In this document: piece by piece, positions 1-64,000 of the stretch
How positions within the stretch are numbered: the stretch's first letter is position 1
Layout: every line of letters starts with the position of its first letter
Assembly (NCBI GenBank): GCA_016432485.1
Contig: CP066691.1
Coordinates: forward strand, 153,294-217,293
Direction: 5' to 3'
From: Candidatus Niyogibacteria bacterium
Lineage (GTDB): Bacteria; Patescibacteriota; Minisyncoccia; HO2-45-28
Length of the DNA: 64,000 nt
Translations under genes and position numbers: made by a program
Notes under the pieces: generated by a model
Databases searched by the model: none
Seen by the model: only the letters and a program-made list of their open reading frames with translations
What the model was told of the DNA's origin: nothing

Positions 1-1986
1 CACTCTGCCGCTATTTTGCTGAATCACAAATTGGTCAGAACCGATATTCAAGCCCGTTGTGCCGAGAGTCGTAGTCGCGTTGGCAGTAATGTCAAAACTT
101 GAAGCCGTGGTTGAAAAAGTCGTTGTCGCTACTCCGCCTATGTATAATGTTTTAAAAATAGACGAAAGAGACGACGAAGCGTTCGGGATTGATAAAGTAG
201 ATGCGGATAGCGAACCGGTTATCGTCACATTCGAAGAAAAATTTGCCGAAGTTCCCGAGAAAGATTTTGAGGTGGATATTGTTATGTCATTGGGAATATC
301 ATCATCATCAAGAGAAGAAATATTATCGACGGTAACATTGGAAAGCGTAACTCCCGAGAGTCTGTCAATTCTATTTGTAAGAGCGATAGCGGCAAAATTG
401 TCATTGGCTCTTTTAGCGATTAAACTTTTTAACTCTGAAACCTCGGCAAGTATTCTGGCGTTAACTCCTGAAAGCGCCAGATCCAGCTGTTCTTTGGTAA
501 GAGTGCCGCTGGCTGACGCCGTTTGCACCACCGTTCTTTCAACCACTCTTTCTATAATAGCGGGCGCCTTAGATGAACCTACGGACACGGACGGCTCCAA
601 ACCCTGCGAGCGCAAAGTTAAAATTTCTTCAGCTTGCTCCGCCTTTAACGCGTTTTTTTCTTCGCCCCCCTTTTCACCCCTTTCTCCCATTACAGTTTCA
701 TCCTTTTCCGGCGGCTCCGGCAAACGAGTCAAAACTTCAAAAGTTTTATCATATATACCGACGAGCGTCTCTTTTGTTTTTTCAAGCGCCTTATCAACGC
801 CCCTGCTGGTTAAAGAGCCGGCATATTTGCCGATCTTCAAAGGAATTGATTCAATGCCGTCTATCGCGTAGGAGCCGGCTTTTTTACCCCACTCCAGGGA
901 CCGTGATTCCAGAATACTTTGATACATTCCAAACACGGCGTCTTTAGACGCCGCGGACACCTGTCCCAAAAATTGATGAACATCGTTTGAAGCTTTGGCA
1001 AAATTGAAATTCGGCAATTTAACCTTCGGAATTTTAAACTCTGAAATTTTAAAGTTTGGGGCCTTGAATTCCGGAACTTCCAATTTTGAAAGAATTTTAG
1101 ATTTTGAAATATTGAGTTCTGGAACTTTTAATTCTGAAAAAGTCTTAAACTTTGAAACACTAAGTTCTGGAAACTGAAACTTTGAAAAAATCTTAAACTT
1201 TGAAACCTTGAAACCTTGAAAATCAAAATCCGAAACCGCGGAAGTCAAATTATTAAATTTGGAGTTTAGAATTCCCAATTTATTTTGAATTTGGCGTTTA
1301 AGATTCGGGGCCTCCATGACCGATGCCGTCTTCTCAAAAGAATTATCCAAAACCAGCGCGCCTTGGTCTATAATATGTAAAATATCCTTTTGAATATCAG
1401 CGCCTTTGGCTTTTAAACTATTTAAACTCAAAAAAACCAGCTTTTCCGCGTTTGGAACTATATCCGAAACAGCTGATACCATTGCGTTTTTGAATTCATG
1501 GTATTTCGCCAAAGCCGCGTCCGGATTTCTCAAAATAAAAAAGCCCGCTAGAATGACCAGTAAAATTAAAGCAGAGGATTTCCACAAAAAAGCGTTTTGA
1601 ATTATCGGTTTTAAGAAATCCGACAGTTTTTTAAAGGATGAAGTTTTGGAATAATCATCGCCTAAAAGCAGCGTGTCCCAAGGATCACTTTTTTTAGACC
1701 ATGCCGAAAAAAATTTGTATATTGATTTGGAATTACTTTTTTGAGTATCGCTATCAAGTTTGGGTAATTCCGAAATTCGTTTGATCCCGGTATTTTCCGT
1801 AATAAAATTTTGCAAAACGGACTTTTCAATAAACCAAACGCCGTTTATTCTTTCAGCCGACAATTTATTTTCTTTGATTAATTGGCGCAGCCGTTCTTTA
1901 TGATAGCCGGCAAAAGAGGCCGCGTAAGTCAGCGACAAAAATTCTTTATCGTTTCTCCAAATTTTTGGAATTTGATGCCTGGCCAT
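1..1986 (-). CDS. Partial large membrane-anchored surface protein. The N-terminus is in the window and the gene runs past the window start. It has an internal degenerate tandem peptide repeat.
   Basis: An uninterrupted minus-strand frame runs from the ATG (rc of cat at 1984-1986) to position 1, more than 660 codons, which I checked block by block. It is missing from the ORF track because it has no stop in the window. A single TM helix (LVILAGFFIL) follows a cytoplasmic N-terminal segment of about 100 aa. The + ORFs 59..871, 573..947 and 995..1177 are antisense to it. Confidence 0.6.
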   Translation of the reverse strand, partial: MARHQIPKIWRNDKEFLSLTYAASFAGYHKERLRQLIKENKLSAERINGVWFIEKSVLQNFITENTGIKRISELPKLDSDTQKSNSKSIYKFFSAWSKKSDPWDTLLLGDDYSKTSSFKKLSDFLKPIIQNAFLWKSSALILLVILAGFFILRNPDAALAKYHEFKNAMVSAVSDIVPNAEKLVFLSLNSLKAKGADIQKDILHIIDQGALVLDNSFEKTASVMEAPNLKRQIQNKLGILNSKFNNLTSAVSDFDFQGFKVSKFKIFSKFQFPELSVSKFKTFSELKVPELNISKSKILSKLEVPEFKAPNFKISEFKIPKVKLPNFNFAKASNDVHQFLGQVSAASKDAVFGMYQSILESRSLEWGKKAGSYAIDGIESIPLKIGKYAGSLTSRGVDKALEKTKETLVGIYDKTFEVLTRLPEPPEKDETVMGERGEKGGEEKNALKAEQAEEILTLRSQGLEPSVSVGSSKAPAIIERVVERTVVQTASASGTLTKEQLDLALSGVNARILAEVSELKSLIAKRANDNFAAIALTNRIDRLSGVTLSNVTVDNISSLDDDDIPNDITISTSKSFSGTSANFSSNVTITGSLSASTLSIPNASSSLSSIFKTLYIGGVATTTFSTTASSFDITANATTTLGTTGLNIGSDQFVIQQNSGRV
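1000..1240 (-). repeat. Degenerate tandem repeat of about 27-33 nt inside the surface-protein CDS. The peptide units look like FxELKVPELNISKSKI / EVPEFKAPNFKISEFKIPKV.
   Basis: Repeated aaactttgaaa / ttctggaac / ttaaactttgaaac strings are seen directly. The translated minus frame shows repeating K/F/PE[LF] units. Confidence 0.45.
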
Positions 1987-2170
1987 AAAAGAGTGTTTAA
2001 TTCAATTTTATTTCTTATTTTGCCAAATAAGAAATAACAAATGTGGATAACTAAAAACATTCAACATTCAATAATCAACATCCGATCAATATCCCGCGTT
2101 CAATTATTCAATTAAATGTTTAATCGTTGAATGTTGATTGAATATTGATTGTTGAGTATTGAATATTAAA

Positions 2171-2195
2171 CTAAAAATTCCGCCATCTTGCGGAA
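2171..2195 (-). terminator. Rho-independent terminator downstream of the GH1 gene.
   Basis: Hairpin ttccgccatcttgcggaa preceded on the plus strand by an A-run, which is a T-run on the minus strand. Confidence 0.55.
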
Positions 2196-2228
2196 TCATC
2201 AACATTTATAAACTCTGATAAACATTCG

Positions 2229-3506
2229 CTATTTATTAAGGTTTTGATCTTTCAAAATAATATTTCTATATTCTAAAGCGCTTTTGCGTATTTTCCGCTC
2301 CATTGTCTTGTAATTAACTTCCACCAGGCCGAATCTGGGCCAATAACCCTTGTCCCACTCAAAATTATCCAAAAGCGACCAGTAAAAATAGCCCCGAACA
2401 TCGGCGCCCTCTTTCACTGCTTTGTTTACCCATTTCAGATGTTCTTTTATAAAATCGGCTCTTTTTTTGTCTTTAGCGTCCGCCAACCCGTTTTCAGTAA
2501 TGAAAATCGGCTTCTCGTATTTCGCCAAATTCTTCAAAACTTTATAAATCCCTTCCGGATATATTTCCCAACCCAAATCACTTACTTCCTTATCTTCATT
2601 AAATTGAATCCCCCACTTTGATTTCCAAATGTTAAAACGGATACGCGAATGATAATAATATTGCAGACCTATAAAATCGGCGCTTTCCACAAACCTATCC
2701 AAAAAAGGATTGTTTCTCCACCACTTGAGCAATCCCGTCAGTAATAAATTATACGGCCAATAATCATACGACTCAAAATAAACTAAGCTTTCCGTAAAAC
2801 CCACCTGACAATGTTTATTAATCTTTTTGATAATTTTATATGCGCGTTGGTGCCCTCTAAAAATATTTTTAAGCACACGATATGCCTTAAAAATATTCTT
2901 TTCGGCTGGTGGACGCCCGCCAAACAAACGGCCGGTAAGATAACCGTGGCGAGCGAATGTCTCCGGCTCATTTACGGTTGTCCAAAATTTAACATCGCTC
3001 TCAAAAGCGCTGACAATTTTTGCGGCATATCTCTCAAAAAATTTTATATTGCCTTTTTTCGTCCAGCCGCCTAGTTTAGAAAACCAGATGGGCAATGTCC
3101 AGTGCCAAAGCGTTACAAAGGGCTCAATCCCGCGTGTTTTCAAAGCGTTAATGACCTCGCGGTAATGTTCAATTTCTTTTTCGTTAAATTTCCCTTCCTC
3201 CGGTTCAATCCGCGACCACTCTATTGAAAAACGATGGGCGTTGTGGCCGAGCGATTTGGCGATGTCAAAATCCTCTTCATAGCGATTATAATGATCACAG
3301 GTCCTGCCCGAAATATAATTTTCGCGCCTCAAGGGGCCGGGATAGTCATTTAATATATAATCGGGATAATTTTTATTTAGCGCCTCTTTGGCAAGACGCG
3401 CCGCGTTTTCTTTCTCCCAGTCTGACCAATCGTTAATGTTACCCCCCTCAACCTGATGCGCGGAAGTAGAAGAACCCCAATAAAAATGTTCAGGAAAACC
3501 GTTCAT
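2229..3506 (-). CDS. bglB: Glycoside hydrolase family 1 beta-glucosidase.
   Basis: 425 aa. N-terminal FPExFxWG..SAxQxEG motif, NEP acid/base and ITENG nucleophile motifs of GH1. Confidence 0.9.
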   Translation of the reverse strand: MNGFPEHFYWGSSTSAHQVEGGNINDWSDWEKENAARLAKEALNKNYPDYILNDYPGPLRRENYISGRTCDHYNRYEEDFDIAKSLGHNAHRFSIEWSRIEPEEGKFNEKEIEHYREVINALKTRGIEPFVTLWHWTLPIWFSKLGGWTKKGNIKFFERYAAKIVSAFESDVKFWTTVNEPETFARHGYLTGRLFGGRPPAEKNIFKAYRVLKNIFRGHQRAYKIIKKINKHCQVGFTESLVYFESYDYWPYNLLLTGLLKWWRNNPFLDRFVESADFIGLQYYYHSRIRFNIWKSKWGIQFNEDKEVSDLGWEIYPEGIYKVLKNLAKYEKPIFITENGLADAKDKKRADFIKEHLKWVNKAVKEGADVRGYFYWSLLDNFEWDKGYWPRFGLVEVNYKTMERKIRKSALEYRNIILKDQNLNK

Positions 3507-3528
3507 AAATTTTTAATTAGAAATTAGG

Positions 3529-4206
3529 TTAATTTTGATTTTTTCGCCTCCATTCTTGTATCTTTTTATGGTTTCCGGAAAGCAAAACTGCCGGAACTGC
3601 ATACTTTTTCCCCTTGTATTTCAAAATCTCCGGACGAGTATAGTGGGGATATTCCAGCCCCTTGCCGCCTACCACCTCTTTTTTAACCAAAAGATTAAAA
3701 TGTGATTCTTCTTTCAATGACTCCCATTTTATCGCGCCGGGCAGAAGGCGCGTTACGGCCGAAACTAAAACCATAGTCGCTACATCGCCGTCGGTCAAAA
3801 CATACGGCCCTATGGAAATCTCTTCGGCCTTCAAAGCGATTTTTACTCTTTCATCTATGCCTTCGTATCTCGCGCTGATAAAAATTAACTGTTTATAATT
3901 TTTTGCCCAATCGCGCGCGATTTTTTGATTGAACTGCCTGCCTTTGGCGGAAAGTAAAACTACTTTTTTAACACCTTTCTTTTTTATATTTCCGTATGCT
4001 TTTAAAATCGGCTCCGCCTTCATCACCATTCCCGCGCCTCCGCCATACGGCTTATCGTCTACCGTAAGGTATTTATCTTTCACAAAATTCCGCGGATTGA
4101 AAAAGTTAATTTTAATCAAACCGCGCTTTTGCGCGCGTTTTAAAATGGAGGAATTAAAATAGGATTCAAAGGCCTCGGGAAAAATAGTTATAATATTGAA
4201 GTTCAT
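3529..4206 (-). CDS. trmD: tRNA (guanine37-N1)-methyltransferase.
   Basis: 225 aa. TrmD signatures IITIFPE and DDKPYGGGAGMVM. Confidence 0.9.
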   Translation of the reverse strand: MNFNIITIFPEAFESYFNSSILKRAQKRGLIKINFFNPRNFVKDKYLTVDDKPYGGGAGMVMKAEPILKAYGNIKKKGVKKVVLLSAKGRQFNQKIARDWAKNYKQLIFISARYEGIDERVKIALKAEEISIGPYVLTDGDVATMVLVSAVTRLLPGAIKWESLKEESHFNLLVKKEVVGGKGLEYPHYTRPEILKYKGKKYAVPAVLLSGNHKKIQEWRRKNQN

Positions 4207-4273
4207 GGTTTAAAAGTTAAAACAAAAACCGCACTATCTATGATAGCACGGTTTTTGTCGGACTCGCAGTGAT

Positions 4274-4576
4274 TTAAAGTTTCAAATCGTCTACTTCGCT
4301 TGAAACTCTGGGACCGCGGCCTCCTTCCGGTTCCTCAATCTTCAAATTGACGCGGGAACGGTTTTTCAATCCAACCACGCGCAAAAGCGTGCGGATCGCC
4401 TTGGCGGTATTGCCTCCGCGGCCGATTATCTTTCCCATATCAGCCGGGTCAAGCTTGAGCGTCAGTAAAACGCCCATTTCATCAACCTTGCGGTCGACTT
4501 CAACCGATTTCGGAGTGTCAACAAGGCTTTTGATCACGAACTCCAAAAACTCTTGATCTATGTATTTTTCAGCCAT
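4274..4576 (-). CDS. khpA: KH-domain RNA-binding protein, KhpA/YlqC-like.
   Basis: KH core IGRGGNTAKAIRTLL. The likely true start is the internal ATG encoding MAEKYIDQEF at about 4576. The ORF track gives a longer 4274..4666 version. The khpA-trmD neighbourhood is conserved in many bacteria. Confidence 0.65.
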   Translation of the reverse strand: MAEKYIDQEFLEFVIKSLVDTPKSVEVDRKVDEMGVLLTLKLDPADMGKIIGRGGNTAKAIRTLLRVVGLKNRSRVNLKIEEPEGGRGPRVSSEVDDLKL

Positions 4577-4756
4577 ATTGCTGTTTCTGTCGTAAGGATT
4601 AATGGTAATCGTATTCAGTAGCCATGCCCCGAATCCAGGGGCTCGACCGTTCAGCCGTAAGGACATTGACCCGCCGGCCTACGCTACCTTTATTGGACCC
4701 ATTATAGCAAACTGCGCGAATAAGTCAAGTGTAACGATAACAACGAGACAAGACAC

Positions 4757-5305
4757 TTATTCCTGTATTTCGCGCCTTTTGCGTTCAACCATTCCTTCAA
4801 ATTCAGCGTTAAATTTATCCATCTTTTTCTGAAGCTCGTCTTTGAGACGGAATTTCTCGTCTTCTGAAATTTCGCCAAGGCGTTCTTTTGCCTGAATGTC
4901 TTTCCAAACTTCGTCGCGTTCACGCCTCAAAACTATTCTGGATTCCTCCAATTTCTCTCCGGCTAATTTTAAAAGAATCTGCCTGTTTTCGCCCGTTAAA
5001 GCGGGCAAAATTACTCTTATGACATCTTTATCCGCTACGGGCTGAAGGCCCGAGTTGGATGAACGTATGGCCTTTTCTATCGGCTCCAATGAATTTTTAT
5101 CCCAGGGCCGTATTACTAAAGTTCTGGCATCCTGCACGCTGATTGAAGCCAGACCATCCAAACTCATTTTGCTTCCGTAGCAATCAACTGTTATATCCTT
5201 AACCAGCGCGGGGCTCGCGCGACCGGTCCGTATAACCCCGAGCTCTCCAGAAAGCCATTCTCCGGTTTTTTTGGCCTCGTTTTCAAATTTTGATAAATCG
5301 TACAT
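4757..5305 (-). CDS. frr: Ribosome recycling factor.
   Basis: 182 aa. Full-length similarity pattern to Frr (RTGRASPALV..ITVDCYGS...). Confidence 0.9.
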   Translation of the reverse strand: MYDLSKFENEAKKTGEWLSGELGVIRTGRASPALVKDITVDCYGSKMSLDGLASISVQDARTLVIRPWDKNSLEPIEKAIRSSNSGLQPVADKDVIRVILPALTGENRQILLKLAGEKLEESRIVLRRERDEVWKDIQAKERLGEISEDEKFRLKDELQKKMDKFNAEFEGMVERKRREIQE

Positions 5306-5364
5306 ATTAAAAATTATTAATTTCTAATTAACCTGATTATTCTAATTGTCCTAATAAAATTATT

Positions 5365-5985
5365 TTAATAAATTAATAAATGAGTTAGATATTCAAGACA
5401 CATTTTTCGGCCGATATTAAAAACCGCGGAGGATTCTCTGGCTTGACGTATTTTTAAAATGAATTCGTGTCTATTTTCATCCATTGCCCGGCGTTCCAGA
5501 CCGTCCAAAAAAACGCTGAATTTTTCCGGGTCTTCGGCCATTGTCATTATCATTTTTGAGCGGGAAATATAGTCGGCTTTTACGAATTCTGATATTGTGT
5601 CGGACTTTTCGGCGCCTTCATCAAGAGTAATTTCAACCAACCTTGAACGCAAAGTCTGAGGCAGCGTATCTGAATGTTCGGTCAACAATAAAAAATGCCG
5701 GCCGGGCAGGGCGTCCTCAATAGTTTTAAGAACGGCCTGGGGAACATAACGGCTTATTTTTGCCGCGTTCAAAATGAAAAACGAGCGTTCGGATTCGCCT
5801 ACGCTTTGCAAAGATTTTTCTTTAAGCTGTCTGGCTTCTTCAATCCCGATTACGCCGTCAAACAAAAAAACTTCGCCGCGCTTTTTAAGAGAATCCGTCA
5901 ATTCCGAAACGTTAATTTTCCCGATTAAAAGGTATCCGTTTGCCAAAAGGCCGCGTTTTATGTGATTCTCAAGAACCTTGTGCAT
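5365..5985 (-). CDS. holB: DNA polymerase III delta-prime-like clamp-loader subunit (short form).
   Basis: 206 aa. It has the clamp-loader TLRSR (SRC-like) motif and an AAA+ lid-like C-terminus, but no intact Walker A, as is typical for delta-prime. Confidence 0.5.
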   Translation of the reverse strand: MHKVLENHIKRGLLANGYLLIGKINVSELTDSLKKRGEVFLFDGVIGIEEARQLKEKSLQSVGESERSFFILNAAKISRYVPQAVLKTIEDALPGRHFLLLTEHSDTLPQTLRSRLVEITLDEGAEKSDTISEFVKADYISRSKMIMTMAEDPEKFSVFLDGLERRAMDENRHEFILKIRQARESSAVFNIGRKMCLEYLTHLLIY

Positions 5986-5986
5986 T

Positions 5987-6122
5987 ATCCCAGTACGGCT
6001 AAATCGAAAGTTTCTTGCTAAATTCGCAAGCCAACATCCGATTCTTTCGCTTAAAATTTAACTCGTAATAATACATAATTATACCACCCAAGAAACTAAA
6101 TTTAGCATTCGATTTAGCCGTA
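5987..6122. repeat. Perfect 20-bp inverted repeat (cccagtacggctaaatcgaa / ttcgatttagccgtactggg) flanking about 95 bp of AT-rich spacer between holB-like and mreB.
   Basis: Both arms read directly. The rc of the left arm equals the right arm. Confidence 0.6.
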
Positions 6123-6127
6123 CTGGG

Positions 6128-7141
6128 TTATCTTTTTCCAAGCAAACTCTTTTTATAAATTCCGAGGTGGTCCAAAGCGATGCCGGTCCCTTTAGCCACG
6201 CAGAAAAGCGCGTCTTCGGCGACATAAGCTTTAACGCCCGTGGCCCTATAGACGAGTTCGGTGATATTACGCAAAAGCGATGTTCCGCCGGTCATTATAA
6301 TCCCCTGGTCTATTATATCCGAGGACAGTTCAGGCGGAGTTTCGTGCAAAACCGATTTTATGGCTTTGGTTATTTCGCGAAGCTCGTTTTCAATGGCCTT
6401 AGCCGCTTCATTGGTTGAAATTTCCGTACTTCGCGGAAGACCGGTAAGAAAATCGCGGCCCTTAATCAGATAAGAATCTTCTTCGTCCAGCGTGATGGCC
6501 GACCCTATAGCTATTTTTATTTCTTCCGCGGTTCTGTCTCCAATCGCCAAATTAAAAGCCTTTTTCACGTAATCCGCTATGGCTTTGTCTATTTTGTTTC
6601 CGGCGACTTTAACAGAAGTTGAAGCAACAATGCCGCCAAGCGATATTACCGCGACATCAGTCGTCCCGCCGCCTATGTCCACTATCATATGCCCTGTCGG
6701 CTCCTGTATCGGAATTCCCGCGCCAATCGCGGCAAGAATCGGTTCTTTCATTACATAGGCCTGCTTGGCGCCGGCTTTTAACGCGGCCTCAACCACCGAC
6801 CTTCTCTCCGCCGAAGTTACGCCGGCAGGCGCCGAAACCAAAACATCCGGTTTAAAAAGATTCCACTGGCCAAGCGACTTACCTATATAGTAACGGAGCA
6901 TTGCTTCGGTCACGCGATAATCGGCAATAACGCCGTCTTTCATCGGGCGATAAGCCATTATGCTGTCCGGCGTTTTGCCTATCATTTCTCTGGCCTCGTT
7001 GCCTACGGCCAATACTTTATTTTCCGGCACCGAAACCGCGACCACGGAAGGTTCGTTGAGCACTATTCCCCTTCCCGGCACGAAAACCAAAGTGTTCGCC
7101 GTTCCAAGATCAATGCCTAATTTTTTGATGAATAAAGACAT
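6128..7141 (-). CDS. mreB: Rod-shape determining actin homolog MreB.
   Basis: 337 aa. GIDLGTANTL phosphate-1 motif and full MreB architecture. Confidence 0.9.
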   Translation of the reverse strand: MSLFIKKLGIDLGTANTLVFVPGRGIVLNEPSVVAVSVPENKVLAVGNEAREMIGKTPDSIMAYRPMKDGVIADYRVTEAMLRYYIGKSLGQWNLFKPDVLVSAPAGVTSAERRSVVEAALKAGAKQAYVMKEPILAAIGAGIPIQEPTGHMIVDIGGGTTDVAVISLGGIVASTSVKVAGNKIDKAIADYVKKAFNLAIGDRTAEEIKIAIGSAITLDEEDSYLIKGRDFLTGLPRSTEISTNEAAKAIENELREITKAIKSVLHETPPELSSDIIDQGIIMTGGTSLLRNITELVYRATGVKAYVAEDALFCVAKGTGIALDHLGIYKKSLLGKR

Positions 7142-7144
7142 AAT

Positions 7145-8452
7145 TCAATTAATTCGCTTTATATCCGCGCCGATTGAAACCAGTTTTTGCTCTATGGCCT
7201 CATAGCCTCTATCGATATTATAAACATTGTGAACTATAGTCTGTCCTTTCGCAATGAGGCCGGCGATAACAAAAGCGAGCCCTGCCCTTAGATCCGGACT
7301 TTCCATTTCCCGTCCTGAAAGAGGGGTCGGGCCCAAAATAATGACCCGGTGAGGATCACACAAAGTTATATTGGCGCCCATTCTGACAAGTTCGCTCACA
7401 TATTCCAGACGGCCGTCAAAAATAGTTTCAAAGACTTGGCTTTTCCCTTCGGCTTGAGTTAAGAGGACGGTAAAAGGCGCTTGCAAATCCGTGGCAAAAC
7501 CCGGGTACTCGCTTGTTTTGACATCAAGCGCCGATAATTTTTTGGGCCTTGAAACAGAAACCCAGTCGGGACCTCTTTTTATTTTTACGCCTGCCGCCTC
7601 AAGATGGGCTATTAAACTCAAAAGATGCAGGGGCTTACAATTTTTAATTTTTAATCCGCCGGCGCGGGAACTCGACAAAAGAGCTCCGAGAATAAGAAAA
7701 CCCCCGGCCTCAATTCTGTCAGGAATAACTTCAAATGGGTCGCGGGCAATCAATCTCCCCTTTTGCCCAAGCCCTTCTATAATAATGGTATGAGTGCCGG
7801 CGCCTTTTATTTTCGCGCCGGAATTATTTAAAAAATCAGCCAGGCTTTCTATTTCCGGCTCCTCGGCGCAATTTCGTAAAATTACTTTGCCGTCCGCCAA
7901 AACCGACGCCATCATCAATGTTTCTGTCGCGGTAACGCTCGGCGTGCGATAAGCAAAATCGGCTGATTTAAGTTTTTTGGCTTCAAAAAAATAATGTCCG
8001 CCTTCTTCGCGCGTTTTCGCGCCCATCGCTTTCAGGCCTTCCACGAAAAAATTTATCGGCCTCTTGCCTATAACACATCCTCCGGGGTGGGGCATGGAAA
8101 CCTTGCCGTAACGGGCGAGCATCGGCCCCAAAAGCACCACCGAAGCCCTTAAACTTTTGGTAATATTTTCGTCTAAATCTGTTTTGGCGTTTTCCGGCGC
8201 TTCTATAGAAAAAGCTCCTTTGCCGTAATTTGCTACCCTGACTCCGATTGAAGCCAATAATTCTTTCATTCTGAAAATATCCTCAATTTGCGGAACATTT
8301 TTAACCCGCACCTGGCCATCAAAAAGAAAAGAGGCGGCAAAAACCTTAAGGGCGCCGTTTTTAACTCCCGAAACCTCAACCTCTCCTTTCAAGGCCTTGC
8401 CGCCGTTGATTATAAATTTAGCCACATCCATATTATAAAGCGCGCGCGGCAT
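7145..8452 (-). CDS. murA: UDP-N-acetylglucosamine 1-carboxyvinyltransferase.
   Basis: 435 aa. EPSP-synthase fold with the MurA active-site Cys in PGGCVIGKRP. Confidence 0.9.
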   Translation of the reverse strand: MPRALYNMDVAKFIINGGKALKGEVEVSGVKNGALKVFAASFLFDGQVRVKNVPQIEDIFRMKELLASIGVRVANYGKGAFSIEAPENAKTDLDENITKSLRASVVLLGPMLARYGKVSMPHPGGCVIGKRPINFFVEGLKAMGAKTREEGGHYFFEAKKLKSADFAYRTPSVTATETLMMASVLADGKVILRNCAEEPEIESLADFLNNSGAKIKGAGTHTIIIEGLGQKGRLIARDPFEVIPDRIEAGGFLILGALLSSSRAGGLKIKNCKPLHLLSLIAHLEAAGVKIKRGPDWVSVSRPKKLSALDVKTSEYPGFATDLQAPFTVLLTQAEGKSQVFETIFDGRLEYVSELVRMGANITLCDPHRVIILGPTPLSGREMESPDLRAGLAFVIAGLIAKGQTIVHNVYNIDRGYEAIEQKLVSIGADIKRIN

Positions 8453-8528
8453 TTTATCTATACGCTAAAATTGATATTTAACGGCTTAAATATTAGTATT
8501 TAATTGGATATCCTGGAGGGCGCCGATC

Positions 8529-9080
8529 TTGAAAAAAACCGCTATCAGCGTCTTTTTACTGATTTTGTCAACGGCTTTAATTTATTGCGGCGCAGCACAG
8601 GCATCTACCAAAAACAACTCCGCGTATAATTTCGGCGTGGTGAAAAAGGGCGCCGTTTACCGTTCGGCCCAACCTTCAAAGATTTTTCTTGAGCGTGTTA
8701 TTCAGGAAAAGAAAATCAAAACAATCCTTAACCTGCGCGGCCATCGCGGCGAAAACGCATTTGAACGCGAGGTGGCGAAATCCGGCAAAATTTCCTTATT
8801 TGAGTTTCGCCTGCGAGTTGAGAATATGGATTTCAATATGGTTGAAAGGGCTTATAAAGTTTTGGCTGACCCCAAAAATCATCCGATTCTGGTTCATTGC
8901 CTTGTTGGAGCTGACAGGACGGGTTTACTGGTAGCGCTTTTTCGCATCCGGGAACAAAATTGGCCCCTTGAAAATGCCATGGAAGAAATGCTTTTTTACT
9001 GGCACGACCCGAAAATGCTTCCGCGATTTCAGCAATATCTGAAAAAGCAGTATCTCTTGTTAAATCGGCTGAAATATTGA
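8529..9080 (+). CDS. Secreted Cys-based protein tyrosine/dual-specificity phosphatase.
   Basis: 183 aa. Signal peptide (MKKTAISVFLLILSTALIYCGAAQA) and CX5R P-loop HCLVGADRTG. Confidence 0.7.
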   Translation: MKKTAISVFLLILSTALIYCGAAQASTKNNSAYNFGVVKKGAVYRSAQPSKIFLERVIQEKKIKTILNLRGHRGENAFEREVAKSGKISLFEFRLRVENMDFNMVERAYKVLADPKNHPILVHCLVGADRTGLLVALFRIREQNWPLENAMEEMLFYWHDPKMLPRFQQYLKKQYLLLNRLKY

Positions 9081-9187
9081 AAATGCCGTGGAAAGCAAAA
9101 ACTTGACAATTAACATACTTCTATATTATACTTTTAGCCAGTGTTCCGGTAGTATAATTCAACTCAACAAGAACAGGGAGGTAAACC
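9065..9187 (+). promoter_or_regulatory. Copy 1 of a repeated promoter/5'-UTR module. It has an UP-like A-tract, -35 TTGACA (9103-9108), a -10 region tatattatact and the RBS GGGAGG.
   Basis: About 75% identical over roughly 110 bp to 19085-19194. It starts with ggctg(c)tgaaatattgaaaatgccg. Confidence 0.5.
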
Positions 9188-9352
9188 ATGAAAAATGTCT
9201 TGATTCTCACACTGACTGGCCTTTTTGTGGGCGTTATAGTGGCACTGGGGATATCAAACTTCTCTTTCCTGCCAATGTCGGCGGGGGGCGCAATCGCGGG
9301 ACTTTCTGCGTTTGCGAGCATGTTCTTAATTCAACCGTTCCTCTATCGATGA
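9188..9352 (+). CDS. Small hydrophobic membrane protein of 54 aa (MKNVLILTLTGLFVGVIVALGISNFSFLPMSAGGAIAGLSAFASMFLIQPFLYR).
   Basis: ATG 7 nt downstream of GGAGG. The frame differs from the dnaE upstream extension. Two predicted TM segments. It is bracketed by a strong promoter and a strong terminator. Confidence 0.5.
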   Translation: MKNVLILTLTGLFVGVIVALGISNFSFLPMSAGGAIAGLSAFASMFLIQPFLYR

Positions 9353-9381
9353 TAGACGGCGAATACCGTCATCCATCATCA

Positions 9382-9418
9382 GGCCTCGTGCGACCACTCG
9401 CACGAGGCGTTTTTTATT
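9382..9418 (+). terminator. Rho-independent terminator.
   Basis: ggcctcgtgcga-ccac-tcgcacgaggc perfect 11-bp stem followed by gttttttattt. Confidence 0.7.
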
Positions 9419-9492
9419 TACCAAATTTTAAGGCATTTTCACCTTTCCATTCTCTTTTTAATGTTTTAAAATTTAAAATAACTCCAAACATA

Positions 9493-12400
9493 ATGTCATT
9501 TGTCCACCTTCATACGCATAGCCACTATAGTCTGCTTGACGGTTTGGCTAAAATAGACGATTTGGTCAGAGCCGCCGCGGAATACGGGATGCCCGCTTTG
9601 GCCTTAACTGACCACGGCAATCTTTACGGCGCGATTGAGTTTTATCAAAAATCAAAAAACGCGGGAATTAAACCGATAATAGGCGTGGAGGCGTATCTCG
9701 CCTCTACCTCCCGCCATTCAAAAAAAGTCGGACTTGATGAAAAACGTTTTCACCTCGTGCTTCTGGCTGAAAATAACGAGGGTTACCAAAATCTTTTAAA
9801 ATTGGTCACGGCATCGCATCTTGAAGGATTTTACTATAAACCGCGCATAGATAAAGAAATACTGCGCAGATATTCAAAAGGCCTTATCGGCACTTCAAGC
9901 TGTATGGGCGGCGAAATACCGCGAGCTTTGATTGCCGGCGACTTTGACCAAGCCAGAAAACTCGCGTTTGAATATCAAGAAATCTTCGGAAAAAACAACT
10001 TTTTTATTGAACTTTCGCATCATCCCGGAATACCAAATCATGACCGCGCGCAAAAAGCCCTGAAACAGCTTGCGCGCGACCTTAAAATCCCGACTATTGC
10101 CGCGCAGGACATTCATTATGTTTCCAAAGAAGACGCTCAGGCCCAAGATGTGCTGCTAGCAGTTCAAACAAATTCCAGGTTGGACGATGCCGACCGGATG
10201 ACTATGAAAAACGACGATTTTTCCATGAGGTCCCCGAAAGAAATGACGGATCTTTTTCGGGACGCGCCCGAAGCCATAGCCAATACTTTAGAAATTGCTT
10301 CAAGAATAAATATTGAACTGGAGCTCGGAAAAATAAGTTTCCCTCACTATCCTCTTCCGGAAGGACACGGCGCGGATTCTTATCTGGAAAAATTGTGTCT
10401 TGACGGACTTAAAAAACGCTACGGCGATGACGTATCCGAAGCCATTAAAAAACGGCTTGATTACGAACTTGCGGTCATCAAAAAAACCGGCTTTGCTTCT
10501 TACTTTTTAATAGTGCAGGACATAACCAATTGGTCCAAGAACAAAGGAATAGTAGTCGGTCCGGGCCGGGGCTCCGCGGCAGGGTCGCTCATATCGTATC
10601 TGACCAACATAACTAACGTTGACCCCATAAAATACGACTTGCTCTTTGAACGATTTATGAATCCGGACCGCGTAAGCCCGCCGGATATAGACTTGGACTT
10701 CGCTGATACCCGCCGCGACGAAGTCTTGGAATATATGACCGAAAAATACGGCTCCGACCATGTGGCGCAGATAATAACATTCGGGACAATGGCCGCTCGG
10801 GCAGCCATCCGCGATGCCGGACGCGCTTTAAATCTTTCTTATGCTTTTTGCGATACCCTGGCTAAAATGATTGCTTTCGGCAAAAACCTGACCGAATCTT
10901 TGGAAAATAACGCCGAGCTTAAAAATTCATACGAAACCGACCCTGACGCCAAAAGACTCATTGACGCGGCGCGAAAACTGGAAGGCGTGGCGCGACACGC
11001 CTCGGTACACGCCTGCGGAACAGTGATAACCAAAGAACCTCTGGTCAACACCGTCCCGCTGCAATACGCCGCGCGCGGGAAAGACACAAACGAAAAAACA
11101 ATCGTAACCCAGTATGAAATGCACGCGATTGAAGACCTCGGCCTTTTAAAAATGGATATCCTCGGATTAAAAAACCTCAGCATCATTGAAGCCGCGGTCA
11201 AATTAATCAAAGAACGGACGGGGAATACCGTTGATTTTGATAAAATGAATCCCGTAGATGCGCGAGTTTTTGAAATGCTGGCTCGCGGCCAGACTTTAGG
11301 CGTATTCCAGCTTGAAGGCGGAGGAATGACGCGCTTTTTGACCGACCTCCAGCCCACGGAAATAGAAGATATAATCGCGATGATTTCTCTTTATCGTCCG
11401 GGGCCGCTGGATGCCGGAATGATACCCATATACATAAAAAGAAAACACGGCCGGGAGCCGGCAACCTATCTTCATCCAAAGCTTGAACCGATTCTCAAAA
11501 AAACGCACGGCATAATGATTTATCAGGAACAGCTTATGCAAGCCGCTCAAGCCGCGTCCGGTTTCACTCTGGCCGAAGCCGATACTCTGCGCAAAGCCGT
11601 GGGCAAAAAAATCAAAAAACTTCTTGACGAACAAAAAGAAAAATTCATTTTGGGAGCGGAGAAAACGATAAATAGCCGCGGGATTGGCGAAGAACTTTGG
11701 AAAATCATAGAGCCGTTCGCGGGATACGGTTTTAACCGCTCGCACGCGGCAGCCTACGCTTTAGTCGCCTATCAAACCGCGTGGCTTAAATGCCACTACC
11801 CGCTTGAATTTATGGCGTCTCTAATGAACGCCGACGAAAAAGATATTGAAAGAATAGCGATTCTGGTTAATGAGGCGAAAAAATCAGGCATATCCGTTTT
11901 GCCTCCGGATATAAATCAAAGTGACGAAGGGTTCACCCCCAGGATCGGAGAAAATCCGACAATCCGTTTCGGGTTGCGCACCATTAAAAATGTCGGCTCA
12001 AACTCTGTTTCGGCGATTATAGAAGAGAGAAAAACAAACGGCCCGTATTCAAGTTTGGCAGACCTCCTGGAAAGATCGCCGTCCAAAGATTTAAACAAAA
12101 AATCCTTGGAGTCGCTGATAAAATCAGGAGCGCTTGACAATATCGGCGAAAGAAACCAGATGCTGGATAATCTGGAAGCGATTCTTTCATATCATCGGGA
12201 TTCGGCCAAAACCCGGGCGCAAAACCAATCCTCGCTTTTCAGCTTAATGAATGACCGCGCCGTCCTCCCCCAGCTTAAATTGAACGCGGCCCGTCCCGCG
12301 ACTGACGAAGAAAAACTGCGCTGGGAGCGCGAGCTTCTCGGATTATACATTTCAAGCCACCCTCTTGAAAAAATGAAAGACAAACTCAAAAAAGAAAAAA

Positions 12401-12678
12401 TGCAGATAGAAACCGCCAAGACTCTGGTTGACGGCGCTCCGGCTTCGGTTGGAGCAATGATAGAGAGCATTCAAAAAATTACCACTAAAAAGGGGGAACC
12501 GATGGTTTTTCTTAAACTTCTTGATCTTTCCGGAGCAATGGAAGCAATTGTCTTTCCGAGAACTCTTACCGAATACGGCTCGCTTATTATTGAAGAAAAA
12601 GGAATAAAAATAAAAGGAAGAATAAGCCATCGAAACGGCCGTACGGCTTTAATTGCCAACGAAATAAGGGTATTATAA
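9493..12678 (+). CDS. dnaE: DNA polymerase III alpha subunit.
   Basis: PHP domain start MSFVHLHTHSHYSLLDG at the ATG at 9493. The ORF track's upstream extension from 9088 is non-coding leader. Palm/fingers motifs are present throughout. Confidence 0.9.
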   Translation: MSFVHLHTHSHYSLLDGLAKIDDLVRAAAEYGMPALALTDHGNLYGAIEFYQKSKNAGIKPIIGVEAYLASTSRHSKKVGLDEKRFHLVLLAENNEGYQNLLKLVTASHLEGFYYKPRIDKEILRRYSKGLIGTSSCMGGEIPRALIAGDFDQARKLAFEYQEIFGKNNFFIELSHHPGIPNHDRAQKALKQLARDLKIPTIAAQDIHYVSKEDAQAQDVLLAVQTNSRLDDADRMTMKNDDFSMRSPKEMTDLFRDAPEAIANTLEIASRINIELELGKISFPHYPLPEGHGADSYLEKLCLDGLKKRYGDDVSEAIKKRLDYELAVIKKTGFASYFLIVQDITNWSKNKGIVVGPGRGSAAGSLISYLTNITNVDPIKYDLLFERFMNPDRVSPPDIDLDFADTRRDEVLEYMTEKYGSDHVAQIITFGTMAARAAIRDAGRALNLSYAFCDTLAKMIAFGKNLTESLENNAELKNSYETDPDAKRLIDAARKLEGVARHASVHACGTVITKEPLVNTVPLQYAARGKDTNEKTIVTQYEMHAIEDLGLLKMDILGLKNLSIIEAAVKLIKERTGNTVDFDKMNPVDARVFEMLARGQTLGVFQLEGGGMTRFLTDLQPTEIEDIIAMISLYRPGPLDAGMIPIYIKRKHGREPATYLHPKLEPILKKTHGIMIYQEQLMQAAQAASGFTLAEADTLRKAVGKKIKKLLDEQKEKFILGAEKTINSRGIGEELWKIIEPFAGYGFNRSHAAAYALVAYQTAWLKCHYPLEFMASLMNADEKDIERIAILVNEAKKSGISVLPPDINQSDEGFTPRIGENPTIRFGLRTIKNVGSNSVSAIIEERKTNGPYSSLADLLERSPSKDLNKKSLESLIKSGALDNIGERNQMLDNLEAILSYHRDSAKTRAQNQSSLFSLMNDRAVLPQLKLNAARPATDEEKLRWERELLGLYISSHPLEKMKDKLKKEKMQIETAKTLVDGAPASVGAMIESIQKITTKKGEPMVFLKLLDLSGAMEAIVFPRTLTEYGSLIIEEKGIKIKGRISHRNGRTALIANEIRVL

Positions 12679-12687
12679 AATATATAA

Positions 12688-13896
12688 ATGGCTAAAGACA
12701 GAGACAAAAAACCGTCCCAAGACCATAGAGATATAAGCCGAGAATTGGACTTATTTTCTTTTCAGGAGGTGGCGCCCGGGGCGCCTTTCTGGCATCCGAA
12801 AGGCATGATAATTTTTAGGGAGCTGGAAAAATATGCGCGAAAAATTAACGACGAGGGAGGCTACAGCGAAACCTCAACGCCGATTTTGGTTAAAAAAGAG
12901 GTTTTTGAAAAATCCGGGCATTGGCAATACTTTCGGGAGAATATGTTTTATTTTAAAGACGGGAACGACACGCTGGCGCTTAAACCGATGAATTGCCCCG
13001 AATCAACCTATATTTACAGCTCCAAAGTTAGAAGCTGGCGAGATTTACCTTTGCGGCTGGCTGAAATCGGCAGGCTCCATCGCAATGAACGCTCCGGTAC
13101 CCTGGGAGGAATGTTCAGGGTAAGGCAACTGACAATGGATGACGCCCATATATATTGCCGGAAGGATCAAATTGAAGATGAAGTTTCAAAAACAATAAAA
13201 GAAATAAATTCGTTTTATTCACTTTTCGGATTTAAAACCGAGTATTTTCTGGCAACAAGGCCCGAAAAAGCCCTGGGCAAAAAAGAATTATGGGATGAAG
13301 CCGAAAAAATTATGGCATCAGCCCTTAAAAAAAATAAAATACCTTTTAAGGAGGCTCCGGGCGAGGGCGCTTTTTACGGGCCTAAAATTGAAGTGCATAT
13401 CCGTGACTCACAGGGACGCGATTGGCAGTTGGGCACTTCACAACTTGATTTCTTTATGCTTCCTGAAAAATTCGACCTCTACTACATAGGTGAAAACGGA
13501 AAAAAAGAAAAACCGGTGGTCATTCATCGCGCTATTTTTGGCTCCTTCGAGCGCTTTATCGGCATACTGCTGGAAGAAAACGGCGGAGCTTTGCCTTTAT
13601 GGCTGGCGCCGGTTCAGGTCGCGCTTTTGTCCATTAACGACAAAGTTAAAAAATATTGTCTTGAAATTATCCGTAACCTTCACAAAATAAATTTGCGCGT
13701 TTTTCTGGATGACCGCAATGAAACTATCGGCAAAAAAATACGCGAAGCCGAATTGCAGAAAATTCCTTATATTTTGGTCATCGGAGAAAAAGAAGAGAAA
13801 GACGGAACTGTAAATGTGCGCGAACGCGGAAAAAAAGAGCAGAAATCAATGAAATTAGATGATTTTGCCAAAGAAATCTCAACAGGCGATAAGTAA
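12688..13896 (+). CDS. thrS: Threonyl-tRNA synthetase, minimal form (catalytic and anticodon-binding domains only).
   Basis: 402 aa. Class II motifs around HRNERSGTLGGMFRVRQLTMDDAHIYC. It lacks the N-terminal TGS/editing domains, as in many CPR and archaeal-type ThrRS. Confidence 0.8.
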   Translation: MAKDRDKKPSQDHRDISRELDLFSFQEVAPGAPFWHPKGMIIFRELEKYARKINDEGGYSETSTPILVKKEVFEKSGHWQYFRENMFYFKDGNDTLALKPMNCPESTYIYSSKVRSWRDLPLRLAEIGRLHRNERSGTLGGMFRVRQLTMDDAHIYCRKDQIEDEVSKTIKEINSFYSLFGFKTEYFLATRPEKALGKKELWDEAEKIMASALKKNKIPFKEAPGEGAFYGPKIEVHIRDSQGRDWQLGTSQLDFFMLPEKFDLYYIGENGKKEKPVVIHRAIFGSFERFIGILLEENGGALPLWLAPVQVALLSINDKVKKYCLEIIRNLHKINLRVFLDDRNETIGKKIREAELQKIPYILVIGEKEEKDGTVNVRERGKKEQKSMKLDDFAKEISTGDK

Positions 13897-14779
13897 AAAA
13901 ATAATAGTCATAGTCGGTCCGACAGCTTCCGGTAAATCCGCGCTGGGAGTGCGTCTTGCCAAAAAAGTGAACGGCGAGATAATTTCGGCTGATTCTCGGC
14001 AGATTTATAAAGGCCTTAATCTGGCTTCGGGCAAAATAACCGCGAGTGAAATGGCGGGTGTCCCCCATCATTGCCTTGATTTAGTGTCTCCAAAAACCGT
14101 ATTCAGCGCCGGAAACTATGCCGAATGCGCAAAAAAAGCCATTGTGGATATTCAAAAACGAGGAAAAATCCCGATAATAGTCGGGGGAACCGGATTTTAT
14201 ATAGATGTGGCTCTTGGTCGGATGAAAACGGCGGGCGTTGCGCCCGATTGGAAACTGCGAAAAAACCTTGAGAAAAAATCGGTTACGGTCCTTTTTAAAA
14301 TCCTGAAAAAGTTAGACCAAAAAAGAGCCGAAACAATTGAGCCCCAAAACAAACGCCGTTTGATCCGGGCAATTGAGATAGCAAAATCCCCATCTAAAAA
14401 AATCGCGAATAAAAAATCGGGAAATGAAATATATCAATATTTTGATGTGTTATGGATAGGAACAAAGATTAAACCGGAGGAATTAAGAAAAAAAATAAAT
14501 TCCAGATTAAATAAACGGCTTAGAGCCGGAATGGTTCGGGAAATAAAGAAATTGCGCCAGAAAGGAGTAAGCTGGAAACGATTGGACGACTTGGGCCTTG
14601 AACCGCGCTGGATTTCAAGATATCTGCGCGGCAAAATTTCAAAAGACGAAATGATTTCAGGACTGCTAATTTCAATCTGGCGTTATTCCCGCCGCCAAAT
14701 GACCTGGTTTAAGCGCAATAAAAATATCCGATGGATTAAAACACGAAGAGAGGCCGAAAAACTACTTAAGAAGTTTTAA
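13859..14779 (+). CDS. miaA: tRNA dimethylallyltransferase.
   Basis: P-loop IVIVGPTASGKS and a MiaA-type zinc-finger-less C-terminus. It overlaps the thrS end, so the true start may be a downstream ATG. Confidence 0.8.
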   Translation: MILPKKSQQAISKKIIVIVGPTASGKSALGVRLAKKVNGEIISADSRQIYKGLNLASGKITASEMAGVPHHCLDLVSPKTVFSAGNYAECAKKAIVDIQKRGKIPIIVGGTGFYIDVALGRMKTAGVAPDWKLRKNLEKKSVTVLFKILKKLDQKRAETIEPQNKRRLIRAIEIAKSPSKKIANKKSGNEIYQYFDVLWIGTKIKPEELRKKINSRLNKRLRAGMVREIKKLRQKGVSWKRLDDLGLEPRWISRYLRGKISKDEMISGLLISIWRYSRRQMTWFKRNKNIRWIKTRREAEKLLKKF

Positions 14780-16225
14780 AAGCGTTTCGCGCGCGACTTC
14801 GGGGTTGGCGCCGCCCTTAGTTTCTTTCATAACTTGACCCACCAAAAATTGAAGAGCGTTTTCTTTACCCAATTTATAGTCGGCTGCCGCTTGGGGATTG
14901 GCCCCAATAATTTTTTCGGCAATTTCTTCAAGCGCGCCTTCGTTTGAAATTTGGTTAAGTCCCCTTTCGCGCGCGATATCAGAAGGATCGCCGCCTTCTT
15001 CAACCATAACGCGTAAAATATCTTTGGCTGCCCGCGAGGAAATGAGGTCCTCTAAAATCATTTTTATGAGCTCGGCAAAATTTTCCGGAGAGACCAGAAG
15101 GTCGTTCATCGGCAATTCTTTTTCTTTAACCAGTCCTTGCAGATCGGAGATTAAATAATTAAAAGCAAGTTTTAGCGCTTGAGGCTTTTTATCGTGGCTG
15201 CTCCACTCTAAAAGCTCAGAAACGGCTTTTTCAAAAAAATCTGCCGTTCCTTTATCAGAGACAATAAGCGCGGAATCTTTGGCCGCAAGCCCGTATTCTT
15301 TTTGAAAGCGGGCTCGTTTTTGCCGCGGCAATTCCGGCAATTTCAATTTCAAAGTTTCAGGATTCAATTCATCATCCCCATAGACTTCAATCGGAGGCAA
15401 ATCGGGTTCTGGAAAATAACGGTAATCATGAGATTCTTCTTTTCGCCTTTGCGAAAATGTTTTTTGTCCGGCATCATCCCAACCTCTGGTTTCATGGACA
15501 ATTTTCTTGCCGGCTTTCAAAATACCCGCCTGTCTTTCCAGCTCATATTCAATAGCCCTGCGAAGCGCGTTAAAAGAATTTATGTTTTTCAGCTCAACTT
15601 TCGTCCCCATATCTAGAGAAGCGTTGGCTTCAAGACGCATCTGGCCTTTTTCCATATCGGCATCCGAAACATTAAGCTCGCGTAAAAGCAAACGAAGTTC
15701 TTCGGCAAATTCGCTGGCTTCATCAGCCGATGAAATATCCGGTTCGGTAACCAATTCCATTAAAGGTACTCCGGCGCGGTTAAAATCAACAAATGAGACT
15801 TGCTCCGATTTTATGCCGGAGCCGAGACCCTCGTGAATTAAACGTCCGGTATCTTCCTCCAGATGAACCCGCCTGATTCTTATTTTTTTGCCGGAATCCG
15901 GCAAAACTAACTCTCCGCCATAAACCAAAGGATGTTTATATTGTGAAATCTGATAGCCCTTGGGCAGGTCGGGATAAAAATAGTTTTTGCGCTCAAATCG
16001 CGAATACTCCGCGACTTTTCCGCCCAAAGCTAACCCCGTCAAAATTACTTTTTTAACCGCTTCTTTGTTTATGACAGGCAGAGTGCCCGGATGCCCCATG
16101 CAGACGGGGCAAACATTCATATTCGGATGGGTCTCTTGAGAGTCGTTTAAGGACTCGCAGAACATTTTTGTCTCCGTATTCAGCTCGACGTGAATTTCTA
16201 ACCCGATTGTCGGCTTAAATTGCAT
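14762..16225 (-). CDS. gatB: Asp/Glu-tRNA amidotransferase subunit B.
   Basis: 487 aa. N-terminus IGLEIHVEL...CPVCMGHPGTLPV is typical of GatB. Confidence 0.9.
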   Translation of the reverse strand: MQFKPTIGLEIHVELNTETKMFCESLNDSQETHPNMNVCPVCMGHPGTLPVINKEAVKKVILTGLALGGKVAEYSRFERKNYFYPDLPKGYQISQYKHPLVYGGELVLPDSGKKIRIRRVHLEEDTGRLIHEGLGSGIKSEQVSFVDFNRAGVPLMELVTEPDISSADEASEFAEELRLLLRELNVSDADMEKGQMRLEANASLDMGTKVELKNINSFNALRRAIEYELERQAGILKAGKKIVHETRGWDDAGQKTFSQRRKEESHDYRYFPEPDLPPIEVYGDDELNPETLKLKLPELPRQKRARFQKEYGLAAKDSALIVSDKGTADFFEKAVSELLEWSSHDKKPQALKLAFNYLISDLQGLVKEKELPMNDLLVSPENFAELIKMILEDLISSRAAKDILRVMVEEGGDPSDIARERGLNQISNEGALEEIAEKIIGANPQAAADYKLGKENALQFLVGQVMKETKGGANPEVARETLLKLLK

Positions 16226-16310
16226 ATGATGGTATTATAGAGTAAAATTATTAATTATTCTATTGCTATAATTTTATTAGGTTAATTAGAAATTAGAAAT
16301 TATCAAAATC

Positions 16311-16886
16311 ATGCTTTCGTATACAGATTTATTAAAGGGGGTGTATTTCGTGATGGATGGCGAACCTTACGAGGTGCTTGAATCGCAGTTTTTACGCATG
16401 CAGCAAAGAAAACCCGTGGTACAGGCCAAAATAAAAAATCTGGCTACGGGCAAAATAACGCAAAGAAGCTTTCATCAAAACGAATCATTCAAAGAAGCCG
16501 AAATAGATCGCGAACCAATGAAGTTCCTGTTTTCACATCGGAATGAATTTACTTTTATTTATCCGAGTGATCCTTCTAAAAGAGTATCGTTAAACTCGGA
16601 GCTAGCCGGTGAAATTGCGCGATATCTTAAGCCAAACCTTGAAGTCATTTTCAAAAAATTCGGCGAGACACTGCTCGGCATAGAAATTCCCATAAAAATT
16701 GATTATGTCGTTAAATCCGCCCCGCCCGCCGATAAAGGAAACACCGCCCAAGGCGGCTCAAAAGAAATAGAACTTGAAAACGGCCTGCGTATACAAGCGC
16801 CTCTTTTCATAAACGAAGGCGATATCGTGCGCGTAAACACTCAAACCGGAGAATATGCGGAACGCGCTGAAAAAACAGGCAAGTAA
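16311..16886 (+). CDS. efp: Elongation factor P.
   Basis: 191 aa. KOW-like N-terminus and the Lys-containing loop region KPVVQAKIKNLATGK. Confidence 0.9.
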   Translation: MLSYTDLLKGVYFVMDGEPYEVLESQFLRMQQRKPVVQAKIKNLATGKITQRSFHQNESFKEAEIDREPMKFLFSHRNEFTFIYPSDPSKRVSLNSELAGEIARYLKPNLEVIFKKFGETLLGIEIPIKIDYVVKSAPPADKGNTAQGGSKEIELENGLRIQAPLFINEGDIVRVNTQTGEYAERAEKTGK

Positions 16887-16922
16887 CATGTTTTAGTCCA
16901 ATCGGGAGTAAATATATTACTT

Positions 16923-17750
16923 TTAGTTTTTTTGACACCCGGGGCAAATAGTGCTTCCTCGCCCCCCGACTTTAATTTTTTCCGTTCGGCGCCGGCATCT
17001 AGGACAAATTTTTTGATCATATATAAGAAACTTATTTTGATAGCCGCCCATCTCGTTATCGGGATGTTTCCAATCCCTCATGCTCGTGCCGCCGGATTTT
17101 AAAATCTTATTTATAATTTTTTTTAAATTTCCGAAAAGAACGCGATTCCGACGGCCGTCCAAATCATGTGACTTTGTTTTGGGATGGATTTTTGAAAGCC
17201 ACAAAGATTCATCGGCAATAATATTGCCGATTCCGGAAAAAATATCCTGCCTCAGCAAAATTGGTTTTATCATTCCTCTTCTTCCTCTTAATTTTTCGTT
17301 AAACTCCGTAAAAGCAACCTTCAGAATATCCCGTCCGAGCGCCGCAAAATACTTCTCGCATAAAACTTCTTTTTCAAGGCCGTACCAAATCCGGCCAAAT
17401 TTTCTTACGTCGCTGAAACGCAATTCTGCTCCTCCGGCAAATCCAACCGCAAAACGGACAGACTTATCTAAACGTTCACCGGCCTTACCGGAGTACAAAT
17501 TGCCGGTCATTTTCAGATGAAACGCCAGCGCTCTTTTCGGATTGCCGGATAGAGTCATAAAAACGGTCTTCCCTTTTCTGAATATTACCGTAATTTTTTT
17601 GCCTAAAATATCTTTTTTCGCTTTACTCAAACTAAACCCGGAAATAAATTGCGCGGGAGAAAAAAGACGAAAACTGATGATTTTTCGGCCCACAAGGCCG
17701 CTTTTTTGAAGTTTTGTTGCCGTAATTTCAACTTCAGGAAGCTCAGGCAT
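16923..17750 (-). CDS. mutM: Formamidopyrimidine-DNA glycosylase.
   Basis: 275 aa. N-terminal MPELPEVE and a C-terminal CPRC...CPGC zinc finger. Confidence 0.9.
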   Translation of the reverse strand: MPELPEVEITATKLQKSGLVGRKIISFRLFSPAQFISGFSLSKAKKDILGKKITVIFRKGKTVFMTLSGNPKRALAFHLKMTGNLYSGKAGERLDKSVRFAVGFAGGAELRFSDVRKFGRIWYGLEKEVLCEKYFAALGRDILKVAFTEFNEKLRGRRGMIKPILLRQDIFSGIGNIIADESLWLSKIHPKTKSHDLDGRRNRVLFGNLKKIINKILKSGGTSMRDWKHPDNEMGGYQNKFLIYDQKICPRCRRRTEKIKVGGRGSTICPGCQKN

Positions 17751-17828
17751 TCTCGGTAAGATTAAATCAAATAAGAAGACTTATACCTCTTAAGTCTTTG
17801 GACCAAGAATTTTCGACCAGCGGTAATC

Positions 17829-19064
17829 TTAAGCATTTTTAAAAAAAGACCGGCTCACAACGCTCGTATGGGTCATATTGGCAAACATAAACATCAGGGA
17901 AACCAAAGCCGCAATCACAAAACTGGATTTTAAAAACAAAACCGGTTCAAAAAAATACGCTCCGACCATTAATATCAGCATATAAGGGATGCGAACAGCA
18001 TTATACAAAAGTTCTCTGCTCAGAATAAATGACGCGCCGTCAGGAACGCTGCGCGCAATCCTATAATATTGGCTTTCCCAAGCCACACCGAGAGAATTGC
18101 CGACGGCATTTCCCAGCGGCTCGCTGATTGAAACCAAAACCGGGCGGAATAAAAAATAACGCGCGGCCCATATCGCCGACAGAAAAACTGAAGACCAAAG
18201 AATTATTTTTCTTCTTTTGCCGGCATCGGAAAGAAAACCCATATAAAAAGTGACGAAAACGCCGGCCAAAAGCCCCAAGGATATTATCGCGCCCAAACTC
18301 TCAATGCTGCCCAATATTATAAACAGGAAAAGCGGCCACGTTATTCTTCCGATTATGGTTTCCATGGCATATCCCGCGCCCGAGACGGTAAAAGGCATAA
18401 TCGGCTTGTAAAAAAGATATTTTATTATAGTTTTTCTTGATAAATCCGGCGAGGCTCTATGTGCCGGAAAATAAAAAAGCGGCGTTATCGCAAAAAACAA
18501 TAAAGCGGCTCCGAAAGCAAAAGTGTATTTAAACCCAATTGAGGCGATAATCAATCCGCCTAAAAAGGGCGCGGCCATATGCGTTAAAGAACTGATGAGA
18601 TGGCGCGCGCCGATTTCCCTGCCCAAATAATCGCCGTCCGATGCCCCGGTAAAATTAATATGATAACCGGTGTTAAAAAATATGGCGTAAGAAGCATGTA
18701 ACAAGGGAAGAAAATAAAATAACAAGGGGAGCTCTTTTATAAAATCAAGGCCCAAATAATAAAGCGCGGCGAAAGGAAGGCTCGCGAGCATCAATGTTTT
18801 ATCGCTTAGCCTGCGAAAAAACGGCAAAACAGCCAGAATAATGGCAACAATGTAGACCGAGTCCAGAAGAATAAATAAAAGGATGCGCCAAATCGGCTCG
18901 CCTTCCTTCCACAAAAACACCGGCACGAAAATACCGACAAGACCTATAGCAAAGCTCATCAATGCCAACGCCACATAAAGCGCGTCCATTTCTTTATTCC
19001 TAAAAAAAGAAAAATGCTCAAAAAGCGCGGAACTAATTTTCATATTTAACATAAATGTTAGCAC
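17829..19064 (-). CDS. Polytopic membrane transporter, MFS-like.
   Basis: 411 aa with about 12 predicted TM helices. No diagnostic catalytic motifs. Confidence 0.45.
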   Translation of the reverse strand: MLTFMLNMKISSALFEHFSFFRNKEMDALYVALALMSFAIGLVGIFVPVFLWKEGEPIWRILLFILLDSVYIVAIILAVLPFFRRLSDKTLMLASLPFAALYYLGLDFIKELPLLFYFLPLLHASYAIFFNTGYHINFTGASDGDYLGREIGARHLISSLTHMAAPFLGGLIIASIGFKYTFAFGAALLFFAITPLFYFPAHRASPDLSRKTIIKYLFYKPIMPFTVSGAGYAMETIIGRITWPLFLFIILGSIESLGAIISLGLLAGVFVTFYMGFLSDAGKRRKIILWSSVFLSAIWAARYFLFRPVLVSISEPLGNAVGNSLGVAWESQYYRIARSVPDGASFILSRELLYNAVRIPYMLILMVGAYFFEPVLFLKSSFVIAALVSLMFMFANMTHTSVVSRSFFKNA

Positions 19065-19084
19065 TTTTTTGCGAAAGTCTAAAC

Positions 19085-19194
19085 TGGCTGCTGAAATATT
19101 GAAAATGCCGCGAAAGTCAAAAACTTGACAAACTATATGCTTCTATGTTATACTTTAGACGGTGTAAATAGTACAACTTAACAGGAGGTGAGCC
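19085..19194 (+). promoter_or_regulatory. Copy 2 of the repeated promoter/5'-UTR module (-35 TTGACA, -10 tatgttatact, RBS AGGAGG).
   Basis: Homologous to 9065-9187, seen by direct comparison. Confidence 0.5.
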
Positions 19195-19341
19195 GTGGGA
19201 AAGCTGTCCAGAGAAGAAGCAGTAAAGGAGATCGTTCAGGTGCTTCGGGAGCTCGAGCCGACGACCGACCCCTACGATGTGATCGAGTCGGCGAAGATCT
19301 GTTTCGGAATTTCTGACACTCCTCCCGACGGCGGCTTCTAG
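19195..19341 (+). CDS. Small GTG-initiated ORF of 48 aa (GKLSREEAVKEIVQVLRELEPTTDPYDVIESAKICFGISDTPPDGGF). Conspicuously GC-rich.
   Basis: AGGAGG 6 nt upstream of the GTG, with a promoter upstream and a terminator downstream. Its GC content is far above the surroundings, so it could instead be a structured RNA. Confidence 0.35.
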   Translation: MGKLSREEAVKEIVQVLRELEPTTDPYDVIESAKICFGISDTPPDGGF

Positions 19342-19363
19342 CAAGCCGCTCCACTCCCCCCAG

Positions 19364-19399
19364 AGGTCCAACTCATCCGAGTTGGGCCTCATCTTTTTT
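19364..19399 (+). terminator. Rho-independent terminator.
   Basis: ggtccaactc-atcc-gagttgggcc followed by tcatctttttta. Confidence 0.7.
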
Positions 19400-19410
19400 A
19401 CATTCCACTC

Positions 19411-19656
19411 CTACTTCCTGTGACACTTCTTATAATAATTGCCACGCGGATCGCCCAAATATTTGAATCGTGGCATCTTTTTACCATCAACTTCTACTTC
19501 CTCCAAAAACATTTTAAGCGGCCGCGCCCATAAGTCGAAATTTCCGTATAATGCTCGATAAATCACTAATTCTTCCAGCGTTTCGCTGTGCCGCGCAGTA
19601 CCTATAACCTCGTACTCTTTTCCTTTATAGTGCCTATATTTTCCTAACTTAATCAT
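19411..19656 (-). CDS. DUF1653 family small protein.
   Basis: 81 aa. [25 protein letters not shown] core. The C-terminal 15 aa (..[10 protein letters not shown]) are encoded by a copy of the secA-tail element. Confidence 0.6.
19414..19452 (-). repeat. secA-3'-end-like junction element, copy A' (GATCCGCGTGGCAATTATTATAAGAAGTGTCACAGG in transcript orientation). It forms the 3' end of the DUF1653 CDS.
   Basis: Alignable to the authentic secA terminus and to copy A. Confidence 0.6.
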
Positions 19657-19704
19657 ATTATTTCCCGTGACACCTTCGCTTTTTATTACCTAACCCACGC
19701 GGAT
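19657..19704 (-). repeat. secA-3'-end-like junction element, copy A (ATCCGCGTGGGTTAGGTAATAAAAAGCGAAGGTGTCACGGGAAAT). It lies between the P-loop kinase stop and the DUF1653 start.
   Basis: Shares CCGCGTGG...AAGTGTCAYGG with the other copies. Confidence 0.6.
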
Positions 19705-20214
19705 TTATTGTTTAATTTCTTTGAAAATCTCATCTGGCGACTTACCCGTGGCATCTATAATTTCTATACCTAATTCCCTTGCTTTCTGCTCGATTTCTTC
19801 GGCGTACTTTAGGGCATTCTCAAGCTGATAATCAGTCCGTCCCATCGGATTTTCTCTTGATTCATGGCGAAGATTCTCTGTAAGTACTTGTCGCTCTACT
19901 TTCAGAAAATACACCTTATCGAATAAATCGGTAACATTAAATACATTTCCCGATAATCCGAATAAATATATCTCGTCTTGCTTCCTTAGATAATCTTTCA
20001 GAAATTCCTTGTTCCAAAGAAATTCATGATTATTCAGAAATTCCTTATCGGCGTCTTCCGGATATTCAACTTCTTTTCCATCGTTATCGAACCAACTAGA
20101 TAAATCGAGAACTAAATCAGCATCAATAGCGTTAATCCCGCCCTTTCGTAACTCCGCCGAAATATACGTCTTTCCTGAGCCAGATGGACCAATTATTAGG
20201 ATTTTCTTTTTCAT
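19705..20214 (-). CDS. P-loop NTPase, small kinase-like (adenylate/shikimate-kinase fold).
   Basis: 169 aa. Walker A GPSGSGKT at the N-terminus. Confidence 0.5.
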   Translation of the reverse strand: MKKKILIIGPSGSGKTYISAELRKGGINAIDADLVLDLSSWFDNDGKEVEYPEDADKEFLNNHEFLWNKEFLKDYLRKQDEIYLFGLSGNVFNVTDLFDKVYFLKVERQVLTENLRHESRENPMGRTDYQLENALKYAEEIEQKARELGIEIIDATGKSPDEIFKEIKQ

Positions 20215-20416
20215 AAATATGCTCTTACGCTCCGTGACATCTTTTATATCCCAGCACTAGAACCTTACGGTTCAGTGCGGGACTGCGCTCGCGCAAGGTC
20301 GCTAATTGTATTCGCTTCGCTTGTTTCTTTCCCCTACAGACCTTTTCCATGGCAATGTTTAAATTTTTTTGGACGGCCGTCGACATTGGTCGCTCCGCAC
20401 GGGCAGGGGTCGTTGT
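20215..20416 (-). repeat. Composite junction element B. Its left half AACGACCCCTGCCCGTGCGGAGCGACC and right half AAAGATGTCACGGAGCGTAAGAG match the two halves of the secA terminus. They are separated by a GC-rich insert of about 150 nt.
   Basis: Direct comparison with 22087-22150. The plus-strand ORFs 20275..20481 and 20349..20720 lie on it and are probably spurious. Confidence 0.55.
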
Positions 20417-20611
20417 TTATTTTCTGCGAATTGGGGAGATACCGAGATCCTTGCAGATTTTTTCTGCAAGAAAATCGTTGATGTCGTTGTGGCGCGGAAC
20501 CGATGAGGTGCGTTGTGATACGGGATTAAGAAAAAGTGAGTGTTTTCTCCCTTCGCGAATCAAAAGACATTTATACTCACGCAAATATTTTAAGAGCGCA
20601 AGCCGCTTCAT
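20417..20611 (-). CDS. hicA: HicA-family mRNA interferase toxin.
   Basis: 64 aa. MKRLALLKYL..REGRKHSLF.NP...TSSVPRHNDINDFLAEKICKDLGI matches the HicA/YcfA pattern. Confidence 0.7.
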   Translation of the reverse strand: MKRLALLKYLREYKCLLIREGRKHSLFLNPVSQRTSSVPRHNDINDFLAEKICKDLGISPIRRK

Positions 20612-20616
20612 AGAAG

Positions 20617-20841
20617 CTATGCAGGAACGGCGATGCGTACTGCTTCTCGTTTGCTGTCCAACGCCTTTCCTGACGCAAGCGCGCGATTTACTTCCAAAAC
20701 CATCTGGAGTGCTTCTTTAAGATTTTCTTTAGCCTCCTTGAGCGACCGTCCTTGAGTATTAATGCCCGGAATTTCTTCAATCCACGCCACCGTCCACTTG
20801 CCGCGCTTTTGATATACCGCCGTAAATTCTCGTTTGTTCAT
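20617..20841 (-). CDS. hicB: HicB-family antitoxin.
   Basis: 74 aa. WTVAWIEEIPGINTQGRSLKEAKENLKEALQMVLE is the HicB/UPF0150 RNase-H-like fold signature. It sits immediately upstream of hicA. Confidence 0.7.
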   Translation of the reverse strand: MNKREFTAVYQKRGKWTVAWIEEIPGINTQGRSLKEAKENLKEALQMVLEVNRALASGKALDSKREAVRIAVPA

Positions 20842-20871
20842 AGTTTTAATATAACAAGATCCTTTGTTTTT

Positions 20872-20930
20872 GCAACCCTACGCTCCATGACACTTCTACA
20901 CTTTTAATACTGTCACGCAGGAGTTTTCTT
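20872..20930 (-). repeat. secA-3'-end-like junction element, copy C (GAAAACTCCTGCGTGACAGTATTAAAAGTGTAGAAGTGTCATGGAGCGTAGGG).
   Basis: Alignable over about 50 nt with the authentic secA 3' end. Confidence 0.6.
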
Positions 20931-20997
20931 TATTTTAAGGCACTTTTCTAACTTGCGAACTGTTGAATTTGCCTAAAAACAGAAAATGTCATGCGGA

Positions 20998-21672
20998 TTA
21001 CTTCTGATTAATTTCTGCTTCCTCAACGGCTATTAAATGCATTAGACGATTCAAGTAACTTTGTGCTTTCTCTTTTGATTTATCATCCGTAATTTTGCCG
21101 ATCGCGCTTTGCAGGGCAGTCTCATTAAAACACCTCTTCACTGCATCCTTCTCTATTTTCAGTGCTGGAAAATCTTCGAAGTATTTCAGCTTATCAGCCG
21201 TATCGTAAGCGAAGTTATCCGTGCCTTCATCGATAGCAATTCCTAGATTATGCAGATTCTGAATTAAATCATGTTCGTCATAATATTGGCGTTCCCTTGC
21301 TTGCTTTTCTAATTCTCGGAGTCGTCTTTCGTCCTCGTCTGACCATTCTGCTTTTACATAAATTTTTTGTAGTTCTGTATAAAGGTCATCCAGCTTAACT
21401 TTCTCTCTTACTACCGCATTGGGTTGAGACGAAGATAAATGAATATCCACAATATTTTCTGGAAGCAAGATGTGTAAAATCTTTGTCAGGTAATATCTCG
21501 CTTTTACTAACCCCGGTGACTCTGGATGCTTATATGCACCCAAAACCCGCTCAGGATGGTGACGACTTTGATAAACTTTCTTTTCCGCCCCCTCTCCTAT
21601 AGGTTCATGTGCATCAGAAATTAATTGTTCCCAGTTTTTCTTCATAGATATCCTAATTTTATCATCTCTCAT
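20998..21672 (-). CDS. Hypothetical protein of about 224 aa with an acidic coiled-coil C-terminal half.
   Basis: The ORF track start at 21684 is a GTG created by the junction element. The first ATG is at 21672. No recognisable domain. Confidence 0.5.
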   Translation of the reverse strand: MRDDKIRISMKKNWEQLISDAHEPIGEGAEKKVYQSRHHPERVLGAYKHPESPGLVKARYYLTKILHILLPENIVDIHLSSSQPNAVVREKVKLDDLYTELQKIYVKAEWSDEDERRLRELEKQARERQYYDEHDLIQNLHNLGIAIDEGTDNFAYDTADKLKYFEDFPALKIEKDAVKRCFNETALQSAIGKITDDKSKEKAQSYLNRLMHLIAVEEAEINQK

Positions 21673-21720
21673 GACCCATGACACTTCTACTGTTTACTGA
21701 CTAACCCGCAGGAGAATTTT
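21668..21720 (-). repeat. secA-3'-end-like junction element, copy D. It overlaps the Nudix stop codon and the next gene's start.
   Basis: CTCCTGCGGGTTAGTCAGTAAACAGTAGAAGTGTCATGGGTCATGAG in transcript orientation. Confidence 0.6.
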
Positions 21721-22086
21721 CAATCTATCTTTTATTTTTTCGTGCCAAAATTCGTATTTTTCAAGATCTTCTAACTTCAGCCAGTCATATTCTTGGTGTT
21801 CATGACTTAAGATAACATCAGGTGTATTTTCGACTCGACATAAGAAAGTAACAATATATGTTTCGCCGCTATCGCTCATGTCAACATTGAGAATGTCTTT
21901 CACCTCAAAATTCTCAATCCCAGTTTCTTCTTTAACTTCTCGTTTTAATCCTTGTAACCATCCTTCATCTTCTAATCTACCTCCTGGCAACATCCATTTA
22001 CCATCTTTTTGTAAAATCAGAATTTCCCCAGCATCGTTCTGGATAATCGCATTCTGATTTACTTTGAACAATTTATGATTTTCCAT
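21694..22086 (-). CDS. Nudix hydrolase.
   Basis: Nudix box GGRLEDEGWLQGLKREVKEETGI. The ORF track GTG start at 22107 lies inside the secA coding tail, so the first ATG (MENHK...) at 22086 is preferred. Confidence 0.7.
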   Translation of the reverse strand: MENHKLFKVNQNAIIQNDAGEILILQKDGKWMLPGGRLEDEGWLQGLKREVKEETGIENFEVKDILNVDMSDSGETYIVTFLCRVENTPDVILSHEHQEYDWLKLEDLEKYEFWHEKIKDRLKILLRVSQ

Positions 22087-22150
22087 GTTCCTCACGCCCC
22101 ATGACACTTTTTATATTTTTTACCAGATCCACACGGGCAGGGGTCGTTAC
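22087..22150 (-). repeat. Authentic secA 3' terminus, the prototype of the junction element. It encodes [18 protein letters not shown] plus the stop.
   Basis: AACGACCCCTGCCCGTGTGGATCTGGTAAAAAATATAAAAAGTGTCATGGGGCGTGA translates to the SecA zinc-binding tail. Confidence 0.7.
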
Positions 22151-24662
22151 GGCCCACTTTTCCAAATTGGCCCACGCTTTTAGCGTGGTCGCCAATTTGA
22201 GAACCCGCCGTAGCCTTGGCGAAGGCGGGTGCCGCGGCTTTGCCGTGGTCGCCAATTTGTTTGCCCGCTTCATTGTGGACGGTTTCCAAAATCATCTTTT
22301 CTTGTTTCGGAGCTTCCTCGCCTATTTTAAGAGCGATATCAGCCACATGATTTTCAATGGCGTCCTCAAGTTCGTGAAAAAGGCGCGCGGCTTCATTTTT
22401 ATATTCCACCAGCGGATCGCGCTGACCGTAAGCGCGAAGTCCGACTGAAGAACGCATATATTCCATAATTTCCAGATGCTCAATCCAAAAATGATCTATG
22501 GTCTGCAGCCATAAAAATTTAAGAGATAAGGCCAGTTTATCTTTATCGGCTTCGCGCGCTTTTTGCGTAAATTTTACTTTTTCGGCTTCATCCAAAAAAA
22601 GCTCTTTAGTTCGCGCGAAAATATCTTCCGGTCCGGCAAACAATGATTCGCTTCTTTTGCGATAAATCGCCGCGCGATGCTTATTCATCACATCATCGTA
22701 TTCCAAAAGATGTTTCCGGGCGTCAAAATTAAAACCCTCCACTTTGGCCTGCGCCGATTCAAGCGACCTAGAGACCAGTTTGTTCTCAATCGCCTCGTCT
22801 TCCGGTATGCCGAAGGTCTTCATCATATTTTTAATGCGTTCCGACCCGAATATGCGCAGCAGATTATCGTCAAAAGACACGAAAAACTGGGTTTCTCCCG
22901 GATCGCCTTGTCTTCCTGAACGACCTCTTAACTGATTATCAATCCTGCGAGCGTCATGGCGTTCGGTGCCCAAGACGAACAGCCCCCCGACTTCGCGTAT
23001 TTTAGCCGCTTTCTCCGTATCAGACGGATTGCCGCCCAAAACAATGTCAACGCCGCGACCCGCCATATTGGTGGCGACGGTCACCGCGCCAACTCGTCCG
23101 GCTTGAGCGATAATCTCTCCCTCTCGTTCATGATTTTTGGCGTTTAACATCTCGTGATTAATTCCTTCTTTTTTTAAAAGCGCTGAAATGTGTTCATTTT
23201 TTTCAATTGAAGCCGTTCCGAGAAGAATCGGCTGCCCACTCTCATGCCGATTTTTTACTTCGCGAATCACCGCCTGCCATTTTCCGGATTCGGTGGCAAA
23301 AATTTTATCCGAGAGGTCTTTTCTAATCAACGGTTTATTGGTCGGGATAACCGCGACTTCCAAATTATAGACCTTGCCGAACTCTTCGGCCGAAGTAACC
23401 GCGGTTCCGGTCATTCCGGAAAGTTTTTTATAAAGCCGGAAATAATTCTGAAAAGTAATTGAAGCGACTGTCCGCGATTCTTTTTGAATCGGCGCTCTTT
23501 CTTTGGCTTCAACGGCCTGATGCAGACCTTCTGACCAACGGCGTCCCGGCATAAGACGCCCCGTAAACTCGTCAACAATTATCACCTCGCCGTTTTTCAC
23601 CACATAATCCTTATCAAGTTTATAGAGCGCTTTAGCCCGCAGGGCCTGCTCCATATGATGGACATATTTCACTCCTCCTTCGGCATAAATATTTTTTATT
23701 CCCAGCGTCTTTTCTACCCGACTTATACCTTCTTCGGTTATGGAGGAAGCGCGCATTTTTTCATCAATCGTATAATCGCGCCCTTCCCGGAGCCCTTCAA
23801 CGACTTGGGCGAAAAGCCGGTAAAGCTCGCCCGATTCCGAATCGGGCGCCGAAATTATCAAAGGAGTGCGCGATTCGTCAATTAAAATGGAGTCCACTTC
23901 GTCAACGATGGCAAAATTATGCCCCCGCTGGCTCATTTGCTCGGGGCTATAGGCCAAATTGTCCCGCAAATAGTCAAATCCGAATTCATTGTTAGTGCCG
24001 TAAGTTATGTCGGCTCTATAGGCCTCTTTTCTTGAACACGGCCGCAGATATTCATGAACAACCTTAAACGCTCCAAGAGTATCGCGGGTTTCGTCTTTGG
24101 TTATTGTTTCTTGGTTATTGGTTATTTTTGAATTTTGAAAATTCGGGTCATAAATAAAACTTTGTTCGTGGTTGATGCACCCCACGCTCATCCCAAGCAA
24201 ATGATATATCTGCCCCATCCAAACGGCATCGCGGCGCGCCAGATAATCATTGACTGTAACAATATGCACTCCCTTTCCGGCAAGCGCGTTTAAATAGGCG
24301 GGAAGTGTGGCCACAAGGGTTTTGCCTTCTCCTGTTTTCATCTCGGCGATGCGCCCTTGATGCAAAATAATTCCGCCCAAAAGCTGAACGTCAAAATGAC
24401 GCTGCCCCAAGGTTCGTTTGGCTGATTCGCGAACGAGCGCGAAGGCATCTGCCAAAATCTCTTGAAGAGATTTTGGCAACCCCGAGCCTGTCGAGGGGCG
24501 GCTTTTTATGGCGCTTCTTAACTCCTCGGTTTTTGCGCCCAGTTCTTCGTCCGAAAGTTTTTCAAATTCCGGCTCAAGCGAATTTATTTTTGAAATCAAT
24601 GGCTTTAATTTAGCCAAAAAGCGGGCGTTGGAATCGCCTAATATTTTTGAAAAAAAAGTCAT
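22092..24662 (-). CDS. secA: Preprotein translocase ATPase SecA.
   Basis: 856 aa. DEAD-like motor motifs, preprotein cross-linking domain and a C-terminal [14 protein letters not shown] zinc finger. The tail contains an internal duplication of about 55 nt (gtggtcgccaatttg occurs twice). Confidence 0.95.
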
Positions 24663-24670
24663 TTATGGGT

Positions 24671-25990
24671 TTATATAATTTTTCTTTCCTTAAGCGCGGC
24701 TCTCAATTCATCTTTAATTCTTTCGGGCAATTCGTAGCGAACGCGGGTTGACGGCTGTTTTATTTTGATAAATCGGCCAAGGTCAATGGGAGTAGCCACG
24801 ATCACCGCGTCACTTTCCGCTTTATTTAAAGTTTCTTCCAGTTCTTTGATTTGTTTTTCGCCATAGCCAAGCGCGGGCAAAACGCATTCCAGATGAGGAT
24901 ATTTGGCAAACGCTTCGCGTATTCCGCCGAGAGCGTAAGGCCGCGGGTCAACTATCCTTGAGGCCTGATATTTTTTAGCGACAACCATGCCCGCGCCGAA
25001 TTTCATATCGCCGTGCGTGACCGTAGGCCCGTCTTCAATAACGAGTACCGCTTTGCCTCTGATGATTTCCGGATTGTCCACGGTCACGATTGATTCGCTT
25101 TTTATAACGCGCGCGGACGGATTATATTTTTTGGCGTTTTCTTCAATGCGCGCCGTTCCCTCTTCATTTGACGGATCAACTTTGTTAATGAGAATGACAT
25201 TGGACATGCGGAAATTTATCTCCCCGGGGTAATAGCCGATTTCGTGTCCGGCCCTAAAGGGATCGGCAACAACTACGCTGAAATCCGGCCTAAAAAATGG
25301 CGTATCGTTATTTCCGCCGTCCCAGACGATTATATCGGCTTCTTTTTCCGCCGCTTCCAAAACGGCCCCGTAATCAACTCCCGCAAACACCACGCTTCCC
25401 CGCGCCAAATGCGGTTCGTATTCTTCCATCTCTTCAATGGTGCAATGATGTTTTTCCAAATCCTTTATTTCGGAAAATCTTTGAACCGCCTGACTCGCAA
25501 GGTCGCTATAAGGCATCGGATGCCTGACTACGGCTACTTTTTTGCCGGCTTCGCGAAGAATTTCCACGATTCTTCTCGTGGTCTGGCTTTTGCCGCATCC
25601 GGTGCGAACCGCGGTTACCGCGACTACGGGTTTTCGGCTTTCAAGCATGGTTTGCGCGGCTCCAAGCATGGAGAAAGTAGCTCCTGATGATAAAACTCGC
25701 GAGGCAAGACGCATCACATATGTATAAGAAAGGTCGCTGTAAGACAAAACGCATTCGTCAATATCTTTTTCCTTGATTATATTTTCAAGATTATTTTCAT
25801 CTTCAATAGGAATACCGCTCGGATACAATTTCCCGGATAAGCTCGCCGGATATTTTCTTCCGGCAATTCCAGGTATTTGCGAGGCCGTGAAAGCGACGAC
25901 TTCAAAAGACCCGTTATTTTTATAAACGGTGTTAAAATTATGAAAATCTCGTCCGGCGGCTCCTAAGATTAAAATTCGCCTTTTTTTCAT
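24671..25990 (-). CDS. P-loop protein resembling cyclic 2,3-diphosphoglycerate synthetase / DUF1611-type NTPase.
   Basis: 439 aa. Rossmann-like N-terminus (ILILGAAGRDFHNF) and a central P-loop VTAVRTGCGKSQTT. The assignment is from memory of family architecture. Confidence 0.35.
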   Translation of the reverse strand: MKKRRILILGAAGRDFHNFNTVYKNNGSFEVVAFTASQIPGIAGRKYPASLSGKLYPSGIPIEDENNLENIIKEKDIDECVLSYSDLSYTYVMRLASRVLSSGATFSMLGAAQTMLESRKPVVAVTAVRTGCGKSQTTRRIVEILREAGKKVAVVRHPMPYSDLASQAVQRFSEIKDLEKHHCTIEEMEEYEPHLARGSVVFAGVDYGAVLEAAEKEADIIVWDGGNNDTPFFRPDFSVVVADPFRAGHEIGYYPGEINFRMSNVILINKVDPSNEEGTARIEENAKKYNPSARVIKSESIVTVDNPEIIRGKAVLVIEDGPTVTHGDMKFGAGMVVAKKYQASRIVDPRPYALGGIREAFAKYPHLECVLPALGYGEKQIKELEETLNKAESDAVIVATPIDLGRFIKIKQPSTRVRYELPERIKDELRAALKERKII

Positions 25991-26065
25991 GTCAAATTTA
26001 ATTTTAAACTATTTTTAGGGGGAATTCAACGACAAAGAAAAAAGCCGACCCCTGAGATCGGCTTT

Positions 26066-26491
26066 CTAATCAGGAAAAATTCTAACCCTTCTCCTGAAAC
26101 TTTCGGTTTTAACTTCTTTCGGCTGAAAAATCTTTTTAAGGTATTCAATTGCTTTCTTGTTTATGGCTTTTTCACCGCAGGTAAAAATATCAACCGCGAC
26201 AAATTTAAATTCGGGCCAGGTGTGAATCGCGATGTGTGATTCCGCCAAAACCACGACAATAGTGATCGCGGCTCGTGAAAATGTATGGGAAATTGATTGT
26301 CTACCGTTTTCACGAAAACCCGGACCAATTCCGCTGTGAAAGGCGGCTGCGTTCTTTACTGTTGCCCCGGCTGCTTTTGCGGCAGCAACGGCATGCTTTC
26401 TGTAAGTTCCGGCTGTTTTAAATATTCTGCGACAACCAGAAAACTCCGCTAATGTCTCTTTACCAACATGAAGCACCTCTTCCTCGCTCAT
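26066..26491 (-). CDS. speH: S-adenosylmethionine decarboxylase proenzyme (pyruvoyl type, SpeH class).
   Basis: VVLAESHIAIHTWPE...VAVDIFTCG self-cleavage/active-site region. The start is placed at the internal ATG (MSEEEV). Confidence 0.75.
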   Translation of the reverse strand: MSEEEVLHVGKETLAEFSGCRRIFKTAGTYRKHAVAAAKAAGATVKNAAAFHSGIGPGFRENGRQSISHTFSRAAITIVVVLAESHIAIHTWPEFKFVAVDIFTCGEKAINKKAIEYLKKIFQPKEVKTESFRRRVRIFPD

Positions 26492-26583
26492 GACACGCCT
26501 CCTTCGGTAAAAATTCCGCAAAAAGTGCAACTGACAAAACTATAGGACAATACTGCGATAAATCAAGGTGTGGAAAACTTAAA

Positions 26584-27897
26584 TCAGCCATTTTTGCGCT
26601 CGGAACAAAATTCGCCCAGAACATGGAGCTTTTTTCTCGCGGAATTGCGAACGGATCCTCTTTCTAAAAATACGCTGAAAGCAACTCTCGCTCCAAAAAA
26701 TTCGCGGGCAAAATCAACAGCGACCTGCGGGTCAAAATCTTTACAGGTAAACAAATCAAGATACAGCGTGCCGTCCCAATAATTGCTTACATGCCCCACT
26801 ATGCTGGACGTTTCTATCAGCTGCACAAAAGACGGACCGGATGTTTTGGATTTTGCGTGGCCGAAATTGTAATACTGAAAACCGCCGAAACGCTTCATGT
26901 TTATTTTTTCACAAAGACGCTCCACAAACTCTTTGCATCTTTCTTCGGCATCAGTAATATCCAAATCGCATCCTTCAATTTCCATGATGAGTTCACAACC
27001 ATAAACCGTCTCAAGGCGCTTTTTTATGTAAGGAGGAAGCAGAAAGGCCGCTTGATGGATTTCAGGACTGTAATAGATTGTGTCCAGATTTCTCGCTTCA
27101 AAGCGCGATTTAATTTCTGAAAAATCCAAGTTTTGGGCCAAAGCTCCGGACTTAACCGCGATTACGAACCCGAAAAGTCCGCCCCAGTAAATTGGGATAG
27201 AAGAAATATAAAGCGACGCCTCGCCGAAAATGCTTTGGATGCACCGGAAATTTGACGGCGCTTCATCCGGCTGGAACTGCAGAGATCCGACTTGGCGCGC
27301 CACGATTCCGCCCGGCTTCAAGATACGATAAACATTTCTGATAAATCTGGCGTTAAAAAGGGGTGTGGACGGTCCTCCGGGATCGGTAGAGTCAATCAAA
27401 ACAAAATCGTAATGGTTATTGGGAACATTTTTCACAAATTCGGCGCCGTCTTCGGAATGAACATGCAACCTAGAATCTTTTTCCGCGCCTCCGGTGAATT
27501 CGGACATATGCTCAAGCGTAAGTTCTCCGACACGCCTATCAATATCAACCAAATCAAGATGTTCTACTGAAAGATGTTTAAAAACTTCACGGGCGATTTC
27601 GTAGTCCCCTCCGCCTATAATCAAACCTCTTTGCGGATTCGGATGCGATATCAAAGGAACGTGAGCCAGCATTTCGCCATATGGAGCGCTAAACTCCAGC
27701 ACGGACGATGTCTGGACAATGCCATCAAGAACGAGAATTTTTCCGAGACGCGCTGTGTCAAAAATCTGAAGATGCTGGAAAGGACTTTCTTCCTCCGTTA
27801 AAACTTTATTCACCTTAACCGCGTATTCGGCATTTCCGTGCAAATTTTCAATGAACCAAAGTTCGTCCCGTTTTTTTCCGTAGTTGATTAGGGGCAT
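26584..27897 (-). CDS. speE: Spermidine synthase fused to a C-terminal AdoMetDC-like domain.
   Basis: The N-terminal 290 aa carry the GGGDG-like LIIGGGDYEIAREV and LIDSTDPGGPS PABS motifs. The C-terminal 140 aa align to SpeH (GCELIMEIEGC...LIETSSIVGHVSNYWDG..LYLDLFTCKDF). Confidence 0.7.
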   Translation of the reverse strand: MPLINYGKKRDELWFIENLHGNAEYAVKVNKVLTEEESPFQHLQIFDTARLGKILVLDGIVQTSSVLEFSAPYGEMLAHVPLISHPNPQRGLIIGGGDYEIAREVFKHLSVEHLDLVDIDRRVGELTLEHMSEFTGGAEKDSRLHVHSEDGAEFVKNVPNNHYDFVLIDSTDPGGPSTPLFNARFIRNVYRILKPGGIVARQVGSLQFQPDEAPSNFRCIQSIFGEASLYISSIPIYWGGLFGFVIAVKSGALAQNLDFSEIKSRFEARNLDTIYYSPEIHQAAFLLPPYIKKRLETVYGCELIMEIEGCDLDITDAEERCKEFVERLCEKINMKRFGGFQYYNFGHAKSKTSGPSFVQLIETSSIVGHVSNYWDGTLYLDLFTCKDFDPQVAVDFAREFFGARVAFSVFLERGSVRNSARKKLHVLGEFCSERKNG

Positions 27898-27968
27898 TTT
27901 TCTCCTCCTTACAAAAATGAAACAACCGCTTAAAAGTATAGCATGAAATGACAGCGACGCAAGAGGAT

Positions 27969-28301
27969 TTACCCCTGAACGCGGGTTCTTTCCTTATATT
28001 TCTTTATTTCGCTTAAAATTTCGCTTTTAACTTCGTCAACGGCGGCGCGCAAACTCTCGGCTAAACTCTCGGCTCTTATCATGCTTTTTATGCCGGGTAA
28101 ATCCAATTGCGCCTCACATCGCCATATTTTTCCTTTACTATGATGTTTGGTGGTGCGCCCCAGTTCAATATCAAAAAACAAGTCGGCTTTTTTATCAATC
28201 CCGGATATTAATTTTTCAATCGGCATAACCAGTTTTTTTTCCGCCAATATTTCAATTGACGACGTCAAATCAATATTTTTGGTTTTTAAATTCACGCGCA
28301 T
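27969..28301 (-). CDS. hpf: Ribosome hibernation promoting factor / RaiA family.
   Basis: 110 aa. MRVNLKTKNIDLT..IEILAEKKL...GKIWRCEAQLDLPG is typical of HPF. Confidence 0.85.
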   Translation of the reverse strand: MRVNLKTKNIDLTSSIEILAEKKLVMPIEKLISGIDKKADLFFDIELGRTTKHHSKGKIWRCEAQLDLPGIKSMIRAESLAESLRAAVDEVKSEILSEIKKYKERTRVQG

Positions 28302-28320
28302 AATAATATTTTATTAAGAA

Positions 28321-28352
28321 AACGCCCCGATGTCCATCGGAGCGTTTTCTTC
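28321..28352 (-). terminator. Rho-independent terminator.
   Basis: aaaacgctccgatggacatcggggcgtttt palindrome immediately downstream of the Lys-rich micro-ORF. Confidence 0.55.
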
Positions 28353-28357
28353 GGCCG

Positions 28358-28432
28358 CTAACGGCGGCGTTTCTTGGCTTTTTTGGCCTTTTTTCCTTTC
28401 TTGGCCGCCTTTCTTTTCTTTTTCTTAGCCAT
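28358..28432 (-). CDS. Lys/Arg-rich micro-ORF of 24 aa (MAKKKKRKAAKKGKKAKKAKKRRR).
   Basis: ATG-initiated and followed directly by a terminator. It could be a small basic ribosome-associated peptide or just chance. The ORF track's 28270..28482 alternative is a different frame. Confidence 0.25.
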   Translation of the reverse strand: MAKKKKRKAAKKGKKAKKAKKRRR

Positions 28433-28616
28433 TTTTTTATTAAATTATTCGAAGCAACAAACATCGACCGCGTTATGTTCATTGTTTTCTAACAACTGCA
28501 GAGCGTAAAAAATTATAAAATTTTTTACATCTACTTGTGCAAAGTGCTTCTGATTTAATTATCGCAACTTAAAAAATGATTTACAATAAAAAATTTACGA
28601 AACTGTGGATAACTTT

Positions 28617-30344
28617 TTATTTTTTTATTTTTTCAATCCCCCTCTTCGCGTAAGATTCCATTTTTTTAATTTTTTCTTTCAAATTGTTAAGAATGTGTTC
28701 GTCATCTACGGGAGTCGGAGTTCGCCGCGCCACATCAAGTGCCTCGATATCTTCCATAATAAGACCGAATATTTTTGTTATCTCGGATTGCATAAAAACA
28801 ACGCGTAAAGCCAACTTATTTTCCCTTTTTTTATAAAACCACGTACCCCCTCCGAACCCAACAATTAATACTAAAAGCAGCAATAAAGCTGTTCCTCCTT
28901 TGCCAAGCGATATGAAGCCGATTGAAATAATCGGTTTGCTTCTTACTTTAATTTCATCAGACGCAACCTCAAGACTCAAAGCGCCGCGATCGTCACGGCT
29001 TTGAGCAATTGCAACATAATCTCCGTTTTTTGGCGGAGCATCAAAAGTGCCTTCCCACCTCCCTCTTTCGTCACTACGAACTACTTTTTGCGCGGTAATT
29101 TCATATTTATCATTTCGCAACAAACGCCTCACGCTCAAAAGCACATCTAAATTAGCCGGAGCAGTGCCGTTAATTGCCAGCGGAATTTCGTCATCGGAAA
29201 AAACTTCCGAGGTTATAAAAGCAATGACCGGAGAATCAATGGGCAGAATTTCAAGCGTCAAACCGTTTTCAACTCCGTTTCCGGCCGCATCCACGGCCCT
29301 AATTACAACTTGTCTTTTGCCCGGCGCCTGCAGAGGTAACTTGAAAACTCCGTTAAATCCATCCGCGGGGATTCTTATCAGGTCTCCAACGCCTATGCGG
29401 ATTTGATATTCGGCAATTCCAGAAAGAGCGTCCGTTGTTTGAAAATTTAAAGTCGGCGATGGATTATCCGTAAACAAACCCTCTAAAGAAACCGCCTCAA
29501 AACCCGCCGGCGGACGGGTATCTACCGCCAGACGATAATGGGAAACAGGTCCCCAGCCGATGTTATTGCGAAAACGAATATGAAAATAACTCACGCCGTC
29601 GCTCAGCGATTCAAATGTTTTTTCTTCAAACAAGCCCTCCGATACCGCCGTAGGCGCATAGTTGGGCTGGGTATTTAAGGCGGTACTCACGCCGGAAACA
29701 TCCGGCGGCAAATCCCAGCGCGCCGTAAAAATATCCGAAATGTTATACCAGCGAGAAAGGTCGGGGTAAAGCGGAACAGATATTTCCGGTTTTGCCGGCA
29801 ATCCGGCGGCAGCAGCTGGAGTCCTCGTAATTTGCCGCGGCTCTGGGACTGCTGGCCGGCTTATTTCCGGCAAAACGCTTATTAAAGCGCCACTGATTTT
29901 TGACAAAATATTCGTACCGCTGCCATCGGACGCGGTTATGGCGGCTTCAGGCAAAAGAAGCTCGGCCTGTCCGCTTCCGCGGGTTTTAAAAACAATTTTT
30001 AAAATTTGAATTGAACTTCCGGAAACTCCGTATGGCGTTCCGCCAATAAATGAAACAATGCCCTCGTTATTTGAAAAATTGGGCTCTTCAAGCCAAAAAC
30101 TGAAAGCCGATCCGTCTTTTTTTAGAGAAACTACTTCTAATGTTTCTTTTGGGAAACGGATAACGGCTTGACCGGCGTTAAATCCGGCGCCCTCGCTATC
30201 TATTTTTATATCCATGATTATTTCATCCCCAACTCCCGCGTCTAAATTTGAAGGCGATGCAAAAATGGTCGCGGCCTCCGCCAAGCCGGCGAAAGAAAAA
30301 ACCAATAATAACCCAAGTAACATTAAAATATGTTTATGTTTCAT
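28617..30344 (-). CDS. Signal-peptide-bearing protein with an N-terminal cohesin-like domain, Ig-like middle domains and a C-terminal TM anchor.
   Basis: 575 aa. Signal peptide MKHKHILMLLGLLLVFSFAGLAEA. The cohesin assignment for aa 25-160 is based on pattern similarity. C-terminal TM helix ALLLLLVLIVGFGGG. Confidence 0.55.
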   Translation of the reverse strand: MKHKHILMLLGLLLVFSFAGLAEAATIFASPSNLDAGVGDEIIMDIKIDSEGAGFNAGQAVIRFPKETLEVVSLKKDGSAFSFWLEEPNFSNNEGIVSFIGGTPYGVSGSSIQILKIVFKTRGSGQAELLLPEAAITASDGSGTNILSKISGALISVLPEISRPAVPEPRQITRTPAAAAGLPAKPEISVPLYPDLSRWYNISDIFTARWDLPPDVSGVSTALNTQPNYAPTAVSEGLFEEKTFESLSDGVSYFHIRFRNNIGWGPVSHYRLAVDTRPPAGFEAVSLEGLFTDNPSPTLNFQTTDALSGIAEYQIRIGVGDLIRIPADGFNGVFKLPLQAPGKRQVVIRAVDAAGNGVENGLTLEILPIDSPVIAFITSEVFSDDEIPLAINGTAPANLDVLLSVRRLLRNDKYEITAQKVVRSDERGRWEGTFDAPPKNGDYVAIAQSRDDRGALSLEVASDEIKVRSKPIISIGFISLGKGGTALLLLLVLIVGFGGGTWFYKKRENKLALRVVFMQSEITKIFGLIMEDIEALDVARRTPTPVDDEHILNNLKEKIKKMESYAKRGIEKIKK

Positions 30345-32038
30345 TTTCTTTTTATGCTACGAATAAAAATACTAAAATCCGATACGTCAATTTTACCATC
30401 ATTATTAAAATCAATTTTCCCCCTAGCTTCTTCTTTCTTTTTAGAACCCCAGAGCGCGAGAAAAATACTCCAATCCCTTATATCAACAACGTTATCACTG
30501 CTTAAATCGGCGCTAACCTGCTGGAGACGGGAAACTGTAAAAGAATTAAGCGGGGAAAGATCGCTTTCTTGTTTGGTCGCCGGATTAACCTGTTTCGCGT
30601 AAATGCCGTGAGTGCCGAATTCCAATTCCCCCGTGGGGATTATAATTTTATACGAGCCATCGTCTCCCGCGTCAGCTTCAATTTTTACCTTGCCGTCAAC
30701 TTCAGCGCGGACTTTGTGGCCCGGTGAAGCATAGCCCAGAATCACTAAGGATTCGCCGCGCGTGACGGCCGATTTTGCGAAACCCAAAGTCGGGGGCACA
30801 AATATTTCTTTTTTAGTTAAACTATTTGAAATCGTGTCTATATTAAAAAATTTGGTCTGGGTTTTCCGGCCTTCGCTATCTTTAATAACCAGGCCAAAAC
30901 CATGCTGTCCCTGGAGCACTCCGACAAATTCTATATTAAAAACTCCGTCTTCAGTTAAAACCTTGCCTTGGCTTAAAACTTTTTCGTATCTAGTGTCTTT
31001 GTCTACGATAAAGGTGCTTCCTCCAGGGAACGCCTGCCCCGAAAAACGGATTCTTGTGGGGGGAATGGAGAATTTTGGCGTTGGCGGAAAAAATATTCCG
31101 GGACAATTTTGATAAGTATCCAAAGGCGAACCGGCATCGGTTATTCTAAAAATATAAACATCCTCAAAAACGAAACCCTCTTTGTCTTCCAAAACCCATT
31201 CGTATTCTGTTTTTTCGTTTTTAAGCATTGATCTCGAAGGTGCGGGATTGACAGAACTCAGTATAAGTCCCGACACAAAACCTGCCCCTGAAGTAATTTG
31301 CTGAGTTGTCACAGATGAATCGGTGAAATAAGGGGAGGAGCTTAAAACGAATTTGCCGCTTGATCCCGAAATCCTTTGCCATCCGCCTGAACTTGAACAA
31401 CTTTCATTTTCAGATACTTTTTTAAATTCTAATTGTGGAGAAATTGTCCCGGCCGCGTTCTTAACACGAATACCAAACCTCAATCTGAACTTACTTGGAT
31501 ATTCCAAATGGCTTCTAGGGTTTTGTTGGGAATTTTGAAGCGTGTTTTCAACGTCCCACCCGGTTGCGCTAGTCTCTGAACCGTCGTCGTCGCGGAACCA
31601 AAAATCGCTCTGGACAAAAGAAGCGTTTTCGGCAGGGCCAAAAACTATTTGCCGCGTAGAACTCACGTCTAACCCAGTCCCTTCTGTATCGGAGAGAGAC
31701 AAATTTACGGTTTCCGCGACAGAATCATTTATCGAAATAATTCCAACTCCGTTCACAATATCAATCAGCCCTCCGCCTGTGGCCGAACCGTTCGCAACCA
31801 ATGTCACATCGTTTTGATAAACCGCATAAACTTGGTTGTTACTCTTTTGAGCTTGAACTGTGACCAAAACTGGAATTCCTACAGTGCTATTATCCGGATT
31901 CAAAATCACAAATTTAACCGCGCCAGTCGGCTGAGCCGCCTTCGCTAAAATAAAAGGTAAAATCAGCAAGCCCGCGATTAAAAATTTTTTAATTTTAAGC
32001 ATGCGATTACTGCGCCGAAGAAGAACGTTGACCGCCAA
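30341..32038 (-). CDS. Secreted multi-domain protein ending in a type I dockerin.
   Basis: 565 aa. Signal/TM at the N-terminus. The C-terminal duplicated Ca-binding segments DLSSDNVVDIRDWSIFL and DFNNDGKIDVSDFSIFI match the dockerin DxNxDGxIDxxD pattern. Confidence 0.65.
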   Translation of the reverse strand: MAVNVLLRRSNRMLKIKKFLIAGLLILPFILAKAAQPTGAVKFVILNPDNSTVGIPVLVTVQAQKSNNQVYAVYQNDVTLVANGSATGGGLIDIVNGVGIISINDSVAETVNLSLSDTEGTGLDVSSTRQIVFGPAENASFVQSDFWFRDDDGSETSATGWDVENTLQNSQQNPRSHLEYPSKFRLRFGIRVKNAAGTISPQLEFKKVSENESCSSSGGWQRISGSSGKFVLSSSPYFTDSSVTTQQITSGAGFVSGLILSSVNPAPSRSMLKNEKTEYEWVLEDKEGFVFEDVYIFRITDAGSPLDTYQNCPGIFFPPTPKFSIPPTRIRFSGQAFPGGSTFIVDKDTRYEKVLSQGKVLTEDGVFNIEFVGVLQGQHGFGLVIKDSEGRKTQTKFFNIDTISNSLTKKEIFVPPTLGFAKSAVTRGESLVILGYASPGHKVRAEVDGKVKIEADAGDDGSYKIIIPTGELEFGTHGIYAKQVNPATKQESDLSPLNSFTVSRLQQVSADLSSDNVVDIRDWSIFLALWGSKKKEEARGKIDFNNDGKIDVSDFSIFIRSIKRK

Positions 32039-32396
32039 GGTATGCCTTGACCATATCTATGACTTCCTCAATAGGATGCTGGGATTTGACGAAATAATTT
32101 TCGGCTCCGAGCGAAAGAGCTTTTTTAATATCGGCGTCTCCCCCCAGATTTGAAAGCACGATTACCGGAATCGTTTTTAGCGCGGGATCTTTTTTAATCT
32201 CCTCAAGTACTGAAAATCCGTCGCGTTTCGGCAAAAGCAAATCTAACAAGACAATGTCCGGGCGATTCGTTCTTATTCGTTCAATCGCGCTGTCGCCGTC
32301 CATAGCGACATCCGCGCTGAAATTTTCAGTTTCAAGGTTATCCTTAAGAACTCGGACCAAAAACTCTTCATCTTCAACAATCAAAACTTTGTTCAT
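32007..32396 (-). CDS. Single-domain response regulator (CheY-like receiver).
   Basis: 129 aa. The phospho-acceptor Asp lies in IVLLDLLLPKRDG. It overlaps the downstream dockerin gene by about 30 nt. Confidence 0.85.
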   Translation of the reverse strand: MNKVLIVEDEEFLVRVLKDNLETENFSADVAMDGDSAIERIRTNRPDIVLLDLLLPKRDGFSVLEEIKKDPALKTIPVIVLSNLGGDADIKKALSLGAENYFVKSQHPIEEVIDMVKAYLGGQRSSSAQ

Positions 32397-32413
32397 AATT
32401 ATTTTTTAAATTA

Positions 32414-34105
32414 TTAATTTCCCAATTTAGGAAGGCGTAAATAAAAAGTCGACCCTTTTCCTTTTTCGGATTTGAAATATATCGACCCTCCTATTTTTTC
32501 GGCAGAAATTTTGGCAATATAAAGGCCGAGCCCGGTGCCGTCCGGCTTCATCACTTTGGCGTTTGAGGCGCGATAAAATCTTTCAAAAATCCTGCCTTCT
32601 TCGTTTTTAGGAATACCTATTCCGCTGTCCGTTACCGAAAAAATAATCGCGTCCGGCCCATCTTTTATATCCAAAACCGCTTTTTTCCCGGCATCTGAAT
32701 AATTAATCGCGTTTGAAATAAAACATTCAAGTACGGTGCTTAAAAAATCACGTGATGTTTTTATTTTTAAGCCATAAACGGAAGAGGTGTGTTTAAATTC
32801 AACCCCCTTGCTTTTTGCCGCGGGTTCAAATGAATCAGATAATTCTTTTAATAATGAATCAACATCAATTATTTCCTTTTTGATATTCTTCATGCCCTCA
32901 AGACCCAAAACATTAAGCATGTCGTAAACCAATACGATCATTTTTTCGTTTGCGCGATAAATCTCGTCAATGTACTCCTTTTGTTTCGGATTCAATTCCC
33001 CCAAAACCCCTTTTTGCAGGGTCTCTATAAGCCACTTGATTCCGGAAAGCGGAGTTCTTAATTGGTGCGACGCCAGCGTAATAAAATCCGTTCTGGTTTT
33101 TTCCAATTCTTTTTCTTTGGTGATATTTCTTTCAATGCCCACAAAAAAGATTACATTGCCTCTATCGTCCAAAACCGGAGCAATCGTGACCTCGGCAAAA
33201 TAATTTTCTCCGCTTTTTCTTTGATTTTTAAGTTCGCCTTTAAATACTTTTTTATCGTATTTTATGGTTTTCCACATCTTTTCATAAAACTCCTGCGGCA
33301 TTTTTTTGCCCCATAAAGACGGGCGGGCGCCAATCATTTCTTCCAGGGAATATCCGGTTGTCTTTTCCGCTGCCTTATTGGCGTACATAATAACGCCGTC
33401 ACTATCGGTAATGATGATATGGTCAGACGCGTTTTCAACAGCCAATTTGTATTTTTCCATTTCGCGCATCGGTTCTTGCGCCGTTTTTCTGAATAAAAAT
33501 ATGAGCGTAAGCCAATAAATAAAAATTGCTAAAAAAATAAACAATCCAACAAAAAAACGAGCACGCGCCATTAACGCGTTGATTTCGTCCAAATTAAAAT
33601 AGGTCTCAATTACGCCCGCTGGCGTCCGGCTTTCCATAAAAAATACCGGCACATAAATTTCCATCAGTTGGGAATAAGACCGCTCGGATTTATTTTCCGA
33701 TTTAATTGGCTCCTGAATTTCACTGACCGTCTCTCCCAAAATCGCCTTATTAAATTCTTCGTTATCCGTAAATTTCTGCCCGACAATAGTCGCGTCATCT
33801 GAAAAAATAATCCTCGCGCCCCTGTCCCAAACCTTAATTCTGATTATGTTGGGTGCCTGAATATCTTGGAAAAAAAACCAAAACTTTTGTCTGACCAGTG
33901 GGGGGTCTTCTATTAAAAAGTCGTCCTCCGTTAACTCCTTGCTGGCGTGAACCCGGATCAACTGCGCGACGTAAGAACTACTTATTTCAAGCAAGTAATT
34001 TTTTAAAATGTAACTTACGCCGAAATTCAGAGCCAAAACAAGAAAAAACAGGAAAATAAACGTAAACAAAGAAAACCTGTTCGCAAGACGTCTTTTTTTA
34101 AACAT
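32414..34105 (-). CDS. Membrane sensor histidine kinase with PAS domain.
   Basis: 563 aa. Two TM segments, a PAS domain (IIITDSDGVIMYANKAAEKTTGY), the H-box ASHQLRTPL, and G-boxes DSGIGIP / GTGLGLYIA. Confidence 0.85.
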   Translation of the reverse strand: MFKKRRLANRFSLFTFIFLFFLVLALNFGVSYILKNYLLEISSSYVAQLIRVHASKELTEDDFLIEDPPLVRQKFWFFFQDIQAPNIIRIKVWDRGARIIFSDDATIVGQKFTDNEEFNKAILGETVSEIQEPIKSENKSERSYSQLMEIYVPVFFMESRTPAGVIETYFNLDEINALMARARFFVGLFIFLAIFIYWLTLIFLFRKTAQEPMREMEKYKLAVENASDHIIITDSDGVIMYANKAAEKTTGYSLEEMIGARPSLWGKKMPQEFYEKMWKTIKYDKKVFKGELKNQRKSGENYFAEVTIAPVLDDRGNVIFFVGIERNITKEKELEKTRTDFITLASHQLRTPLSGIKWLIETLQKGVLGELNPKQKEYIDEIYRANEKMIVLVYDMLNVLGLEGMKNIKKEIIDVDSLLKELSDSFEPAAKSKGVEFKHTSSVYGLKIKTSRDFLSTVLECFISNAINYSDAGKKAVLDIKDGPDAIIFSVTDSGIGIPKNEEGRIFERFYRASNAKVMKPDGTGLGLYIAKISAEKIGGSIYFKSEKGKGSTFYLRLPKLGN

Positions 34106-34109
34106 ATGT

Positions 34110-34316
34110 TTAATCGCTGTTTTTGTGGGCTTCTATCGTAACGCCCCTTTGCGGATCAATCCTTACGGCCACCAATTTTAAGCAGTGCGGACACTTCATA
34201 ATAAACGAAATTCCCGCTCGGCCATTGTTTTTATTCTTAAAATCTTTAAAAACGATCCCTCTGCAATAAGGGCAGTGACCCAAGTTTTCCCCATCTTTGC
34301 TGACAAATTTGGTCAT
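34110..34316 (-). CDS. Small C4 zinc-ribbon protein.
   Basis: 68 aa. CPYC...CPHC pairs. Confidence 0.4.
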   Translation of the reverse strand: MTKFVSKDGENLGHCPYCRGIVFKDFKNKNNGRAGISFIMKCPHCLKLVAVRIDPQRGVTIEAHKNSD

Positions 34317-34442
34317 TAAAAGTAAAAAAACCCACGCAATTCAAAATATGAATTTTGTAGGCCGTAGAGCTACAAAGAATTAACTTTAATTTATATAGTT
34401 TTAAACACTTTTATTATACAATAAAATTGACTTTCCCATAAC

Positions 34443-34453
34443 CCCCCCCCCCC
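34443..34453. repeat. Homopolymeric C11 tract in the intergenic region upstream of murB.
   Basis: aaccccccccccctcaac read directly. Confidence 0.7.
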
Positions 34454-34508
34454 TCAACTTTGAGCTGTGGATAAGTAGAACACTTTTGAAACCCGACTTC
34501 GCCAACTT

Positions 34509-35489
34509 TTACAGCAACTGAATTTCCGTTTCCAGAAAAACGCCGTAATGATTTTGGACTTTCTCTTTGGCTATGGTTATTAAAGTAAGCACATCTTCGG
34601 CGGTTGCGCCGCCGGTATTTATAAAATAATTCGCGTGTCTTCCGGAAATTTTTGCGCCGCCAATTTGCATACCTTTAAGGCCGAGTTGGTCAATCAGAAA
34701 TGCCGCCGGAATATTTGGCTTGTCTGAAAACTGTCTTAGTTCCGAAAATCTCATACACAAGTCTGACTTGTGTATGTCTCTGCGCGACCACTCAACATTT
34801 TTAAAAATGCATCCGGCGCATTTCTGGCCAATGTCTTGAGACAATGCGCGTTTTTTCGCGTATTCGGCAATGATGCTCTGGGACTTTTTGGAATCACCCG
34901 CCCGCAATTTCAAAGTTGTCGAAAGAATAATTAAATCGGGATTATGTTTGAAAATTGAATCACGATAGCCAAACCCGCAACTTGAAACATGAAACTTGAA
35001 ACATTTATTTTGATTGCTATCAAAAATATCCACTGATTCAACTACATCGCGCATCTCGAAGCCGAAACATCCGGCATTGCCCCTGACCGAACCCCCTATT
35101 GTTCCCGGAATTCCAATCGCCCATTCAAAACCCGAGAGCCCCGCCTTGACCGATTCGGCCACAACCCGCGCCATCTGCGCCCCCGCCTCCGCATAAAGCT
35201 TCGGCGCGGCAAGGCCCGCCTCCGCATAAAGCTTCGTTTGTGGACTTCCGAAGTCCATACTTATGCTGTTGGCGCGGTTTTTTATGACAAGACCATCAAA
35301 TCCTTTATCTGAAACCAAAACATTTGACCCCGCGCCCAAAATAAACAAAGGTTTCGCCTTTGCGCGCGCCCACAAAACCGCCTCGGCCAGTTCTTCGGCT
35401 GAAGCGATTTCGCAAAAGTATCGAGCGGGTCCCCCGATTCCAAAAACCGTGTGTTTTGCTAATTCAACATTTTCGCGTATATCAAGCAT
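34509..35489 (-). CDS. murB: UDP-N-acetylenolpyruvoylglucosamine reductase.
   Basis: 326 aa. The FAD-binding N-terminus GIGGPARYF...LGAGSNVLV is MurB-like. It contains an in-frame 36-nt duplication (KLYAEAG x2). Confidence 0.8.
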   Translation of the reverse strand: MLDIRENVELAKHTVFGIGGPARYFCEIASAEELAEAVLWARAKAKPLFILGAGSNVLVSDKGFDGLVIKNRANSISMDFGSPQTKLYAEAGLAAPKLYAEAGAQMARVVAESVKAGLSGFEWAIGIPGTIGGSVRGNAGCFGFEMRDVVESVDIFDSNQNKCFKFHVSSCGFGYRDSIFKHNPDLIILSTTLKLRAGDSKKSQSIIAEYAKKRALSQDIGQKCAGCIFKNVEWSRRDIHKSDLCMRFSELRQFSDKPNIPAAFLIDQLGLKGMQIGGAKISGRHANYFINTGGATAEDVLTLITIAKEKVQNHYGVFLETEIQLL

Positions 35490-35524
35490 TATTTACCGTT
35501 TTTTAGCCGCTTGATCCATTTTAT

Positions 35525-37036
35525 TTATTCCATAACCACAACCGCGCCTGTCATTGAAGGATTCAGATGATTGTGATATTTCCAAGCTCCAACATGGTCA
35601 AAACGAAATTCGTATTTTTCTCCATTGGCTAGGCGCCGGCAAACGTCAAAAGCGCTGCCCAAACATCCGCCTTTTTGAGGATAGACGGCGTGCGTCGGAT
35701 GAACGGCTGACGCCGGCCAAGCGTCTAATCCGCTTTCATTTACCCAAACAACGCTTCCGCCTTTTTTAATCTTTACTTCCAACGGCTCAAAACCATTTCC
35801 GGTTATTTTTACAACTACCGAAGCCGGACTTTCAGCAACCGGTTTAGAAGCGGTTTCCGATTTTTTGTCGGCTCTCAACTCCGGTTTTTTTACCGACTCG
35901 TTAGAACGCTTGACCACTTCTTCTAAAGATTTTTTTGCGGAGTTTGAATTGCGTAAAGAACTGTTTGCTTGTCCCAGCGCTTCTCCGAAATTCTTGGCAT
36001 CAAACGCTTCCCGAGATTTCTTTAAGTGGTCTTCGGCGTTAGCTAAAAGTTCTTTAACATTTTGAGGTATTGCTTTTCCGTCGTTTTCATAGCGCGCAAT
36101 TTTATCTTTAAGCTCGATTATTGATTTTTCGGCCTCAACTATCGCGCGTTTGGCTTTTTCGGCGACATCAAATCTGTCGCGCTCAATATCGCGTAAAAGT
36201 TCATCCCCCTCCCCGTTTTTTAATTCGTGGCGAGCCCTAAGTTTGATAATGGTTGAAGCGGCGTCTTTCACGCCCTCTTTAAGCTCTTTTCTGACTTCTT
36301 TCAATTCATCCCGCGATTCAACATTAACCAAGCGGTCTTCCAGGATTTTTAGTTTCGTTTCAAAACGCTCTTTCAATTCCGGCGGAATTTCTCCGGATTT
36401 TTCGGCAATTTCTTCCAAATGCTCTGATCGACGCTCAAGCTGCTTTTTGAGACGCTCAATATTATTTTCTAAAAGCTCCTTGGCCTTTTCCTGCTTTATT
36501 AAATTCTTCTCAACTTGGCGCTTCAAGACCTCTTCGGACTTATCAAGCCCTTTTCTTGAACTTTCAAGAGCACGATTCAAGGCCTCGCGCGCATGCTCCG
36601 GCGCTTTATCCAAAACGCCCTCAAGCACTGACTGCTGTTTTAAAGAAAGGTCATTAAATTTCGCGATTAAAGAATCCAAATTGCGGCCTTCTGTATCCAA
36701 ACGTTCCAAATCGCCTTCGGCGGCTTCAGCCCTCACTCTGGCAAAGCCCTCCGCGCGCTCAACAACCGCGCTTTCGGCTCCCGACTCAACAACCGCCTTC
36801 AATTCCGCAAGGCGCTTTTCGGCAATTTCAACCTTCACTTCCGCTTTCCTGACGGCATTAAAAGTTAAAAGGTTTAGGCGCGTCCAATCGCCGAATCGTT
36901 CAAAAATGTGGAGTGGACTGGCGGGCGTAAGGCCGGCGTCGGGCAGAACTTCGTCTGTTTCTTGCGCAAAAACAGTCGTTGAGAAGGTTAAGACAAAACT
37001 TATAATCAAGACCTGTAAAATTATTTTCTTTGCCAT
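35525..37036 (-). CDS. Secreted coiled-coil protein, DUF5667-like N-terminus, with a C-terminal domain carrying His/Cys/Met residues reminiscent of a cupredoxin fold.
   Basis: 503 aa. Signal peptide, LPDAGLTPASPLH motif, long E/K-rich coiled coil. The antisense + ORF 36150..37049 is an artefact. Confidence 0.45.
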   Translation of the reverse strand: MAKKIILQVLIISFVLTFSTTVFAQETDEVLPDAGLTPASPLHIFERFGDWTRLNLLTFNAVRKAEVKVEIAEKRLAELKAVVESGAESAVVERAEGFARVRAEAAEGDLERLDTEGRNLDSLIAKFNDLSLKQQSVLEGVLDKAPEHAREALNRALESSRKGLDKSEEVLKRQVEKNLIKQEKAKELLENNIERLKKQLERRSEHLEEIAEKSGEIPPELKERFETKLKILEDRLVNVESRDELKEVRKELKEGVKDAASTIIKLRARHELKNGEGDELLRDIERDRFDVAEKAKRAIVEAEKSIIELKDKIARYENDGKAIPQNVKELLANAEDHLKKSREAFDAKNFGEALGQANSSLRNSNSAKKSLEEVVKRSNESVKKPELRADKKSETASKPVAESPASVVVKITGNGFEPLEVKIKKGGSVVWVNESGLDAWPASAVHPTHAVYPQKGGCLGSAFDVCRRLANGEKYEFRFDHVGAWKYHNHLNPSMTGAVVVME

Positions 37037-37265
37037 TCTTTTTAAATAATTATTTTATAATTTATGAGGCCGGTACTTTAGAGGCCGGATAGGGGTTTAC
37101 TCCACACTATGTCTTTATGTGAGTGCCGGCCTATCCGGCCACCAAAATACCGACTGTTCATAGTATAAAAAATACCCCGTAAAACACAACCCCGCACCAA
37201 ACGGTGCGGAGTTATGCAGACATAGCATGTACTTCCGCCAAAGGCGGAAAACACTCACGCTATAA

Positions 37266-37296
37266 GTATAGCAAATCGCGCTCTAAAATGCAAGGA
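37266..37296 (-). promoter_or_regulatory. Sigma70-type promoter (-35 TTGCAT, 17-nt spacer, -10 TATACT) driving a highly structured leader of about 230 nt ahead of the coiled-coil gene.
   Basis: Read in minus orientation: TTGCATTTTAGAGCGCGATTTGCTATACT. Confidence 0.45.
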
Positions 37297-37330
37297 CGTT
37301 ACGGCCGGCTGTGGAAAACCTCAAAAAGCC

Positions 37331-38305
37331 TTAAATTTTATTATTAAGACCGGATTTCAAAAGATCAATACCTTCTTTAAAAGAAACTTCGGGCCGCCAG
37401 CCGAGAAGCTCGTAAGCGAGCGAAATGTCGGCAAGAGTCTGGCGCACCTCGCCGCGTCTGGGTGGAGCCATAACGCATTTGCCGGATTTCAATAATTCTT
37501 CGTTATCCGTATTTTCATTCCGGCCCAAAACCAAACTTGCAACCCCCCAAATGGAATGATTTTCGCCCGAGCCGATATTTATTATCTCGCCTCCGCCCGC
37601 TTTTGAGGATTCCGCCGCCAGTAAATTCGCTTTAACCACATCGCCAACCCAAGTGAAATCGCGCCTTTGATCACCGTCAGGCACAATAGTTAAGGGCTCG
37701 CCTCTTTGCGCCTGGTCTAAGAATATGCCTATGACCGTAGCGTACGGGCCGTCGGCAGTCGTTGTCTGACGAGGGCCGTAAACATTAAAATAGCGCAGAC
37801 AAACGGTCTCAGGCCCTCCGGTGGCCTTGCCCATATCACGCATCAGCATCTCGCCCATTCTTTTGGTTGAACCGTATGGATGAAGCGACTGCGAAGTTAT
37901 TTTCATTCCCTCATATAGCGCCGGCGCGTCTTGATCGCCATAAGCCGAGGAAGAGGCGGAATATACGACACGGCGCGTCTTATATTTTTTTGCGAATCTC
38001 AAAATGTTTCTTGTGCCGATTGCGTTCACCTGAAAATATCTGTCCGGATTTTCAAATGACGGCTGAATACGAGCAAGCGCGGCGCAGTGAAAAATAATTT
38101 CGGGCCTTATTTCTTGAAAAACTTTTTCCAGTTTTTCGGCATCAAAAATATCAATTTCAAAATTCGGCGCCTTAGGATTGGCGTTCTCTTTTTTTCCGGA
38201 AGACAAATCATCAACCAAAAAAACCTCATCTTTACGCGCGACGCAAGCATCAACGATATGCGAACCTATAAAACCCATGCCCCCCGTGACCAAAATTTTA
38301 GCCAT
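37331..38305 (-). CDS. NAD-dependent epimerase/dehydratase (GalE/UXS family).
   Basis: 324 aa. N-terminal TGGMGFIGSH Rossmann motif and YxxxK in the SDR-extended fold. Confidence 0.8.
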   Translation of the reverse strand: MAKILVTGGMGFIGSHIVDACVARKDEVFLVDDLSSGKKENANPKAPNFEIDIFDAEKLEKVFQEIRPEIIFHCAALARIQPSFENPDRYFQVNAIGTRNILRFAKKYKTRRVVYSASSSAYGDQDAPALYEGMKITSQSLHPYGSTKRMGEMLMRDMGKATGGPETVCLRYFNVYGPRQTTTADGPYATVIGIFLDQAQRGEPLTIVPDGDQRRDFTWVGDVVKANLLAAESSKAGGGEIINIGSGENHSIWGVASLVLGRNENTDNEELLKSGKCVMAPPRRGEVRQTLADISLAYELLGWRPEVSFKEGIDLLKSGLNNKI

Positions 38306-39278
38306 ATTTTATTTTCTTATATTTTTTTATAAGTTTCAAAAGCTCCCGATCATGCCGGCTGACATTATCCACGTTCAAACCCTGCGAAGCAAGAACGGCG
38401 TTATTATATTCGCGCATAGCCTCAAACAGTTTTAATCCTTTCATAAAAAGCGCCCTGCTTTTATTTTTGGGGGCCGACCTTGCGATTTCACGGCCCAAAA
38501 CTATAAGAGCTTCGGTGTCTTTCGGAAAACAATAGCCGCCATACCCCCGATAATCTCCGTATGCGACGTTAAGCCATGAATCCCCGATTCTCGGGTCATT
38601 GGCCAATATGTGCCGAATATTTTCATAATTTATTTTGGCTCTAACTCCGTTTTTCCGCATAAACTCCTCAAGAGTTTGCGCAAAATCGTAAATCAAATTA
38701 GCAAAGGTAACTTTGAGCGCGCCGAAAGAGTTTGCGGCGTATTTGCCAAGCTCTGCTTCGGTCGGATTGATATCAGCCCACTTAACGGCGCGCTTATGAC
38801 GAGGGGCGGTAAAAGGGGCTTCCGGCAAAAGATGCAAAATTGAAGAAGCCGCTGTTTTTGCTTTGGCGGTAGGCGCCACAATCTGGCGATCAGGATGAAT
38901 CATATTTTCCCAAGAGCGGGCTTCAGTTAAAAACTCCGGACTGAAAGCCAAAGCGCAATTATATTTTTTAGCCAGACGCTCGGTGGTTCCGGGTATAACC
39001 GTGGATTTGATAACCATGACCTTTGCGGACGGCGCGTATTTTTTTACGGCCGACTCAACAATATTCGTATCGCAAGAACCATCTCTCTTCTGCGGAGTAG
39101 GTACGCAGATAAAAATAATTTCCGCTTCGTTTAAATCGTCAAAACATTTTTTGCCCGCGTCGGGGTCGTAACAAAAAAGATTTTTTCCGCGTTTAAATCC
39201 CTTTTCCTCAAAATACCTTTTAACGGCTCCGCCGACCATTCCCGCGCCGGCTATTCCGATTTTTGGATAACTGGACAT
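38298..39278 (-). CDS. UDP-glucose/GDP-mannose dehydrogenase family protein (short form).
   Basis: 326 aa. N-terminal GAGMVGG NAD-binding motif and ICVPTP motif. Confidence 0.7.
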   Translation of the reverse strand: MSSYPKIGIAGAGMVGGAVKRYFEEKGFKRGKNLFCYDPDAGKKCFDDLNEAEIIFICVPTPQKRDGSCDTNIVESAVKKYAPSAKVMVIKSTVIPGTTERLAKKYNCALAFSPEFLTEARSWENMIHPDRQIVAPTAKAKTAASSILHLLPEAPFTAPRHKRAVKWADINPTEAELGKYAANSFGALKVTFANLIYDFAQTLEEFMRKNGVRAKINYENIRHILANDPRIGDSWLNVAYGDYRGYGGYCFPKDTEALIVLGREIARSAPKNKSRALFMKGLKLFEAMREYNNAVLASQGLNVDNVSRHDRELLKLIKKYKKIKYG

Positions 39279-39344
39279 AATAAAAGAATTATAAAATAAA
39301 TCGGGATAAAATCCAAATTAATCCGGACTGGAAAATAACCATAA

Positions 39345-40733
39345 ATGTGGTATGATTATATTCAAATGAATATCTACAGATTAAAATCATTCGTCCTGAT
39401 AATAGGAGACTTGGCTGTTTTTTATATGAGCTTGGCCTTAACGATTGCCCTGCGCTACGGATCGGGCGGATTGGAAAAATGGTGGCTTACGCACCTTGCG
39501 CCCTTTTCGGCCTTATTCGTTTTATGGATAGTTATATTCGTAATAGCCGGACTCTATGACCCGCTGTCATTTTCAGCCAGCCGTTTTGTGCGCGAACGCG
39601 TAATTCGGACGATGCTTTTTGCGGGAGCCGTCAGTATAGCCATTTTTTATATTTACCCCCAGCCGACCATAACCCCAAAAACAAACCTGGCAATGGATCT
39701 GGTTTTATCGGCTATTTTTCTTATAATCTGGCGTGGATTTTACGGAAAAATATTGGCAAGATCAGACAAAACAAAAGTAATTTTCTTCGGCTGGTCTAAC
39801 GAAACGGAGGAAATAATAAACCTTCTCTATGGCAATCCGCAATTAGGATACGAACCGATTGCGGTAATTATGCCGAGCGAATCGGAAAAACCAAAGACCA
39901 TATTGCCCACATTCGTTTTTAACCAAAACCTGACAAAATTAATTTACGAAAAACGAGCGAGATTAATAGTTGCTTCCCTTGATATACATAATAATTACGA
40001 CTTCATAAAAATGATTTACGAAGTCCTGCCTCTGGGAGTGGCTTATCTTAATTTTCCGCAATTTTACGAACGTATAACCGGCAAAATTCCTGTTTCAATG
40101 ATTTCTGAAATGTGGTTCTTGGAAAATATGACCGAAAATGAAAAAAGAGTTTTTGAAATCTTAAAAAGGACTTTTGATGTCTTTGCCGGAGTTATGCTGG
40201 GCATTATCGCCTTGTTGATTCTGCCCTTCGCGGCAACAGCCATAAAACTGGGCGATCCCGGGCCTGTTTTTTTCCGTCAAAAAAGAGTGGGCAGGAACGG
40301 CAAAATTTTTGAATTGATTAAATTCCGTTCAAAGATACATGATGAGGCCTGGAAAAATTCCGGATGGCATAAAGAAGAAGACAAAAAAAGAACTACGCTC
40401 ATTGGGAAAATAATAAGAAAAAGCTACATAGATGAACTGCCTCAGGCGCTGAATATAATAAAAGGCGAAATGTCTTTGATAGGACCTCGTCCGGAAAGAC
40501 CCGAATTCGTTGAAAATTTAAAAATTCAGATCCCCCATTATATGATGCGTCTTCTGGTCCGGCCCGGCATTTCCGGATGGGCGCAAATTAAAATGAAATA
40601 CGACGCTTCGGCCGCCGACGCCCTGGAAAAATTGCAGTATGATCTGTATTACATAAAAAATCGCTCATTCGGCCTGGATGTGTCAATCGCCTTAAAAACT
40701 TTATTTGCCATGATTTCACGCTCCGGAAAATGA
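39345..40733 (+). CDS. Polyprenyl-phosphate sugar phosphotransferase (WbaP/exopolysaccharide priming transferase family).
   Basis: 462 aa. N-terminal TM segments and the C-terminal catalytic domain KRTFD...PGPVFFRQKRVG...DELPQ..N..KGEMSLIGPRP. Confidence 0.85.
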   Translation: MWYDYIQMNIYRLKSFVLIIGDLAVFYMSLALTIALRYGSGGLEKWWLTHLAPFSALFVLWIVIFVIAGLYDPLSFSASRFVRERVIRTMLFAGAVSIAIFYIYPQPTITPKTNLAMDLVLSAIFLIIWRGFYGKILARSDKTKVIFFGWSNETEEIINLLYGNPQLGYEPIAVIMPSESEKPKTILPTFVFNQNLTKLIYEKRARLIVASLDIHNNYDFIKMIYEVLPLGVAYLNFPQFYERITGKIPVSMISEMWFLENMTENEKRVFEILKRTFDVFAGVMLGIIALLILPFAATAIKLGDPGPVFFRQKRVGRNGKIFELIKFRSKIHDEAWKNSGWHKEEDKKRTTLIGKIIRKSYIDELPQALNIIKGEMSLIGPRPERPEFVENLKIQIPHYMMRLLVRPGISGWAQIKMKYDASAADALEKLQYDLYYIKNRSFGLDVSIALKTLFAMISRSGK

Positions 40734-41251
40734 ATATACTTCAACTTGGCAATAATATTTTGCGCGGAACTTCGGAAAAAATTCCCGAAAATGAAATTGT
40801 CTCCGCCCAAACGCGGGAACTGATAAAAAAAATGTCCGAAGCGCTTCACAAAGAACCTCAAGGAATAGGATTGGCCGCGGTTCAAATCGGCGTCCCTAAA
40901 TCAGTTTTTATAGTTTCAGAATATGTTTTCAACCCTTCGTCATACGCCGGCAAAGAAAGCGAAGAAGAAATAAAAAAGAGAAAAGAAACGGAAAAATACG
41001 CCGTATTCATAAATCCGCGGATAATTAAACTGTCAAAAAAGAAAGCTCTGCTTTCAGAAGGATGCCTTTCAGTTGCGGGCAAATTCGGGAGAGTTAAACG
41101 CTCAATCAACGTGACCGTTGAGGCTTATGATGAAAACGGACGCATGTTTAAACGCGGCGCCGGAGGGCTTTTAGCCCAGGTCTTGCAGCATGAATATGAC
41201 CATTTAAACGGAATTTTGTTTGTGGATAAAGTTGAAAAAATAGATAAATAA
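40730..41251 (+). CDS. def: Peptide deformylase.
   Basis: 173 aa. Motifs GIGLAAVQIG, EGCLS, QHEYDHLNG. Confidence 0.85.
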   Translation: MNILQLGNNILRGTSEKIPENEIVSAQTRELIKKMSEALHKEPQGIGLAAVQIGVPKSVFIVSEYVFNPSSYAGKESEEEIKKRKETEKYAVFINPRIIKLSKKKALLSEGCLSVAGKFGRVKRSINVTVEAYDENGRMFKRGAGGLLAQVLQHEYDHLNGILFVDKVEKIDK

Positions 41252-42190
41252 ATGGATTTTATTTTCTTCGGAACATCCGAATTCGCTATCCCAATTTTAG
41301 ACGCCCTTAAAAATAAAGGGCGGCTTCCGAAATTGGTTGTTGCTACTCCCGACAGGCCGGCTGGCCGGGAACTTAAATTAAAATCCTCGCCGGTTAAAAT
41401 GTGGGCGGAAAAAAATGGCATTCCGGTCATACAGCCGGAAAATCTCAAAAACCCCGATACTCTCCAAAAACTAACCGACACTAAGTGCCGGTTAGTTTTG
41501 GTGGCGGCTTACGGCAAAATCATACCGAAAGAAGTTTTAGATCTTCCCGAAAAAGGCTCGCTCAATGTGCACCCCTCGCTTCTTCCGCGCTACAGGGGAG
41601 CCGATCCGATACGATCGGCAATTCTTGCCGGAGACAAAAAAACCGGCGTAACCGTAATGCTGATGGATGAAAAAATGGACCACGGGCCAATTCTTACGCA
41701 GAAAGAATTGGAACACCTAATATTCAATGCCCAATATTCAATACTAAAATCCGAACTGGCGGAATTAGGAGGAAAACTTCTGGCTGAAACGCTTCCCAAA
41801 TGGCTTGCGGGAGAAATTAAACCAAAAGAACAAGACCATTCAAAAGCGACTTACACCAAAAAAATTACAAAAGAAGACGGACACATAAACTGGTCTGAAT
41901 CGGCAGAAATTATTGAACGAAAAATAAGGGCATTAAATCCTTGGCCCGGAACTTATTCGTTCTGGAACGACAAAAGAATTAAAATTTTGGAAGCCGAAAC
42001 GCCAAAAATGTCGTGCCTGGGAGGTTCTATAAAATATGGAGAGGTTTTCAAAAAAGACAGCGGTGTCGCCGTTACTTGCAAGAACGGGGCAATTTTAGTT
42101 AAAAAACTTCAGCTTGAGGGCAAAAAATCTCAAGACGCCAAAAATTTTCTCAACGGCCATCCGGATATAATTGGCGCGATTTTAAATTGA
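41252..42190 (+). CDS. fmt: Methionyl-tRNA formyltransferase.
   Basis: 312 aa. Formyltransferase core (HPSLLPRYRGADPI) and a C-terminal tRNA-binding domain. Confidence 0.9.
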   Translation: MDFIFFGTSEFAIPILDALKNKGRLPKLVVATPDRPAGRELKLKSSPVKMWAEKNGIPVIQPENLKNPDTLQKLTDTKCRLVLVAAYGKIIPKEVLDLPEKGSLNVHPSLLPRYRGADPIRSAILAGDKKTGVTVMLMDEKMDHGPILTQKELEHLIFNAQYSILKSELAELGGKLLAETLPKWLAGEIKPKEQDHSKATYTKKITKEDGHINWSESAEIIERKIRALNPWPGTYSFWNDKRIKILEAETPKMSCLGGSIKYGEVFKKDSGVAVTCKNGAILVKKLQLEGKKSQDAKNFLNGHPDIIGAILN

Positions 42191-44230
42191 TTAAAATCCG
42201 AAGAGTTGAAGGAAAGGAGCAACAACCGCGCCTAAAATACTCGTATTAATTTTGGAGGTCGGCTCGCTTGGAGGAGGTTGCTGAAATTGTTGCTGAAGCT
42301 GCTGCTCCTGCTGTTGAAATTGTTGTTGATATTGCTGTTGATACTGTTGTTCAAACTGCTGCTGATATTGCTGTTGAGATTGCTGTTCGAATTGCTGCTG
42401 ATATTGCTGTTGGTATTGCTGTTCGAATTGCTGCTGAAATTGCTCGCCAGACCCTTCCGGCGCTACGAATCCTTCAGGCGGCATCATTCCTTCAGGCGGC
42501 TTAAAGCCTTCTGGCGGCATCATCCCTTCAGGCGGCTTAAAGCCTTCTGGCGGCTGACCTCCTTCAAATCCTGGCGGAGGTCCTCCCTCAAATCCTTCTG
42601 GCGGCTGAAAACCTTCAGGGAACCCGCCATTAGGGCCGGGTCCTTCCGGTTTTGGCATAAATTGTTCAAAACACTGCCTTATATTATCTCCCGCGCTTTC
42701 ACTCGGGGAAACTGCGCCGGAGCGAATGCCCTCAACATCAATAACTCCTTCCAGGCAGGATTTTACTTCCGGCGGAGCGGAATCAACCATTTCCAATATC
42801 TGCCGTTTTCCTTCCTCCATCCTCTGTAAATCCTCTTCTGAAATAAGCCCGTGCTCTTTGGCAAAACTAAAACATGTTTCTTGATTCGCGGGATTCTGGC
42901 AAAACCCTTCGCATTCTTCGCGGCCCCTGCAATTTCCCGGCCCCTTTCCGCCAGTTTTACGCGCCATTTCAACTTCTTCGGGCGCGATAAATCCCGCGGC
43001 TTCGGCAAAATCCAGACATTCATTAAAATGACTTTCTTCCGAACAATAAACGTCGCATTCTTCCTTTCCGCCGCATGCCGGCGGTTTTATGCCTTTTTTA
43101 ATGGCGGCCAGCATTTTTTTGGCGTCTTCCAGTTCTCCGGGAGGAATCAAGCCGGCTTTTTCGGCAAAATTAAGGCAGGATTCCATATTTCCCGGCTGAG
43201 AACAATACGCATCGCAAGATTTTTTTCCCCGGCAGGGCGGGGGCTTTGCTCCGGCTTTAACCGCGGCCAAAACCTTCTTCGCGTCCTCCAATTCATCAGG
43301 CGGAATGAAACCGGCGGTTTCTCCGAAAATAATACATTCCTCCATATGGTCGGAACTTTCACAATAAGAATCGCACTCGTCTTTATTCTTGCATCCGCCG
43401 GGCAGCGTGAGGCCGGACGCCAGAGCTTTTTGGACTTTTCTGGCTTCTTCCAGTTCATCCGGAGGCATAAGTCCGGTTTTCTCGGCAAACGCCAGACACT
43501 CGTCAATACGGCTTACATCATTGCAATACGATTCGCAGGAATCAGCGGACGTGCATCCGCCGGGACCCTTGGCTCCGGCGGCGCTGAACTTTTTGGCTTT
43601 ATCGGCTTCATCTTTAGAAATCAAATTATGCTTCTCGGCAAACGTAACACAAGCGTTTATATTTGCCGGATCATCGCAATAAGAGCGGCATTCGGTTTCA
43701 TCTTTGCATCCATTTAATTCCGCGACCGGATAAACTATTTCTGTTTTTACTGTCTCGGCGCTTTTAGTCGGGGTCTCAACGCTGCTTGGAACGGTTTTTG
43801 GGGAAACTGGGGCTGGAGTCGGAGCTGGAGGCGGCGGAGCGGCATTAGTAATTCTTCCGCGACTTATGCCGTCAGAGGGCGGCAGAAGTTCAAGTTGAGT
43901 AATATCGCCTTTGCAGTCGGTAATTTCGGCAAAGAGCGCCGGCGTAAAATCATCGGGGTCGGCAAAAGAAACGTTATTATTCTCAAAAGTTTTGGGACAG
44001 CCGGCAAGTCCCGCGGAGTAAGGAAGTTTATTCGGAGCCTTTAAAGAAAAATCCTTGATGCCATCCGAATCTCTTATGGTTAAAATAAAAAGACCGACCG
44101 ACGGATCTTTTTTAAGAACGACCGAAGCGTTGGGCGCGGCTTGCGCTATATAATATAAGGATACGGAAAGAAAAATGACTGACCCCAAAAAGAACCATAA
44201 TTTTTTATTTAAAATTGTGTTTGATGGCAT
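42191..44230 (-). CDS. Secreted/anchored repeat protein. It has six Cx5Cx3Cx8C modules of about 50 aa, each followed by FAEKxGLIPPDELEDAKK, then a P/G/E-rich linker and a Gln-rich (QQFEQQYQQQ) tail.
   Basis: 679 aa. N-terminal TM/signal. The repeats were verified by eye: CKDETECRSYC..C, CTSADSCESYC..C, CKNKDECDSYC..C, CRGKKSCDAYC..C, CGGKEECDVYC..C, CRGREECEGFC..C. Confidence 0.6.
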   Translation of the reverse strand: MPSNTILNKKLWFFLGSVIFLSVSLYYIAQAAPNASVVLKKDPSVGLFILTIRDSDGIKDFSLKAPNKLPYSAGLAGCPKTFENNNVSFADPDDFTPALFAEITDCKGDITQLELLPPSDGISRGRITNAAPPPPAPTPAPVSPKTVPSSVETPTKSAETVKTEIVYPVAELNGCKDETECRSYCDDPANINACVTFAEKHNLISKDEADKAKKFSAAGAKGPGGCTSADSCESYCNDVSRIDECLAFAEKTGLMPPDELEEARKVQKALASGLTLPGGCKNKDECDSYCESSDHMEECIIFGETAGFIPPDELEDAKKVLAAVKAGAKPPPCRGKKSCDAYCSQPGNMESCLNFAEKAGLIPPGELEDAKKMLAAIKKGIKPPACGGKEECDVYCSEESHFNECLDFAEAAGFIAPEEVEMARKTGGKGPGNCRGREECEGFCQNPANQETCFSFAKEHGLISEEDLQRMEEGKRQILEMVDSAPPEVKSCLEGVIDVEGIRSGAVSPSESAGDNIRQCFEQFMPKPEGPGPNGGFPEGFQPPEGFEGGPPPGFEGGQPPEGFKPPEGMMPPEGFKPPEGMMPPEGFVAPEGSGEQFQQQFEQQYQQQYQQQFEQQSQQQYQQQFEQQYQQQYQQQFQQQEQQLQQQFQQPPPSEPTSKINTSILGAVVAPFLQLFGF
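42270..42440 (-). repeat. 24-nt tandem repeat array encoding the QQ[FY]EQQ[YS]Q tail.
   Basis: gctgttgatattgctgttgagattgctgttcgaattgctgctgatattgctg periodicity. The leucine-rich + ORF 42278..42829 is its antisense artefact. Confidence 0.6.
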
Positions 44231-44243
44231 AAAATTTTATTTT

Positions 44244-44498
44244 TTATTCAAAAGGGTTTTTATAAATATCTTTAAAGGGATTCGCTTTGTCCACCGGATT
44301 AATCACAGGCACGTCCTTCAAAACATTGGTTTCGGTGTTTATGGACGGCAGTGTGCCGGAAACGGCAGGCGTGCTGGCTTTCGCGGGACCGAGAATTTTT
44401 TCCTTTGTTTTTTGCTTCCAGTAAATAAGTCCGGCAATCGCTACTACGATAACAATAACGAGAACTGTAATATAAAGTTGCTTGGGGGTTTTTTCCAT
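44244..44498 (-). CDS. Small single-TM protein.
   Basis: 84 aa. One hydrophobic helix (ITVLVIVIVVAIAGLIYW). Confidence 0.35.
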   Translation of the reverse strand: MEKTPKQLYITVLVIVIVVAIAGLIYWKQKTKEKILGPAKASTPAVSGTLPSINTETNVLKDVPVINPVDKANPFKDIYKNPFE

Positions 44499-44558
44499 AA
44501 TTTAAGTATAGCACTTCACCCGCCTTTTTTTTATTTCAATCAGCCGGCTGTGTATAAC

Positions 44559-44596
44559 TAAAACCCCCCGCGGCTGCGGGGGGTTTTAGTTTTTTA
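44559..44596. terminator. Bidirectional rho-independent terminator.
   Basis: aaaa-ccccccgcggctgcgggggg-tttt perfect hairpin with flanking A and T runs. Confidence 0.65.
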
Positions 44597-44806
44597 TCTG
44601 CGGAAATCTCGTCTCGGGTGGCTTTTGCGGTAACAATCCAGGCAAAATACCGGCCGGCCCTCTTTGGGCTCAAACGGCAGCTTGGTTATTTCGGCTCCGC
44701 AATCAGAACATTTCCAGTTCCCCTCAATCATGGGCGGACGGCCGGATTGGTCGCCGTTAGAAAAACCTCCGTTGCCCCGATTTCCATTATAATTGAAATC
44801 TTGCAC
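44594..44806 (-). CDS. Small zinc-ribbon protein (CxxC-x17-CxxC).
   Basis: 70 aa. WKCSDCGAEITKLPFEPKEGRPVFCLDCY. Confidence 0.4.
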   Translation of the reverse strand: MQDFNYNGNRGNGGFSNGDQSGRPPMIEGNWKCSDCGAEITKLPFEPKEGRPVFCLDCYRKSHPRRDFRR

Positions 44807-44901
44807 TTAACTTTTTTCTGGTTTACTAAATTATACGTCTCGACTAGTTCGTATATGAATAAGAGTTTACTCTCCGCGGAAACGCGTGTCAAATGAGTTC
44901 G

Positions 44902-45906
44902 TTACTTTACATCCAAAAGCTCTATTTCAAAAATAAGAGTTGAATTCGGAGGAATTTTTCCGCCCGCGGCTCCGGTAACACCGTATCCGAGTGAGGGCGG
45001 AATAATCAATTTTCTTTTGCCCCCAATTTTCATTCCCAAAAGTCCCTGTTCCCAGCCCTTAATCACCTGCCCAGCGCCAAGAGTAAAAGAAAAGGGAGTT
45101 TTGCGGTCGTAAGAGCTGTCAAATTTATTTCCATTTTCAAGAGTTCCGATGTAGTGCACGCTCAAAGTTTTTCCGTTTTTGGCTTCAGCGCCTTCGCCCG
45201 CTTTTATATCTTCAATTTTAAGCTCCCGCTTGGCTATGGCCGGTTCACCGCTAATAATTAAATTCAATTCGTCAAAGGATGCGGCAAAATTATTTACCAG
45301 AGACGCGAATTCTGTTCCAGCGACGGCTAATTTCGCGTTGATCGAAACAAAAGAGGGTTGTTCTGCCTCTTGGCCCGCGGCAAGCGCGTCATAATAACTT
45401 TTAGCCGTATTCAGTAACTCACGCTCAAGCGCGGCCATTTCTTTAAAACCGAGGATCAAACGGCCCAAGATATCGGCTACTTTTTCCGCCGTATCTCCGG
45501 CTTCTTTAGTTCTGACTCTGCTAGCGACAGTTTTAAATTCCTCAGTTTTCAGTTTTAATAGCTCATTTTTCTGCTCAAGCTCATCCACAATTTTTAAAGA
45601 TCCGGCAACTACTTCCGAGGAACCTTTAAAATCGCGGGCATTTTCTTTATCAATAAGTCCGTTAAAACTTTGAGCAAGCCGAACCTGAAGAATATCAACC
45701 ATATCAAAAACCAAATCGCCCGCTTCCCGCGATTTTTCCGGAATCTCGGACAATCCCCTGCTGTTTGAAAGATAGTAATGCGAATAATAATAAATACCGG
45801 CGAAAAGTAATATCAAGGCCGCGGCTCCCGCAAAAACTTTTAACCGATTAGCCGTTTTCATATACAAAGATGATACCATAATTTTAATTTTTAAAAAGGC
45901 CGGCAA
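44902..45906 (-). CDS. Membrane-anchored FKBP-type peptidyl-prolyl cis-trans isomerase.
   Basis: 334 aa. C-terminal FKBP domain ([55 protein letters not shown]), N-terminal TM and coiled coil. Confidence 0.8.
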
Positions 45907-45924
45907 ATTTGATATAAATAAGAT

Positions 45925-47334
45925 ATGAAAATATGGCTGTGGACAATAATTCTTATCGTGATTGCGGCATTTTTTTATATGTACGGTTTGGCCCGTCTGC
46001 CATTGGAGGAAGCGGATGAAGCGACTTACGCCATAGTAGTTCGCGAAATGATTCAGAGCGGGAATTTTCTTACGATGACTTATGACGGAGCCGTGTGGAC
46101 CGAAAAACCGCCGCTGCTTTTCTGGCTTATGGCCGGAAGCGCGAACCTTTTCGGCCTTAACGAATTTGCTCTTCGTTGGCCGATAGCTTTCTTCGGAATT
46201 TTAGCCGTATTTTTTACGGCAGGAATTCTTAAAACGGCGACGGGAAAAAATGAAATCGCGTTTATCGGAGCAATAACAATGATTTTATTTCCCCTTTTTC
46301 TGGCTGCCGCGCGAAATATCCGAATGGATGTTCCGGTCGTAGCTATGATGCTGGGCGCGGTGTGGTGCGTTTTTAAAAGCGCTGAAAATAAACCCTACGC
46401 CGCGGGAGTGGGCATTTTAACGGCCATAGGATTTTTATTAAAAAGCGTCGTGGCGCTCTTGGCTTTGCCGATTATATTTATTTACGGCCTTATTTACCGA
46501 GATTGGCAATGGATGAAAAATAAATACTTTTGGCTCGGCTGGGGCGCGGGCGCAATCATTGCTCTTCCTTGGCATATTTATGAAACCGTTCTTTTGGGCG
46601 GACGCTTTATTGCCGATTACCTCGGATTGCATGTTATTGAAAGGTTTAGCGACAATATTATTCAAAGCGGCATTACCGCGCCGTACATAGCAAAAGTTTT
46701 TTGGATAGCGGGACAGCCATGGAGCAGTGTTTTGATTTTAGCCCTTCTGATATTCGGCGCGACTTTTTTCGGCAAACAGAAAGAATCTTCCAAACAAATA
46801 CGGCGGCTGGCTCTTTTCTCTTTTACTTCTTCGGTTTTCCTGATAGCTATTTTTATGGCGTCTCGGACAAAACTTATTACTTATTTTATTCCCGCCTATC
46901 CCTTTTTAGTTTTATTCCTGGCCTCCGTATATTGGTGGTTTTTGGAAATTTCGCAAAAAAAGTATGTATTATTTTTACGGGGCACGTTCATTTTTCTTGC
47001 CATAATTGCCTTCGGCTTAAGTTTTAGAGAAGCATTTTTGGAAAGCAAACTCTATGTCTCACGGCAAGTTTCAGACGCTAAACCGGTCGGCGTTTATCTG
47101 GCAGATGCGCCCGAGAATATTCCGGTTTTTAGTTATGAATACGCGTATGACAAAACCGTCAGATTTTATTCCGGCAAAGATATTATCAGAATAAAAGAGG
47201 ACAACGGACAAACACTTGAGACGCCGTTTTATTTAATTATCCCGACGGCTTTGCTGCGAGAAAACGAATGGTTAAACCGATTCCCAAAACTTCACAGCGG
47301 AAAATATTTAACTCTGGTCCTCGTTCAGTCGTAA
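45925..47334 (+). CDS. Glycosyltransferase family 39/83 (ArnT/PMT-like) integral membrane protein.
   Basis: 469 aa with more than 10 TM helices. The N-terminal loop motif DEATYA...W.EKPPLLFW is diagnostic of the GT-C ArnT/PMT family. Confidence 0.7.
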
Positions 47335-47375
47335 CTTTTGTTATTTTAGACGAAAATCAGAAATTATCTAAAAAC

Positions 47376-47404
47376 TTGACATAAAATATAAAAAATGATA
47401 TCAT
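47376..47404 (+). promoter_or_regulatory. Sigma70 promoter (-35 TTGACA, 17-nt spacer, -10 TATCAT) with an RBS AGGGAGG upstream of a GTG start.
   Basis: aaaaacttgacataaaatataaaaaatgatatcat read directly. Confidence 0.5.
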
Positions 47405-47471
47405 CTTCAACGGATACAAAAAGGTTCCGAAACTGCTCATAAAGAAGTAAACAATAGGGAGGAGTAAAGCC

Positions 47472-48320
47472 GTGGACGAACTTGAATTTATAGATGTGCG
47501 CGAGTTGCGGATATGCGTAAATACGGTACTCAACACGTTTTATACACATAGTCTCCTGCTTCACGCCGCCAAACATCAGCCGACAACCCGAATGGAAAAA
47601 GCGGTTGAATATTATACTGCCGACCTTGACAACTTTTTTAACCAAACAATAAAGGAACACGCGCAAGTAATTTTGTCTTACCTTCTTACAATTTGCGGCG
47701 GCGAAATGAGGCATCTGCCCAAGTACAACCAAAAAAGTTTACTTAAAAAACTTGCCAATAAGGTCGGAATTTGCGTCTCTCCCGAACAAATCGTCATAAA
47801 ACGCCTTAGAGATAAAATTGAATTTGGCGGCAATAGAGATGAGTGTTATACGTCTATAATCCGATACCTGCAATGCTCCGCGAAAGCCGATGTGCAGGAA
47901 TTTGCGCGGTTGCTTGTGGTGGGATTCAACGAAGTGAAGTGGGTAAAGGAAAGTATGGGCGGAAAACGGTGGGGACAAATCGCGGAAATCGCGCACAAAT
48001 ACTATTCTGGGCAAATTGAAACCGTTCAATTCCTGGATACAGTTTTTACCCTGCGGCATAACGCCGGAAGACTATTTGATAAAATGATGGCTTTCGCAAG
48101 ATGGACGGGCGAGGACGCCATTAGCGAACAACTCAAGGCGCAGGCCGAAGCAAAAAACATCACGGAACTAGTCGCGAGACTTTCTGTCATTCATGACGGC
48201 TTTGAACCCGGATGTGTAACGCTTCTAGAGAGGGGCAAAACATTTGGCTGGTGGAAAGATGACCTGGCGAGTCTCTGTCAGCCGAAGCCAGCCATACAAA
48301 AAGGCGGCAAAAATGATTAA
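47472..48320 (+). CDS. Hypothetical protein (282 aa, GTG start).
   Basis: Long ORF with promoter and RBS. No recognisable motif. The antisense ORFs 47364..47732 and 47739..48059 are rejected. Confidence 0.5.
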   Translation: MDELEFIDVRELRICVNTVLNTFYTHSLLLHAAKHQPTTRMEKAVEYYTADLDNFFNQTIKEHAQVILSYLLTICGGEMRHLPKYNQKSLLKKLANKVGICVSPEQIVIKRLRDKIEFGGNRDECYTSIIRYLQCSAKADVQEFARLLVVGFNEVKWVKESMGGKRWGQIAEIAHKYYSGQIETVQFLDTVFTLRHNAGRLFDKMMAFARWTGEDAISEQLKAQAEAKNITELVARLSVIHDGFEPGCVTLLERGKTFGWWKDDLASLCQPKPAIQKGGKND

Positions 48321-48852
48321 CAACAAGAAACCGCGCTGTTTCCACCCCGGCCGAACAGTGGCCGTTGGGCCATATTCCGTTATTGCCGGAGCAAGGTATG
48401 ACATGGCCGGCACTGATCTTAGCGACGTAGACATTCTGGTTTCTTTGACCGAAACTGTGCCGGCACGTCTTTGGCGGATGGGATATAAAAATCCTATTGT
48501 CTGGTCGTTCCCTATCAAAGATTATTACGGACCGGATGGGCCTTGGCTCGCGCTTTTAGAAAAAATTACCGATGAACTTAAAATCGGGAAAAAAATATTT
48601 ATCTTTTGCGACGGCGGTCATGGCAGAACCGGATTACTGCTTGCTTCACTTATCGCAAAAGTTGAGAGCCCGGATGACCCGATAGCCGTTACGCGCTCAA
48701 GATATTGCGTAAAGGCGGTTGAAACAATACAGCAGGCAAAAACAATTTTTGGTTTGCTTGGGGTGGAAGTCCCTAAGGCATATCAGAAAACTCTTATGGA
48801 CGCCAATAAAATATACGAAATCCTGCTTAGAAAATTCATCAAAAAAAATTGA
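48313..48852 (+). CDS. Cytoplasmic Cys-based (CX5R) protein phosphatase-like protein.
   Basis: P-loop FCDGGHGRTG. The start is taken at the ATG encoding MINNKKPR, 8 nt inside the preceding gene. The ORF track lists 48244..48852. Confidence 0.55.
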   Translation: MINNKKPRCFHPGRTVAVGPYSVIAGARYDMAGTDLSDVDILVSLTETVPARLWRMGYKNPIVWSFPIKDYYGPDGPWLALLEKITDELKIGKKIFIFCDGGHGRTGLLLASLIAKVESPDDPIAVTRSRYCVKAVETIQQAKTIFGLLGVEVPKAYQKTLMDANKIYEILLRKFIKKN

Positions 48853-48856
48853 TGTG

Positions 48857-48895
48857 AGCTCCACGCCTTTTTGGGTGGAGCTTTTTAATTTATCA
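48857..48895 (+). terminator. Rho-independent terminator.
   Basis: gagctccacgcc-ttttt-gggtggagctc followed by tttttaattt. Confidence 0.65.
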
Positions 48896-48900
48896 AATCG

Positions 48901-48972
48901 CTAAAAAATCAAAGAATCGTTTTGGCAAAATCCCAAAATTCGGGATGGTTTTGCTTGGTTTTAAGCCACCAC
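48901..48972 (-). pseudogene. Degenerate duplicate of the last 23 codons of the downstream EamA-GH fusion gene (WWWWLKTKQNHPEFWDFAKTIL* compared with WFWLKIKHNTPEFWEYAEKLL..*).
   Basis: Translation of the minus strand. It is separated from the intact copy by a palindrome-rich insert of about 150 nt. Confidence 0.45.
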
Positions 48973-48985
48973 CACCATTTCGCAG

Positions 48986-49138
48986 CTCGCTCACCTCAAG
49001 GGATTCGCTCGTGCTCTCCAGAAACCTCTCGGTTTCTGGCGCCCCGCCCTTTTGGCATACCAAAAGGGCGGGGCTGTTTTCCTACACGGGGAAAACTACA
49101 GTTTTCCCCGACCCCCTTTCGTAATGGTGGTTCTGGCT
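48986..49138. repeat. Palindrome-rich insert carrying a perfect 15-bp stem (gccccgcccttttgg-cata-ccaaaagggcggggc) and an 11-bp stem (cggggaaaact-aca-agttttccccg).
   Basis: Read directly. It lies between the duplicated gene 3' ends. Confidence 0.45.
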
Positions 49139-51061
49139 TTAAATATTATTTCGCGATAAAAGTTTCTCAGCATATTCCCAAAACTCCGGCGTATTGTGTT
49201 TAATTTTAAGCCAAAACCACCATTCCGCGCCCCATAAATAATATTCGTCAAAACCGCTGGCCTTGGCGTAATCAATCGTGTTTTTAAAAAAATCCAAATC
49301 AAAATATTTCAATTGCTCGTCAAGCGCTGTTTCGTAAAGTTGTTCGGGAAGCCACGGCTCGGCCGCAAGCTCTGAGACAATAAATTTTTTCTCATGCTCT
49401 CCGGTAAGCCGTCTTATTATTTTTTCTTTAAGTCCGAAAAACTCCGGCGGCAGATGATATTCAATAAAGCCGAGCGTATCATTATAAATCCTGCGATACA
49501 TTGTCGTTCCGAAAATATCTCCGCGTTTAACCGCCCCAAACCACAATCCCAATTCGCCGCTATCCGTAATTAAGACCGGGTGATTGGAATCCAGGGATTT
49601 GACCAGCGTTATTTCTTCATCCAGAAATTCTTTATCCAGCGGCGGACATTCGCCGAATTTTAAAAACGGCTCGTTTTCTACCTGCCAATATAAAAGCGCC
49701 GGATGATTTTTATAGCGATTTACGACGGCTTCGATATATTTAAGCAAGCTTTGAGCTTTTAGCTTTGAGCTTTTAGCTCGAGCCCATTCGGGCTCATGAC
49801 ATTCGGGCCAGCGCGGCAGTTTCCGGCCAACAGCCAAAATAACCCGCGCGCCGGAGAACGCGGCTTCATCCATTTGATAATCCAAATTTTGAAAATCAAA
49901 CTTGTCTTCCTCCCGTTCAATCATGTCCCAATAAGCGATGAGACGGATGCGCTTCGGCTTTAATTCTTTTATAATCGCGTCATAATTTTCGCGCCAATAA
50001 GCCCCCTCACCTACTTTGCCATCTTTTGAATTTGCGCTTTGCGCCACGGCAAAGTAGGTGTGGGGGTCAGACCCGAGCTTTTCGGAAAATTTTTGCGAGA
50101 ATGTAACGCCCCAGACAACTTCCCTTTGCGGGTCGGGCGCCCATCCGGCGCTCGCCCATGCGTCTGACTTGTAATATTCGCCGACGGCAAGCCACAAAAT
50201 GCCCAGGGTTATTACGACAAGAGCCGCTATTTTTCCGACAAGCGCCCACCCTCTAAAACGCTCGCGCAAAATCAGCCATCCGCCGAGAAAAATAAAAACA
50301 TATTTAAGATTGTAAGTTGAATCCACAAGCGGCGGAAGTCCAAGCAAAAGGGCATAGTATATCAAAACGGAGCCGCCTCCGGCATAGCTCCGATTCAGAA
50401 AATATGCCCACTTGCTTTTGAATTCGTCTTTACCTTTGGGTCTTAAGATTTTCCCGCGCAGCGCCGGAAGTAAAAGAAAGGCAAGAACCGTAAAAAGTCC
50501 CGCAAGTTTAATCCAGATGAAACCCGTAGCAAAATTGGTCATTTCAAACACGCTTTTGGTAAGCGTGTTTGAAAGTCCGAAAGAAAAAGCGGAGGCAAGC
50601 GCGAAAAGGCCGATTTTTAGGCGAAAAGGCGCGGATTCAACAAAAAATAAAATAAGTCCGCCGAAAATTAAAATAGAAAATCCGACAAACTGATGACTGC
50701 TTAATTCAATTCCTAAAATGAGCGAGCTGAAAATGTAAGTGAAAACCGGTGAAATCGCGCCTATTAAAATTACGGAGTTTGACGCTTCACCGTAAAAAAG
50801 AGCGTAAAAATAAAAAAGCATTGCCAAAATGAAAAAGATGCCGGCCAAAAAAGCAAGGCCGGCCTCAGACAAATTCAAAATTCTAAAACCAAACGGCAAA
50901 AAAACCAGTGAAAAAACTCCCAAAATCCCAAGCCAAAAAGTATAGCCGATGGGATTCGGATATGATTTTTTCAAAAGCAGTTTGTCTATTACGGCCGATG
51001 ACCCGTTCACAAACTGTGCTGCAATAGCAACCAAAAGCCACATGGATTGATTATATCCCAA
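49139..51061 (-). CDS. Fusion of an EamA/DMT-like 10-TM transporter domain with a clan GH-A glycoside hydrolase (GH5-like) domain.
   Basis: 640 aa. The N-terminal 300 aa are polytopic membrane. The C-terminus has YWQVENEP (the NEP acid/base motif of clan A TIM-barrel hydrolases). It contains a 14-nt tandem duplication near 49750-49790. Confidence 0.65.
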   Translation of the reverse strand: MGYNQSMWLLVAIAAQFVNGSSAVIDKLLLKKSYPNPIGYTFWLGILGVFSLVFLPFGFRILNLSEAGLAFLAGIFFILAMLFYFYALFYGEASNSVILIGAISPVFTYIFSSLILGIELSSHQFVGFSILIFGGLILFFVESAPFRLKIGLFALASAFSFGLSNTLTKSVFEMTNFATGFIWIKLAGLFTVLAFLLLPALRGKILRPKGKDEFKSKWAYFLNRSYAGGGSVLIYYALLLGLPPLVDSTYNLKYVFIFLGGWLILRERFRGWALVGKIAALVVITLGILWLAVGEYYKSDAWASAGWAPDPQREVVWGVTFSQKFSEKLGSDPHTYFAVAQSANSKDGKVGEGAYWRENYDAIIKELKPKRIRLIAYWDMIEREEDKFDFQNLDYQMDEAAFSGARVILAVGRKLPRWPECHEPEWARAKSSKLKAQSLLKYIEAVVNRYKNHPALLYWQVENEPFLKFGECPPLDKEFLDEEITLVKSLDSNHPVLITDSGELGLWFGAVKRGDIFGTTMYRRIYNDTLGFIEYHLPPEFFGLKEKIIRRLTGEHEKKFIVSELAAEPWLPEQLYETALDEQLKYFDLDFFKNTIDYAKASGFDEYYLWGAEWWFWLKIKHNTPEFWEYAEKLLSRNNI

Positions 51062-51095
51062 ACACGCCTTATTTTAAGCCTCATTACCAATGCCT

Positions 51096-51125
51096 TGACA
51101 TTGACTCTAAAATTACTATAATAGA
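51096..51125 (+). promoter_or_regulatory. Sigma70 promoter (-35 TTGACA, -10 TATAAT) upstream of a GTG-initiated gene.
   Basis: ccttgacattgactctaaaattactataat. Confidence 0.5.
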
Positions 51126-51159
51126 GCATAGAAAACCGAATTTAATAAGGAGAGAAGAA

Positions 51160-51750
51160 GTGGATGAAGTGTTTCGTTCAAGATTTTCTGTTTTGGATAT
51201 TAACATTGAGAGCATGAGCCAGGAACTAAAAGATGAGGGCTTCGTTAGCAACATATTAGAACACGCTAGAGGGGTCTATCTTGGGTTTTTGGGGAGCACA
51301 GACAGATTTGAAGAAGAACACGACGTCGGACTTTTAAGAATCTCAAATGGATATACTATGTGTTTTGGCAATGACGAAGCGGATTTGTGGCTGTGGATAA
51401 TTTTCTATGAACACCACAACGACCCGCTCATAGAGCTCGCCGCGAGAGCACACGAAGAAACTCATGCATTGCATGGAATGGGTAAAATAAGTTTATTACA
51501 AGAAAAACTCGCCGACACAGGAGTAAATATCAGCTTTGACGAGTTAAAAGACTTTTGGGGCTGTACTCCGCCACAAAGAGAGCTCATTGCAATTATCGGT
51601 TCGTTGTTTGTCTTACAGGAAAATGGATATGATGTGGACGAAGCAATTCGCAGACTAAAATCTACTAATCCGTTTTATCCCTTTGAACAGGCCCTGCTTC
51701 TTTACAAGGCCGGGACTAAAAACCACATTGCTCTAGTCACAATACAGTGA
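51160..51750 (+). CDS. Hypothetical protein with an HExxH motif (AHEETHALHG), a possible minimal metallopeptidase.
   Basis: 196 aa. GTG start after AAGGAGAGAAGAA. HEETH is the only recognisable motif. Confidence 0.45.
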   Translation: MDEVFRSRFSVLDINIESMSQELKDEGFVSNILEHARGVYLGFLGSTDRFEEEHDVGLLRISNGYTMCFGNDEADLWLWIIFYEHHNDPLIELAARAHEETHALHGMGKISLLQEKLADTGVNISFDELKDFWGCTPPQRELIAIIGSLFVLQENGYDVDEAIRRLKSTNPFYPFEQALLLYKAGTKNHIALVTIQ

Positions 51751-51812
51751 GTATTTCCGGCAAGCGCCTTAACAATTTCTTCTCCCGAAATTATAGGCAG
51801 ACGCGCCATGAA

Positions 51813-52133
51813 CTAAAGGGTGATTGTGTGCAAGCTTAGTTCTTTGGGACGATAGGACTCAAGAACTTCCCTGCTTTTTCTTTCTTCAAGTATTAAAGCA
51901 ATAACCTTGCGTATATTTTTCAGGGCTTCGTCTAAATTTTTGCCCTGAGTGTAACACCCCTCAAAAATAGGACATTCAACGACATAAAATCCATCTTCGT
52001 CTTTTTCAACTGCTATAATAGAGAAAAGGTACGAAGAAGAATAGAAAGATCGCGAGGCGCGAGCACACCAAGTGTGCCGCGCCTCTTTTTTATTTATTTT
52101 TATTTTCTTCACGCAAAGGCGTCGCCTTTGCAA
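51813..52133 (-). CDS. HicB-like antitoxin domain protein whose 5' end is overlapped or replaced by a copy of the 85-bp direct repeat. It may be a pseudogene.
   Basis: C-terminal 70 aa IAVEKDEDGFYVVECPIFEGCYTQGKNLDEALKNIRKVIALILEE is the HicB/UPF0150 signature. The only in-frame start is a TTG inside the repeat. No hicA partner is adjacent. Confidence 0.45.
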   Translation of the reverse strand: MQRRRLCVKKIKINKKEARHTWCARASRSFYSSSYLFSIIAVEKDEDGFYVVECPIFEGCYTQGKNLDEALKNIRKVIALILEERKSREVLESYRPKELSLHTITL

Positions 52134-52135
52134 GT
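52051..52135 (+). repeat. 85-bp direct repeat copy 1, containing a terminator hairpin (ggcgcgagcacaccaagtgtgccgcgcc + T-run) and a second hairpin gcaaaggcg-tcg-cctttgc.
   Basis: 79/79 nt identical to 53069-53147. Confidence 0.7.
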
Positions 52136-52146
52136 ACTATTGACAA

Positions 52147-52180
52147 ATGGCATAATCTTGTGCTATAATGGAGGATGTAA
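52147..52180 (+). promoter_or_regulatory. Sigma70 promoter (TTGACA, 18 nt, TATAAT).
   Basis: tattgacaaatggcataatcttgtgctataatgg. RBS AAGGAG upstream of the ATG at 52297. Confidence 0.5.
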
Positions 52181-52296
52181 AATAGCGCTCTTTAAGAATA
52201 TAAAAATTGAGTTCGGCGCGGGGTTTTGGGCGTACTTTTTGCGCCTAAAATCCTGCGAAACCGAATTCAAACCCAGCAGGCATAAGGAGAAGCCGG

Positions 52297-53043
52297 ATGC
52301 CGAATTGTTTAGAGGTGGTATATGAAGAAGGCGGCAACCAAGCAGTCCCGTCGTATTCCAGAAAAAGTCCGCGATTTAGAGAACGCCTGGAAAACGAGGT
52401 TGGAAGAATATACGACCCCGGAAACGGGTGGGTATATTACTATCAGCTCGCAAAACTCCTGCTCGTTCTAGGCGACAGCAGGGAAACAGAAATTGATGTT
52501 GCGCCGTTCTTTCGTGAAAATTGGGGCAAAATAACAAAAAATAGGGTTGCGGCAATAGAAGAATCCATGCCCAAAAAAGTAACCCTTGACAAAAACCGTC
52601 GGCTCAAAGATGAAACTCTGAACGAGTGGCTTTTGCGGGCAAAGAAGTTCGACTCTCCTGCCGCGAGAAAGGAAAGGAAAAGAAAACAGAAGGAAGAAGA
52701 CGAAAAAAAAGAAAAACGCATACGAGAACGAGAAGCTTCCGATCTCGGGCTTCCGAAAACCGCGAGCTGGGAGGAAATCCACCAGGCCGAAGAAGTGAAA
52801 TACCAAGAAGAACTGCGGAAAAAACAAAATGAGCTTGAGGAGCGCCGTAAAAACGCTCTGAAGCTCTCGTTCCAGCTAGGCCAAAACCCGAAAGACGGCC
52901 TTGACGAGTGGAAAACTCGTCACCGAGGCGCCTTATACGTGCTTCGGCGAGAAGACGACTACAGTCCCACCGAGGGCGAGGTACCGGTTGAGAAAATCCG
53001 CGACCTCGTGTCAGATCGAATACTGCTCGTGAAACGAATCTAA
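52297..53043 (+). CDS. Hypothetical K/E-rich protein (248 aa).
   Basis: Promoter, RBS and terminator (repeat copy 2) define a unit. The antisense ORFs 52443..52721, 52468..52827 and 52604..53077 are artefacts. Confidence 0.5.
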   Translation: MPNCLEVVYEEGGNQAVPSYSRKSPRFRERLENEVGRIYDPGNGWVYYYQLAKLLLVLGDSRETEIDVAPFFRENWGKITKNRVAAIEESMPKKVTLDKNRRLKDETLNEWLLRAKKFDSPAARKERKRKQKEEDEKKEKRIREREASDLGLPKTASWEEIHQAEEVKYQEELRKKQNELEERRKNALKLSFQLGQNPKDGLDEWKTRHRGALYVLRREDDYSPTEGEVPVEKIRDLVSDRILLVKRI

Positions 53044-53062
53044 CCCGCGAGCAAGCAACGCC

Positions 53063-53147
53063 GAGGGGCGCGAGCACACCAAGTGTGCCGCGCCTCTTTT
53101 TTATTTATTTTTATTTTCTTCACGCAAAGGCGTCGCCTTTGCAAGTG
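53063..53147 (+). repeat. 85-bp direct repeat copy 2, acting as terminator of the 52297..53043 gene.
   Basis: Identical core to copy 1. Confidence 0.7.
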
Positions 53148-53245
53148 CTATCCTCCCTAAATCCCACGATCGTTGAAATCAGAGAGGATGAAAAACTTTG
53201 CTAAATTACAAAATAGTTTTTATCCTGAAATTCTGAAAAAATCAC

Positions 53246-53280
53246 CCATAATCTAATACAAGCGACCGCTTGTATTAGAT
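53246..53280 (-). terminator. Perfect 15-bp palindrome (aatctaatacaagcg-ac-cgcttgtattagatt) just downstream of the ROK kinase gene.
   Basis: Read directly. A T-run follows on the minus strand after a short gap. Confidence 0.45.
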
Positions 53281-53282
53281 TA

Positions 53283-54035
53283 TTACTTAAAAAGCAGGGC
53301 GGCGCCTAGAGAGGCGGCGTGGTTGCCGAGGCGGGATTTTAATATTTTGGCTTTAATGCCGTTTTTTGTGAGTTCCTTTTTTAATTTTGAGATGAAATTT
53401 TTCCTTTTCATTATCACTCCCCCGCCTATAATTATTGCCCGCGGTTTATATGGCTTGATGAGTTTTGCCAAATTCTTGCCTAAAAATTCGGCTAGTTTCA
53501 TATCGTCTTTTCTATCTCTAATTTTTTGATACTCACCCTCCCAACGCTCCGGATATTCAAATTTTTTGATTTTTAAAATTTTTCCGTTTCTGCCGGAGGC
53601 CCGGCCGATTCCCGTGCCAATGGTCAGAAAAAAAAGGTTTTTAAATCCGCGCCCGAAACCTAACAAATATTCCCCTCTGGCAAAACAGCGCGCGTCGTTA
53701 TCAAGTTTTAATTGAATTCCCGTCGGGATTATTTTTTGAAAATTAAAATTTTTAACCGCGGGGATATTGGGGCTAAAACGTAAAACCGCGCCGTTAACCA
53801 CTCCGGCTGTCCCGATGCCGATGCCCGATATTTTTTCGGCGCGCGCCAGAAACTTTACCGTTATACGCAGGACTTTTCCAAAATCCACCAGATTTTGCGG
53901 TGTTTTTACCTCGCGCTTTCTGATTATTTTTCCATCCCTATACAAAATCCCGCGAATATTCGTCCCGCCGATATCCAGACCGATTATTCGCGGCGGTTTG
54001 CGCGTTGAATTGCTTTTTTTTACTATTTCAATCAA
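53283..54035 (-). CDS. ROK-family sugar kinase (glucokinase-like).
   Basis: 250 aa. IIGLDIGGTNIRG phosphate-1 motif and GTGIG. Confidence 0.75.
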   Translation of the reverse strand: MIEIVKKSNSTRKPPRIIGLDIGGTNIRGILYRDGKIIRKREVKTPQNLVDFGKVLRITVKFLARAEKISGIGIGTAGVVNGAVLRFSPNIPAVKNFNFQKIIPTGIQLKLDNDARCFARGEYLLGFGRGFKNLFFLTIGTGIGRASGRNGKILKIKKFEYPERWEGEYQKIRDRKDDMKLAEFLGKNLAKLIKPYKPRAIIIGGGVIMKRKNFISKLKKELTKNGIKAKILKSRLGNHAASLGAALLFK

Positions 54036-54595
54036 AAAATAATAATGCTAACCACCGTAAAATAAACAAGCAGACTTATTAAATCCTGAATGATGGTTGC
54101 CACGGGCCCCGAGCCCAAAGCCGGATCAGAATGTCTTTTGTATAAAACGCTTGGAATAATCACGGCCAAAATCGGAGCCAGCGAAAGATTGATCAAAAAG
54201 GTCAGTCCTATGACAAATCCAATCGCGGAAGATTTAAGCCAATACGCGGCAAAAACCGCTAAAATCAAGCCGAAAATAATGCCGAGGCCGACGCCGACTA
54301 CGCTTTCTTTAAAAATGTAAGTCCAGAAACGGGTTTTTTTGAACGTAAGCGCCCGCACATAAATAGTTTCGGTCTGCGTGCCCACGGCATCGCTTAGATA
54401 CACGATAACCGGAATGAAAAAAGCGAGCCTTACATCGGCCGAAAGAATGGCTTCGTATTTAGAAATAATCAGCGTGGCAAGAATTCCGCCCAAAAGCCCG
54501 ACAAAAAGCCATGGAACACGGCGTTCAATCAAATGCTCTACGGATTCTTTGGTGTCGTCTTCGGCCACATACTCTTTTTTTGGCTGTATCTCCAT
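54032..54595 (-). CDS. MgtE-like divalent cation transporter, membrane domain only.
   Basis: 187 aa. PWLFVGLLGG and C-terminal HSDPALGSGPVATIIQD motifs of the MgtE TM domain. Confidence 0.6.
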   Translation of the reverse strand: MEIQPKKEYVAEDDTKESVEHLIERRVPWLFVGLLGGILATLIISKYEAILSADVRLAFFIPVIVYLSDAVGTQTETIYVRALTFKKTRFWTYIFKESVVGVGLGIIFGLILAVFAAYWLKSSAIGFVIGLTFLINLSLAPILAVIIPSVLYKRHSDPALGSGPVATIIQDLISLLVYFTVVSIIIF

Positions 54596-54613
54596 ACGTT
54601 AAATATACCATAT

Positions 54614-55117
54614 TCAATGCCGGATAATTATTATCTGGCGCAAAACCATGTCTTCAGGTTTGGTTATGGAGACGCCAGGAAAATCAAACCAGACGCGAAG
54701 GAAATCATCGCGCGAAACCGCGCGCGGGCCGCCGATCTCAGGGTCCTGCAGATAAATTTTATCGGCATCTAATCCCACAACCACGGAGTAATGCCCGTCA
54801 GGCATCTCGGAATCCGGATAATCCCTGCGGCCGGGCGTGAACCAATCCACGATAACCGGAACTTTTTTTTCCAACCATGATTTAATTTCAAAAAAATCAG
54901 ATTCATTTTTTACCTCGGCATCAAAACCGTATTTACGCGCAACCTCAGCCATAGTTTCGGAGGAAACCCCTAATTTCGAATCACGACCACAAGCTTCAGC
55001 AAGCTCAATCTCACTTTTTTCAAGGCCGTAATAATTAAAAACCATCTTCAAACTGGCCGGACCGCAATACCCGCCGCCGAGAGTTTCTTGAAACGGCTTT
55101 ACCGGAAGAAGTTCCAT
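54614..55117 (-). CDS. Peptidase C39-like (papain-fold) domain protein.
   Basis: 167 aa. The putative catalytic Cys lies in GYCGPASLKMV and the His in GHYSVVVGLD. Confidence 0.5.
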   Translation of the reverse strand: MELLPVKPFQETLGGGYCGPASLKMVFNYYGLEKSEIELAEACGRDSKLGVSSETMAEVARKYGFDAEVKNESDFFEIKSWLEKKVPVIVDWFTPGRRDYPDSEMPDGHYSVVVGLDADKIYLQDPEIGGPRAVSRDDFLRVWFDFPGVSITKPEDMVLRQIIIIRH

Positions 55118-55161
55118 ATTTTATCCATTCTAATATCTTGCCCGCCTTCCGGCAAGCAAAA

Positions 55162-55689
55162 TCACAAAATAGATGATTGATAAAAAATCTTCACCAATTT
55201 CGGTAAATCGCCTTTTGTTTTTTCGCCGTTAGAAATGCGTTCAAAAAGCGCCTTCGGCGTCAGCCAAAAATATTCCGTAAAATCATTTTTGTTGTAGTTC
55301 GGCGTTTCGTCCATTTTAATTTCATATACTTTCATATATGCCGAAACTCCGTCTTTTCGCGGAGTTAAATGTCCCAGTAAATGGATAACGGCCTTATCAA
55401 CGTCAATATTCAGTTCCTCCCGCAATTCGCGTTTAAACGCGTCCTCGTAGCTCTCCCCGCTTTCAACATGTCCGCCCATGCTCATATCCAAACACAAAGG
55501 ATAGATTCTTTTATCGGCGGCGCGCCGAGGTATCCATATTTCCCCTTTTGAATTTACAATAAAAACATTCACCACTCGGAAATTTGAAAGACCATCGGCG
55601 TAGACTTCCGAACGTTTCTTTTTGCCGACAACATTATCGTTTTCGTCAACAAGGTCCAAATATTCGTCTAAAGTGTGTTCAAGGGTCAT
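55162..55689 (-). CDS. Nudix hydrolase (IPP-isomerase-like subfamily possible).
   Basis: Nudix box GGHVESGESYEDAFKRELREELNID. The ATG at about 55689 is preferred over the ORF track's TTG at 55710. Confidence 0.7.
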   Translation of the reverse strand: MTLEHTLDEYLDLVDENDNVVGKKKRSEVYADGLSNFRVVNVFIVNSKGEIWIPRRAADKRIYPLCLDMSMGGHVESGESYEDAFKRELREELNIDVDKAVIHLLGHLTPRKDGVSAYMKVYEIKMDETPNYNKNDFTEYFWLTPKALFERISNGEKTKGDLPKLVKIFYQSSIL

Positions 55690-55711
55690 AAAAGTATTCC
55701 GCGCCTTCAAA

Positions 55712-55879
55712 TCATCTTCTTTTTGGTTTCCAGTCGGCGATTATTATCTTTTTGCCTTGGCGGGTGATAACGAGTTTTTGTTTTTCGCGAATTTTCAATT
55801 CATCGGCAATTTCCGCAGGAATCACGACCGACAAACTCCGCTTCCCGACCCTCGTCACCTTTCTGACATATTTTTTCAT
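55712..55879 (-). CDS. AbrB/MazE/SpoVT-type swapped-hairpin DNA-binding protein of 55 aa. A candidate transcriptional regulator or antitoxin.
   Basis: MKKYVRKVTRVGKRSLSVVIPAEIADELKIREKQKLVITRQGKKIIIADWKPKRR. It is below the 60-aa ORF-track cut-off. RBS AAGGAT upstream. Confidence 0.5.
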   Translation of the reverse strand: MKKYVRKVTRVGKRSLSVVIPAEIADELKIREKQKLVITRQGKKIIIADWKPKRR

Positions 55880-55930
55880 ATCCTTATTATGCTACGCAGC
55901 ATATTACGCAGCAAGGTTTATGCGACATAC
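55880..55930 (-). promoter_or_regulatory. Promoter/operator element, copy 1. It has -35 TTGCTG, direct repeats TGCTGCGTA x2 in the spacer, -10 CATAAT and the RBS AAGGAT.
   Basis: 46/50 identical to 57582-57632. Confidence 0.55.
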
Positions 55931-56020
55931 TAGCAAAAATTTTTTCTAGTTCCCGCAAATAGTAATTTTCATATTTTTATTTTAATACTTTGATGCCCCT
56001 CGGGCTGCAAATTTATATTT

Positions 56021-56563
56021 CTATAATACATACTCCCAGCCTGGTTTCCAGGATTTTGTTTTTCGCCAATCTTCGGCGAACGCCTCATCCCATGTTTTAT
56101 TTTTAAGCAAAACTTCAAGGGCAAGCTGCGGGGCTTTATGCGAAACTAAGGCGACGCTTTTGCCGTCGTAATTTTGTTTTAAAAATTCAAGAAAATCGGC
56201 AACGCGCGTTTTTACATCCTCGTAGCTTTCGCCATCGGGAAATTTTTCGATTATCATTTTTTCTTGCATCGGCTCGACAATTTCAGACGAGTGGCCGTTA
56301 AACTTGCCGTAATTGCACTCGCGCAATCTTTGGTCGGGGATAATTGGCGCCACTCCTTCAAAAACTAGTTTTGCGGAGTCAACTGCTCGTCTCAGGTCGG
56401 AGCAAAAGACAACATCAAATTTTTTGTCTTTGATTTGGTTTTTTAATTCAATGGATTGTTTTACACCAAGCTCCGAAAGTCCGACGTCAGACCACCCGGA
56501 CGAGATTCCTTTCTCGTTATCCGTAGTCGTTCCGTGTACGAAATAAGTTATTTTGATTGGCAT
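56021..56563 (-). CDS. Histidine phosphatase superfamily (PGAM-like) protein.
   Basis: 180 aa. The N-terminal ITYFVHGTT aligns with the RHG motif region, although the Arg is replaced. Confidence 0.45.
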   Translation of the reverse strand: MPIKITYFVHGTTTDNEKGISSGWSDVGLSELGVKQSIELKNQIKDKKFDVVFCSDLRRAVDSAKLVFEGVAPIIPDQRLRECNYGKFNGHSSEIVEPMQEKMIIEKFPDGESYEDVKTRVADFLEFLKQNYDGKSVALVSHKAPQLALEVLLKNKTWDEAFAEDWRKTKSWKPGWEYVL

Positions 56564-57000
56564 TATTTATTAAACTCAATATATTCTTTAACCCCCCTCA
56601 GCCAGCCTCCTTTGAAAAATTCTTCGGGTTTAAAATTGTTTGGGTCAACCCAAAGCAATTCCGAGTGTCTTTCCGAAGTTTTGACTTCGCCACTTTTCAA
56701 TTCACTCTCATAACCGATGGCAAATATTCTAACGGTGGGATTGCCCGGCGCATGTTCGACTCTTTCATGCCTCATAAAAATGATCGGCTCGCCGATAGTG
56801 TATTTGATGTCTTTACCCAGCTCCTCCGTCATTTTGCGTTCGATAATTTCATCCAAAGGTGTTTCGAACTCGTCTTTTTTGATTCGTCCTCCGGGCAAAT
56901 CCCAGTCGCCAAAGCTATCTTTAAGTATTAAAAGTTTGCCGTCTTTTTTCAAAAAAACTTTTACCGCCACAAAATATTTTTCTTTTTCTTCTGTATCCAT
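56563..57000 (-). CDS. Nudix hydrolase.
   Basis: 145 aa. Nudix box GGRIKKDEFETPLDEIIERKMTEELG. Confidence 0.75.
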   Translation of the reverse strand: MDTEEKEKYFVAVKVFLKKDGKLLILKDSFGDWDLPGGRIKKDEFETPLDEIIERKMTEELGKDIKYTIGEPIIFMRHERVEHAPGNPTVRIFAIGYESELKSGEVKTSERHSELLWVDPNNFKPEEFFKGGWLRGVKEYIEFNK

Positions 57001-57011
57001 GTTCCGAAAAA

Positions 57012-57581
57012 TTACTTTGATAAATCCTCAATGGTTTGGATCACCTCGGGAAGTTCTAGACAGGGTTTTTCGCCTTCAATCGCGCCGGAAAAATGGCCCA
57101 TTTTGTGTTTGATTATGATTTTCGCGCCGAGTTTTTCTTTGAGAATGTCTGCGTATTTCAAATCAACATGCGGATCGTTGTCGGAATGAATCACCACAAA
57201 GCCGTTTTTAGAGTTTGATTTTACTTTTTCAAAATCAATCGGCGTCTCAAAAAAGTTTTTGATTTCGTCGTAACCCAAATCCTCGGTAAATCCGGCGACA
57301 AAGACCACGCCGCCCACTCTTTGGTTTTCGCGCAAAGTTTCCAAATAGCGCATTATTGTAACACATCCGACGCTGTGGCCTATGAGAAATAGGTTTTCGT
57401 CAGGTTGCCCTATTTCTTCAGAAAGGAACGGGACCCACGCGTTTTGCTTTGGGTGTTCGGTGTCGGGGAACGCCGGAATTTTCACTTCAAATCCTTTGGA
57501 TTCAAGTTCTTTTTTTACTGACGGATACCAGCAATAGTCTGGTGTCCCCTCCCAACAATGGACTATAATTACTCTTTTCAT
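57012..57581 (-). CDS. Alpha/beta hydrolase of the YdeN/RBBP9 serine-hydrolase family.
   Basis: 189 aa. Nucleophile elbow GHSVG and a His near the C-terminus. Confidence 0.6.
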   Translation of the reverse strand: MKRVIIVHCWEGTPDYCWYPSVKKELESKGFEVKIPAFPDTEHPKQNAWVPFLSEEIGQPDENLFLIGHSVGCVTIMRYLETLRENQRVGGVVFVAGFTEDLGYDEIKNFFETPIDFEKVKSNSKNGFVVIHSDNDPHVDLKYADILKEKLGAKIIIKHKMGHFSGAIEGEKPCLELPEVIQTIEDLSK

Positions 57582-57632
57582 ATCCTTATTATGTTACGCA
57601 GCACATTACGCAGCAGGGTTTTGCTTTATTAA
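57582..57632 (-). promoter_or_regulatory. Promoter/operator element, copy 2 (same TGCTGCGTA direct repeats).
   Basis: tttcatatccttattatgttacgcagcacattacgcagcagggtttt compared with copy 1. Confidence 0.55.
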
Positions 57633-57744
57633 TCAGCCTCGTCAACAGCCTTAATCCATTCTAGTATTTTGCAAAATTACAAAATTATTTTATTTTAGCG
57701 CTTTGATCCGAAAAAACTACATAAGCAAGAGCTGTTTTACGACT

Positions 57745-58377
57745 TCATTTATTAAATCCAGAAACCGCGGAAACTATATCAGACGGCTCTTTTACATGGA
57801 TTTTATGCGGCCGTTCTCTATGGTAACCCCAGCCGTATTCAACTAAAATGACATTTTTAATTCCTGCCTCATCTGCTATATCAGCATCTATGTCTCTGTC
57901 TCCAATATAAATAACCCCCTCCTTGCCCAGCCCAAGATCTAATAATACGTTAATTATAGCTTCGCTTTTCTGGAAAGGTATTCCCACATTTTTTCCTATA
58001 ATTTTTTTAAAATAATGGGTTAACTTATATTTATCAAATTTCTGTTTAACTTCCTCTATTAAATTATTCGTGGCTAAAATCAAAATGTATTTGGAGCTAA
58101 GTTTTTCTAAAACTTCCGGTACTCCTTCATATAATTTTGGCTCTTTTTTCAAAATCAATTCAGCAAACATTATTCTCGCTCTTTCTATATCTTTTTCAGA
58201 AAACCCCAAATTTTTATAAGTCTCTTTTGCGCTATAACCATATATTTTTTTGAAATCTTCTAAAGAATCGGGGCAAACTGCCCCAACTTCTCTACAAATC
58301 TCCTGGTATATTTCATGTACCGTTCCGAACGAATCCACTATCACGCCGTCATAGTCAAAAATTATAGCTTTTATCAT
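57745..58377 (-). CDS. HAD-superfamily phosphatase (phosphoglycolate phosphatase-like).
   Basis: 210 aa. Motif I IIFDYDGVIVDS and motif IV GDRDIDADIADEAG. Confidence 0.8.
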   Translation of the reverse strand: MIKAIIFDYDGVIVDSFGTVHEIYQEICREVGAVCPDSLEDFKKIYGYSAKETYKNLGFSEKDIERARIMFAELILKKEPKLYEGVPEVLEKLSSKYILILATNNLIEEVKQKFDKYKLTHYFKKIIGKNVGIPFQKSEAIINVLLDLGLGKEGVIYIGDRDIDADIADEAGIKNVILVEYGWGYHRERPHKIHVKEPSDIVSAVSGFNK

Positions 58378-58380
58378 TTA

Positions 58381-58830
58381 TTAAAAACTTTTATATTTAT
58401 CCGTATTTAATAGTCGTTTGATTTCTTTACTGATTTCTGAAATATCGTCTTCGTTCAAAGGCGGCAGGGCGGGCTGTACCAAAAATTCTTCTTTAGTTGC
58501 CGGAAAATTTAACGGAGCGCCGTATTTTTGTATCGGAGCATTTTTTGCTCTTCCATAGAGATGTATGTGCAACAGGTGAGTCCAGTTTCCATTGTCTTGA
58601 TAGTTAATTCTCCCTATTTCAATACCTCTGGAGGAAAGCGCGGTTTTCATTGCTTCTCCTGCAACCATAGTCAATTTCATTAATTCCACAGCATGTTCGG
58701 GGGAAAGCTTGGTTCTATCCTCAACTTCTGTCTTGGGAATGATAATTATATGTCCGCCGTCAGCGCGGGAAATATGCGGACGCTCCGGAACAATTATATT
58801 AAAGCTTTTAGACTCAAAAACTAACGGCAT
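58381..58830 (-). CDS. HIT-family (histidine triad) nucleotide hydrolase/transferase.
   Basis: 149 aa. HLLHIHLYG HxHxH-type triad. Confidence 0.7.
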   Translation of the reverse strand: MPLVFESKSFNIIVPERPHISRADGGHIIIIPKTEVEDRTKLSPEHAVELMKLTMVAGEAMKTALSSRGIEIGRINYQDNGNWTHLLHIHLYGRAKNAPIQKYGAPLNFPATKEEFLVQPALPPLNEDDISEISKEIKRLLNTDKYKSF

Positions 58831-58832
58831 AA

Positions 58833-58878
58833 CAAAAATCCTAGCACAAAATCACGCTTTTTGCGAGCGCGGATTTTT
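58833..58878 (-). promoter_or_regulatory. Repeated upstream element R2, copy 1 (extended -10 TGCTAGGAT). The ATG lies about 9 nt after the -10, so this is likely a leaderless or near-leaderless transcript.
   Basis: caaaaatcctagcacaaaatcacgctttttgcgagcgcggattttt. Confidence 0.5.
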
Positions 58879-58896
58879 GTCTTTATCCCTTGAGGA

Positions 58897-59325
58897 TTAT
58901 TTTTTCTGTTCTTTCAGCTCAATTTCTTCTTTCGTGAAATCAAACTTTACACCGAAAATATCAAAAAATCCCTTTTGCCCAAGAATACCAAAGCCGTGTT
59001 GTGCGATGTCGTAGGAAAATCCAACTGTCGTTTTATAGCCCCAACCGCCAACATTAATAACAATATTGTGCAGAAACGCCTCAGATCCTCCCTTATCTTG
59101 GATGCCGCCAAAGACCTCCTTGATGCCAGAACGCACATTTATCCCTAAGTACTCTCCAACCTCTCCGTCAAATATACAAAAGTCGGCCCCAGAATCTATA
59201 AGGGCTGCATACTTTAATTCCTTATTCTGAAAAGAAATTTTAATAGGAATTATTGGTTTTAACAAAGAGTGGCCGAAAAAGTCAGATTTTTTCGTAAGAG
59301 GAAATTTATGATATCTAAACTTCAT
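58897..59325 (-). CDS. Retropepsin-like (clan AA) aspartic protease.
   Basis: 142 aa. Catalytic ALIDSGAD motif. Confidence 0.6.
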   Translation of the reverse strand: MKFRYHKFPLTKKSDFFGHSLLKPIIPIKISFQNKELKYAALIDSGADFCIFDGEVGEYLGINVRSGIKEVFGGIQDKGGSEAFLHNIVINVGGWGYKTTVGFSYDIAQHGFGILGQKGFFDIFGVKFDFTKEEIELKEQKK

Positions 59326-59522
59326 AAATCCGAACTGCCGACATAAGGAACGATCTTTGTCGGCATACGCATCATAATCGGTTTTTCGTGCCCATTTTCT
59401 TGGGCTTTTTCAAGGGCCTCTTTAAGAGTTTTTCCACTGCCAACAACCGTTTTTTCATCGTCTAACAAGGCCACCCACAGGCCCTTGTATTTTTCATATA
59501 TTTTAGTCCAATCAATAGTCAT
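59322..59522 (-). CDS. DUF5678-family small protein.
   Basis: MTIDWTKIYEKYKGLWVALLDDEKTVVGSGKTLKEALEKA matches the DUF5678 pattern. The start is taken at the internal ATG. The ORF track's 59588 start is a GTG inside the R2 repeat. Confidence 0.5.
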   Translation of the reverse strand: MTIDWTKIYEKYKGLWVALLDDEKTVVGSGKTLKEALEKAQENGHEKPIMMRMPTKIVPYVGSSDL

Positions 59523-59572
59523 ATATTTGAATATTATCAAGATCCAACCATAAAAACAAGACAGTCTATTTA

Positions 59573-59618
59573 TTAAAAATCCTAGCACAAAATTACGCTT
59601 TTTGCGAGCGGGAATTTG
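59573..59618 (-). promoter_or_regulatory. Repeated upstream element R2, copy 2.
   Basis: ttaaaaatcctagcacaaaattacgctttttgcgagcgggaattt. About 40/45 identical to copy 1. Confidence 0.5.
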
Positions 59619-59630
59619 GGTAGTAATTTT

Positions 59631-60068
59631 TTAGTCATCCGAGCCGATATCCGATAAGTTGACCATGTACGTTTTTATGAACTTCTCAATTGCGCTGACG
59701 GCCTCGGCTTTATATTTCGGACCGCTTTCGGCCACCCATTTCGCGAAATTATAAAACTCAACGTCGTCAACTTTAATCCATTTGTTATTTTTATAAAGAA
59801 AAGTCATTAATGCAGTCATGGCTATTCTTTTGTTGCCGTTCTTAAACGGATGATTTTTAATCATTAAGTAAAAAAGAATTGAAGCCTTACCAATCAGGCC
59901 TTTGTAAGCGCTTTTTCCGCCGAACGAATGGAATGGCATAGCCAAGCAGCTTTCAAGAACATTCGGGAAGCGGGTGCCAAAATCGGGAATCGGCTCGTTC
60001 CATTTCATCCATTCGCGGGCAAGTTTATGCGCCACGTATTCAACTTCTTGCGCAGTTAGCCCTCTCAT
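59631..60068 (-). CDS. doc: Doc/Fic-family toxin.
   Basis: 145 aa. Fic motif variant HPFKNGNKR (HxFx[DN][AG]NKR), characteristic of Doc. Confidence 0.7.
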   Translation of the reverse strand: MRGLTAQEVEYVAHKLAREWMKWNEPIPDFGTRFPNVLESCLAMPFHSFGGKSAYKGLIGKASILFYLMIKNHPFKNGNKRIAMTALMTFLYKNNKWIKVDDVEFYNFAKWVAESGPKYKAEAVSAIEKFIKTYMVNLSDIGSDD

Positions 60069-60328
60069 TCTTTTCCAAGCAAACGCAAAGTCTCACCGTA
60101 TTCTTTGACGGTCTTTCTGATGGCTTTATCAATAAGCTCTTTTTTTGAGGCAGTAAGCTCTCCACCGGCCTCAACCGGCAAATCTTTTCGGCCCACGACG
60201 TAATTTTTGCCTATTTTTTTGGCTTTTATCTCGCCGGACATGATTTTCTTCAGTACGGCTTGACGGCTTACACCCAAGGTTTTAGCCACCTCGACGGTGG
60301 AAAAGGTCTTTTTGCCCATATAAATCAA
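60065..60328 (-). CDS. Helix-turn-helix (excisionase/MerR-like) DNA-binding protein, putative antitoxin partner of Doc.
   Basis: 87 aa. FSTVEVAKTLGVSRQAVLKKI HTH. 4-nt overlap with doc. Confidence 0.55.
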   Translation of the reverse strand: MIYMGKKTFSTVEVAKTLGVSRQAVLKKIMSGEIKAKKIGKNYVVGRKDLPVEAGGELTASKKELIDKAIRKTVKEYGETLRLLGKE

Positions 60329-60334
60329 TGATAT

Positions 60335-60385
60335 TTTATGACAACCAAAAAGTCAACGGTTGTCATAATACAAAAATTTTAACCA
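60335..60385 (-). promoter_or_regulatory. Promoter (-35 TTGACT, 17 nt, -10 TATCAT) overlapped by a perfect 9-bp inverted repeat (atgacaacc..ggttgtcat) operator.
   Basis: ttatgacaaccaaaaagtcaacggttgtcataa read directly. Confidence 0.5.
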
Positions 60386-60431
60386 AGATGAACATGGTCG
60401 TTCCAAATCTATATAGTTTCCAATTCATAAA

Positions 60432-61691
60432 CTATCTCCTCGGCTTAAAATTGCGGGATGAGCCGCGGCGATTGAAACGCGGAGGGAATTTTTTTTGAGG
60501 CGGTCTGTTCCCTCCAAATTGAGGCTGTCCTCCTGATGGCAAAGTTATTTGTTGGCGGCGTTCTGGAGGCGTCCCGGGCAATTTTGAAATCGGCAGATTC
60601 TTTTTTATCAAAAATTCTATGGCGCCAACCTCTTTTCTCTGGTCAGGCATGGCAAAAGATATAGCGTGTCCTTCGCGGCCCGCGCGGGCGGTGCGCCCGA
60701 TTCTATGCACGTAATCTTCGGCTTGCTCGGGCAGATCGAAATTAAGCACAAGCTCAATACCCTGCACGTCAATGCCGCGAGAGGCAATATCGGTTGCGAC
60801 CAACACCCGATATTTGCCGGATTTAAACCCTTCAAGCGCGTCTCTGCGTTGGCCGAGCGAACGGTTGCCATGAATTTCAGCAACCCGATGCCCCATAATT
60901 TTCACGCGATAAGCCACTTTTTTCGCGCCGTATTTCGTACGGGTAAAAACCAGAGCCGAACCCTTGTATTCATTAAGAATTTTTTCAAGAAGCCAGAGCT
61001 TATCTTCTTTTTTAACTACAAAAATTTCTTGAGCAACACTTTGAACCGTTGTCCCCGGAGGCGCGACTTCAATCCGAATCGGAAGGCGCATATAGCTGGA
61101 TGCTATTTTCATAATTTCTTGCGGAAGCGTGGCTGAAAAAAGCATGGTCTGGCGGTTTTTAGGAAGCGAATGCAAAATACGCCTTATCTGCGGCTCAAAT
61201 CCCATATCAAGCATGCGGTCCGCTTCATCAAGAACAAGAATATTTATTTTATCCAGCTTCGCGGTTCTGTGCTCAAGGTGGTCAAGCAGACGGCCCGGCG
61301 TCGCGATAATAATATGAGGATTGCGAGCCAGCATCGCTATCTGCGGTTTTAAAGAAAGTCCGCCTATGAGCACCGCTGTTTTCAATCCGAACGAGCGCCC
61401 GATTTTATTCAGCTCCACGTCCACCTGCAAAGCAAGTTCGCGCGTAGGCAAAAGCACTAGGCCTTGGCCTTTGGAGCGCGCCAGAATCTGAATCATCGGA
61501 ATGCCGAAAGCAAGGGTTTTACCCGTGCCGGTCTGGGCTATACCGACTACATCTTTACCCTCAATCGCAATAGGAATAGCTTGGCGCTGAATGGGCGTCG
61601 GCTCCTGAAATTTGTAGCGCGCGATAATATCCAAAAGCGCGGGCGCTATACCCAAGCCGCCGAATGTTTCAAAAACGGATTTAGGATTCAT
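60432..61691 (-). CDS. DEAD-box ATP-dependent RNA helicase.
   Basis: 419 aa. Q-motif, AQTGTGKT, DEAD, SAT and HRIGRTAR motifs, and an RG-rich C-terminal tail. Confidence 0.9.
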   Translation of the reverse strand: MNPKSVFETFGGLGIAPALLDIIARYKFQEPTPIQRQAIPIAIEGKDVVGIAQTGTGKTLAFGIPMIQILARSKGQGLVLLPTRELALQVDVELNKIGRSFGLKTAVLIGGLSLKPQIAMLARNPHIIIATPGRLLDHLEHRTAKLDKINILVLDEADRMLDMGFEPQIRRILHSLPKNRQTMLFSATLPQEIMKIASSYMRLPIRIEVAPPGTTVQSVAQEIFVVKKEDKLWLLEKILNEYKGSALVFTRTKYGAKKVAYRVKIMGHRVAEIHGNRSLGQRRDALEGFKSGKYRVLVATDIASRGIDVQGIELVLNFDLPEQAEDYVHRIGRTARAGREGHAISFAMPDQRKEVGAIEFLIKKNLPISKLPGTPPERRQQITLPSGGQPQFGGNRPPQKKFPPRFNRRGSSRNFKPRR

Positions 61692-61944
61692 TTATATGCG
61701 CCGGCAGCCAGTCCATCAGCTTTTTTCTATGTTTTTCAATTGACCACTCTTCTTTATTTTTTCCTCCGGAGGCGGACCCGCCTTTAACGGAAAAGAGCGC
61801 AGGATAAATCTCCTGAAATTTTTTGAGCATTGATACAGATACAACCGGAAACCCCTGGGGCAAAGTTTGATTGTAGGCTTTCATAAAAACTTCAATAGTC
61901 GTATGCGCCTGATTCAGTTCCAATTGAACATCTCTTCGTTTCAT
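61681..61944 (-). CDS. Hypothetical small protein (87 aa).
   Basis: ORF only. It overlaps the helicase start by 11 nt. Confidence 0.3.
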   Translation of the reverse strand: MKRRDVQLELNQAHTTIEVFMKAYNQTLPQGFPVVSVSMLKKFQEIYPALFSVKGGSASGGKNKEEWSIEKHRKKLMDWLPAHINES

Positions 61945-62034
61945 TACAAATTAATGATAGCACGGGTTAATAAAAAAGGCAAACGAGGAATAAAATTATT
62001 TTGATTTTTTCCGATTAGCCAGTATACTTTTATC

Positions 62035-62148
62035 TAGATTCACTTTAAAAATCGGGGAGCTAAGCGGCATGCGTAGGGCAATGATATTAAATTACGTGCG
62101 GCGGCTTTAATGGATAAATACGCTAAACTATAAGCCGCCCCGCAAGAG
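62035..62148 (+). ncRNA. Candidate small RNA of about 110 nt between a sigma70 promoter (TTGATT, 16 nt, TATACT at 62001-62028) and a weak intrinsic terminator (ccgc..gcgg + T7 at 62125-62147).
   Basis: There is no plus-strand ORF of useful length, only a possible 13-aa peptide. An internal long-range complement exists between gcggcggctt and aagccgcc. Confidence 0.3.
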
Positions 62149-62191
62149 CGGTTTTTTTATTTACTGTTTCTGAAGCTTTAATTAAATATAA

Positions 62192-63628
62192 CTACCTTTT
62201 AGACCATTTGTGCTTGGATTTTCTTACGACGAAACGCGGATCGCCAAACTGCGCCAAAATTATATTCGGCAGAGCTTTCGCGCCTATGGAACGGTTTAGT
62301 TTTCTATATTCCATATTCTTGCTGGTAAGCCCCTCAAAAACGCTTTGACGAATCTTGGCCAAAAGTTTCGGAGCCGGCTTTACGCCGCGCGCAAGCTCAA
62401 CTTCTATGAAGAGTTTCTGGTCGCGCCCATTTCTAAAGAGGCGGGTATAGGCTATAAATTTCCCGGTAACAAATTTATAAACATTTTTGCGTTCAAGGCC
62501 GACTTTTATGTTTTCGGGATAAATGTTTAAAGCGTAAAACGTGGTGGCGACATCCGAACGCGCGCCAAGAAAGATGAAGGGCGACTTCCATTTTTCAAAT
62601 CCCAAAGCCCTTGCCCTATCCAGAATATTGGCCTTTTTCAAAATAACGCGCATATCTTCATGGCCGATTATTCGTCCGGTGTCATGGATGTTATAACGCA
62701 TAAGCGGAATGCCTGCGCGCGCGGTAAATAAAAGCTCGCCTTCGGCCATCTCAAAAAATACATGCCTGGGGTCATACTGCACTATGGTCGGAATAAAAGA
62801 ATCCAGACCAAGAGTTTTTGCAAACGATTTATTTTCAAACGCCGTCCTTCTTATCAAAATAGTTGCCGGAGTTTCGTGTCCAATTGCTCCGGCGTCCGCC
62901 GTGCCGTAAATGCTCACCGAACCGCTAAAACCGTTAAAACCGTTTTTAATTCCCGAAATTTGATGAATTATGGCGCGGTATTTTTCGGAAAAATTTTCTC
63001 CGGCAAAAAGCAGATTTAATCTCAAATTTTTTATGTTTACTTTTTGGGCCCTTGCTTCTTCAATAACATCTCTTAAAAAGGGCGGGTATCCGGCAAGAAT
63101 AATCCGGTCAAAAATCGGCGCGAGATCGCGCAAAATGTTAACCGCGTCTTCTTTTTCAATTGAAGGGGTGATTACGGAGATATTATACCCTTGTTTTTCC
63201 AGCCACCGAACTGATGTCATGGTAAAGGAGCCGGCAATCCAAGTGCCCATGGAAAAACAAACAACAACCAAAGTCCGGTCTTCTTTTTTGACGCCGAAAA
63301 TATCCCTAAAAATCCTTTCATGCTGACGACCGCCAACTTTTTCCTGCTCCTCGCCTCTGGGCCAGTAAAACGGTTTGCCCGAAGAGCCGGAACTTGCTGA
63401 AATCATCGGCGGAACTTTACTTTTGGGGAACAAATCAAAAAAATCAAAGGCTCTCAAATAATGAGGTTTGTCAGTCGCGGGCACTTTAACAAAATCAGCG
63501 TATGAATTGACTTTTACCGGATTTACGCCGTGTTTTCGCAAAAACGACCCATAAGCCGGCACTATTCGCGCCGACTCTTTAAAAAGTTTTAGAGCTTCTT
63601 TAAACCCTTCAGGATTCTTTTTGGCCAT
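62192..63628 (-). CDS. Adenylate-forming enzyme of the phenylacetate-CoA ligase / CapK-like family.
   Basis: 478 aa. Domain pattern of PaaK-like acyl-AMP ligases (SSGSSGKPF motif). Confidence 0.55.
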   Translation of the reverse strand: MAKKNPEGFKEALKLFKESARIVPAYGSFLRKHGVNPVKVNSYADFVKVPATDKPHYLRAFDFFDLFPKSKVPPMISASSGSSGKPFYWPRGEEQEKVGGRQHERIFRDIFGVKKEDRTLVVVCFSMGTWIAGSFTMTSVRWLEKQGYNISVITPSIEKEDAVNILRDLAPIFDRIILAGYPPFLRDVIEEARAQKVNIKNLRLNLLFAGENFSEKYRAIIHQISGIKNGFNGFSGSVSIYGTADAGAIGHETPATILIRRTAFENKSFAKTLGLDSFIPTIVQYDPRHVFFEMAEGELLFTARAGIPLMRYNIHDTGRIIGHEDMRVILKKANILDRARALGFEKWKSPFIFLGARSDVATTFYALNIYPENIKVGLERKNVYKFVTGKFIAYTRLFRNGRDQKLFIEVELARGVKPAPKLLAKIRQSVFEGLTSKNMEYRKLNRSIGAKALPNIILAQFGDPRFVVRKSKHKWSKR

Positions 63629-63773
63629 TAATTTATTCTATAGCGGAAACACAAAAATCTTGACGACCCAGTGTTTATATTAGATTATACTACGGCAACA
63701 ATATTTTGTCAATAGCGTCAAAACCGCATTTTATGCCTTGTAAAACCGCTATAAAATGTTAAAATAAATAATT

Positions 63774-63846
63774 CCGCCCATAGCTCAATTGGTAGAGCAG
63801 CTCCCTTTTAAGGAGAAGGTTCCAGGTTCGATTCCTGGTGGGCGGA
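63774..63846 (+). tRNA. tRNA-Lys (anticodon TTT).
   Basis: Cloverleaf checked by hand. It has a 7-bp acceptor stem CCGCCCA/TGGGCGG, D-stem GCTC/GAGC, anticodon loop CTTTTAA and T-arm CCAGG-TTCGATT-CCTGG. There is one mismatch in the anticodon stem and no encoded CCA. Confidence 0.85.
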
Positions 63847-63852
63847 CTTAAA

Positions 63853-63888
63853 TAAAAACAAACCCAAAACTTGGGTTTGTTTTTATTT
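63853..63888. terminator. Bidirectional terminator.
   Basis: ataaaaacaaacccaa-aact-tgggtttgtttttattt. Confidence 0.6.
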
Positions 63889-64000
63889 ATCTGTTTTTCA
63901 CTGGAATCGAACCCGGGAAGGGGGTCGGGGAAACGGGAGTTTCCCCGTAGTGGAAATATTAAAACCGCAAGGTTTTAAGGAGCGCGAAGCGCGACAGGTT

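Follow-up and report, generated by a model that had tools for sequence, protein, structure and literature searches.

Among the integrative elements and prophages that insert at a conserved gene's 3' end and build up there in tandem are the islands at tRNA and tmRNA genes and the tycheposons of Prochlorococcus. In staphylococci, SCC elements of tens of kb with 15-18 bp repeats enter the 3' end of rlmH (orfX) by means of large serine recombinases (Ccr), and Xer-dependent mobile elements comprise the IMEXs (CTX and TLC at dif) and the pdif modules of Acinetobacter plasmids. Here we describe a locus in the ultra-small CPR/Patescibacteria at which five small gene modules are stacked behind secA, a worn copy of the secA tail bounding each, within a 64-kb window (the whole stretch of DNA analysed). 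An att-site reading is largely supported by comparison with other genomes: we consider it likely that the ~60 bp of DNA encoding the SecA finger is an attB for phage-type Xer-like integrases and that serial insertions built the array, in which case the zinc-finger DNA of an essential secretion gene would serve as a phage docking site in these bacteria.

Tail-derived repeats behind secA

SecA and SEC-C Pfam domains are on record for a protein identical to the secA product, and translation of the tail identifies the last 20 codons as a SEC-C zinc finger. All six tail-derived elements of the initial annotation were confirmed in place, between 22152 and 19405, on the minus (secA) strand only and at boundaries of same-strand genes. 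An nhmmer profile trained solely on intact secA tails taken from other genomes, run over both strands of the whole window, matched best the secA tail itself (22154-22091, E 1.9e-19), followed by 20415-20347 (E 3e-5), 19445-19410 (E 3e-3), 21713-21667 (E 5e-3), 20904-20877 (E 1e-2) and two weaker matches at 20249-20223 (E 0.1) and 19702-19663 (E 1.3); outside the array, the best score in the window was no better than E 0.04. The core AARTGTCAYGGRGCGTRAG, at three or fewer mismatches, occurs four times in the 64 kb, always within the array, compared with 0.06 occurrences expected from shuffles. Given this background, copy 5 (19657-19704) is weak taken alone; it was found by a profile including cassette-type copies and is also conserved in relative L111. 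Divergence does not rise with distance from secA, as had been supposed, the left half of copy 4 being the second-best copy. The internal duplication of secA is present (37 nt, 76% identity, 22172-22208 and 22232-22268) with a spacing of 60 nt instead of the 55 nt given, and both artefactual GTG starts, at 21684 and 22107, do appear in the ORF list. Misassembly does not explain the array: Logan contigs from independent runs that are 100% identical to the window span its junctions (L105, 22123-20273; L084, 22140-20854; L085, 20297-15638).

In an ordinary secA operon, such copies could be retained as an intercistronic leader, acting as an mRNA processing site or as a signal for ribosome binding and translational coupling, or because the downstream proteins need a SEC-C-like C-terminus. 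That right arms stop a few nt 5' of start codons and contain GAGG-like or AGGA-like motifs, that no intrinsic terminator lies on the secA strand within the array and that some cassette proteins of other genomes carry intact SEC-C motifs would fit such a function, which we nevertheless regard as very improbable: by core search and nhmmer the motif is missing from the other ~60 genes of the window, and is thus not the common leader that had been named as a counter-explanation, and a profile search of 80 secA loci of other bacteria found it in secA itself only. Furthermore, the copies are conserved as DNA and not as protein (frameshifted, located after stop codons, or with cysteines lost), no Rfam family matches, the folds are unstable and a syntenic relative has no array.

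The modules and the displaced secA end

The order behind secA is Nudix, a 224-aa gene, hicBA, a fossil long-loop secA end, a kinase and DUF1653 (Table 1). The C-terminal codons of the Nudix gene (..LLRVSQ-stop) come from the junction element, and an unrelated ASCH gene in L100 has the same element-encoded end, there reading ..LLRASQ-stop; a 77% Nudix homologue lies directly 3' of secA in Ca. Paceibacter (L166). Cassette 2, which has no match in Pfam, NCBIfam or PADLOC, is started at 21645 by gene callers (215 aa) and likewise has 215 aa on the Logan contigs. The element at its 3' side has a left end, CCGCATGACATTTTCT, that is an inverted repeat (I1) of the right core AGAAGTGTCATGG, a DNA fold z of -2.3 and, in L091 and L103, 75-77% nt matches that follow different genes. 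The hicBA pair has a G+C of 0.46-0.49, above that of the adjoining cassettes. Overall, the cargo consists mostly of small housekeeping-type enzymes and not of clear defence genes, which does not bear out the initial view of a defence/stress island.

Table 1. Features of the secA locus, in order from secA to the far flank (positions in the window).
Feature	Position	Strand	Evidence or remark
secA, target gene, 856 aa	22092..24662	-	ORF list
Current secA tail, attL-like (host left arm + imported right arm)	22088..22152	-	nhmmer E 1.9e-19
21-nt direct repeat, left copy AACGACCCCTGCCCGTGYGGA	22128..22148	-	family D15, 95% identity to 20394-20414
Cassette 1, Nudix hydrolase, 130 aa	21694..22086	-	PF00293, E 5.7e-18
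Junction element 2, cassette type, ctcctgcgggttagtcagtaaacagtagaagTGTCATGGgtcatgag	21665..21719	-	nhmmer E 5e-3 (independent profile), 9.8e-9 (full profile); alignment
Cassette 2, hypothetical, 224 aa from ATG 21672	20998..21672	-	ORF list
Conserved ~127-nt element 3' of cassette 2, with junction element 3 (20872-20934)	20872..20998	-	
Cassette 3, hicB-like (20617-20841) + hicA-like (20417-20611) pair	20417..20841	-	Pfam UPF0150 2e-4, HicA_toxin 1.3e-4, both under curated cut-offs
Fossil secA end, complete long-loop SEC-C finger NDPCPCGATNVDGRPKKFKHCHGKGL-stop	20334..20414	-	translation; nhmmer E 3e-5
GC-rich spacer (20252-20333), then short right half-tail ..GYKRCHGA-stop (20219-20251)	20219..20333	-	
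Cassette 4, P-loop kinase-like, 169 aa	19705..20214	-	PF13238 AAA_18, E 1.5e-8
Junction element 5, atccgcgtgggttaggtaataaaaagcgaaggTGTCACGGgaaataatATG	19655..19705	-	full profile E 1.8e-6; independent profile only E 1.3
DUF1653 gene, 81 aa	19411..19656	-	PF07866, E 1.1e-32, residues 5-65
Junction element 6, distal array end, gatccgcgtggcaattattataagaagTGTCACAGgaagtagg	19405..19470	-	nhmmer E 3e-3
MFS transporter gene, conserved flank past array	17829..19064	-	PF07690

In Patescibacteria DUF1653 usually sits immediately next to secA, and in the P0010 species only 1 nt separates its start from the stop codon of that gene; in the window it lies 2.4 kb off. It is a common, probably ancestral companion of secA and not a recent cargo gene. 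Many of its homologues carry N-terminal extensions that are frameshifted readings of the tail, and the right part of junction element 5, CACGGGAAATAAYATG, is the customary secA-tail/DUF1653 junction. Junction element 6 does supply the C-terminus of DUF1653, adding about 8 codons (YYKKCHRK-stop) and not 15 to a protein whose homologues normally end in ..GDPRGN; L103 and L123 keep it at the same end of DUF1653, with similarity ending directly after the core.

Copy 4, described initially as two halves split by a 150-nt GC-rich insert, consists of a complete, different SEC-C finger, a spacer and a short right half. The finger starts 2 nt past the hicA stop and opens with the right copy (20394-20414) of the 21-nt direct repeat; the two repeats (20/21 identical) flank a 1.7 kb block, and the distal one opens a complete alternative secA finger. 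Fingers of the NDPCPCGATNVDGRPKKFKHCHGKGL type terminate the live secA of relatives P0125, P0130, P0131, P0133, L093, L100 and L101, and in the last three the same layout follows secA, with a long finger, a spacer of tens of nt and a short half-tail. Copy 4 is the displaced end of a secA with another type of finger. Inside its GC-rich spacer, Logan contigs are interrupted at 20273 and 20297.

Related loci, prophages and the linked integrase

In a syntenic relative (SecA 76% identical) the array is lacking, and only an unrelated 81-aa ORF, encoded on the other strand, stands between secA and the MFS gene. The gene order in the syntenic P0125 lineage (16 contigs) is secA, MFS, fpg, efp, with no cassettes, and in the array-less relative L113 an MFS orthologue (52% aa identity) comes after secA. 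At 97% SecA identity, L112 is polymorphic in the tail, with another right arm after ..AAAAAATATAA and, beyond a 10-N scaffold gap that possibly joins two haplotypes and not a tandem structure, the window-type right arm with a 98.4% identical Nudix gene. In P0123 and P0125, which have close SecAs, the finger type is swapped exactly after NDPCPCG. The array-free relative and the polymorphic tail uphold the original proposal that the secA 3' tail is an att site duplicated or regenerated at each insertion. As had also been anticipated, other Patescibacteria have different sets of cassettes, again with the tail element at their boundaries, and individual cassettes recur whose limits fall at the core (DUF1653 in L103, Nudix in L166, DUF5674 in L092 and L103); three cassette proteins from unrelated families bear in-frame SEC-C tails. 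The secA tail includes the 27-mer AAAAAATATAAAAAGTGTCATGGGGCG, which is exact in 16 metagenome contigs with secA only 64-69% identical, there in non-coding contexts too, and in non-coding DNA 3' of long-finger secA (L093, L100, L101); as the 16 loci were picked through this 27-mer, the frequency of arrays is not estimable from them. Neither a circular cassette nor a precise empty site in the same strain was seen. Apparent switch points vary by junction (after CPCG, after AAATATAA or after TGTCAYGG), which is compatible with one crossover and similar arms without proving one.

Several switch points, together with 27-35 nt of exact identity between species, the lack of stable secondary structure in the junction elements and the lack of a recombinase among the scanned window ORFs, would also suit homologous recombination without an integrase. 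Conserved tail DNA would then be a portable homology anchor for RecA, relatives' DNA comprising the tail and adjoining genes being taken up and fixed by Campbell-type integration, gene conversion or a swap between two tails, and the array being shuffled by unequal crossing-over. However, cassette-type elements often have <15 nt of contiguous identity to secA, too diverged for RecA exchange, and still keep both arm motifs; the elements occur in a single orientation and solely behind secA; and the exact site is occupied by prophages with a linked tyrosine integrase, which share cores of 7-18 nt between arms that otherwise differ, the signature of site-specific recombination. We therefore consider recombination by homology distinctly unlikely.

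In related genomes and phage contigs, attB, attL and attR occur with a linked integrase. In a related species for which sampling is good, a prophage with an Xer-like tyrosine integrase lies within the secA finger, immediately ahead of DUF1653: relative to L123, loci L124 and L130 have a prophage end (endolysin, integrase) in place of the left finger part and are 99.6% identical from TATAAGAAGTGCCACGGGAAATAACATG on. The same integrase is present in IMG/VR contigs; in three of these viral contigs the secA tail marks one end and the integrase with a tail-like attR the other, with AAGAAAT and GAAGAAATATAAGAAGTG as shared cores. The prophages using the site are full-size (39-50 kb), and the element encodes a tail fibre protein, an endolysin and the integrase (PHROG 1, E 9e-37). 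L137, in which integrase, tail mimic, terminator and replication genes follow in that order, is apparently a free phage, the mimic beside the integrase being its probable attP. Two features of the window's junction elements, a single CCTGYGG and a TAGAAG motif, are found in phage P arms but not in secA, and these elements look more like the phage arm of such sites than like secA. The recombinase linked to a copy that the initial annotation had envisaged is found in relatives and phage contigs, of tyrosine type and at the prophage end opposite the secA tail, and its observation that the window has no integrase holds for the 10 ORFs scanned and the Pfam-annotated flanks. Among the loci of the lineage to which the window belongs, none has a homologue of the phage integrase, and the integrase-bearing prophages come from species with SecA only ~62% identical to that of the window.

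In the mechanism we propose, Xer-like tyrosine integrases on temperate phages or integrative elements of Patescibacteria would use the finger as attB. Incoming DNA would bring its own tail mimic (attP), with a crossover within the finger loop around ..AAAAAR/TATAAR..; attL would be a rebuilt, working secA finger made of the host left arm and the element right arm, and attR would be the original right arm, displaced to the far side of the insert. Serial insertion beside secA and later decay of the copies displaced by it may then have left each array boundary as a hybrid att remnant, in which right arms would also be the ribosome-binding region for the following gene and left arms would give the preceding gene its final codons and stop. 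We infer that this integrase family made the array by acting in trans, and that the small integrase-less modules entered singly, as circles with an attP-like site, single cassettes moving independently in this way.

Alternatively, the modules may never have been mobile on their own, being cargo beside the att scars of prophages or islands since lost by internal deletion, so that the array would be a graveyard and not a cassette system. The full-size prophages at the site, stuttered half-sites in L089 (154 and 206; 962 and 980) and L112, and the deviating G+C of hicBA all speak for this possibility, to which we give some weight while thinking it unlikely. Nudix and DUF1653, each together with its 3' element, and the 127-nt element recur elsewhere as the same single-gene units, with att-core boundaries and different neighbours, no phage gene fragments were found among the junctions, and the cassettes of L133 lie beyond attR, outside the prophage.

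Comparison with described systems

Like integrons, the secA array is composed of same-strand, mostly promoterless single-gene cassettes with a recombination element at each 3' end overlapping the ORF end, apparently grows at the end beside the anchor site, and involves a recombinase of the Xer/IntI branch. The integron analogy drawn initially nevertheless fails structurally: the array has no adjoining intI, folding of the junction elements gave no attC-like hairpin, RYYYAAC/GTTRRRY cores are absent from them, the anchor lies in an essential gene, and the phage-borne, Xer-like integrase of the secA site scores 51 bits on the integron-integrase model against a cut-off of 265. IMEXs and pdif modules are alike in comprising small recombinase-less modules, toxin-antitoxin pairs included, with recombination sites at their edges, in tandem arrays at one chromosomal site and in relying on a Xer-type recombinase; in contrast, the secA site does not have the form of a 28-bp dif-like palindrome, every site is directly oriented, and the only linked recombinase found is phage-encoded and not the host XerC/D.

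The insertions at secA resemble SCC elements in targeting a conserved protein-coding gene at its 3' end, in being flanked by direct repeats that include the gene end, and in forming composite tandem arrays in which some units lack their own recombinase, whereas the secA system has a Xer-like phage-borne recombinase, single-gene units and a repeat that is the whole 55-60 nt finger. tRNA and tmRNA islands and tycheposons likewise use a tyrosine integrase, carry the 3' end of the gene on attP and thereby rebuild it, leave a displaced partial copy as the far boundary, and through repeated insertions form arrays split by decaying partial copies, with integrase-less cargo units. The secA system differs from them in its hosts, the Patescibacteria, in units that are single genes of 0.3-0.8 kb, and in a target that is a protein-coding zinc finger and not an RNA gene, whose att arms are read as codons and so provide cargo genes with stop codons, C-terminal peptides and sometimes whole SEC-C tails.

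Tail-like copies and gene modules behind secA

The last ~60 nt of secA (the tail, encoding the SEC-C zinc finger) recur in tail-like form at the gene boundaries of the five-module array behind the gene, as the initial annotation had proposed. The core AARTGTCAYGGRGCGTRAG, with up to three mismatches allowed, occurred four times in 64 kb relative to 0.06 expected, all four matches lying inside the array on the secA strand. To avoid circularity, an independent tail profile, restricted to intact secA tails from other genomes, was run against both strands of the whole window; beyond secA itself it matched the copies at E-values of 3e-5 to 1.3, with no match better than E 0.04 outside the array, and a broader profile to which cassette-type copies had been added recovered all six junction elements, from the secA tail (1) to the distal end at DUF1653 (6). 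Logan contigs of independent sequencing runs cross the junctions at 100% identity to the window, which shows the array to be physically real. Comparison of the copies revealed no progressive divergence along the array, and the last element does supply the C terminus of the DUF1653 protein, over only ~8 codons rather than the 15 first counted. An RNA or tRNA explanation of the elements was discarded, as no Rfam family was matched and no tRNA lies near the array.

Genes and tail-like copies of the secA array, in window positions
Feature	Position	Strand	Remarks
secA	22092-24662	minus	856 aa; SEC-C zinc finger at C terminus
Nudix gene	21694-22086	minus	PF00293, E 5.7e-18
224-aa gene	20998-21672	minus	without family match
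hicB-like / hicA-like pair	20617-20841 / 20417-20611	minus	weak matches
P-loop kinase-like gene	19705-20214	minus	AAA_18
DUF1653 gene	19411-19656	minus	PF07866, E 1.1e-32
48-aa ORF, then MFS transporter gene			past the array; ORF convergent, with strong hairpin
secA tail		minus	independent profile E 1.9e-19
Copy	21713-21667	minus	independent profile E 5e-3
Copy	20904-20877	minus	independent profile E 1e-2
Copy	20415-20347	minus	independent profile E 3e-5
Copy	20249-20223	minus	independent profile E 0.1
Copy	19702-19663	minus	independent profile E 1.3
Copy	19445-19410	minus	independent profile E 3e-3

All five modules are co-oriented with secA, no intrinsic terminator was found between them on that strand, and promoter-like sites within the array are no commoner than chance. 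The hicBA-like pair scored below the cut-offs of HicA_toxin (22.4 bits; cut-off 27) and UPF0150 (21.6 bits; cut-off 27.3) and was without match in PADLOC and NCBIfam searches. Across all loci the cargo comprises mainly small enzymes (Nudix, glyoxalase/VOC, GNAT, ASCH, C39-like peptidase, cytidylyltransferase and DUF5674), among which Nudix alone matched a candidate PADLOC defence model, and the defence-island reading of the cargo was rejected. In-frame SEC-C motifs are present in three cassette proteins from unrelated families, as would be expected if displaced secA tails sometimes fuse to cargo.

Just before the zinc finger, secA contains a 37-nt in-frame repeat (22172-22268) whose two copies each encode QIGDH(G/A)K; their spacing is 60 nt and not the 55 nt originally given. 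Close to the N terminus, SecA residues ~46-70 (window ~24450-24530) form a block replaced relative to the 97% identical SecA P0121, which has KLAADSGELEPVLT, the remainder of the two proteins being near-identical. A second run of small accessory genes on the minus strand (54000-60330), a few kb away from tRNA-Lys (63774-63847), lacks the secA-tail motif. It contains Nudix-like, HAD-like and HIT-like ORFs and, at 59631-60068, a Fic/DOC gene whose HTH_17 partner occupies 60065-60328.

The specificity of the tail was evaluated on both strands of 1.49 Mb of secA loci from 80 GTDB species, 16 metagenome contigs and the window, in which every significant profile match lay on the secA strand. The 80 GTDB loci carry the tail at secA itself and nowhere else, except for a second tail-like match in L003 (5550-5598, E 4e-5) and another at chance level in L012. 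Extra copies, present in the window and eight metagenome loci (L089, L091, L093, L096, L098, L100, L101 and L103, of which L093 and L098 are the same sequence), were confined to the 3 kb downstream of secA. The motif is not a genome-wide leader, the alternative raised against the cassette interpretation. A GTDB scan with full-length SecA, dominated by generic SecA matches (the best 60% identical), contained no close relative and serves as a negative control only. The 16 metagenome loci are an ascertained sample because they were found through the exact 27-mer AAAAAATATAAAAAGTGTCATGGGGCG, and their secA genes are just 64-69% identical to that of the window. This 27-mer lies in non-coding DNA of L093, L100 and L101, behind a secA ending in a long-loop finger, and its exact conservation there is therefore not explicable by coding constraint. 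Viral scans with a 21-mer and with the 127-nt element core gave no matches. SEC-C motifs also occur within or at the ends of ORFs in many IMG/VR viral contigs (L142-L165), unrelated to the integrase family studied here. Paired 'stuttered' right half-sites, 18-50 nt apart, were observed behind secA or between cassettes (L089 154/206 and 962/980; L112, from the 97% relative, 4690-4730) and may have been left by repeated rounds of integration and excision.

The secA 3' end in related genomes

Both an array-less site and differing cassette sets, sought on the strength of the initial annotation, were found in other genomes. The P0125 lineage (SecA 76% identical, 16 contigs) shares with the window the neighbourhood S30AE, AdoMet_dc, secA, MFS, Fpg, EF-P, GatB and MiaA, with no array behind secA in the 16 contigs; 52 nt past secA lies an unrelated opposite-strand ORF, followed by the MFS orthologue (52% aa identity). 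In GCA_964574495.1, whose SecA is 97% identical to that of the window, the tail ..TGGATCTGGTAAAAAATATAA changes to GCGATGTCACGGGCAATGAGG.., yielding ..KRCHGQ*, and after ~95 nt and a 10-N gap the window version resumes as TGGATCTGGTAAAAAATATAAAAAGTGTCATGGGGCGTGAGGAAC plus Nudix at 98.4% identity. This represents either an extra unit ahead of Nudix or two haplotypes scaffolded together, and either way the variation starts within the tail. The SecA sequences P0123 and P0125 are near-identical until NDPCPCG and have different finger types thereafter.

Units of the window's array also recur in other genomes. DUF1653 and its 3' element are found in L103, with similarity ending at the core on either side, and Ca. 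Paceibacter carries a Nudix homologue (77% aa identity) and a decayed 3' element directly behind secA, this tail-plus-Nudix segment being 77.7% identical to the window relative to 67% for secA. DUF5674 genes are present in two arrays, a conserved element of ~127 nt, present in the window, L091 and L103, follows a different gene in each, and the same element-encoded C-terminal peptide ends unrelated proteins (window Nudix, ..LLRVSQ*; L100 ASCH, ..LLRASQ*).

DUF1653, displaced by 2.4 kb in the window, is the usual neighbour of secA. The DUF1653 proteins are 80-95% identical across Patescibacteria, and in a well-sampled species (genome contigs of ~1.06-1.09 Mb) only 1 nt separates the secA stop from the DUF1653 start. 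Many DUF1653 gene calls have N-terminal extensions (for example, MTLAHAEAVKNIKN..), which are frameshifted readings of the full SEC-C tail directly upstream. Contig 7 of GCA_964574495.1 (L111) joins the DUF1653/orf48 segment straight to the murA side (window 19696-19090 and 9144-1), omitting the window's 10-kb block of MFS, fpg, efp, gatB, miaA, proS and a 1196-aa protein; identity to the window is 97% over the DUF1653 segment and 82% over murA-mreB, a contrast that hints at recent exchange or rearrangement.

Integrase, prophages and junction elements

A recombinase linked to a tail copy, which the initial annotation had proposed to look for elsewhere in the genome, was found in other genomes. 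In two strains of the well-sampled species (L124 and L130), a prophage end carrying an endolysin and a 382- or 423-aa tyrosine integrase replaces the secA tail immediately upstream of DUF1653, whereas in L123, of the same species, the site is unoccupied and secA leads directly into DUF1653. L123 and L124 are 99.6% identical from TATAAGAAGTGCCACGGGAAATAACATG on and unrelated leftward, and the divergence point falls in the finger loop. This Xer-like integrase reached 120-130 bits with the models of XerA, XerD and XerC (all under cut-offs) and matched the PHROG 1 integrase at E 9e-37. The same integrase and relatives at 66-79% identity were found in IMG/VR contigs, three of which have the last secA codons at one end and, 39-50 kb away, the integrase and then a tail-like site; the copies at the two insert ends (attL and attR) of the viral contigs share the common cores AAGAAAT and GAAGAAATATAAGAAGTG (7-18 nt). 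The distance from integrase to tail-like site is 290-450 nt in L124, L130 and the viral genomes (UViGs) L133, L135, L136 and L137, and the integrase-bearing element codes for a tail fibre protein and endolysin. Past attR, L133 carries a VOC cassette of the glyoxalase family, an element of the cassette type and a gene for dCMP deaminase. In L137 the order is integrase, AAGCCACGTGGCTGTGGAAAGAAGTATAAGAAATGCCACGGGACATAG, terminator and phage replication genes (AAA_24, RepO-like), consistent with AAGCCACGTGGCTGTGGAAAGAAGTATAAGAAATGCCACGGGACATAG being a putative attP, the tail mimic of an unintegrated phage. No integrase was detected in the window among 10 candidate ORFs scanned, in the annotated flanks or by tblastn with the phage integrase; host Xer genes are absent from the window, and no homologue of the phage integrase was found in loci of its own lineage.

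The cassette-type elements have a single CCTGYGG in place of secA's CCCTGCCCGTGYGG and a TAGAAG motif ahead of the TGTCAYGG core, both of which are found in the phage arm but not in secA; such elements are thus the expected residue of serial attP x attL events. secA is intact, and the flanking repeats of its 3' end comprise a 21-nt pair and five further tail copies. The 21-nt direct repeat AACGACCCCTGCCCGTGYGGA (22128-22148 and 20394-20414, the latter 2 nt past the hicA stop) encloses a 1.7-kb block of a short right arm, Nudix, the 224-aa gene and hicBA. Copy 4 (20414-20334, minus strand), initially read as one tail split by a GC-rich insert, is a complete, different SEC-C finger, NDPCPCGATNVDGRPKKFKHCHGKGL*; a GC-rich spacer separates it from a short right half, GYKRCHGA*. 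The distal 21-nt repeat begins this long-loop finger, of the type that ends live secA genes in relatives. In the simplest history, secA of this lineage would formerly have ended in a long finger, with the kinase gene and DUF1653 behind it, and the proximal 1.7-kb block would later have inserted into the long finger, importing a new short right arm. Right arms give the next gene its ribosome-binding region and left arms give stop codons. The apparent switch points vary from junction to junction, which is compatible with a single crossover near AAAAAR|TATAAR and similar arms; RecA-mediated exchange instead of one site-specific crossover is a less probable alternative. Single modules may have entered individually or may be the remains of larger elements.

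GC-rich spacers with a common (A)GCGGAGYC motif lie between the long-loop finger and the short half-tail in the window (20252-20333), L093, L100 and L101; the window spacer occurs once in the window and is thus no dispersed repeat there. Logan contigs from at least seven runs end inside it, at 20273 and 20297, and Logan contig ends cluster at junction elements; such breaks were rejected as proof of strain variation, since k-mers shared with other species in the sample could also cause them. The ~127-nt element (window 20872-20998; L091 ~1203-1335 and L103 ~1661-1813, secA-forward) is 75-77% conserved behind unrelated genes, and its ends, CCGCATGACATTTTCT and AGAAGTGTCATGG, resemble terminal inverted repeats. 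Its fold is modest (z = -2.3), three homologues being too few for covariation, and its possible roles include those of an extended binding region of the arm type or a small RNA.

Interpretation and comparison with known systems

Taken together, these data make it probable that the array is the product of att-site insertions at the secA tail. The proposal that the secA 3' end is an att site is strengthened by the array-less relative, the tail polymorphism and the prophage integrase in relatives; its integron-like structure did not hold. It is conceivable, although we would not favour it as yet, that Patescibacteria practise integron-like capture without a dedicated integron, in which the Xer-like integrases of temperate phages, resident or visiting, act in trans at the secA 3' end to insert, excise and reshuffle single-gene circles with a secA-tail mimic; since the site is also translated, SEC-C tails or short element-encoded C termini would be grafted onto unrelated proteins. 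Such capture, if true, would provide a mechanism by which SEC-C motifs came to be scattered.

To our knowledge, little has been learned of accessory-gene gain and phage integration sites in the tiny genomes of Patescibacteria (CPR). Our results suggest that the secA locus is one defined hotspot, inside an essential gene, for full prophages and single-gene modules. As it is easily found by sequence (secA tail plus tail-like repeats), it could serve for an inventory of the flexible gene pool and temperate phages of uncultured Patescibacteria; furthermore, it accounts for the assembly breaks that recur behind secA and for the GTG starts mis-called there, and the recombinase/att pair is a possible genetic tool for a group with almost none. 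If the cassettes are individually mobile, the array would represent an independent phage-driven route to integron-like architecture, and a coding att site would be shown to reshape protein C termini.

The integron analogy stands as regards co-oriented, mostly promoterless single-ORF modules, which integrons also have, and fails as regards attC sites and intI. Folded as single-stranded DNA on both strands, a check put forward at the outset, the 23 junction elements had minimum free energies of 0 to -9.4 kcal/mol and z-scores mostly of -2 to +1.7; no hairpin was more stable than in shuffled sequences, only the 127-nt element folding modestly, and an attC-like hairpin model was rejected. Without stable hairpins the array is not an integron by structure. 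The elements contain no GTTRRRY cores (attC boxes RYYYAAC ... GTTRRRY), the phage integrase scored 51 bits against the integron integrase model TIGR02249 (cut-off 265), and no intI was found beside the array among the 10 window ORFs scanned or in the annotated flanks. Xer/dif elements (IMEX, pdif modules) use a 28-bp dif-like site with XerC/XerD arms and a 6-bp spacer, and inspection of the junction elements revealed no dif-like palindrome. A full-text search of the published literature returned nothing on a secA integration site, secA-DUF1653 linkage or CPR cassette arrays.

At tRNA/tmRNA islands, tycheposons and SCC at rlmH, integrases target the 3' ends of conserved genes and build tandem islands, and the secA array follows the same logic, while sharing its cassette-like appearance with integrons and Xer-dependent modules. 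It is unlike these known systems in targeting the coding zinc finger of secA, in having Patescibacteria as hosts and units of single-gene size, and in using the att arms as codons.

Follow-up and report, generated by a model that had tools for sequence, protein, structure and literature searches.

A cohesin-dockerin surface cassette linked to a two-component system in Paceibacteria, with a possible role in sensing attachment

In the 64-kb stretch of DNA analysed here (the window), which comes from an ultra-small bacterium of the candidate phyla radiation (CPR), the ORF listing showed five co-oriented minus-strand genes spanning 28617-34316. In order, their products are a Zn-ribbon peptide, a PAS histidine kinase, a receiver-only regulator, a dockerin protein and a cohesin-bearing membrane anchor of 575 aa (Table 1). 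The junctions, read from the sequence, were 4, 17, 4 and -4 nt: the Zn-ribbon stop is followed after 4 nt by the kinase ATG and the kinase stop after 17 nt by the regulator ATG, the regulator stop leads into the dockerin gene as TAA-TCGC-ATG (ATG at 32002), and the dockerin-gene stop overlaps the anchor start by 4 nt (ATGA). These coordinates and junctions confirmed the tight co-orientation described in the original prediction. Furthermore, in a signal scan and the reading of the junctions, nothing resembling a terminator or promoter stood out from chance inside the operon, including between the two-component genes and the surface-protein genes; the gaps are so short that they leave no space for one.

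Table 1. Positions of the operon genes, their domains and the upstream tract in the window.
Feature	Position	Strand	Composition or basis
Zn-ribbon-like protein, 68 aa, two CxxC pairs, first gene of the operon	34110..34316	-	ORF
Sensor histidine kinase, 563 aa	32414..34105	-	2 TM + PAS + HisKA + HATPase_c
Receiver-only response regulator, 129 aa, without output domain	32007..32396	-	PF00072 6.6e-24
Secreted modular surface protein, 553 aa from ATG	30341..32002	-	signal peptide, module A, variable middle, pre-dockerin module, dockerin
Pre-dockerin module, Ig-like, X-module-resembling, residues 323-497	30548..31072	-	aligned across ~81 loci
Dockerin, residues 509-564	30347..30514	-	two EF-hand-like Ca loops, PF00404
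Membrane anchor, 575 aa	28617..30344	-	signal peptide, cohesin, Pro-rich linker, three-domain stalk, TM helix, helical tail
Cohesin module, residues 24-160	29865..30275	-	AlphaFold model + Foldseek
Stalk, three beta-sandwich (Ig-like) domains, residues 190-280, 281-368, 369-470	28935..29777	-	model secondary structure
TM helix, residues ~482-505	28830..28901	-	continuous helix from residue 482 in AlphaFold model
Cytoplasmic tail, residues 506-575, two helices, conserved TPTxxDDE motif	28620..28829	-	model + conservation
G12 homopolymer, candidate phase-variable tract	34442..34453	-	in 192-nt region upstream of operon

Pfam gave only weak zinc-ribbon matches for the product of the first gene, and its homologues adjoined the cassette in five loci (the window, L009, L045, L046 and L057). 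The upstream G12 tract was the sole G/C run of 8 or more within the window. In the closest relative (L009) the intergenic sequence was otherwise identical, but G11 was found instead of G12; we assign the tract to the system tentatively.

The two signalling proteins were of the types originally predicted. The kinase matched PAS_9 (1.5e-18), HisKA (7.3e-13) and HATPase_c (2.3e-23) in Pfam, with the cytoplasmic PAS at residues 211-335 (nt 33101-33475), and the TM scan indicated an extracytoplasmic loop of ~150 aa between its two TM helices. Its closest NCBIfam models were WalK, PnpS and PhoR, at scores far under the family cut-offs. In the same scan, 26 of 51 cassette kinases had no predicted TM segment, and four were bare DHp-CA cores of 240-244 aa with no sensor domain. 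In the regulator, PF00072 (residues 4-108) was the only domain, and E8, D9, D52 and K104, along with S/T82 and Y101, were invariant in 79 cassette regulators.

The listed dockerin ORF (30341-32038) opens on a TTG within the regulator gene and yields the originally predicted 565 aa. However, the ATG at 32002, giving 553 aa with the N-terminus MLKIKKFLIAGLLILPFILAKA, is more likely to be the true start. In the 565-aa numbering, module A covers residues ~40-140 and the variable middle 145-320; homologues, which reach 3312 aa, carry three to five copies of module A. The dockerin itself stood: PF00404 matched residues 510-562 at 24.6 bits (gathering score 22.9), and both repeats were present, with Ca loops DLSSDNVVDIRD and DFNNDGKIDVSD and a [WF]SIF helix after each. 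The dockerin alignment took in 78 loci, and PF00404 was matched by 36 of 38 orthologous partner proteins. Under-threshold matches to Big_6 lay 40-100 aa ahead of the dockerin in homologues. The domains found among the 38 partner proteins were of binding type only (Ig, FN3, TIG, CBM96 and RTX); the scan gave no glycoside-hydrolase, esterase or lyase catalytic domain, nor was an enzyme domain detected in the window's own dockerin protein. Payloads ranged from 327 to 3312 aa and differed greatly in size and domain content even between close relatives. Judging from these domains, the displayed payload looks lineage-variable, swappable and non-enzymatic.

The anchor belongs to a family with 2282 representatives at E<=1e-30, and its AlphaFold model reached a pLDDT of 83.6. 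The window protein did not match a Pfam cohesin at E<=0.1, and thus fails to score as a cohesin in a narrow Pfam sense and for this one sequence. In contrast, its fold and its orthologues upheld the predicted cohesin-like module. The domain model (pLDDT 91.2, pTM 0.83) found cohesins in all of the best 50 Foldseek matches to the PDB (TM 0.6-0.75, E 1.5e-8 to 1e-6), and the best PDB sequence-profile matches were cohesins of Ruminococcus flavefaciens. PF00963 was matched by 11 of 36 anchor orthologues (best 4.9e-8), and its gathering score was exceeded by the orthologues P0247 and P0250. In the stalk, Big_13 was matched in 32 of 36 orthologues and residues 298-356 gave a weak OmpL47-type match. 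The model also bore out the predicted C-terminal TM anchor, with a TM helix and a 70-aa cytoplasmic tail; the hydrophobic run is followed by WFYKKR, fitting the positive-inside rule. The tail is about as conserved as the ectodomains (mean pairwise identity 0.52 and 0.55-0.56, respectively; signal peptide 0.25).

Conservation of the operon in related genomes was strong: the cassette, a four-gene module, was found in at least 128 species-level genomes and is standard, class-wide equipment in Paceibacteria (Parcubacteria, CPR). The original prediction had called the pairing a non-standard operon type. That holds for the literature, where a cohesin-dockerin pair and a two-component system in one cassette are unusual, but not for this class. 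The window and 84-87 of 88 related loci each contained a single cohesin ORF and a single dockerin ORF. In 85 of 89 loci, the ORF immediately upstream of the anchor ended in a dockerin, often with a 4-nt overlap. Of 47 loci, 41 had a receiver-only gene directly beside the pair and the other six had it one gene away, against a background of one receiver-only ORF in 346.5 kb. A kinase was within 4 kb in 23 of 24 loci.

Natural variants add to this picture. At one locus (L091), a PA14-containing payload is fused straight onto anchor residues 160-575; neither cohesin nor dockerin is present, yet kinase and regulator are retained. This fusion is a natural experiment whose sequence supports the cohesin-dockerin pair as the payload-to-stalk link. 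In L063, L069/L089 and L082, the anchors are of the form ectodomain-TM-PAS, with PAS replacing the tail. The fused PAS is a member of the cassette-kinase subfamily, scoring 109-121 bits where generic PAS reach at most 60. A kinase or regulator was absent from the sequenced flanks of these loci. The PAS-fused anchors probably stem from one fusion event and carry no kinase domain, and therefore show association, not direction. Together with the sensor-less kinases, the PA14 and PAS fusions support the wiring proposed below.

Co-evolution was analysed by distance-matrix correlations and by partial Mantel tests with internal controls, tests in which shared phylogeny inflates the false-positive rate. 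The dockerin co-varied with the cohesin (partial Mantel 0.31, p=0.001) and not significantly with the anchor tail (0.04); column-level covariation of cohesin and dockerin gave no informative signal. A correlation with the dockerin was also seen for D3 (0.21), and a weak one with the regulator for D2. Within the anchor, it was the tail that co-varied most strongly with the kinase core (partial r 0.466, p=0.001) and with the regulator (0.25-0.37), to which compositional drift common to cytoplasmic domains may add. The kinase core gave 0.275 with the anchor TM, 0.14 with the membrane-proximal D4 and about 0 with the distal anchor domains.

Taken together, we propose a modular adhesin display whose anchor may feed a two-component phosphorelay, a full scheme that we hold tentatively. 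In its first step, a Sec-exported, non-enzymatic protein with a lineage-variable payload would end in an Ig-like module and a dockerin, its gene translationally coupled to that of a type-I membrane protein. The latter would carry a single cohesin beyond a stalk of three Ig-like domains and a Pro-rich linker, and the dockerin would dock 1:1 in the cohesin, holding the payload far from the membrane. The parts of this step were seen in fold, profile and conservation, and cohesin-dockerin display is very probable from sequence and models, the binding itself being predicted. In the second step, the anchor TM helix and conserved tail would touch the adjacent histidine kinase, making the anchor a transmembrane co-sensor through which adhesin occupancy or load modulates kinase activity. 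Physical coupling of anchor and kinase, to which co-evolution, the fusions and the kinase architecture point, seems somewhat probable; given such coupling, an outside-in direction is somewhat more likely than not. In the third step, the kinase would phosphorylate the receiver-only regulator, whose output would run through protein-protein contacts because it has no DNA-binding domain; the parts are present, and the signal flow is presumed. The original prediction placed the surface complex under a sensory system. The two-component genes are indeed linked to it, but the arrow may be reversed: co-evolution of TM and tail with the kinase, the TM-less and bare kinases, and the PAS-fused anchors suggest that the surface complex is a kinase input rather than merely a regulated target. 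The window kinase could also sense independently, since it has its own two TM helices and extracytoplasmic loop. The module probably lets the cell sense and manage its attachment to a surface or a host cell.

The two-component system might instead be just a co-regulated neighbour, co-transcribed or acting indirectly via an unlinked partner with no anchor-kinase contact. Operon linkage alone could explain the adjacency, shared lineage-specific rates can yield partial Mantel correlations, and the upstream homopolymer hints at transcriptional on/off control. However, a receiver-only regulator cannot bind DNA, a 70-aa cytoplasmic tail that is conserved calls for a partner, and the kinase correlation falls along the anchor from tail through TM and D4 to the distal domains. 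With PAS-anchor fusions and sensor-less kinases in existence, and signalling genes that stay where a covalent fusion replaces the pair, we regard this explanation as fairly unlikely. Alternatively, the signal could run inside-out, with kinase and phosphorylated regulator acting on the anchor tail (on clustering, localisation or conformation) and switching adhesion in the manner of integrin activation. A regulator that lacks a DNA-binding domain and directly adjoins the pair would suit this, as would the tail being the best correlate of regulator divergence in all three subsets and the window kinase having its own sensor loop and PAS. The PAS-fused anchors without a nearby kinase would naturally be read as a direct route by which a PAS-sensed signal reaches the anchor. 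However, the regulator-tail correlation was weak given the kinase (0.14), whereas that of kinase and tail given the regulator was 0.63. No receiver-binding motif is recognisable in the tail, and bare sensor-less kinase cores must receive an input from somewhere, for which the anchor could serve; we regard such a reversal as unlikely.

It is improbable that the pair is an S-layer or surface-coat attachment whose envelope integrity is monitored by a WalK-like kinase. The WalK, PnpS and PhoR models were nearest to the kinase, the whole-chain fold matches included the S-layer proteins 7ptp and 8cka, and the cassette is single-copy and near-universal; but the NCBIfam scores are too far under the cut-offs and the S-layer matches are generic Ig-array matches. 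A variable ligand-binding role fits better than a lattice because the payloads vary so greatly between close relatives. The originally suggested resemblance to mini-cellulosomes holds as a likeness of architecture (cohesin and dockerin modules, CBM96 in one homologous partner and SusE-like domains in two). A genuine mini-cellulosome, a tethered polysaccharide-degrading complex induced by a substrate-sensing two-component system, is largely refuted and very improbable, with no catalytic domain in 38 partners, a single cohesin and no scaffoldin, a TM helix in place of SLH or sortase anchoring, and a regulator that lacks a DNA-binding domain.

The precedent for that reading is XydS/R of Ruminiclostridium cellulolyticum, a two-component system beside the xyl-doc cluster that, by the title of its paper, controls expression of CBM6-containing (dockerin-bearing) protein genes (PMC3572039). 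Both systems adjoin dockerin-protein genes, whereas the cassette combines non-enzymatic partner proteins with a regulator that lacks a DNA-binding domain. A further known system is CttA(XDoc) of Ruminococcus flavefaciens, a non-enzymatic binding protein that ends in an X module and dockerin and mediates adhesion (PMC5301203). Its Ig-like X module and dockerin dock on ScaE, a single-cohesin surface anchor from the same gene cluster. However, ScaE is attached to the cell wall through a sortase, lacks a TM helix and a cytoplasmic tail and additionally binds the enzyme-loaded ScaB scaffoldin, the cluster has no two-component system, and the host is a cellulolytic Firmicute. In OlpA/OlpC of Clostridium thermocellum (3ul4 and 4dh2, among the top cohesin fold matches), one cohesin on a surface anchor likewise captures an individual dockerin protein. 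These proteins are anchored by SLH repeats. Unlike the anchor here, they pair with cellulosomal enzymes and lack both a cytoplasmic domain and a linked kinase. Non-cellulosomal pairs, such as the glycosidase/toxin complexes of C. perfringens and those of Archaeoglobus fulgidus and ANME archaea, also show cohesin and dockerin at work as a general means of joining proteins, away from cellulose degradation, and non-cellulosomal cohesins (2jh2, 2w1n, 2vo8 and 2xdh) were among the top fold matches. For none of them is a fixed 1:1 arrangement described in which the cohesin sits on a TM anchor whose tail is conserved, nor membership of a conserved operon with a kinase and receiver-only regulator. In Bacillus, WalK is a PAS kinase modulated at the membrane by YycH/YycI, single-pass proteins with extracytoplasmic domains encoded in the kinase operon; they are N-terminally anchored without cohesin or dockerin, and WalR binds DNA. 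The cassette anchor would be a similar operon-encoded kinase modulator, its contact being suggested by co-evolution and fusions. For ANME archaea, cohesin-dockerin pairs were proposed to act in cell-cell interactions (PMC9012536). In holozoan adhesion, the TMEM132 family combines an extracellular cohesin, three tandem bacterial-type Ig domains, a single TM helix and a cytoplasmic tail that bears signalling motifs, and was predicted to connect adhesion to the cytoskeleton (PMC6030884). TMEM132 is eukaryotic with no known dockerin partner, and its tail motifs (PP1, WIRS) are unrelated to the tail here. Its architecture is nevertheless almost the same as that of the anchor, a likeness of shared domain types, and the bacterial module looks like a signalling adhesion receptor made of cellulosome parts.

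The five ORFs at 28617-34316 were arranged head-to-tail on the minus strand (Table), and were separated in order by 4 nt, 17 nt and 4 nt, followed by a 4-nt ATGA overlap between the dockerin gene and the anchor gene. The 4-nt gap between the regulator and dockerin genes presupposes the ATG taken here as the start of the latter, which gives a clean signal peptide. The gaps are too small for an internal promoter or terminator, and a consensus scan for both within the operon, including the stretch between the signalling and the surface genes, gave nothing exceeding the shuffled expectation. The original prediction of co-oriented, tightly spaced genes was thus borne out. Furthermore, the operon is a well-delimited unit because murB lies on its upstream side and the gene of a ribosome hibernation factor on its downstream side. 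Profile searches also confirmed the PAS histidine kinase (HisKA, 7.3e-13; HATPase_c, 2.3e-23), and the regulator was found to be receiver-only, as claimed. Homologues of the Zn-ribbon-like first gene adjoin the cassette in only five loci; therefore, we regard it as a lineage-specific accessory and not as a core part.

Features of the operon and its neighbourhood, in positions of the window
Feature	Coordinates	Strand	Remarks
Zn-ribbon-like protein, 68 aa	34110-34316	minus	ORF; first gene of the operon
Kinase, 563 aa		minus	2 TM segments, PAS, HisKA, HATPase_c (profile matches)
Receiver-only regulator, 129 aa		minus	receiver domain alone
Secreted protein ending in a dockerin	30341-32002	minus	start taken as ATG at 32002
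Membrane protein (anchor), 575 aa	28617-30344	minus	sequence identical to HYY55_00890
G12 homopolymer	34442-34453	minus	126 nt upstream of the first start codon of the operon
TTATCCACA copies	2042, 28604, 34466, 41221, 51392	minus (all)	perfect DnaA-box consensus
Secreted protein, 503 aa	35525-37036		two genes upstream of the operon; N-terminal DUF5667, long charged coiled-coil, C-terminal beta-rich domain
Spermidine synthase, 437 aa	26584-27897		fused C-terminal AdoMet-decarboxylase domain (PF01564 + PF02675)
AdoMet decarboxylase, 154 aa	26066-26530		separate gene immediately downstream of the spermidine synthase fusion

Among the neighbouring genes, the fusion of spermidine synthase with AdoMet decarboxylase is unusual for polyamine synthesis in a reduced genome. 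The G12 tract was the sole G/C run of at least 8 nt in the 64-kb window; in L009, the closest relative (anchor 90% identical), it was G11 (5904-5914) in an otherwise identical intergenic region. Tracts also marked the 5' cassette edge in two other loci (G9 in L046, 4662-4670; C11 in L033, 3415-3425), and the dockerin genes of L005 and L047 contained G8-G9 runs, with only 12 such tracts in 1.36 Mb of loci. The G tract could reflect phase variation of the surface-protein operon or a homopolymer assembly error. The motif TTATCCACA occurred five times in the window when 0.3 copies were expected from shuffles. Three of the copies were intergenic, and two bracketed the operon, one just upstream of the G-tract and the other starting a few nucleotides past the anchor stop codon. 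The motif may act as a promoter or regulatory element, or DnaA may work as a regulator at these sites.

The anchor had been predicted to carry an N-terminal cohesin-like module. The window protein itself gave no PF00963 match at E<=0.1. However, 11 of its 36 full-length orthologues matched the profile at E<=0.01 (best 4.9e-8), and two members of the family, P0247 (45.6 bits) and P0250 (44.9 bits), surpassed the gathering score of 24.1. The AlphaFold model of the domain alone (pLDDT 91.2, pTM 0.83) agrees with the cohesin fold, a nine-stranded flattened beta-sandwich (jelly-roll): its top 50 Foldseek matches in the PDB were exclusively cohesins (TM 0.6-0.75, E 1.5e-8 to 1e-6), spanning types I, II and III as well as non-cellulosomal representatives from C. 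perfringens and A. fulgidus. The module therefore stands as cohesin-like by its fold and by its orthologues, though not by a profile match of its own. This domain-only model was needed because a whole-chain Foldseek search of the anchor returned generic Ig/FN3 arrays alone; in sequence searches against PDB chains, the cohesin matches were all sub-threshold (E 0.07-0.45). The full-length model (pLDDT 83.6) opens with a signal peptide and the cohesin (24-160). A Pro-rich linker, which is disordered, comes next, then three beta-sandwich domains (190-470) and a TM helix that runs on into a long cytoplasmic helix; this and a second helix form the cytoplasmic tail (506-575).

The dockerin claimed for the C-terminus of the partner protein was recovered at residues 510-562 (565-aa numbering) with a PF00404 score of 24.6 bits against a gathering score of 22.9. 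Both of its tandem repeats, DLSSDNVVDIRD-WSIFLALW and DFNNDGKIDVSD-FSIFIRSI, were present, and each pairs an EF-hand-like Ca2+ loop with a helix behind it. Across the family, the consensus DxNxDGxVDIxD[WF]SIF occurs twice; in the window, the first loop departs from it slightly (S3, N6). PF00404 was also matched by 36 of 38 orthologous partners, and a sequence search of the dockerin protein against PDB chains gave EF-hand resemblance only. Partner proteins range from 327 to 3312 aa and combine module A, which can be repeated, with a middle that varies, a conserved pre-dockerin module of Ig-like type (found in ~81 loci) and the dockerin. Judging from their sequences, the Ig-like module and the dockerin seem to resemble an XDoc dyad with its X-module.

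The cohesin-dockerin-kinase-regulator unit is a class-wide cassette, and the conservation in related genomes that the original prediction proposed to check was confirmed. Hundreds of full-length anchor homologues shared 48-60% identity, and the family comprised 2282 representatives (50%-identity clusters) at E<=1e-30, with relatives in at least 128 GTDB species-representative genomes, which were Paceibacteria-type wherever the record names the lineage. In 85 of the 89 loci analysed (88 fetched loci and the window), a dockerin-ending ORF lay directly upstream of the anchor on the same strand, the other 4 being mostly without upstream sequence; the commonest arrangement of the two genes was a 4-nt overlap. 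A receiver-only gene directly flanked the pair in 41 of 47 non-redundant loci with sequence available on both sides (21 upstream, 13 downstream, 7 both) and stood one gene away in the remaining 6, whereas 346.5 kb of distal flank, taken as background, contained one receiver-only ORF. The cassette regulators retain every phospho-acceptor residue (E8, D9, D52 and K104 invariant, S/T82, and Y101 in 76 of 79). A kinase was found within 4 kb of the pair in 23 of 24 loci, and the gene order in which this single-pass membrane protein is encoded with a kinase was kept in 74 non-redundant loci.

Several loci also carried other arrangements. About 6 kb downstream of its cassette, L009 has a second, differently built set (15961-19885) without a counterpart in the window, consisting of a 546-aa Big_6 and dockerin protein (PF00404, 34.6 bits) and then two short cohesin proteins (336 and 404 aa), of which the longer passes the PF00963 gathering score (31.1 bits). 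L092 (1002-7482) shows a tandem duplication, cut by the contig end, in which a dockerin protein precedes a cohesin protein of 302 aa and a 1211-aa protein bearing two cohesins. A bacterial SH3 domain is inserted within the stalk of the anchors P0143 and P0169. In L008/L019, from one Patescibacteria genome, a DGR-like pair of bAvd accessory protein and reverse transcriptase (L008 730-2195), with a G11 tract between its two genes, lies 5-7 kb upstream of the cassette.

The dockerin adhesin is predicted to dock onto the cohesin of the neighbouring anchor, and we hold this to be very probable because several indirect lines converge: 1:1 co-occurrence with translational coupling, a gene fusion and co-evolution. 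In the fused locus, L091, the anchor cohesin is replaced by a ~600-aa N-terminal region with PA14, which is joined straight to anchor residues 160-575. Neither a cohesin ORF nor a dockerin ORF was present at L091, and the kinase and regulator were kept (regulator against that of the window, E 1.6e-59). A covalent link takes the place of the cohesin-dockerin pair there. Furthermore, in 72 loci the divergence of the dockerin tracked that of the cohesin best when the rest of the anchor was controlled (partial r 0.31, p=0.001) and was uncorrelated with that of the tail (partial r 0.04), although partial Mantel tests such as these and those given below are liberal under shared phylogeny. Unlike the distance matrices, mutual information over column pairs of anchor and dockerin was uninformative: it failed to set the cohesin apart from the other domains, an outcome that a nearly invariant interface would probably explain.

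On the inner side of the membrane, the 70-aa tail of the anchor was conserved as much as the ectodomains (mean pairwise identity 0.52 and 0.55-0.56, respectively; signal peptide 0.25), which suggests that it has a conserved intracellular partner. Of the two signalling proteins, the kinase gave the stronger distance correlation with the tail: its catalytic core followed the tail (partial r 0.47), the TM segment (0.28), the membrane-proximal stalk domain D4 (0.14) and the distal domains (~0) in decreasing order, and its coupling to the tail was 0.63 with the regulator controlled. Moreover, 26 of 51 complete cassette kinases had no predicted TM segment and 4 were bare DHp-CA cores of 240-244 aa, one of which is the sole kinase of its cassette (L008). 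Such kinases presumably cannot sense the outside of the cell without a partner. In the anchors of L063, L069/L089 and L082, a PAS domain stands in for the tail and scored 109-121 bits against the PAS of the window kinase, compared with 114-163 bits for the HisKA-proximal PAS of other cassette kinases and at most 60 bits for generic PAS domains. The flanking sequence of these loci (both sides of L063 and L089, downstream side of L082) showed neither a kinase nor a regulator. The fusions probably reflect a single event, and an ectodomain-TM-PAS anchor would amount to the input half of a sensor kinase. Overall, we lean slightly towards a contact of the anchor TM segment and tail with the kinase; given such a contact, we moderately favour an information flow that is mainly outside-in.

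Two other explanations are live rivals. The signal may run inside-out, with the kinase and regulator acting on the anchor; the window kinase has a sensor loop of its own, which has to be set beside the many TM-less kinases. Alternatively, the surface pair and the two-component system may be merely co-transcribed, a reading that agrees with the tight junctions and has to be weighed against the graded kinase-anchor correlation and the PAS-fused anchors. Our initial hypothesis, that the regulator directly binds the tail, has fared less well. The tail was the part of the anchor that regulator divergence followed most closely, in the full set as in either gene-order subset (partial r 0.25-0.37, p<=0.003). 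However, the regulator-tail coupling was mostly lost with the kinase controlled (0.14); since the signal runs mostly through the kinase, direct binding was demoted to a rival. Phosphotransfer from the kinase to the regulator is predicted from the adjacency of their genes and from a distance correlation of 0.34.

The mini-cellulosome reading, to which the original prediction had pointed by likeness, was rejected on payload content: no GH, CE or PL catalytic domains were found by Pfam in 38 partner proteins, whose domains were Big_6, Ig, FN3, TIG, InlB-B repeats, SusE, RTX, DUF11, CBM96, beta-helix and BNR. Instead of a multi-cohesin scaffoldin, each locus had a single cohesin ORF and a single dockerin ORF; this was so in the 64-kb window and in 84-87 of the 88 fetched loci. 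No SLH profile match was found in the anchor or its 36 orthologues, and the anchor terminates in a TM helix and cytoplasmic tail instead of the SLH or sortase anchoring of cellulosomes. The cassette is thus not a cellulosome: in place of three of the defining features of one, it has a lone cohesin, anchoring by a TM helix and partners that are non-enzymatic.

In the mechanism that we propose, a payload adhesin would dock on the anchor cohesin, the anchor TM segment and tail would touch the kinase, and the receiver-only regulator would act by protein-protein contacts on some target. A more speculative reading goes further. The cohesin-dockerin bond, which is among the strongest known non-covalent protein links, would serve as the extracellular input of the two-component system and not for enzyme assembly. 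The swappable dockerin-adhesin would grip a host, and its occupancy or load might be passed through the rigid Ig stalk and the single TM helix to the conserved tail, gating an often sensor-less kinase. The receiver-only regulator could then set off a fast, non-transcriptional response. Payload exchange would set the host range, possibly in a phase-variable manner via the upstream poly-G tract. Taken as a whole, an integrin-like host-contact sensor of this kind, with its host range set by payload exchange, is a speculative reading to which we give rather low odds. If true, the cassette would stand as the bacterial equivalent of integrin-type adhesion signalling, and Paceibacteria would sense host contact mainly through it.

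Paceibacteria (Parcubacteria) are the largest CPR class and are thought to live host-attached. To our knowledge, how they attach and how attachment is sensed are essentially unknown, and almost none have been cultured. Since it combines a fixed anchor with a highly variable partner, the cassette is a concrete candidate for the machinery by which these bacteria attach and sense contact, and it is amenable to expression and testing. Cohesin-dockerin biology would thereby extend from enzyme scaffolding to receptor signalling. In addition, the conserved cohesin-XDoc pair would be a ready-made orthogonal connector, and the variable payloads a catalogue of candidate host-recognition domains.

We found no account in the literature of a CPR cohesin-tipped TM anchor with a conserved tail, or of its fixed dockerin pairing or its operon linkage with a kinase and a receiver-only regulator, a result which is not conclusive as subscription journals were mostly uncovered. 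Pairs of cohesin and dockerin outside cellulosomes have been described across the domains of life (Peer et al., 2009, as cited in PMC9012536), and in a cultivated Saccharibacterium an envelope protein with a dockerin domain has been noted as essential (PMC10633639). The closest cellulosomal analogue of the cassette is the adhesion arm of R. flavefaciens, in which CttA, a non-enzymatic protein with a C-terminal XDoc dyad, binds the one cohesin of ScaE, an anchor attached to the wall; their genes share a cluster (PMC5301203). We rate the cassette as a new combination of known parts that is conserved and suggestive of function. Outside bacteria, the anchor has a close parallel in the animal adhesion molecule TMEM132, where a cohesin and three Ig domains are joined to a TM helix with a signalling tail (PMC6030884), and for this cohesin-Ig-TM-tail architecture the cassette would offer a prokaryotic parallel.

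Follow-up and report, generated by a model that had tools for sequence, protein, structure and literature searches.

A candidate disulfide-stapled helical-repeat envelope protein encoded beside a small membrane protein in Parcubacteria

Secreted tandem α-helical repeats stapled by disulfides into a solenoid are represented by HcpB and HcpC of Helicobacter, which are Sel1-like. The repeat protein described here is encoded within a 64-kb window (the whole stretch of DNA analysed) of an 837-kb Candidatus Niyogibacteria genome, and would share this design through its inferred disulfides. The Hcp repeat, however, has 36 residues, two helices and one disulfide, whereas the units of the repeat protein have 48–54 residues, three helices and four cysteines, and the protein has no Sel1 (PF08238) match in Pfam, nor does Foldseek pair it significantly with a PDB chain. 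In layout it resembles staphylococcal protein A, which likewise combines a signal peptide, tandem three-helix modules of about 50–58 residues, a variable repetitive Pro-rich spacer and a C-terminal hydrophobic anchor segment. The protein A modules lack cysteine while those of the repeat protein are rich in it, the two share no sequence or fold match, and the repeat protein has no LPXTG or charged tail and hence no sign of sortase anchoring. Its C-terminus recalls instead E. coli PBP5 and PBP6, exported proteins that a C-terminal amphipathic helix keeps at the outside of the cytoplasmic membrane. The likeness lies in the short amphipathic helix at the terminus, in place of a transmembrane segment; it is an analogy drawn from the hydrophobic moment and implies no homology. 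The α-hairpinins, CS-αβ toxins and defensins and Euplotes raikovi pheromones also cross-link a helical CxxxC to neighbouring elements, but they are single mini-proteins rather than arrays of 5–13 modules, and all matches to such cystine-stabilised peptides fell below curated cut-offs. ARM, TPR and PPR proteins unite repeating helical units in one rigid body, and the short first of the three helices in each module is reminiscent of ARM. PPR and TPR proteins were the top Foldseek matches, although none was significant and no repeat profile was matched, and both cysteine staples and an extracellular location are foreign to these families.

The open reading frame (Table 1) had been described in a first-pass annotation as carrying six Cx5Cx3Cx8C modules, PEGF repeats and a QQ[FY]-rich tail, all of which are present in QQG46399.1. 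The six four-cysteine modules of that description stand, with the qualification that the protein total is 28 cysteines and not 24, including two extra-modular pairs, C78/C106 and C492/C520, each with its partners 28 residues apart. By comparison, cysteines number 0–10 (median 2) in the remaining large ORFs of the window. Missing from the description were the signal peptide, the 99-residue N-terminal accessory domain, the C-terminal amphipathic helix and the co-conserved upstream gene. Two plus-strand ORFs, 42278..42829 and 42851..43717, are antisense shadows of the repeat gene. The hairpin upstream is probably a terminator that sets off a two-gene unit.

Table 1. Features of the repeat gene and its surroundings, in window coordinates
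Feature	Coordinates	Strand	Remarks
Repeat gene	42191..44230	-	ATG start, 679 aa + stop; QQG46399.1, hypothetical protein HYY55_00945, Candidatus Niyogibacteria
Sec-type signal peptide, residues 1-31	44138..44230	-	KK, hydrophobic core, AQA|AP; from sequence
N-terminal accessory domain, residues 32-130	43841..44137	-	LKKDxxGLFxLTIxDxDGIxxFSL...CP...DC; Cys pair C78/C106
Pro/Thr/Ala-rich linker, residues 131-165	43736..43840	-	Length differs from that in L010
Six-module Cx5Cx3Cx8C array, residues 166-483	42782..43735	-	Opens with conserved mature-N-terminus motif VYPVAELNGC
Module 1 (C175, C181, C185, C194)	43571..43720	-
Module 2 (C226...C245)	43418..43567	-
Module 3 (C280...C299)	43256..43405	-
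Module 4 (C333...C352)	43097..43246	-
Module 5 (C386...C405)	42938..43087	-
Module 6 (C434...C453)	42794..42943	-
C-terminal helical cap, residues 476-525	42656..42805	-	Invariant Cys pair C492/C520; alignment and AlphaFold2
Pro/Glu/Gly/Phe-rich PEGF repeat stalk, residues 526-595	42446..42655	-	TRF period 18/36
Gln/aromatic-rich tail QQQ[FY](E/Q)QQ[YS], residues 596-651	42278..42445	-	DNA tandem array; TRF
C-terminal tail, residues 652-679	42194..42277	-	PPPSEPTS, then amphipathic/hydrophobic helix ILGAVVAPFLQLFGF
Upstream partner gene HYY55_00950, 84 aa	44244..44498	-	N-terminal TM segment; C-terminus ...NVLKDVPVINPVDKANPFKDIYKNPFE
16-bp GC-rich hairpin, then minus-strand T-run	44556..44591	.	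Just after upstream zinc-finger gene

The six exact matches to Cx5Cx3Cx8C, whose first cysteines are given in Table 1, recur with a period of 48–54 residues; among 20,000 shuffles of the protein, 32 contained one match and none contained more. Pairwise identity among the modules is 27–56%. A conserved segment downstream of the fourth cysteine, FAEKxGLIPPDELEDAKK, had been reported previously; it is real and clearest in modules 2–4. Across the family all four cysteines are kept in each of 833 full-length modules, and each module position retains its own signature. AlphaFold2, run with an alignment of 89 sequences, predicts an all-α array with three helices per module (pLDDT 92.4, pTM 0.74), and a second run gave the same array fold. 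Within the predicted module the second and third cysteines lie on the short first helix and the fourth on the second, with PPDELEDAKK... forming the third. The cap that follows is also helical (pLDDT 88–95), and both C492 and C520 are invariant in the 89 aligned sequences.

The module had not been recognised at first reading, and wider searching bears this out. The whole protein has no match in Pfam at E values up to 10, neither to a repeat family nor to Sel1, and Pfam and NCBIfam searches with the whole protein, the tail, the N-terminal domain and 46 diverse single modules gave nothing above cut-off. Searches of PDB sequences with the protein and three profiles returned nothing significant. 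The Foldseek comparison that had been suggested yielded no match at E ≤ 0.001 among 350,542 PDB chains (best E 0.53, TM no higher than 0.21) and none in BFVD, and literature searches turned up no description of the motif or family. Matches to ADAM10_Cys-rich, AtDEF-like and SPP1_GP23-1 in a few homologues were rejected as summed fragments of cysteine pattern, or as the signal peptide taken together with the first module; they are not recurrent. The module is a new domain family set in a familiar surface-protein layout.

Word-indexed searching for the family gave 1,541 matches. The module occurs in at least 1,777 protein clusters at 50% identity and in no fewer than 368 species genomes; every label that could be interpreted names a Parcubacteria lineage, and no relatives were found on viral contigs. 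Arrays contain 5–13 modules in proteins of 500–1,500 residues, and the head is 50–78% identical across many Parcubacteria candidate phyla. The window protein has every hallmark of the family, namely a signal peptide, a YPVxELGxC start, at least five four-cysteine modules, a two-cysteine cap, a low-complexity stalk, an amphipathic C-terminal tail and a gene for an NPF-tailed protein upstream.

The earlier description of the protein as secreted agrees with its N-terminal Sec-type signal peptide, from which export is predicted. Among 266 family members a hydrophobic core is present at the N-terminus in 258 and a small-x-small motif follows it in 251, while a Tat-like RR occurs in only seven. Some relatives are fused to the extracellular lectin domain Laminin_G_3. 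The N-terminal accessory domain of the window protein has no Pfam or PDB match. It had appeared to be an orphan, with one match by word-indexed search, but an exhaustive profile search overturned this and found it in approximately 16 of 147 representatives as well as in L010, the closest relative. The domain thus belongs to a subset of the family only; the syntenic relative L009 is without it. At the other end of the protein the type of tail is conserved across the family, with a mean hydrophobic moment of 0.458 against 0.342 in shuffles, a significant difference. Apolar runs of 18 or more residues occur in only 1% of family tails, and the tail is too short and polar for a transmembrane helix. 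The C-terminal helix is a putative peripheral anchor, most likely seated at the cell membrane's outer face. An LPXTG motif with hydrophobic segment and basic tail is not found in the window tail, PPPSEPTSKINTSILGAVVAPFLQLFGF, and even the relaxed pattern LPx[TSA][GAS] is confined to 10 of 268 relatives. Neither the tail nor the whole protein matches the exosortase, archaeosortase or rhombosortase sorting signals of NCBIfam (PEP-CTERM, PGF-CTERM, GlyGly-CTERM) at E values up to 10; PEP and PGF occur in 13 and 3 of the 268 relatives, respectively.

The partner gene ends 13 nt before the ATG of the repeat gene, and it is the immediate upstream neighbour in 87 of the 89 loci retrieved, or 83 of 85 once redundancy is removed. 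These loci have no other conserved neighbour, FKBP adjoining in only two. The partner product combines a transmembrane segment, whose topology is ambiguous from the flanking charges, with the conserved C-terminal tail TNPLExKPDxNPxxKANPFKxIKTNPF. From this observed genetic linkage we propose that the two proteins act as a pair and may interact physically.

The disposition of the cysteines suggests how the array is held together. Two disulfides per module probably lock it, and the N-terminal accessory domain and the C-terminal cap probably have one disulfide each. An even number of cysteines is found in 259 of 266 mature proteins (97%). The lone invariant pairs C492/C520 and C78/C106 lie outside the modules; two cysteines do not make a four-ligand metal site, and such pairs imply an oxidising folding route. 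Single modules also gave weak, sub-threshold Pfam matches to small secreted disulfide-rich families (AtDEF-like, E_raikovi_mat, Toxin_2), and a PDB sequence search matched the toxin BmKK4 without significance (E 2.5). Enrichment of CPR bacteria in an MdbA-like thiol-disulfide oxidoreductase with VKOR has been reported (bioRxiv 10.1101/335083). No DsbA, MdbA or VKOR gene lies within the 64 kb of the window, an absence that carries no information for a genome of 837 kb. Of the two alternatives first put forward for the modules, disulfide-stabilised extracellular repeats fit best, although the term disulfide-knotted is too strong for a three-helix unit in a continuous array, which is not a knottin-like mini-domain.

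Our results are best accommodated, and with reasonable though not high confidence, by a Sec-exported, disulfide-stapled helical-repeat ectodomain that is tethered to the membrane through a stalk and an amphipathic helix and paired with a small partner. Following Sec export the signal peptide would be cleaved, and the six modules of about 50 residues would fold outside the cytoplasm into a continuous all-α array locked by the disulfides described above. A disordered stalk of PEGF and Gln/aromatic-rich sequence would join this rigid head to the C-terminal amphipathic helix, which most likely lies in the membrane's outer face, and the length of the stalk would shift by indels of the 24-nt unit. 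The envelope protein so formed would work with the small membrane protein whose gene adjoins its own on the upstream side. That the head is so highly conserved points to a housekeeping role in the envelope, for instance that of a scaffold or a platform for binding, and not to a fast-evolving adhesin.

Parcubacteria are a huge and almost uncultured bacterial branch, and little is understood of their cell envelope or of how they make contact with hosts. The two-gene cassette is conserved across them and seemingly absent elsewhere, and its large product is unusually rich in cysteine for Parcubacteria proteomes, with a confidently predicted fold that is without match among solved structures. Structural and biochemical studies have in it a clearly delimited target; it is also useful as a marker gene and is a candidate for a core constituent of the Parcubacteria envelope. 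A domain-family entry is merited for the module, but the finding alone settles no long-standing question.

A role in host attachment is possible but doubtful. The protein would then be the adhesin of an episymbiont, its helical stalk presenting a tip domain and its repeat changes tuning reach or antigenic variation. Such a function fits the order of signal peptide, tandem modules, Pro-rich spacer and C-terminal anchor, which is that of Gram-positive adhesins, as well as the variable stalk length and the accessory tip domains of some members, whether Laminin_G_3 or the beta-rich-looking N-terminal domain found here. Yet a tip domain is lacking in most members, the genes around it are housekeeping genes of various kinds apart from the constant small partner, and the degree of head identity, with its position-specific module signatures, is unlike that of fast-evolving adhesins. 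Highly expressed secreted proteins have been proposed to mediate attachment in cultured Paceibacteria (PMC10936435); these are different proteins, and no link between them and the Cx5Cx3Cx8C family was found.

Alternatively, the array may be a peptide-binding solenoid whose ligand is the tail of the partner, the two forming a membrane-anchored complex, a proposal that we likewise consider somewhat unlikely. The near-absolute pairing of the genes would be accounted for, the partner tail is extended, Pro/Asn-rich and invariant-ended as solenoid ligands are, and the pTM of the array suggests a rigid, continuous body. However, when the array was fused to the soluble tail of the partner in AlphaFold2 the NPF tail was not docked (pLDDT 34–48), the number of modules does not correlate with the number of NPx motifs (rho -0.07), Foldseek detects no significant similarity to ARM, TPR or PPR solenoids, and the ambiguous topology of the partner means that its tail may be cytoplasmic. 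An extension of this idea, which we regard as rather unlikely, is that the large protein and its NPF-tailed partner constitute a Parcubacteria-specific envelope machine, in which the array would be a new extracellular peptide-binding solenoid that captures the C-terminal peptide of the partner, forming a membrane-to-wall or membrane-to-host tether with its reach tuned by 24-nt stalk indels.

It is improbable that each four-cysteine module is instead a metal site (Zn, Fe, Cu or an Fe-S cluster) in an extracytoplasmic metal-binding, storage or redox array. Invariant cysteines in fours are equally expected of a Cys4 metal site, acidic residues flank them, the partial spacing Cx5Cx3C is known in the literature from some Fe-S motifs, and a few modules match Fer4_4 and metallothionein very weakly (E 0.02–0.2). 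Many Parcubacteria also inhabit anoxic water, a setting that makes extracellular disulfides less secure and would keep thiols reduced. Against this, the rubredoxin-like knuckles once suggested are supported neither by the spacings of x5, x3 and x8, which contain no CxxC pair, nor by the AlphaFold2 model, where Cys2, Cys3 and Cys4 are in helices; the two CxxC(G) knuckles on β-hairpins of rubredoxins and zinc knuckles are absent. Rubredoxin, zinc-ribbon and ferredoxin families all scored below threshold, a Sec-type rather than Tat signal would not export a preassembled cofactor, and the lone cysteine pairs imply oxidising folding.

Very unlikely is a set of divergent PGBD or PG_binding_1-like three-helix domains that would fix the protein to the cell wall. 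The FAEKxGL...(D/E)EL segment resembles the FQxxxGL...G motif of PG_binding_1. Secreted proteins labelled PGBD are, moreover, highly expressed in Paceibacteria (PMC10936435); none could be tied to the Cx5Cx3Cx8C family. Neither the whole protein nor the 46 diverse single modules match PG_binding_1 (PF01471) at E values up to 10, however, and no peptidoglycan-binding protein is among the Foldseek PDB matches listed; for PMX_810_sub_00350, a protein from that study, the best UniRef match, to a Microgenomates protein, reaches only 29% identity, so PMX_810_sub_00350 probably represents another family. Finally, a ribosomal-peptide (ranthipeptide/SCIFF-like) precursor or otherwise unfolded protein, prompted by a weak NCBIfam match to the freyrasin ranthipeptide family (E 0.23, 11.5 bits) that falls far below the cut-off of 30, is effectively refuted by the absence of a radical-SAM neighbour in the window or at 85 related loci and by the large size, signal peptide and confidently predicted fold of the protein.

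The stalk of the favoured membrane-tethered ectodomain is built of repeats. The PEGF tract comprises approximately seven P(P)EG[FM] units, with TRF periods of 18/36 at 42471–42566. The Gln-rich array, placed by TRF at 42308–42444, had been taken for a near-perfect 24-nt repeat; its best period is 36 nt (87% matches, 3.8 copies), and period 24 gives only 77% matches, yet 24 nt is indeed the indel unit in comparison with L010. Variation in repeat number, as anticipated, is seen in this relative, which is 96% identical to the window protein and differs from it by 8-residue (24-nt) indels in the Gln-rich tail, the PEGF tract and the Pro/Ala linker, and stalk length is variable among relatives.

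The repeat protein is most plausibly an envelope protein of helical repeats, exported by Sec and probably stapled by disulfides, with a variable low-complexity stalk, an amphipathic anchor at its C-terminus and a small, obligate partner. Its ORF is genuine and starts at ATG, and the product has the same sequence as QQG46399.1 ("hypothetical protein HYY55_00945") from an 836,981-bp contig of Candidatus Niyogibacteria, a lineage of the Parcubacteria group of Patescibacteria. The observation made in the first-pass annotation is confirmed and extended. Cx5Cx3Cx8C occurs as six exact matches, with first cysteines at residues 175, 226, 280, 333, 386 and 434, and never more than once in any of 20,000 shuffles of the protein's residues; the PEGF units and Gln/aromatic tract it described are likewise present. 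Its "near-perfect 24-nt" DNA array was overstated, as the best-fitting period is 36 (87% matches), with 77% at period 24. The Sec signal, N-terminal accessory domain, C-terminal end and partner ORF had been overlooked. Because the modules are only 27–56% identical to each other in protein and 44–59% in DNA, they represent old, diverged copies and no recent DNA repeat. Long Leu/Arg/Phe-rich antisense ORFs at 42278-42829 (+) and 42851-43717 (+) (183 and 288 aa) are shadows of the repeat gene's biased codon content and not genes. The stop codons of the repeat gene and convergent fmt lie back to back at 42190/42191 with zero intergenic bases and no terminator-like site between them, while the hairpin upstream of the gene pair is probably a terminator after the zinc-finger gene.

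Features of the repeat gene, its product and its surroundings in the window
Feature	Position	Strand	Details
Repeat gene	42191..44230	-	679 aa
Sec signal, classical	residues 1-31		KK, hydrophobic core, AQA↓AP
N-terminal accessory domain	residues 32-130		own Cys pair C78, C106
Helical cap	C-terminal to modules	-	two further Cys, C492 and C520
P(P)EG[FM] units (~7), then Gln/aromatic-rich tract	C-terminal to cap	-	
C-terminal end			PPPSEPTS, then ILGAVVAPFLQLFGF
DNA tandem array	42308-42444	- (gene)	Tandem Repeats Finder
Partner ORF	44244..44498	-	84 aa; stops 13 nt before repeat-gene start codon
Strong hairpin with T-run	44556-44591		16-bp, GC-rich; between the two-gene pair and upstream zinc-finger gene
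Treble-clef zinc finger (PF23477, E 6e-13)	44594-44806	-	70 aa; just upstream of cassette
FKBP-type prolyl isomerase, membrane-anchored	44902-45906	-	334 aa; adjoins cassette; N-terminal TM, long helical linker
PMT_2/PMT-family glycosyltransferase	45925-47334	+	protein O-mannosyltransferase-like; 1.7 kb from repeat gene
Other predicted secreted proteins	28617-32038 and 35525-37036	-	575-aa ORF (signal peptide, no Pfam match), 565-aa ORF (Dockerin_1 at end), DUF5667 protein
Unusual fusion	49139-51061	-	N-terminal EamA-type transporter domain and glycosyl-hydrolase TIM-barrel region (GH42/GH2/GH10-like matches)

AlphaFold2 modelling of residues 160-535 with 89 family sequences gives an all alpha-helical structure (mean pLDDT 92.4, pTM 0.74), and the array was reproduced in a second, independent run (pLDDT 94-97). 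In each modelled module Cys1 lies in an extended segment preceding helix 1, which spans 9-10 residues and carries Cys2 and Cys3. A one-residue break separates helix 1 from helix 2 (13-14 residues), which holds Cys4 and the FAEK segment, and the GLIPP turn leads into helix 3 (12-15 residues, DELEDAKK...). The pTM suggests that the modules pack as one body, not as beads on a string.

On indirect evidence, the array is probably disulfide-stapled. The signal is of the Sec and not the Tat type (RR in 7/266), some relatives have extracellular fusion partners, and 259 of 266 mature proteins contain an even number of cysteines. The cap and N-terminal domain carry invariant lone Cys pairs, which count for disulfides because two cysteines cannot form a Cys4 site. 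The repeat protein contains 28 cysteines against 0-10 (median 2) in the window's other large ORFs, and CPR bacteria reportedly show enrichment for an MdbA-like oxidoreductase with VKOR (10.1101/335083). Set against this, metal binding through the four cysteines is the less favoured reading, although these are invariant in every module (all four in 833/833 full modules), acidic neighbours are many and the habitat is anoxic. Rubredoxin-like knuckles, raised in the first-pass annotation, are unsupported since there is no CxxC and the cysteines lie in helices. For a disulfide-stapled module, helix boundaries put Cys2 and Cys4 at symmetrical positions on either side of the turn between helix 1 and helix 2, from which we infer that Cys2-Cys4 plus Cys1-Cys3 pairing is plausible.

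The module, unrecognised at first pass, defines an undescribed domain family that appears confined to Parcubacteria. Pfam, NCBIfam and PDB-sequence searches returned no match above noise for the whole protein, six-module profile, 46-module profile, 46 single modules, tail or N-terminal domain. Where single modules gave weak sub-threshold matches, the families hit were all small secreted disulfide-rich peptides (defensin-like, Euplotes pheromone, scorpion toxin, Kazal); Pfam labels scattered on a few homologues proved to be summed, non-recurring fragments. By analogy, the protein is laid out overall like a familiar kind of bacterial surface protein, nearest to staphylococcal protein A and Helicobacter Hcp proteins, although membership tests place the repeat protein in neither group.

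By word-indexed search 1,541 relatives were recovered, every one "hypothetical", with named sources all Patescibacteria. Viral contigs yielded no relative. An exhaustive HMMER search of 1.84 billion representatives with the module profile found at least 1,777 proteins at E <= 0.001 (949 at E <= 1e-30), with 5-13 modules each and lengths up to 1,555 aa, and a scan of species-representative genomes found at least 368 encoding loci. The best 80 of the 368 represent at least a dozen named lineages of Parcubacteria, including Niyogi-, Nealson-, Jorgensen-, Harrison-, Wolfe-, Staskawicz-, Yanofsky-, Wildermuth-, Terry-, Taylor-, Azam-, Magasanik- and Gribaldobacteria. The few records labelled otherwise (L010, L011, L020, L038, L084; Saccharibacteria including 'uncultured Candidatus Saccharibacteria', Aenigmatarchaeota, Methylomirabilis, Gammaproteobacteria) are probably generically labelled or mis-binned contigs carrying a Parcubacteria-type gene; one, L011 (= L009), is syntenic with the window at 71% DNA identity.

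Nearly all members share a signal peptide bearing an AxA-type site, a mature N-terminus that is strongly conserved, (D/N)I(Q/V)(Y/F)P(V/I)xELGxC, a two-Cys cap followed by a variable Pro/Gln/Glu/Met-rich tract, and a short hydrophobic/amphipathic C-terminus, preceded by PPP(S/T/Q)S in 105/268. Six modules are usual, each position has kept a signature of its own, and head identity across Parcubacteria lineages is 50-78%, which is high for a surface protein. We tend to favour a conserved role as envelope scaffold or binding platform over that of a variable adhesin. The N-terminal accessory domain, at first impression an orphan, is present in ~16/147 representatives and in the closest relative (L010), is absent from syntenic L009, and matches nothing known in Pfam or PDB-sequence searches. 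Three relatives have a C-terminal Laminin_G_3 lectin domain, and P0132 (1555 aa) and P0137 (1431 aa) combine 10-13 modules with C-terminal extensions of >800 aa without Pfam match.

Immediately upstream, 87/89 fetched loci, or 83/85 non-redundant, have a small ORF with a median length of 90 aa; one of the two exceptions has just 234 nt of upstream DNA. Its product comprises an N-terminal TM segment, whose flanking charges point clearly to neither orientation, a variable linker and a C-terminal consensus, TNPLExKPDxNPxxKANPFKxIKTNPF, whose invariant final NPF stands 0-3 residues from the end. Clustering of all neighbouring ORFs at 86 loci yielded no other conserved neighbour, and the two genes thus form a self-contained cassette moving among housekeeping contexts (def-fmt in the window; elsewhere proS-prfA, dnaK-dnaJ and others). 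From this linkage we hypothesise that the array binds the partner. When the array was fused to the partner's soluble tail via its own disordered linker, AlphaFold2 with an unpaired alignment left the tail unplaced (pLDDT 34-48), and the number of modules shows no correlation with that of NPx motifs (rho -0.07, p 0.55).

In 190 complete relatives, the best hydrophobic moment of the final ~24 residues averages 0.458 (0.342 in shuffles) and exceeds the protein's own shuffle mean in 90%. For the longest uncharged apolar run the median is 7 residues, and only 1% reach 18. These values favour an in-plane amphipathic anchor over a TM helix, and the repeat protein has no LPXTG, PEP-CTERM or PGF signal. 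Relatives have stalks of 71 to 180 residues. The repeat-number variation predicted at first pass is borne out by L010, whose modules are 96% identical to those of the window and which differs by 8-aa (24-nt) indels in the (PA)n linker, a PPGFEGGF unit and a QQQFEQQY unit, besides a non-repeat 8-aa indel.

The repeat protein's Pro/Ser/Thr-rich linkers would be plausible glycosylation targets of the PMT-family enzyme encoded nearby. The FKBP might help the Pro-rich repeat protein to fold; an FKBP gene also lies just downstream of the L005 homologue, an adjacency found in only 2 loci. At syntenic L009 the same small zinc-finger gene occupies the same position (5487-5687), and a DUF5667 gene is found nearby too.
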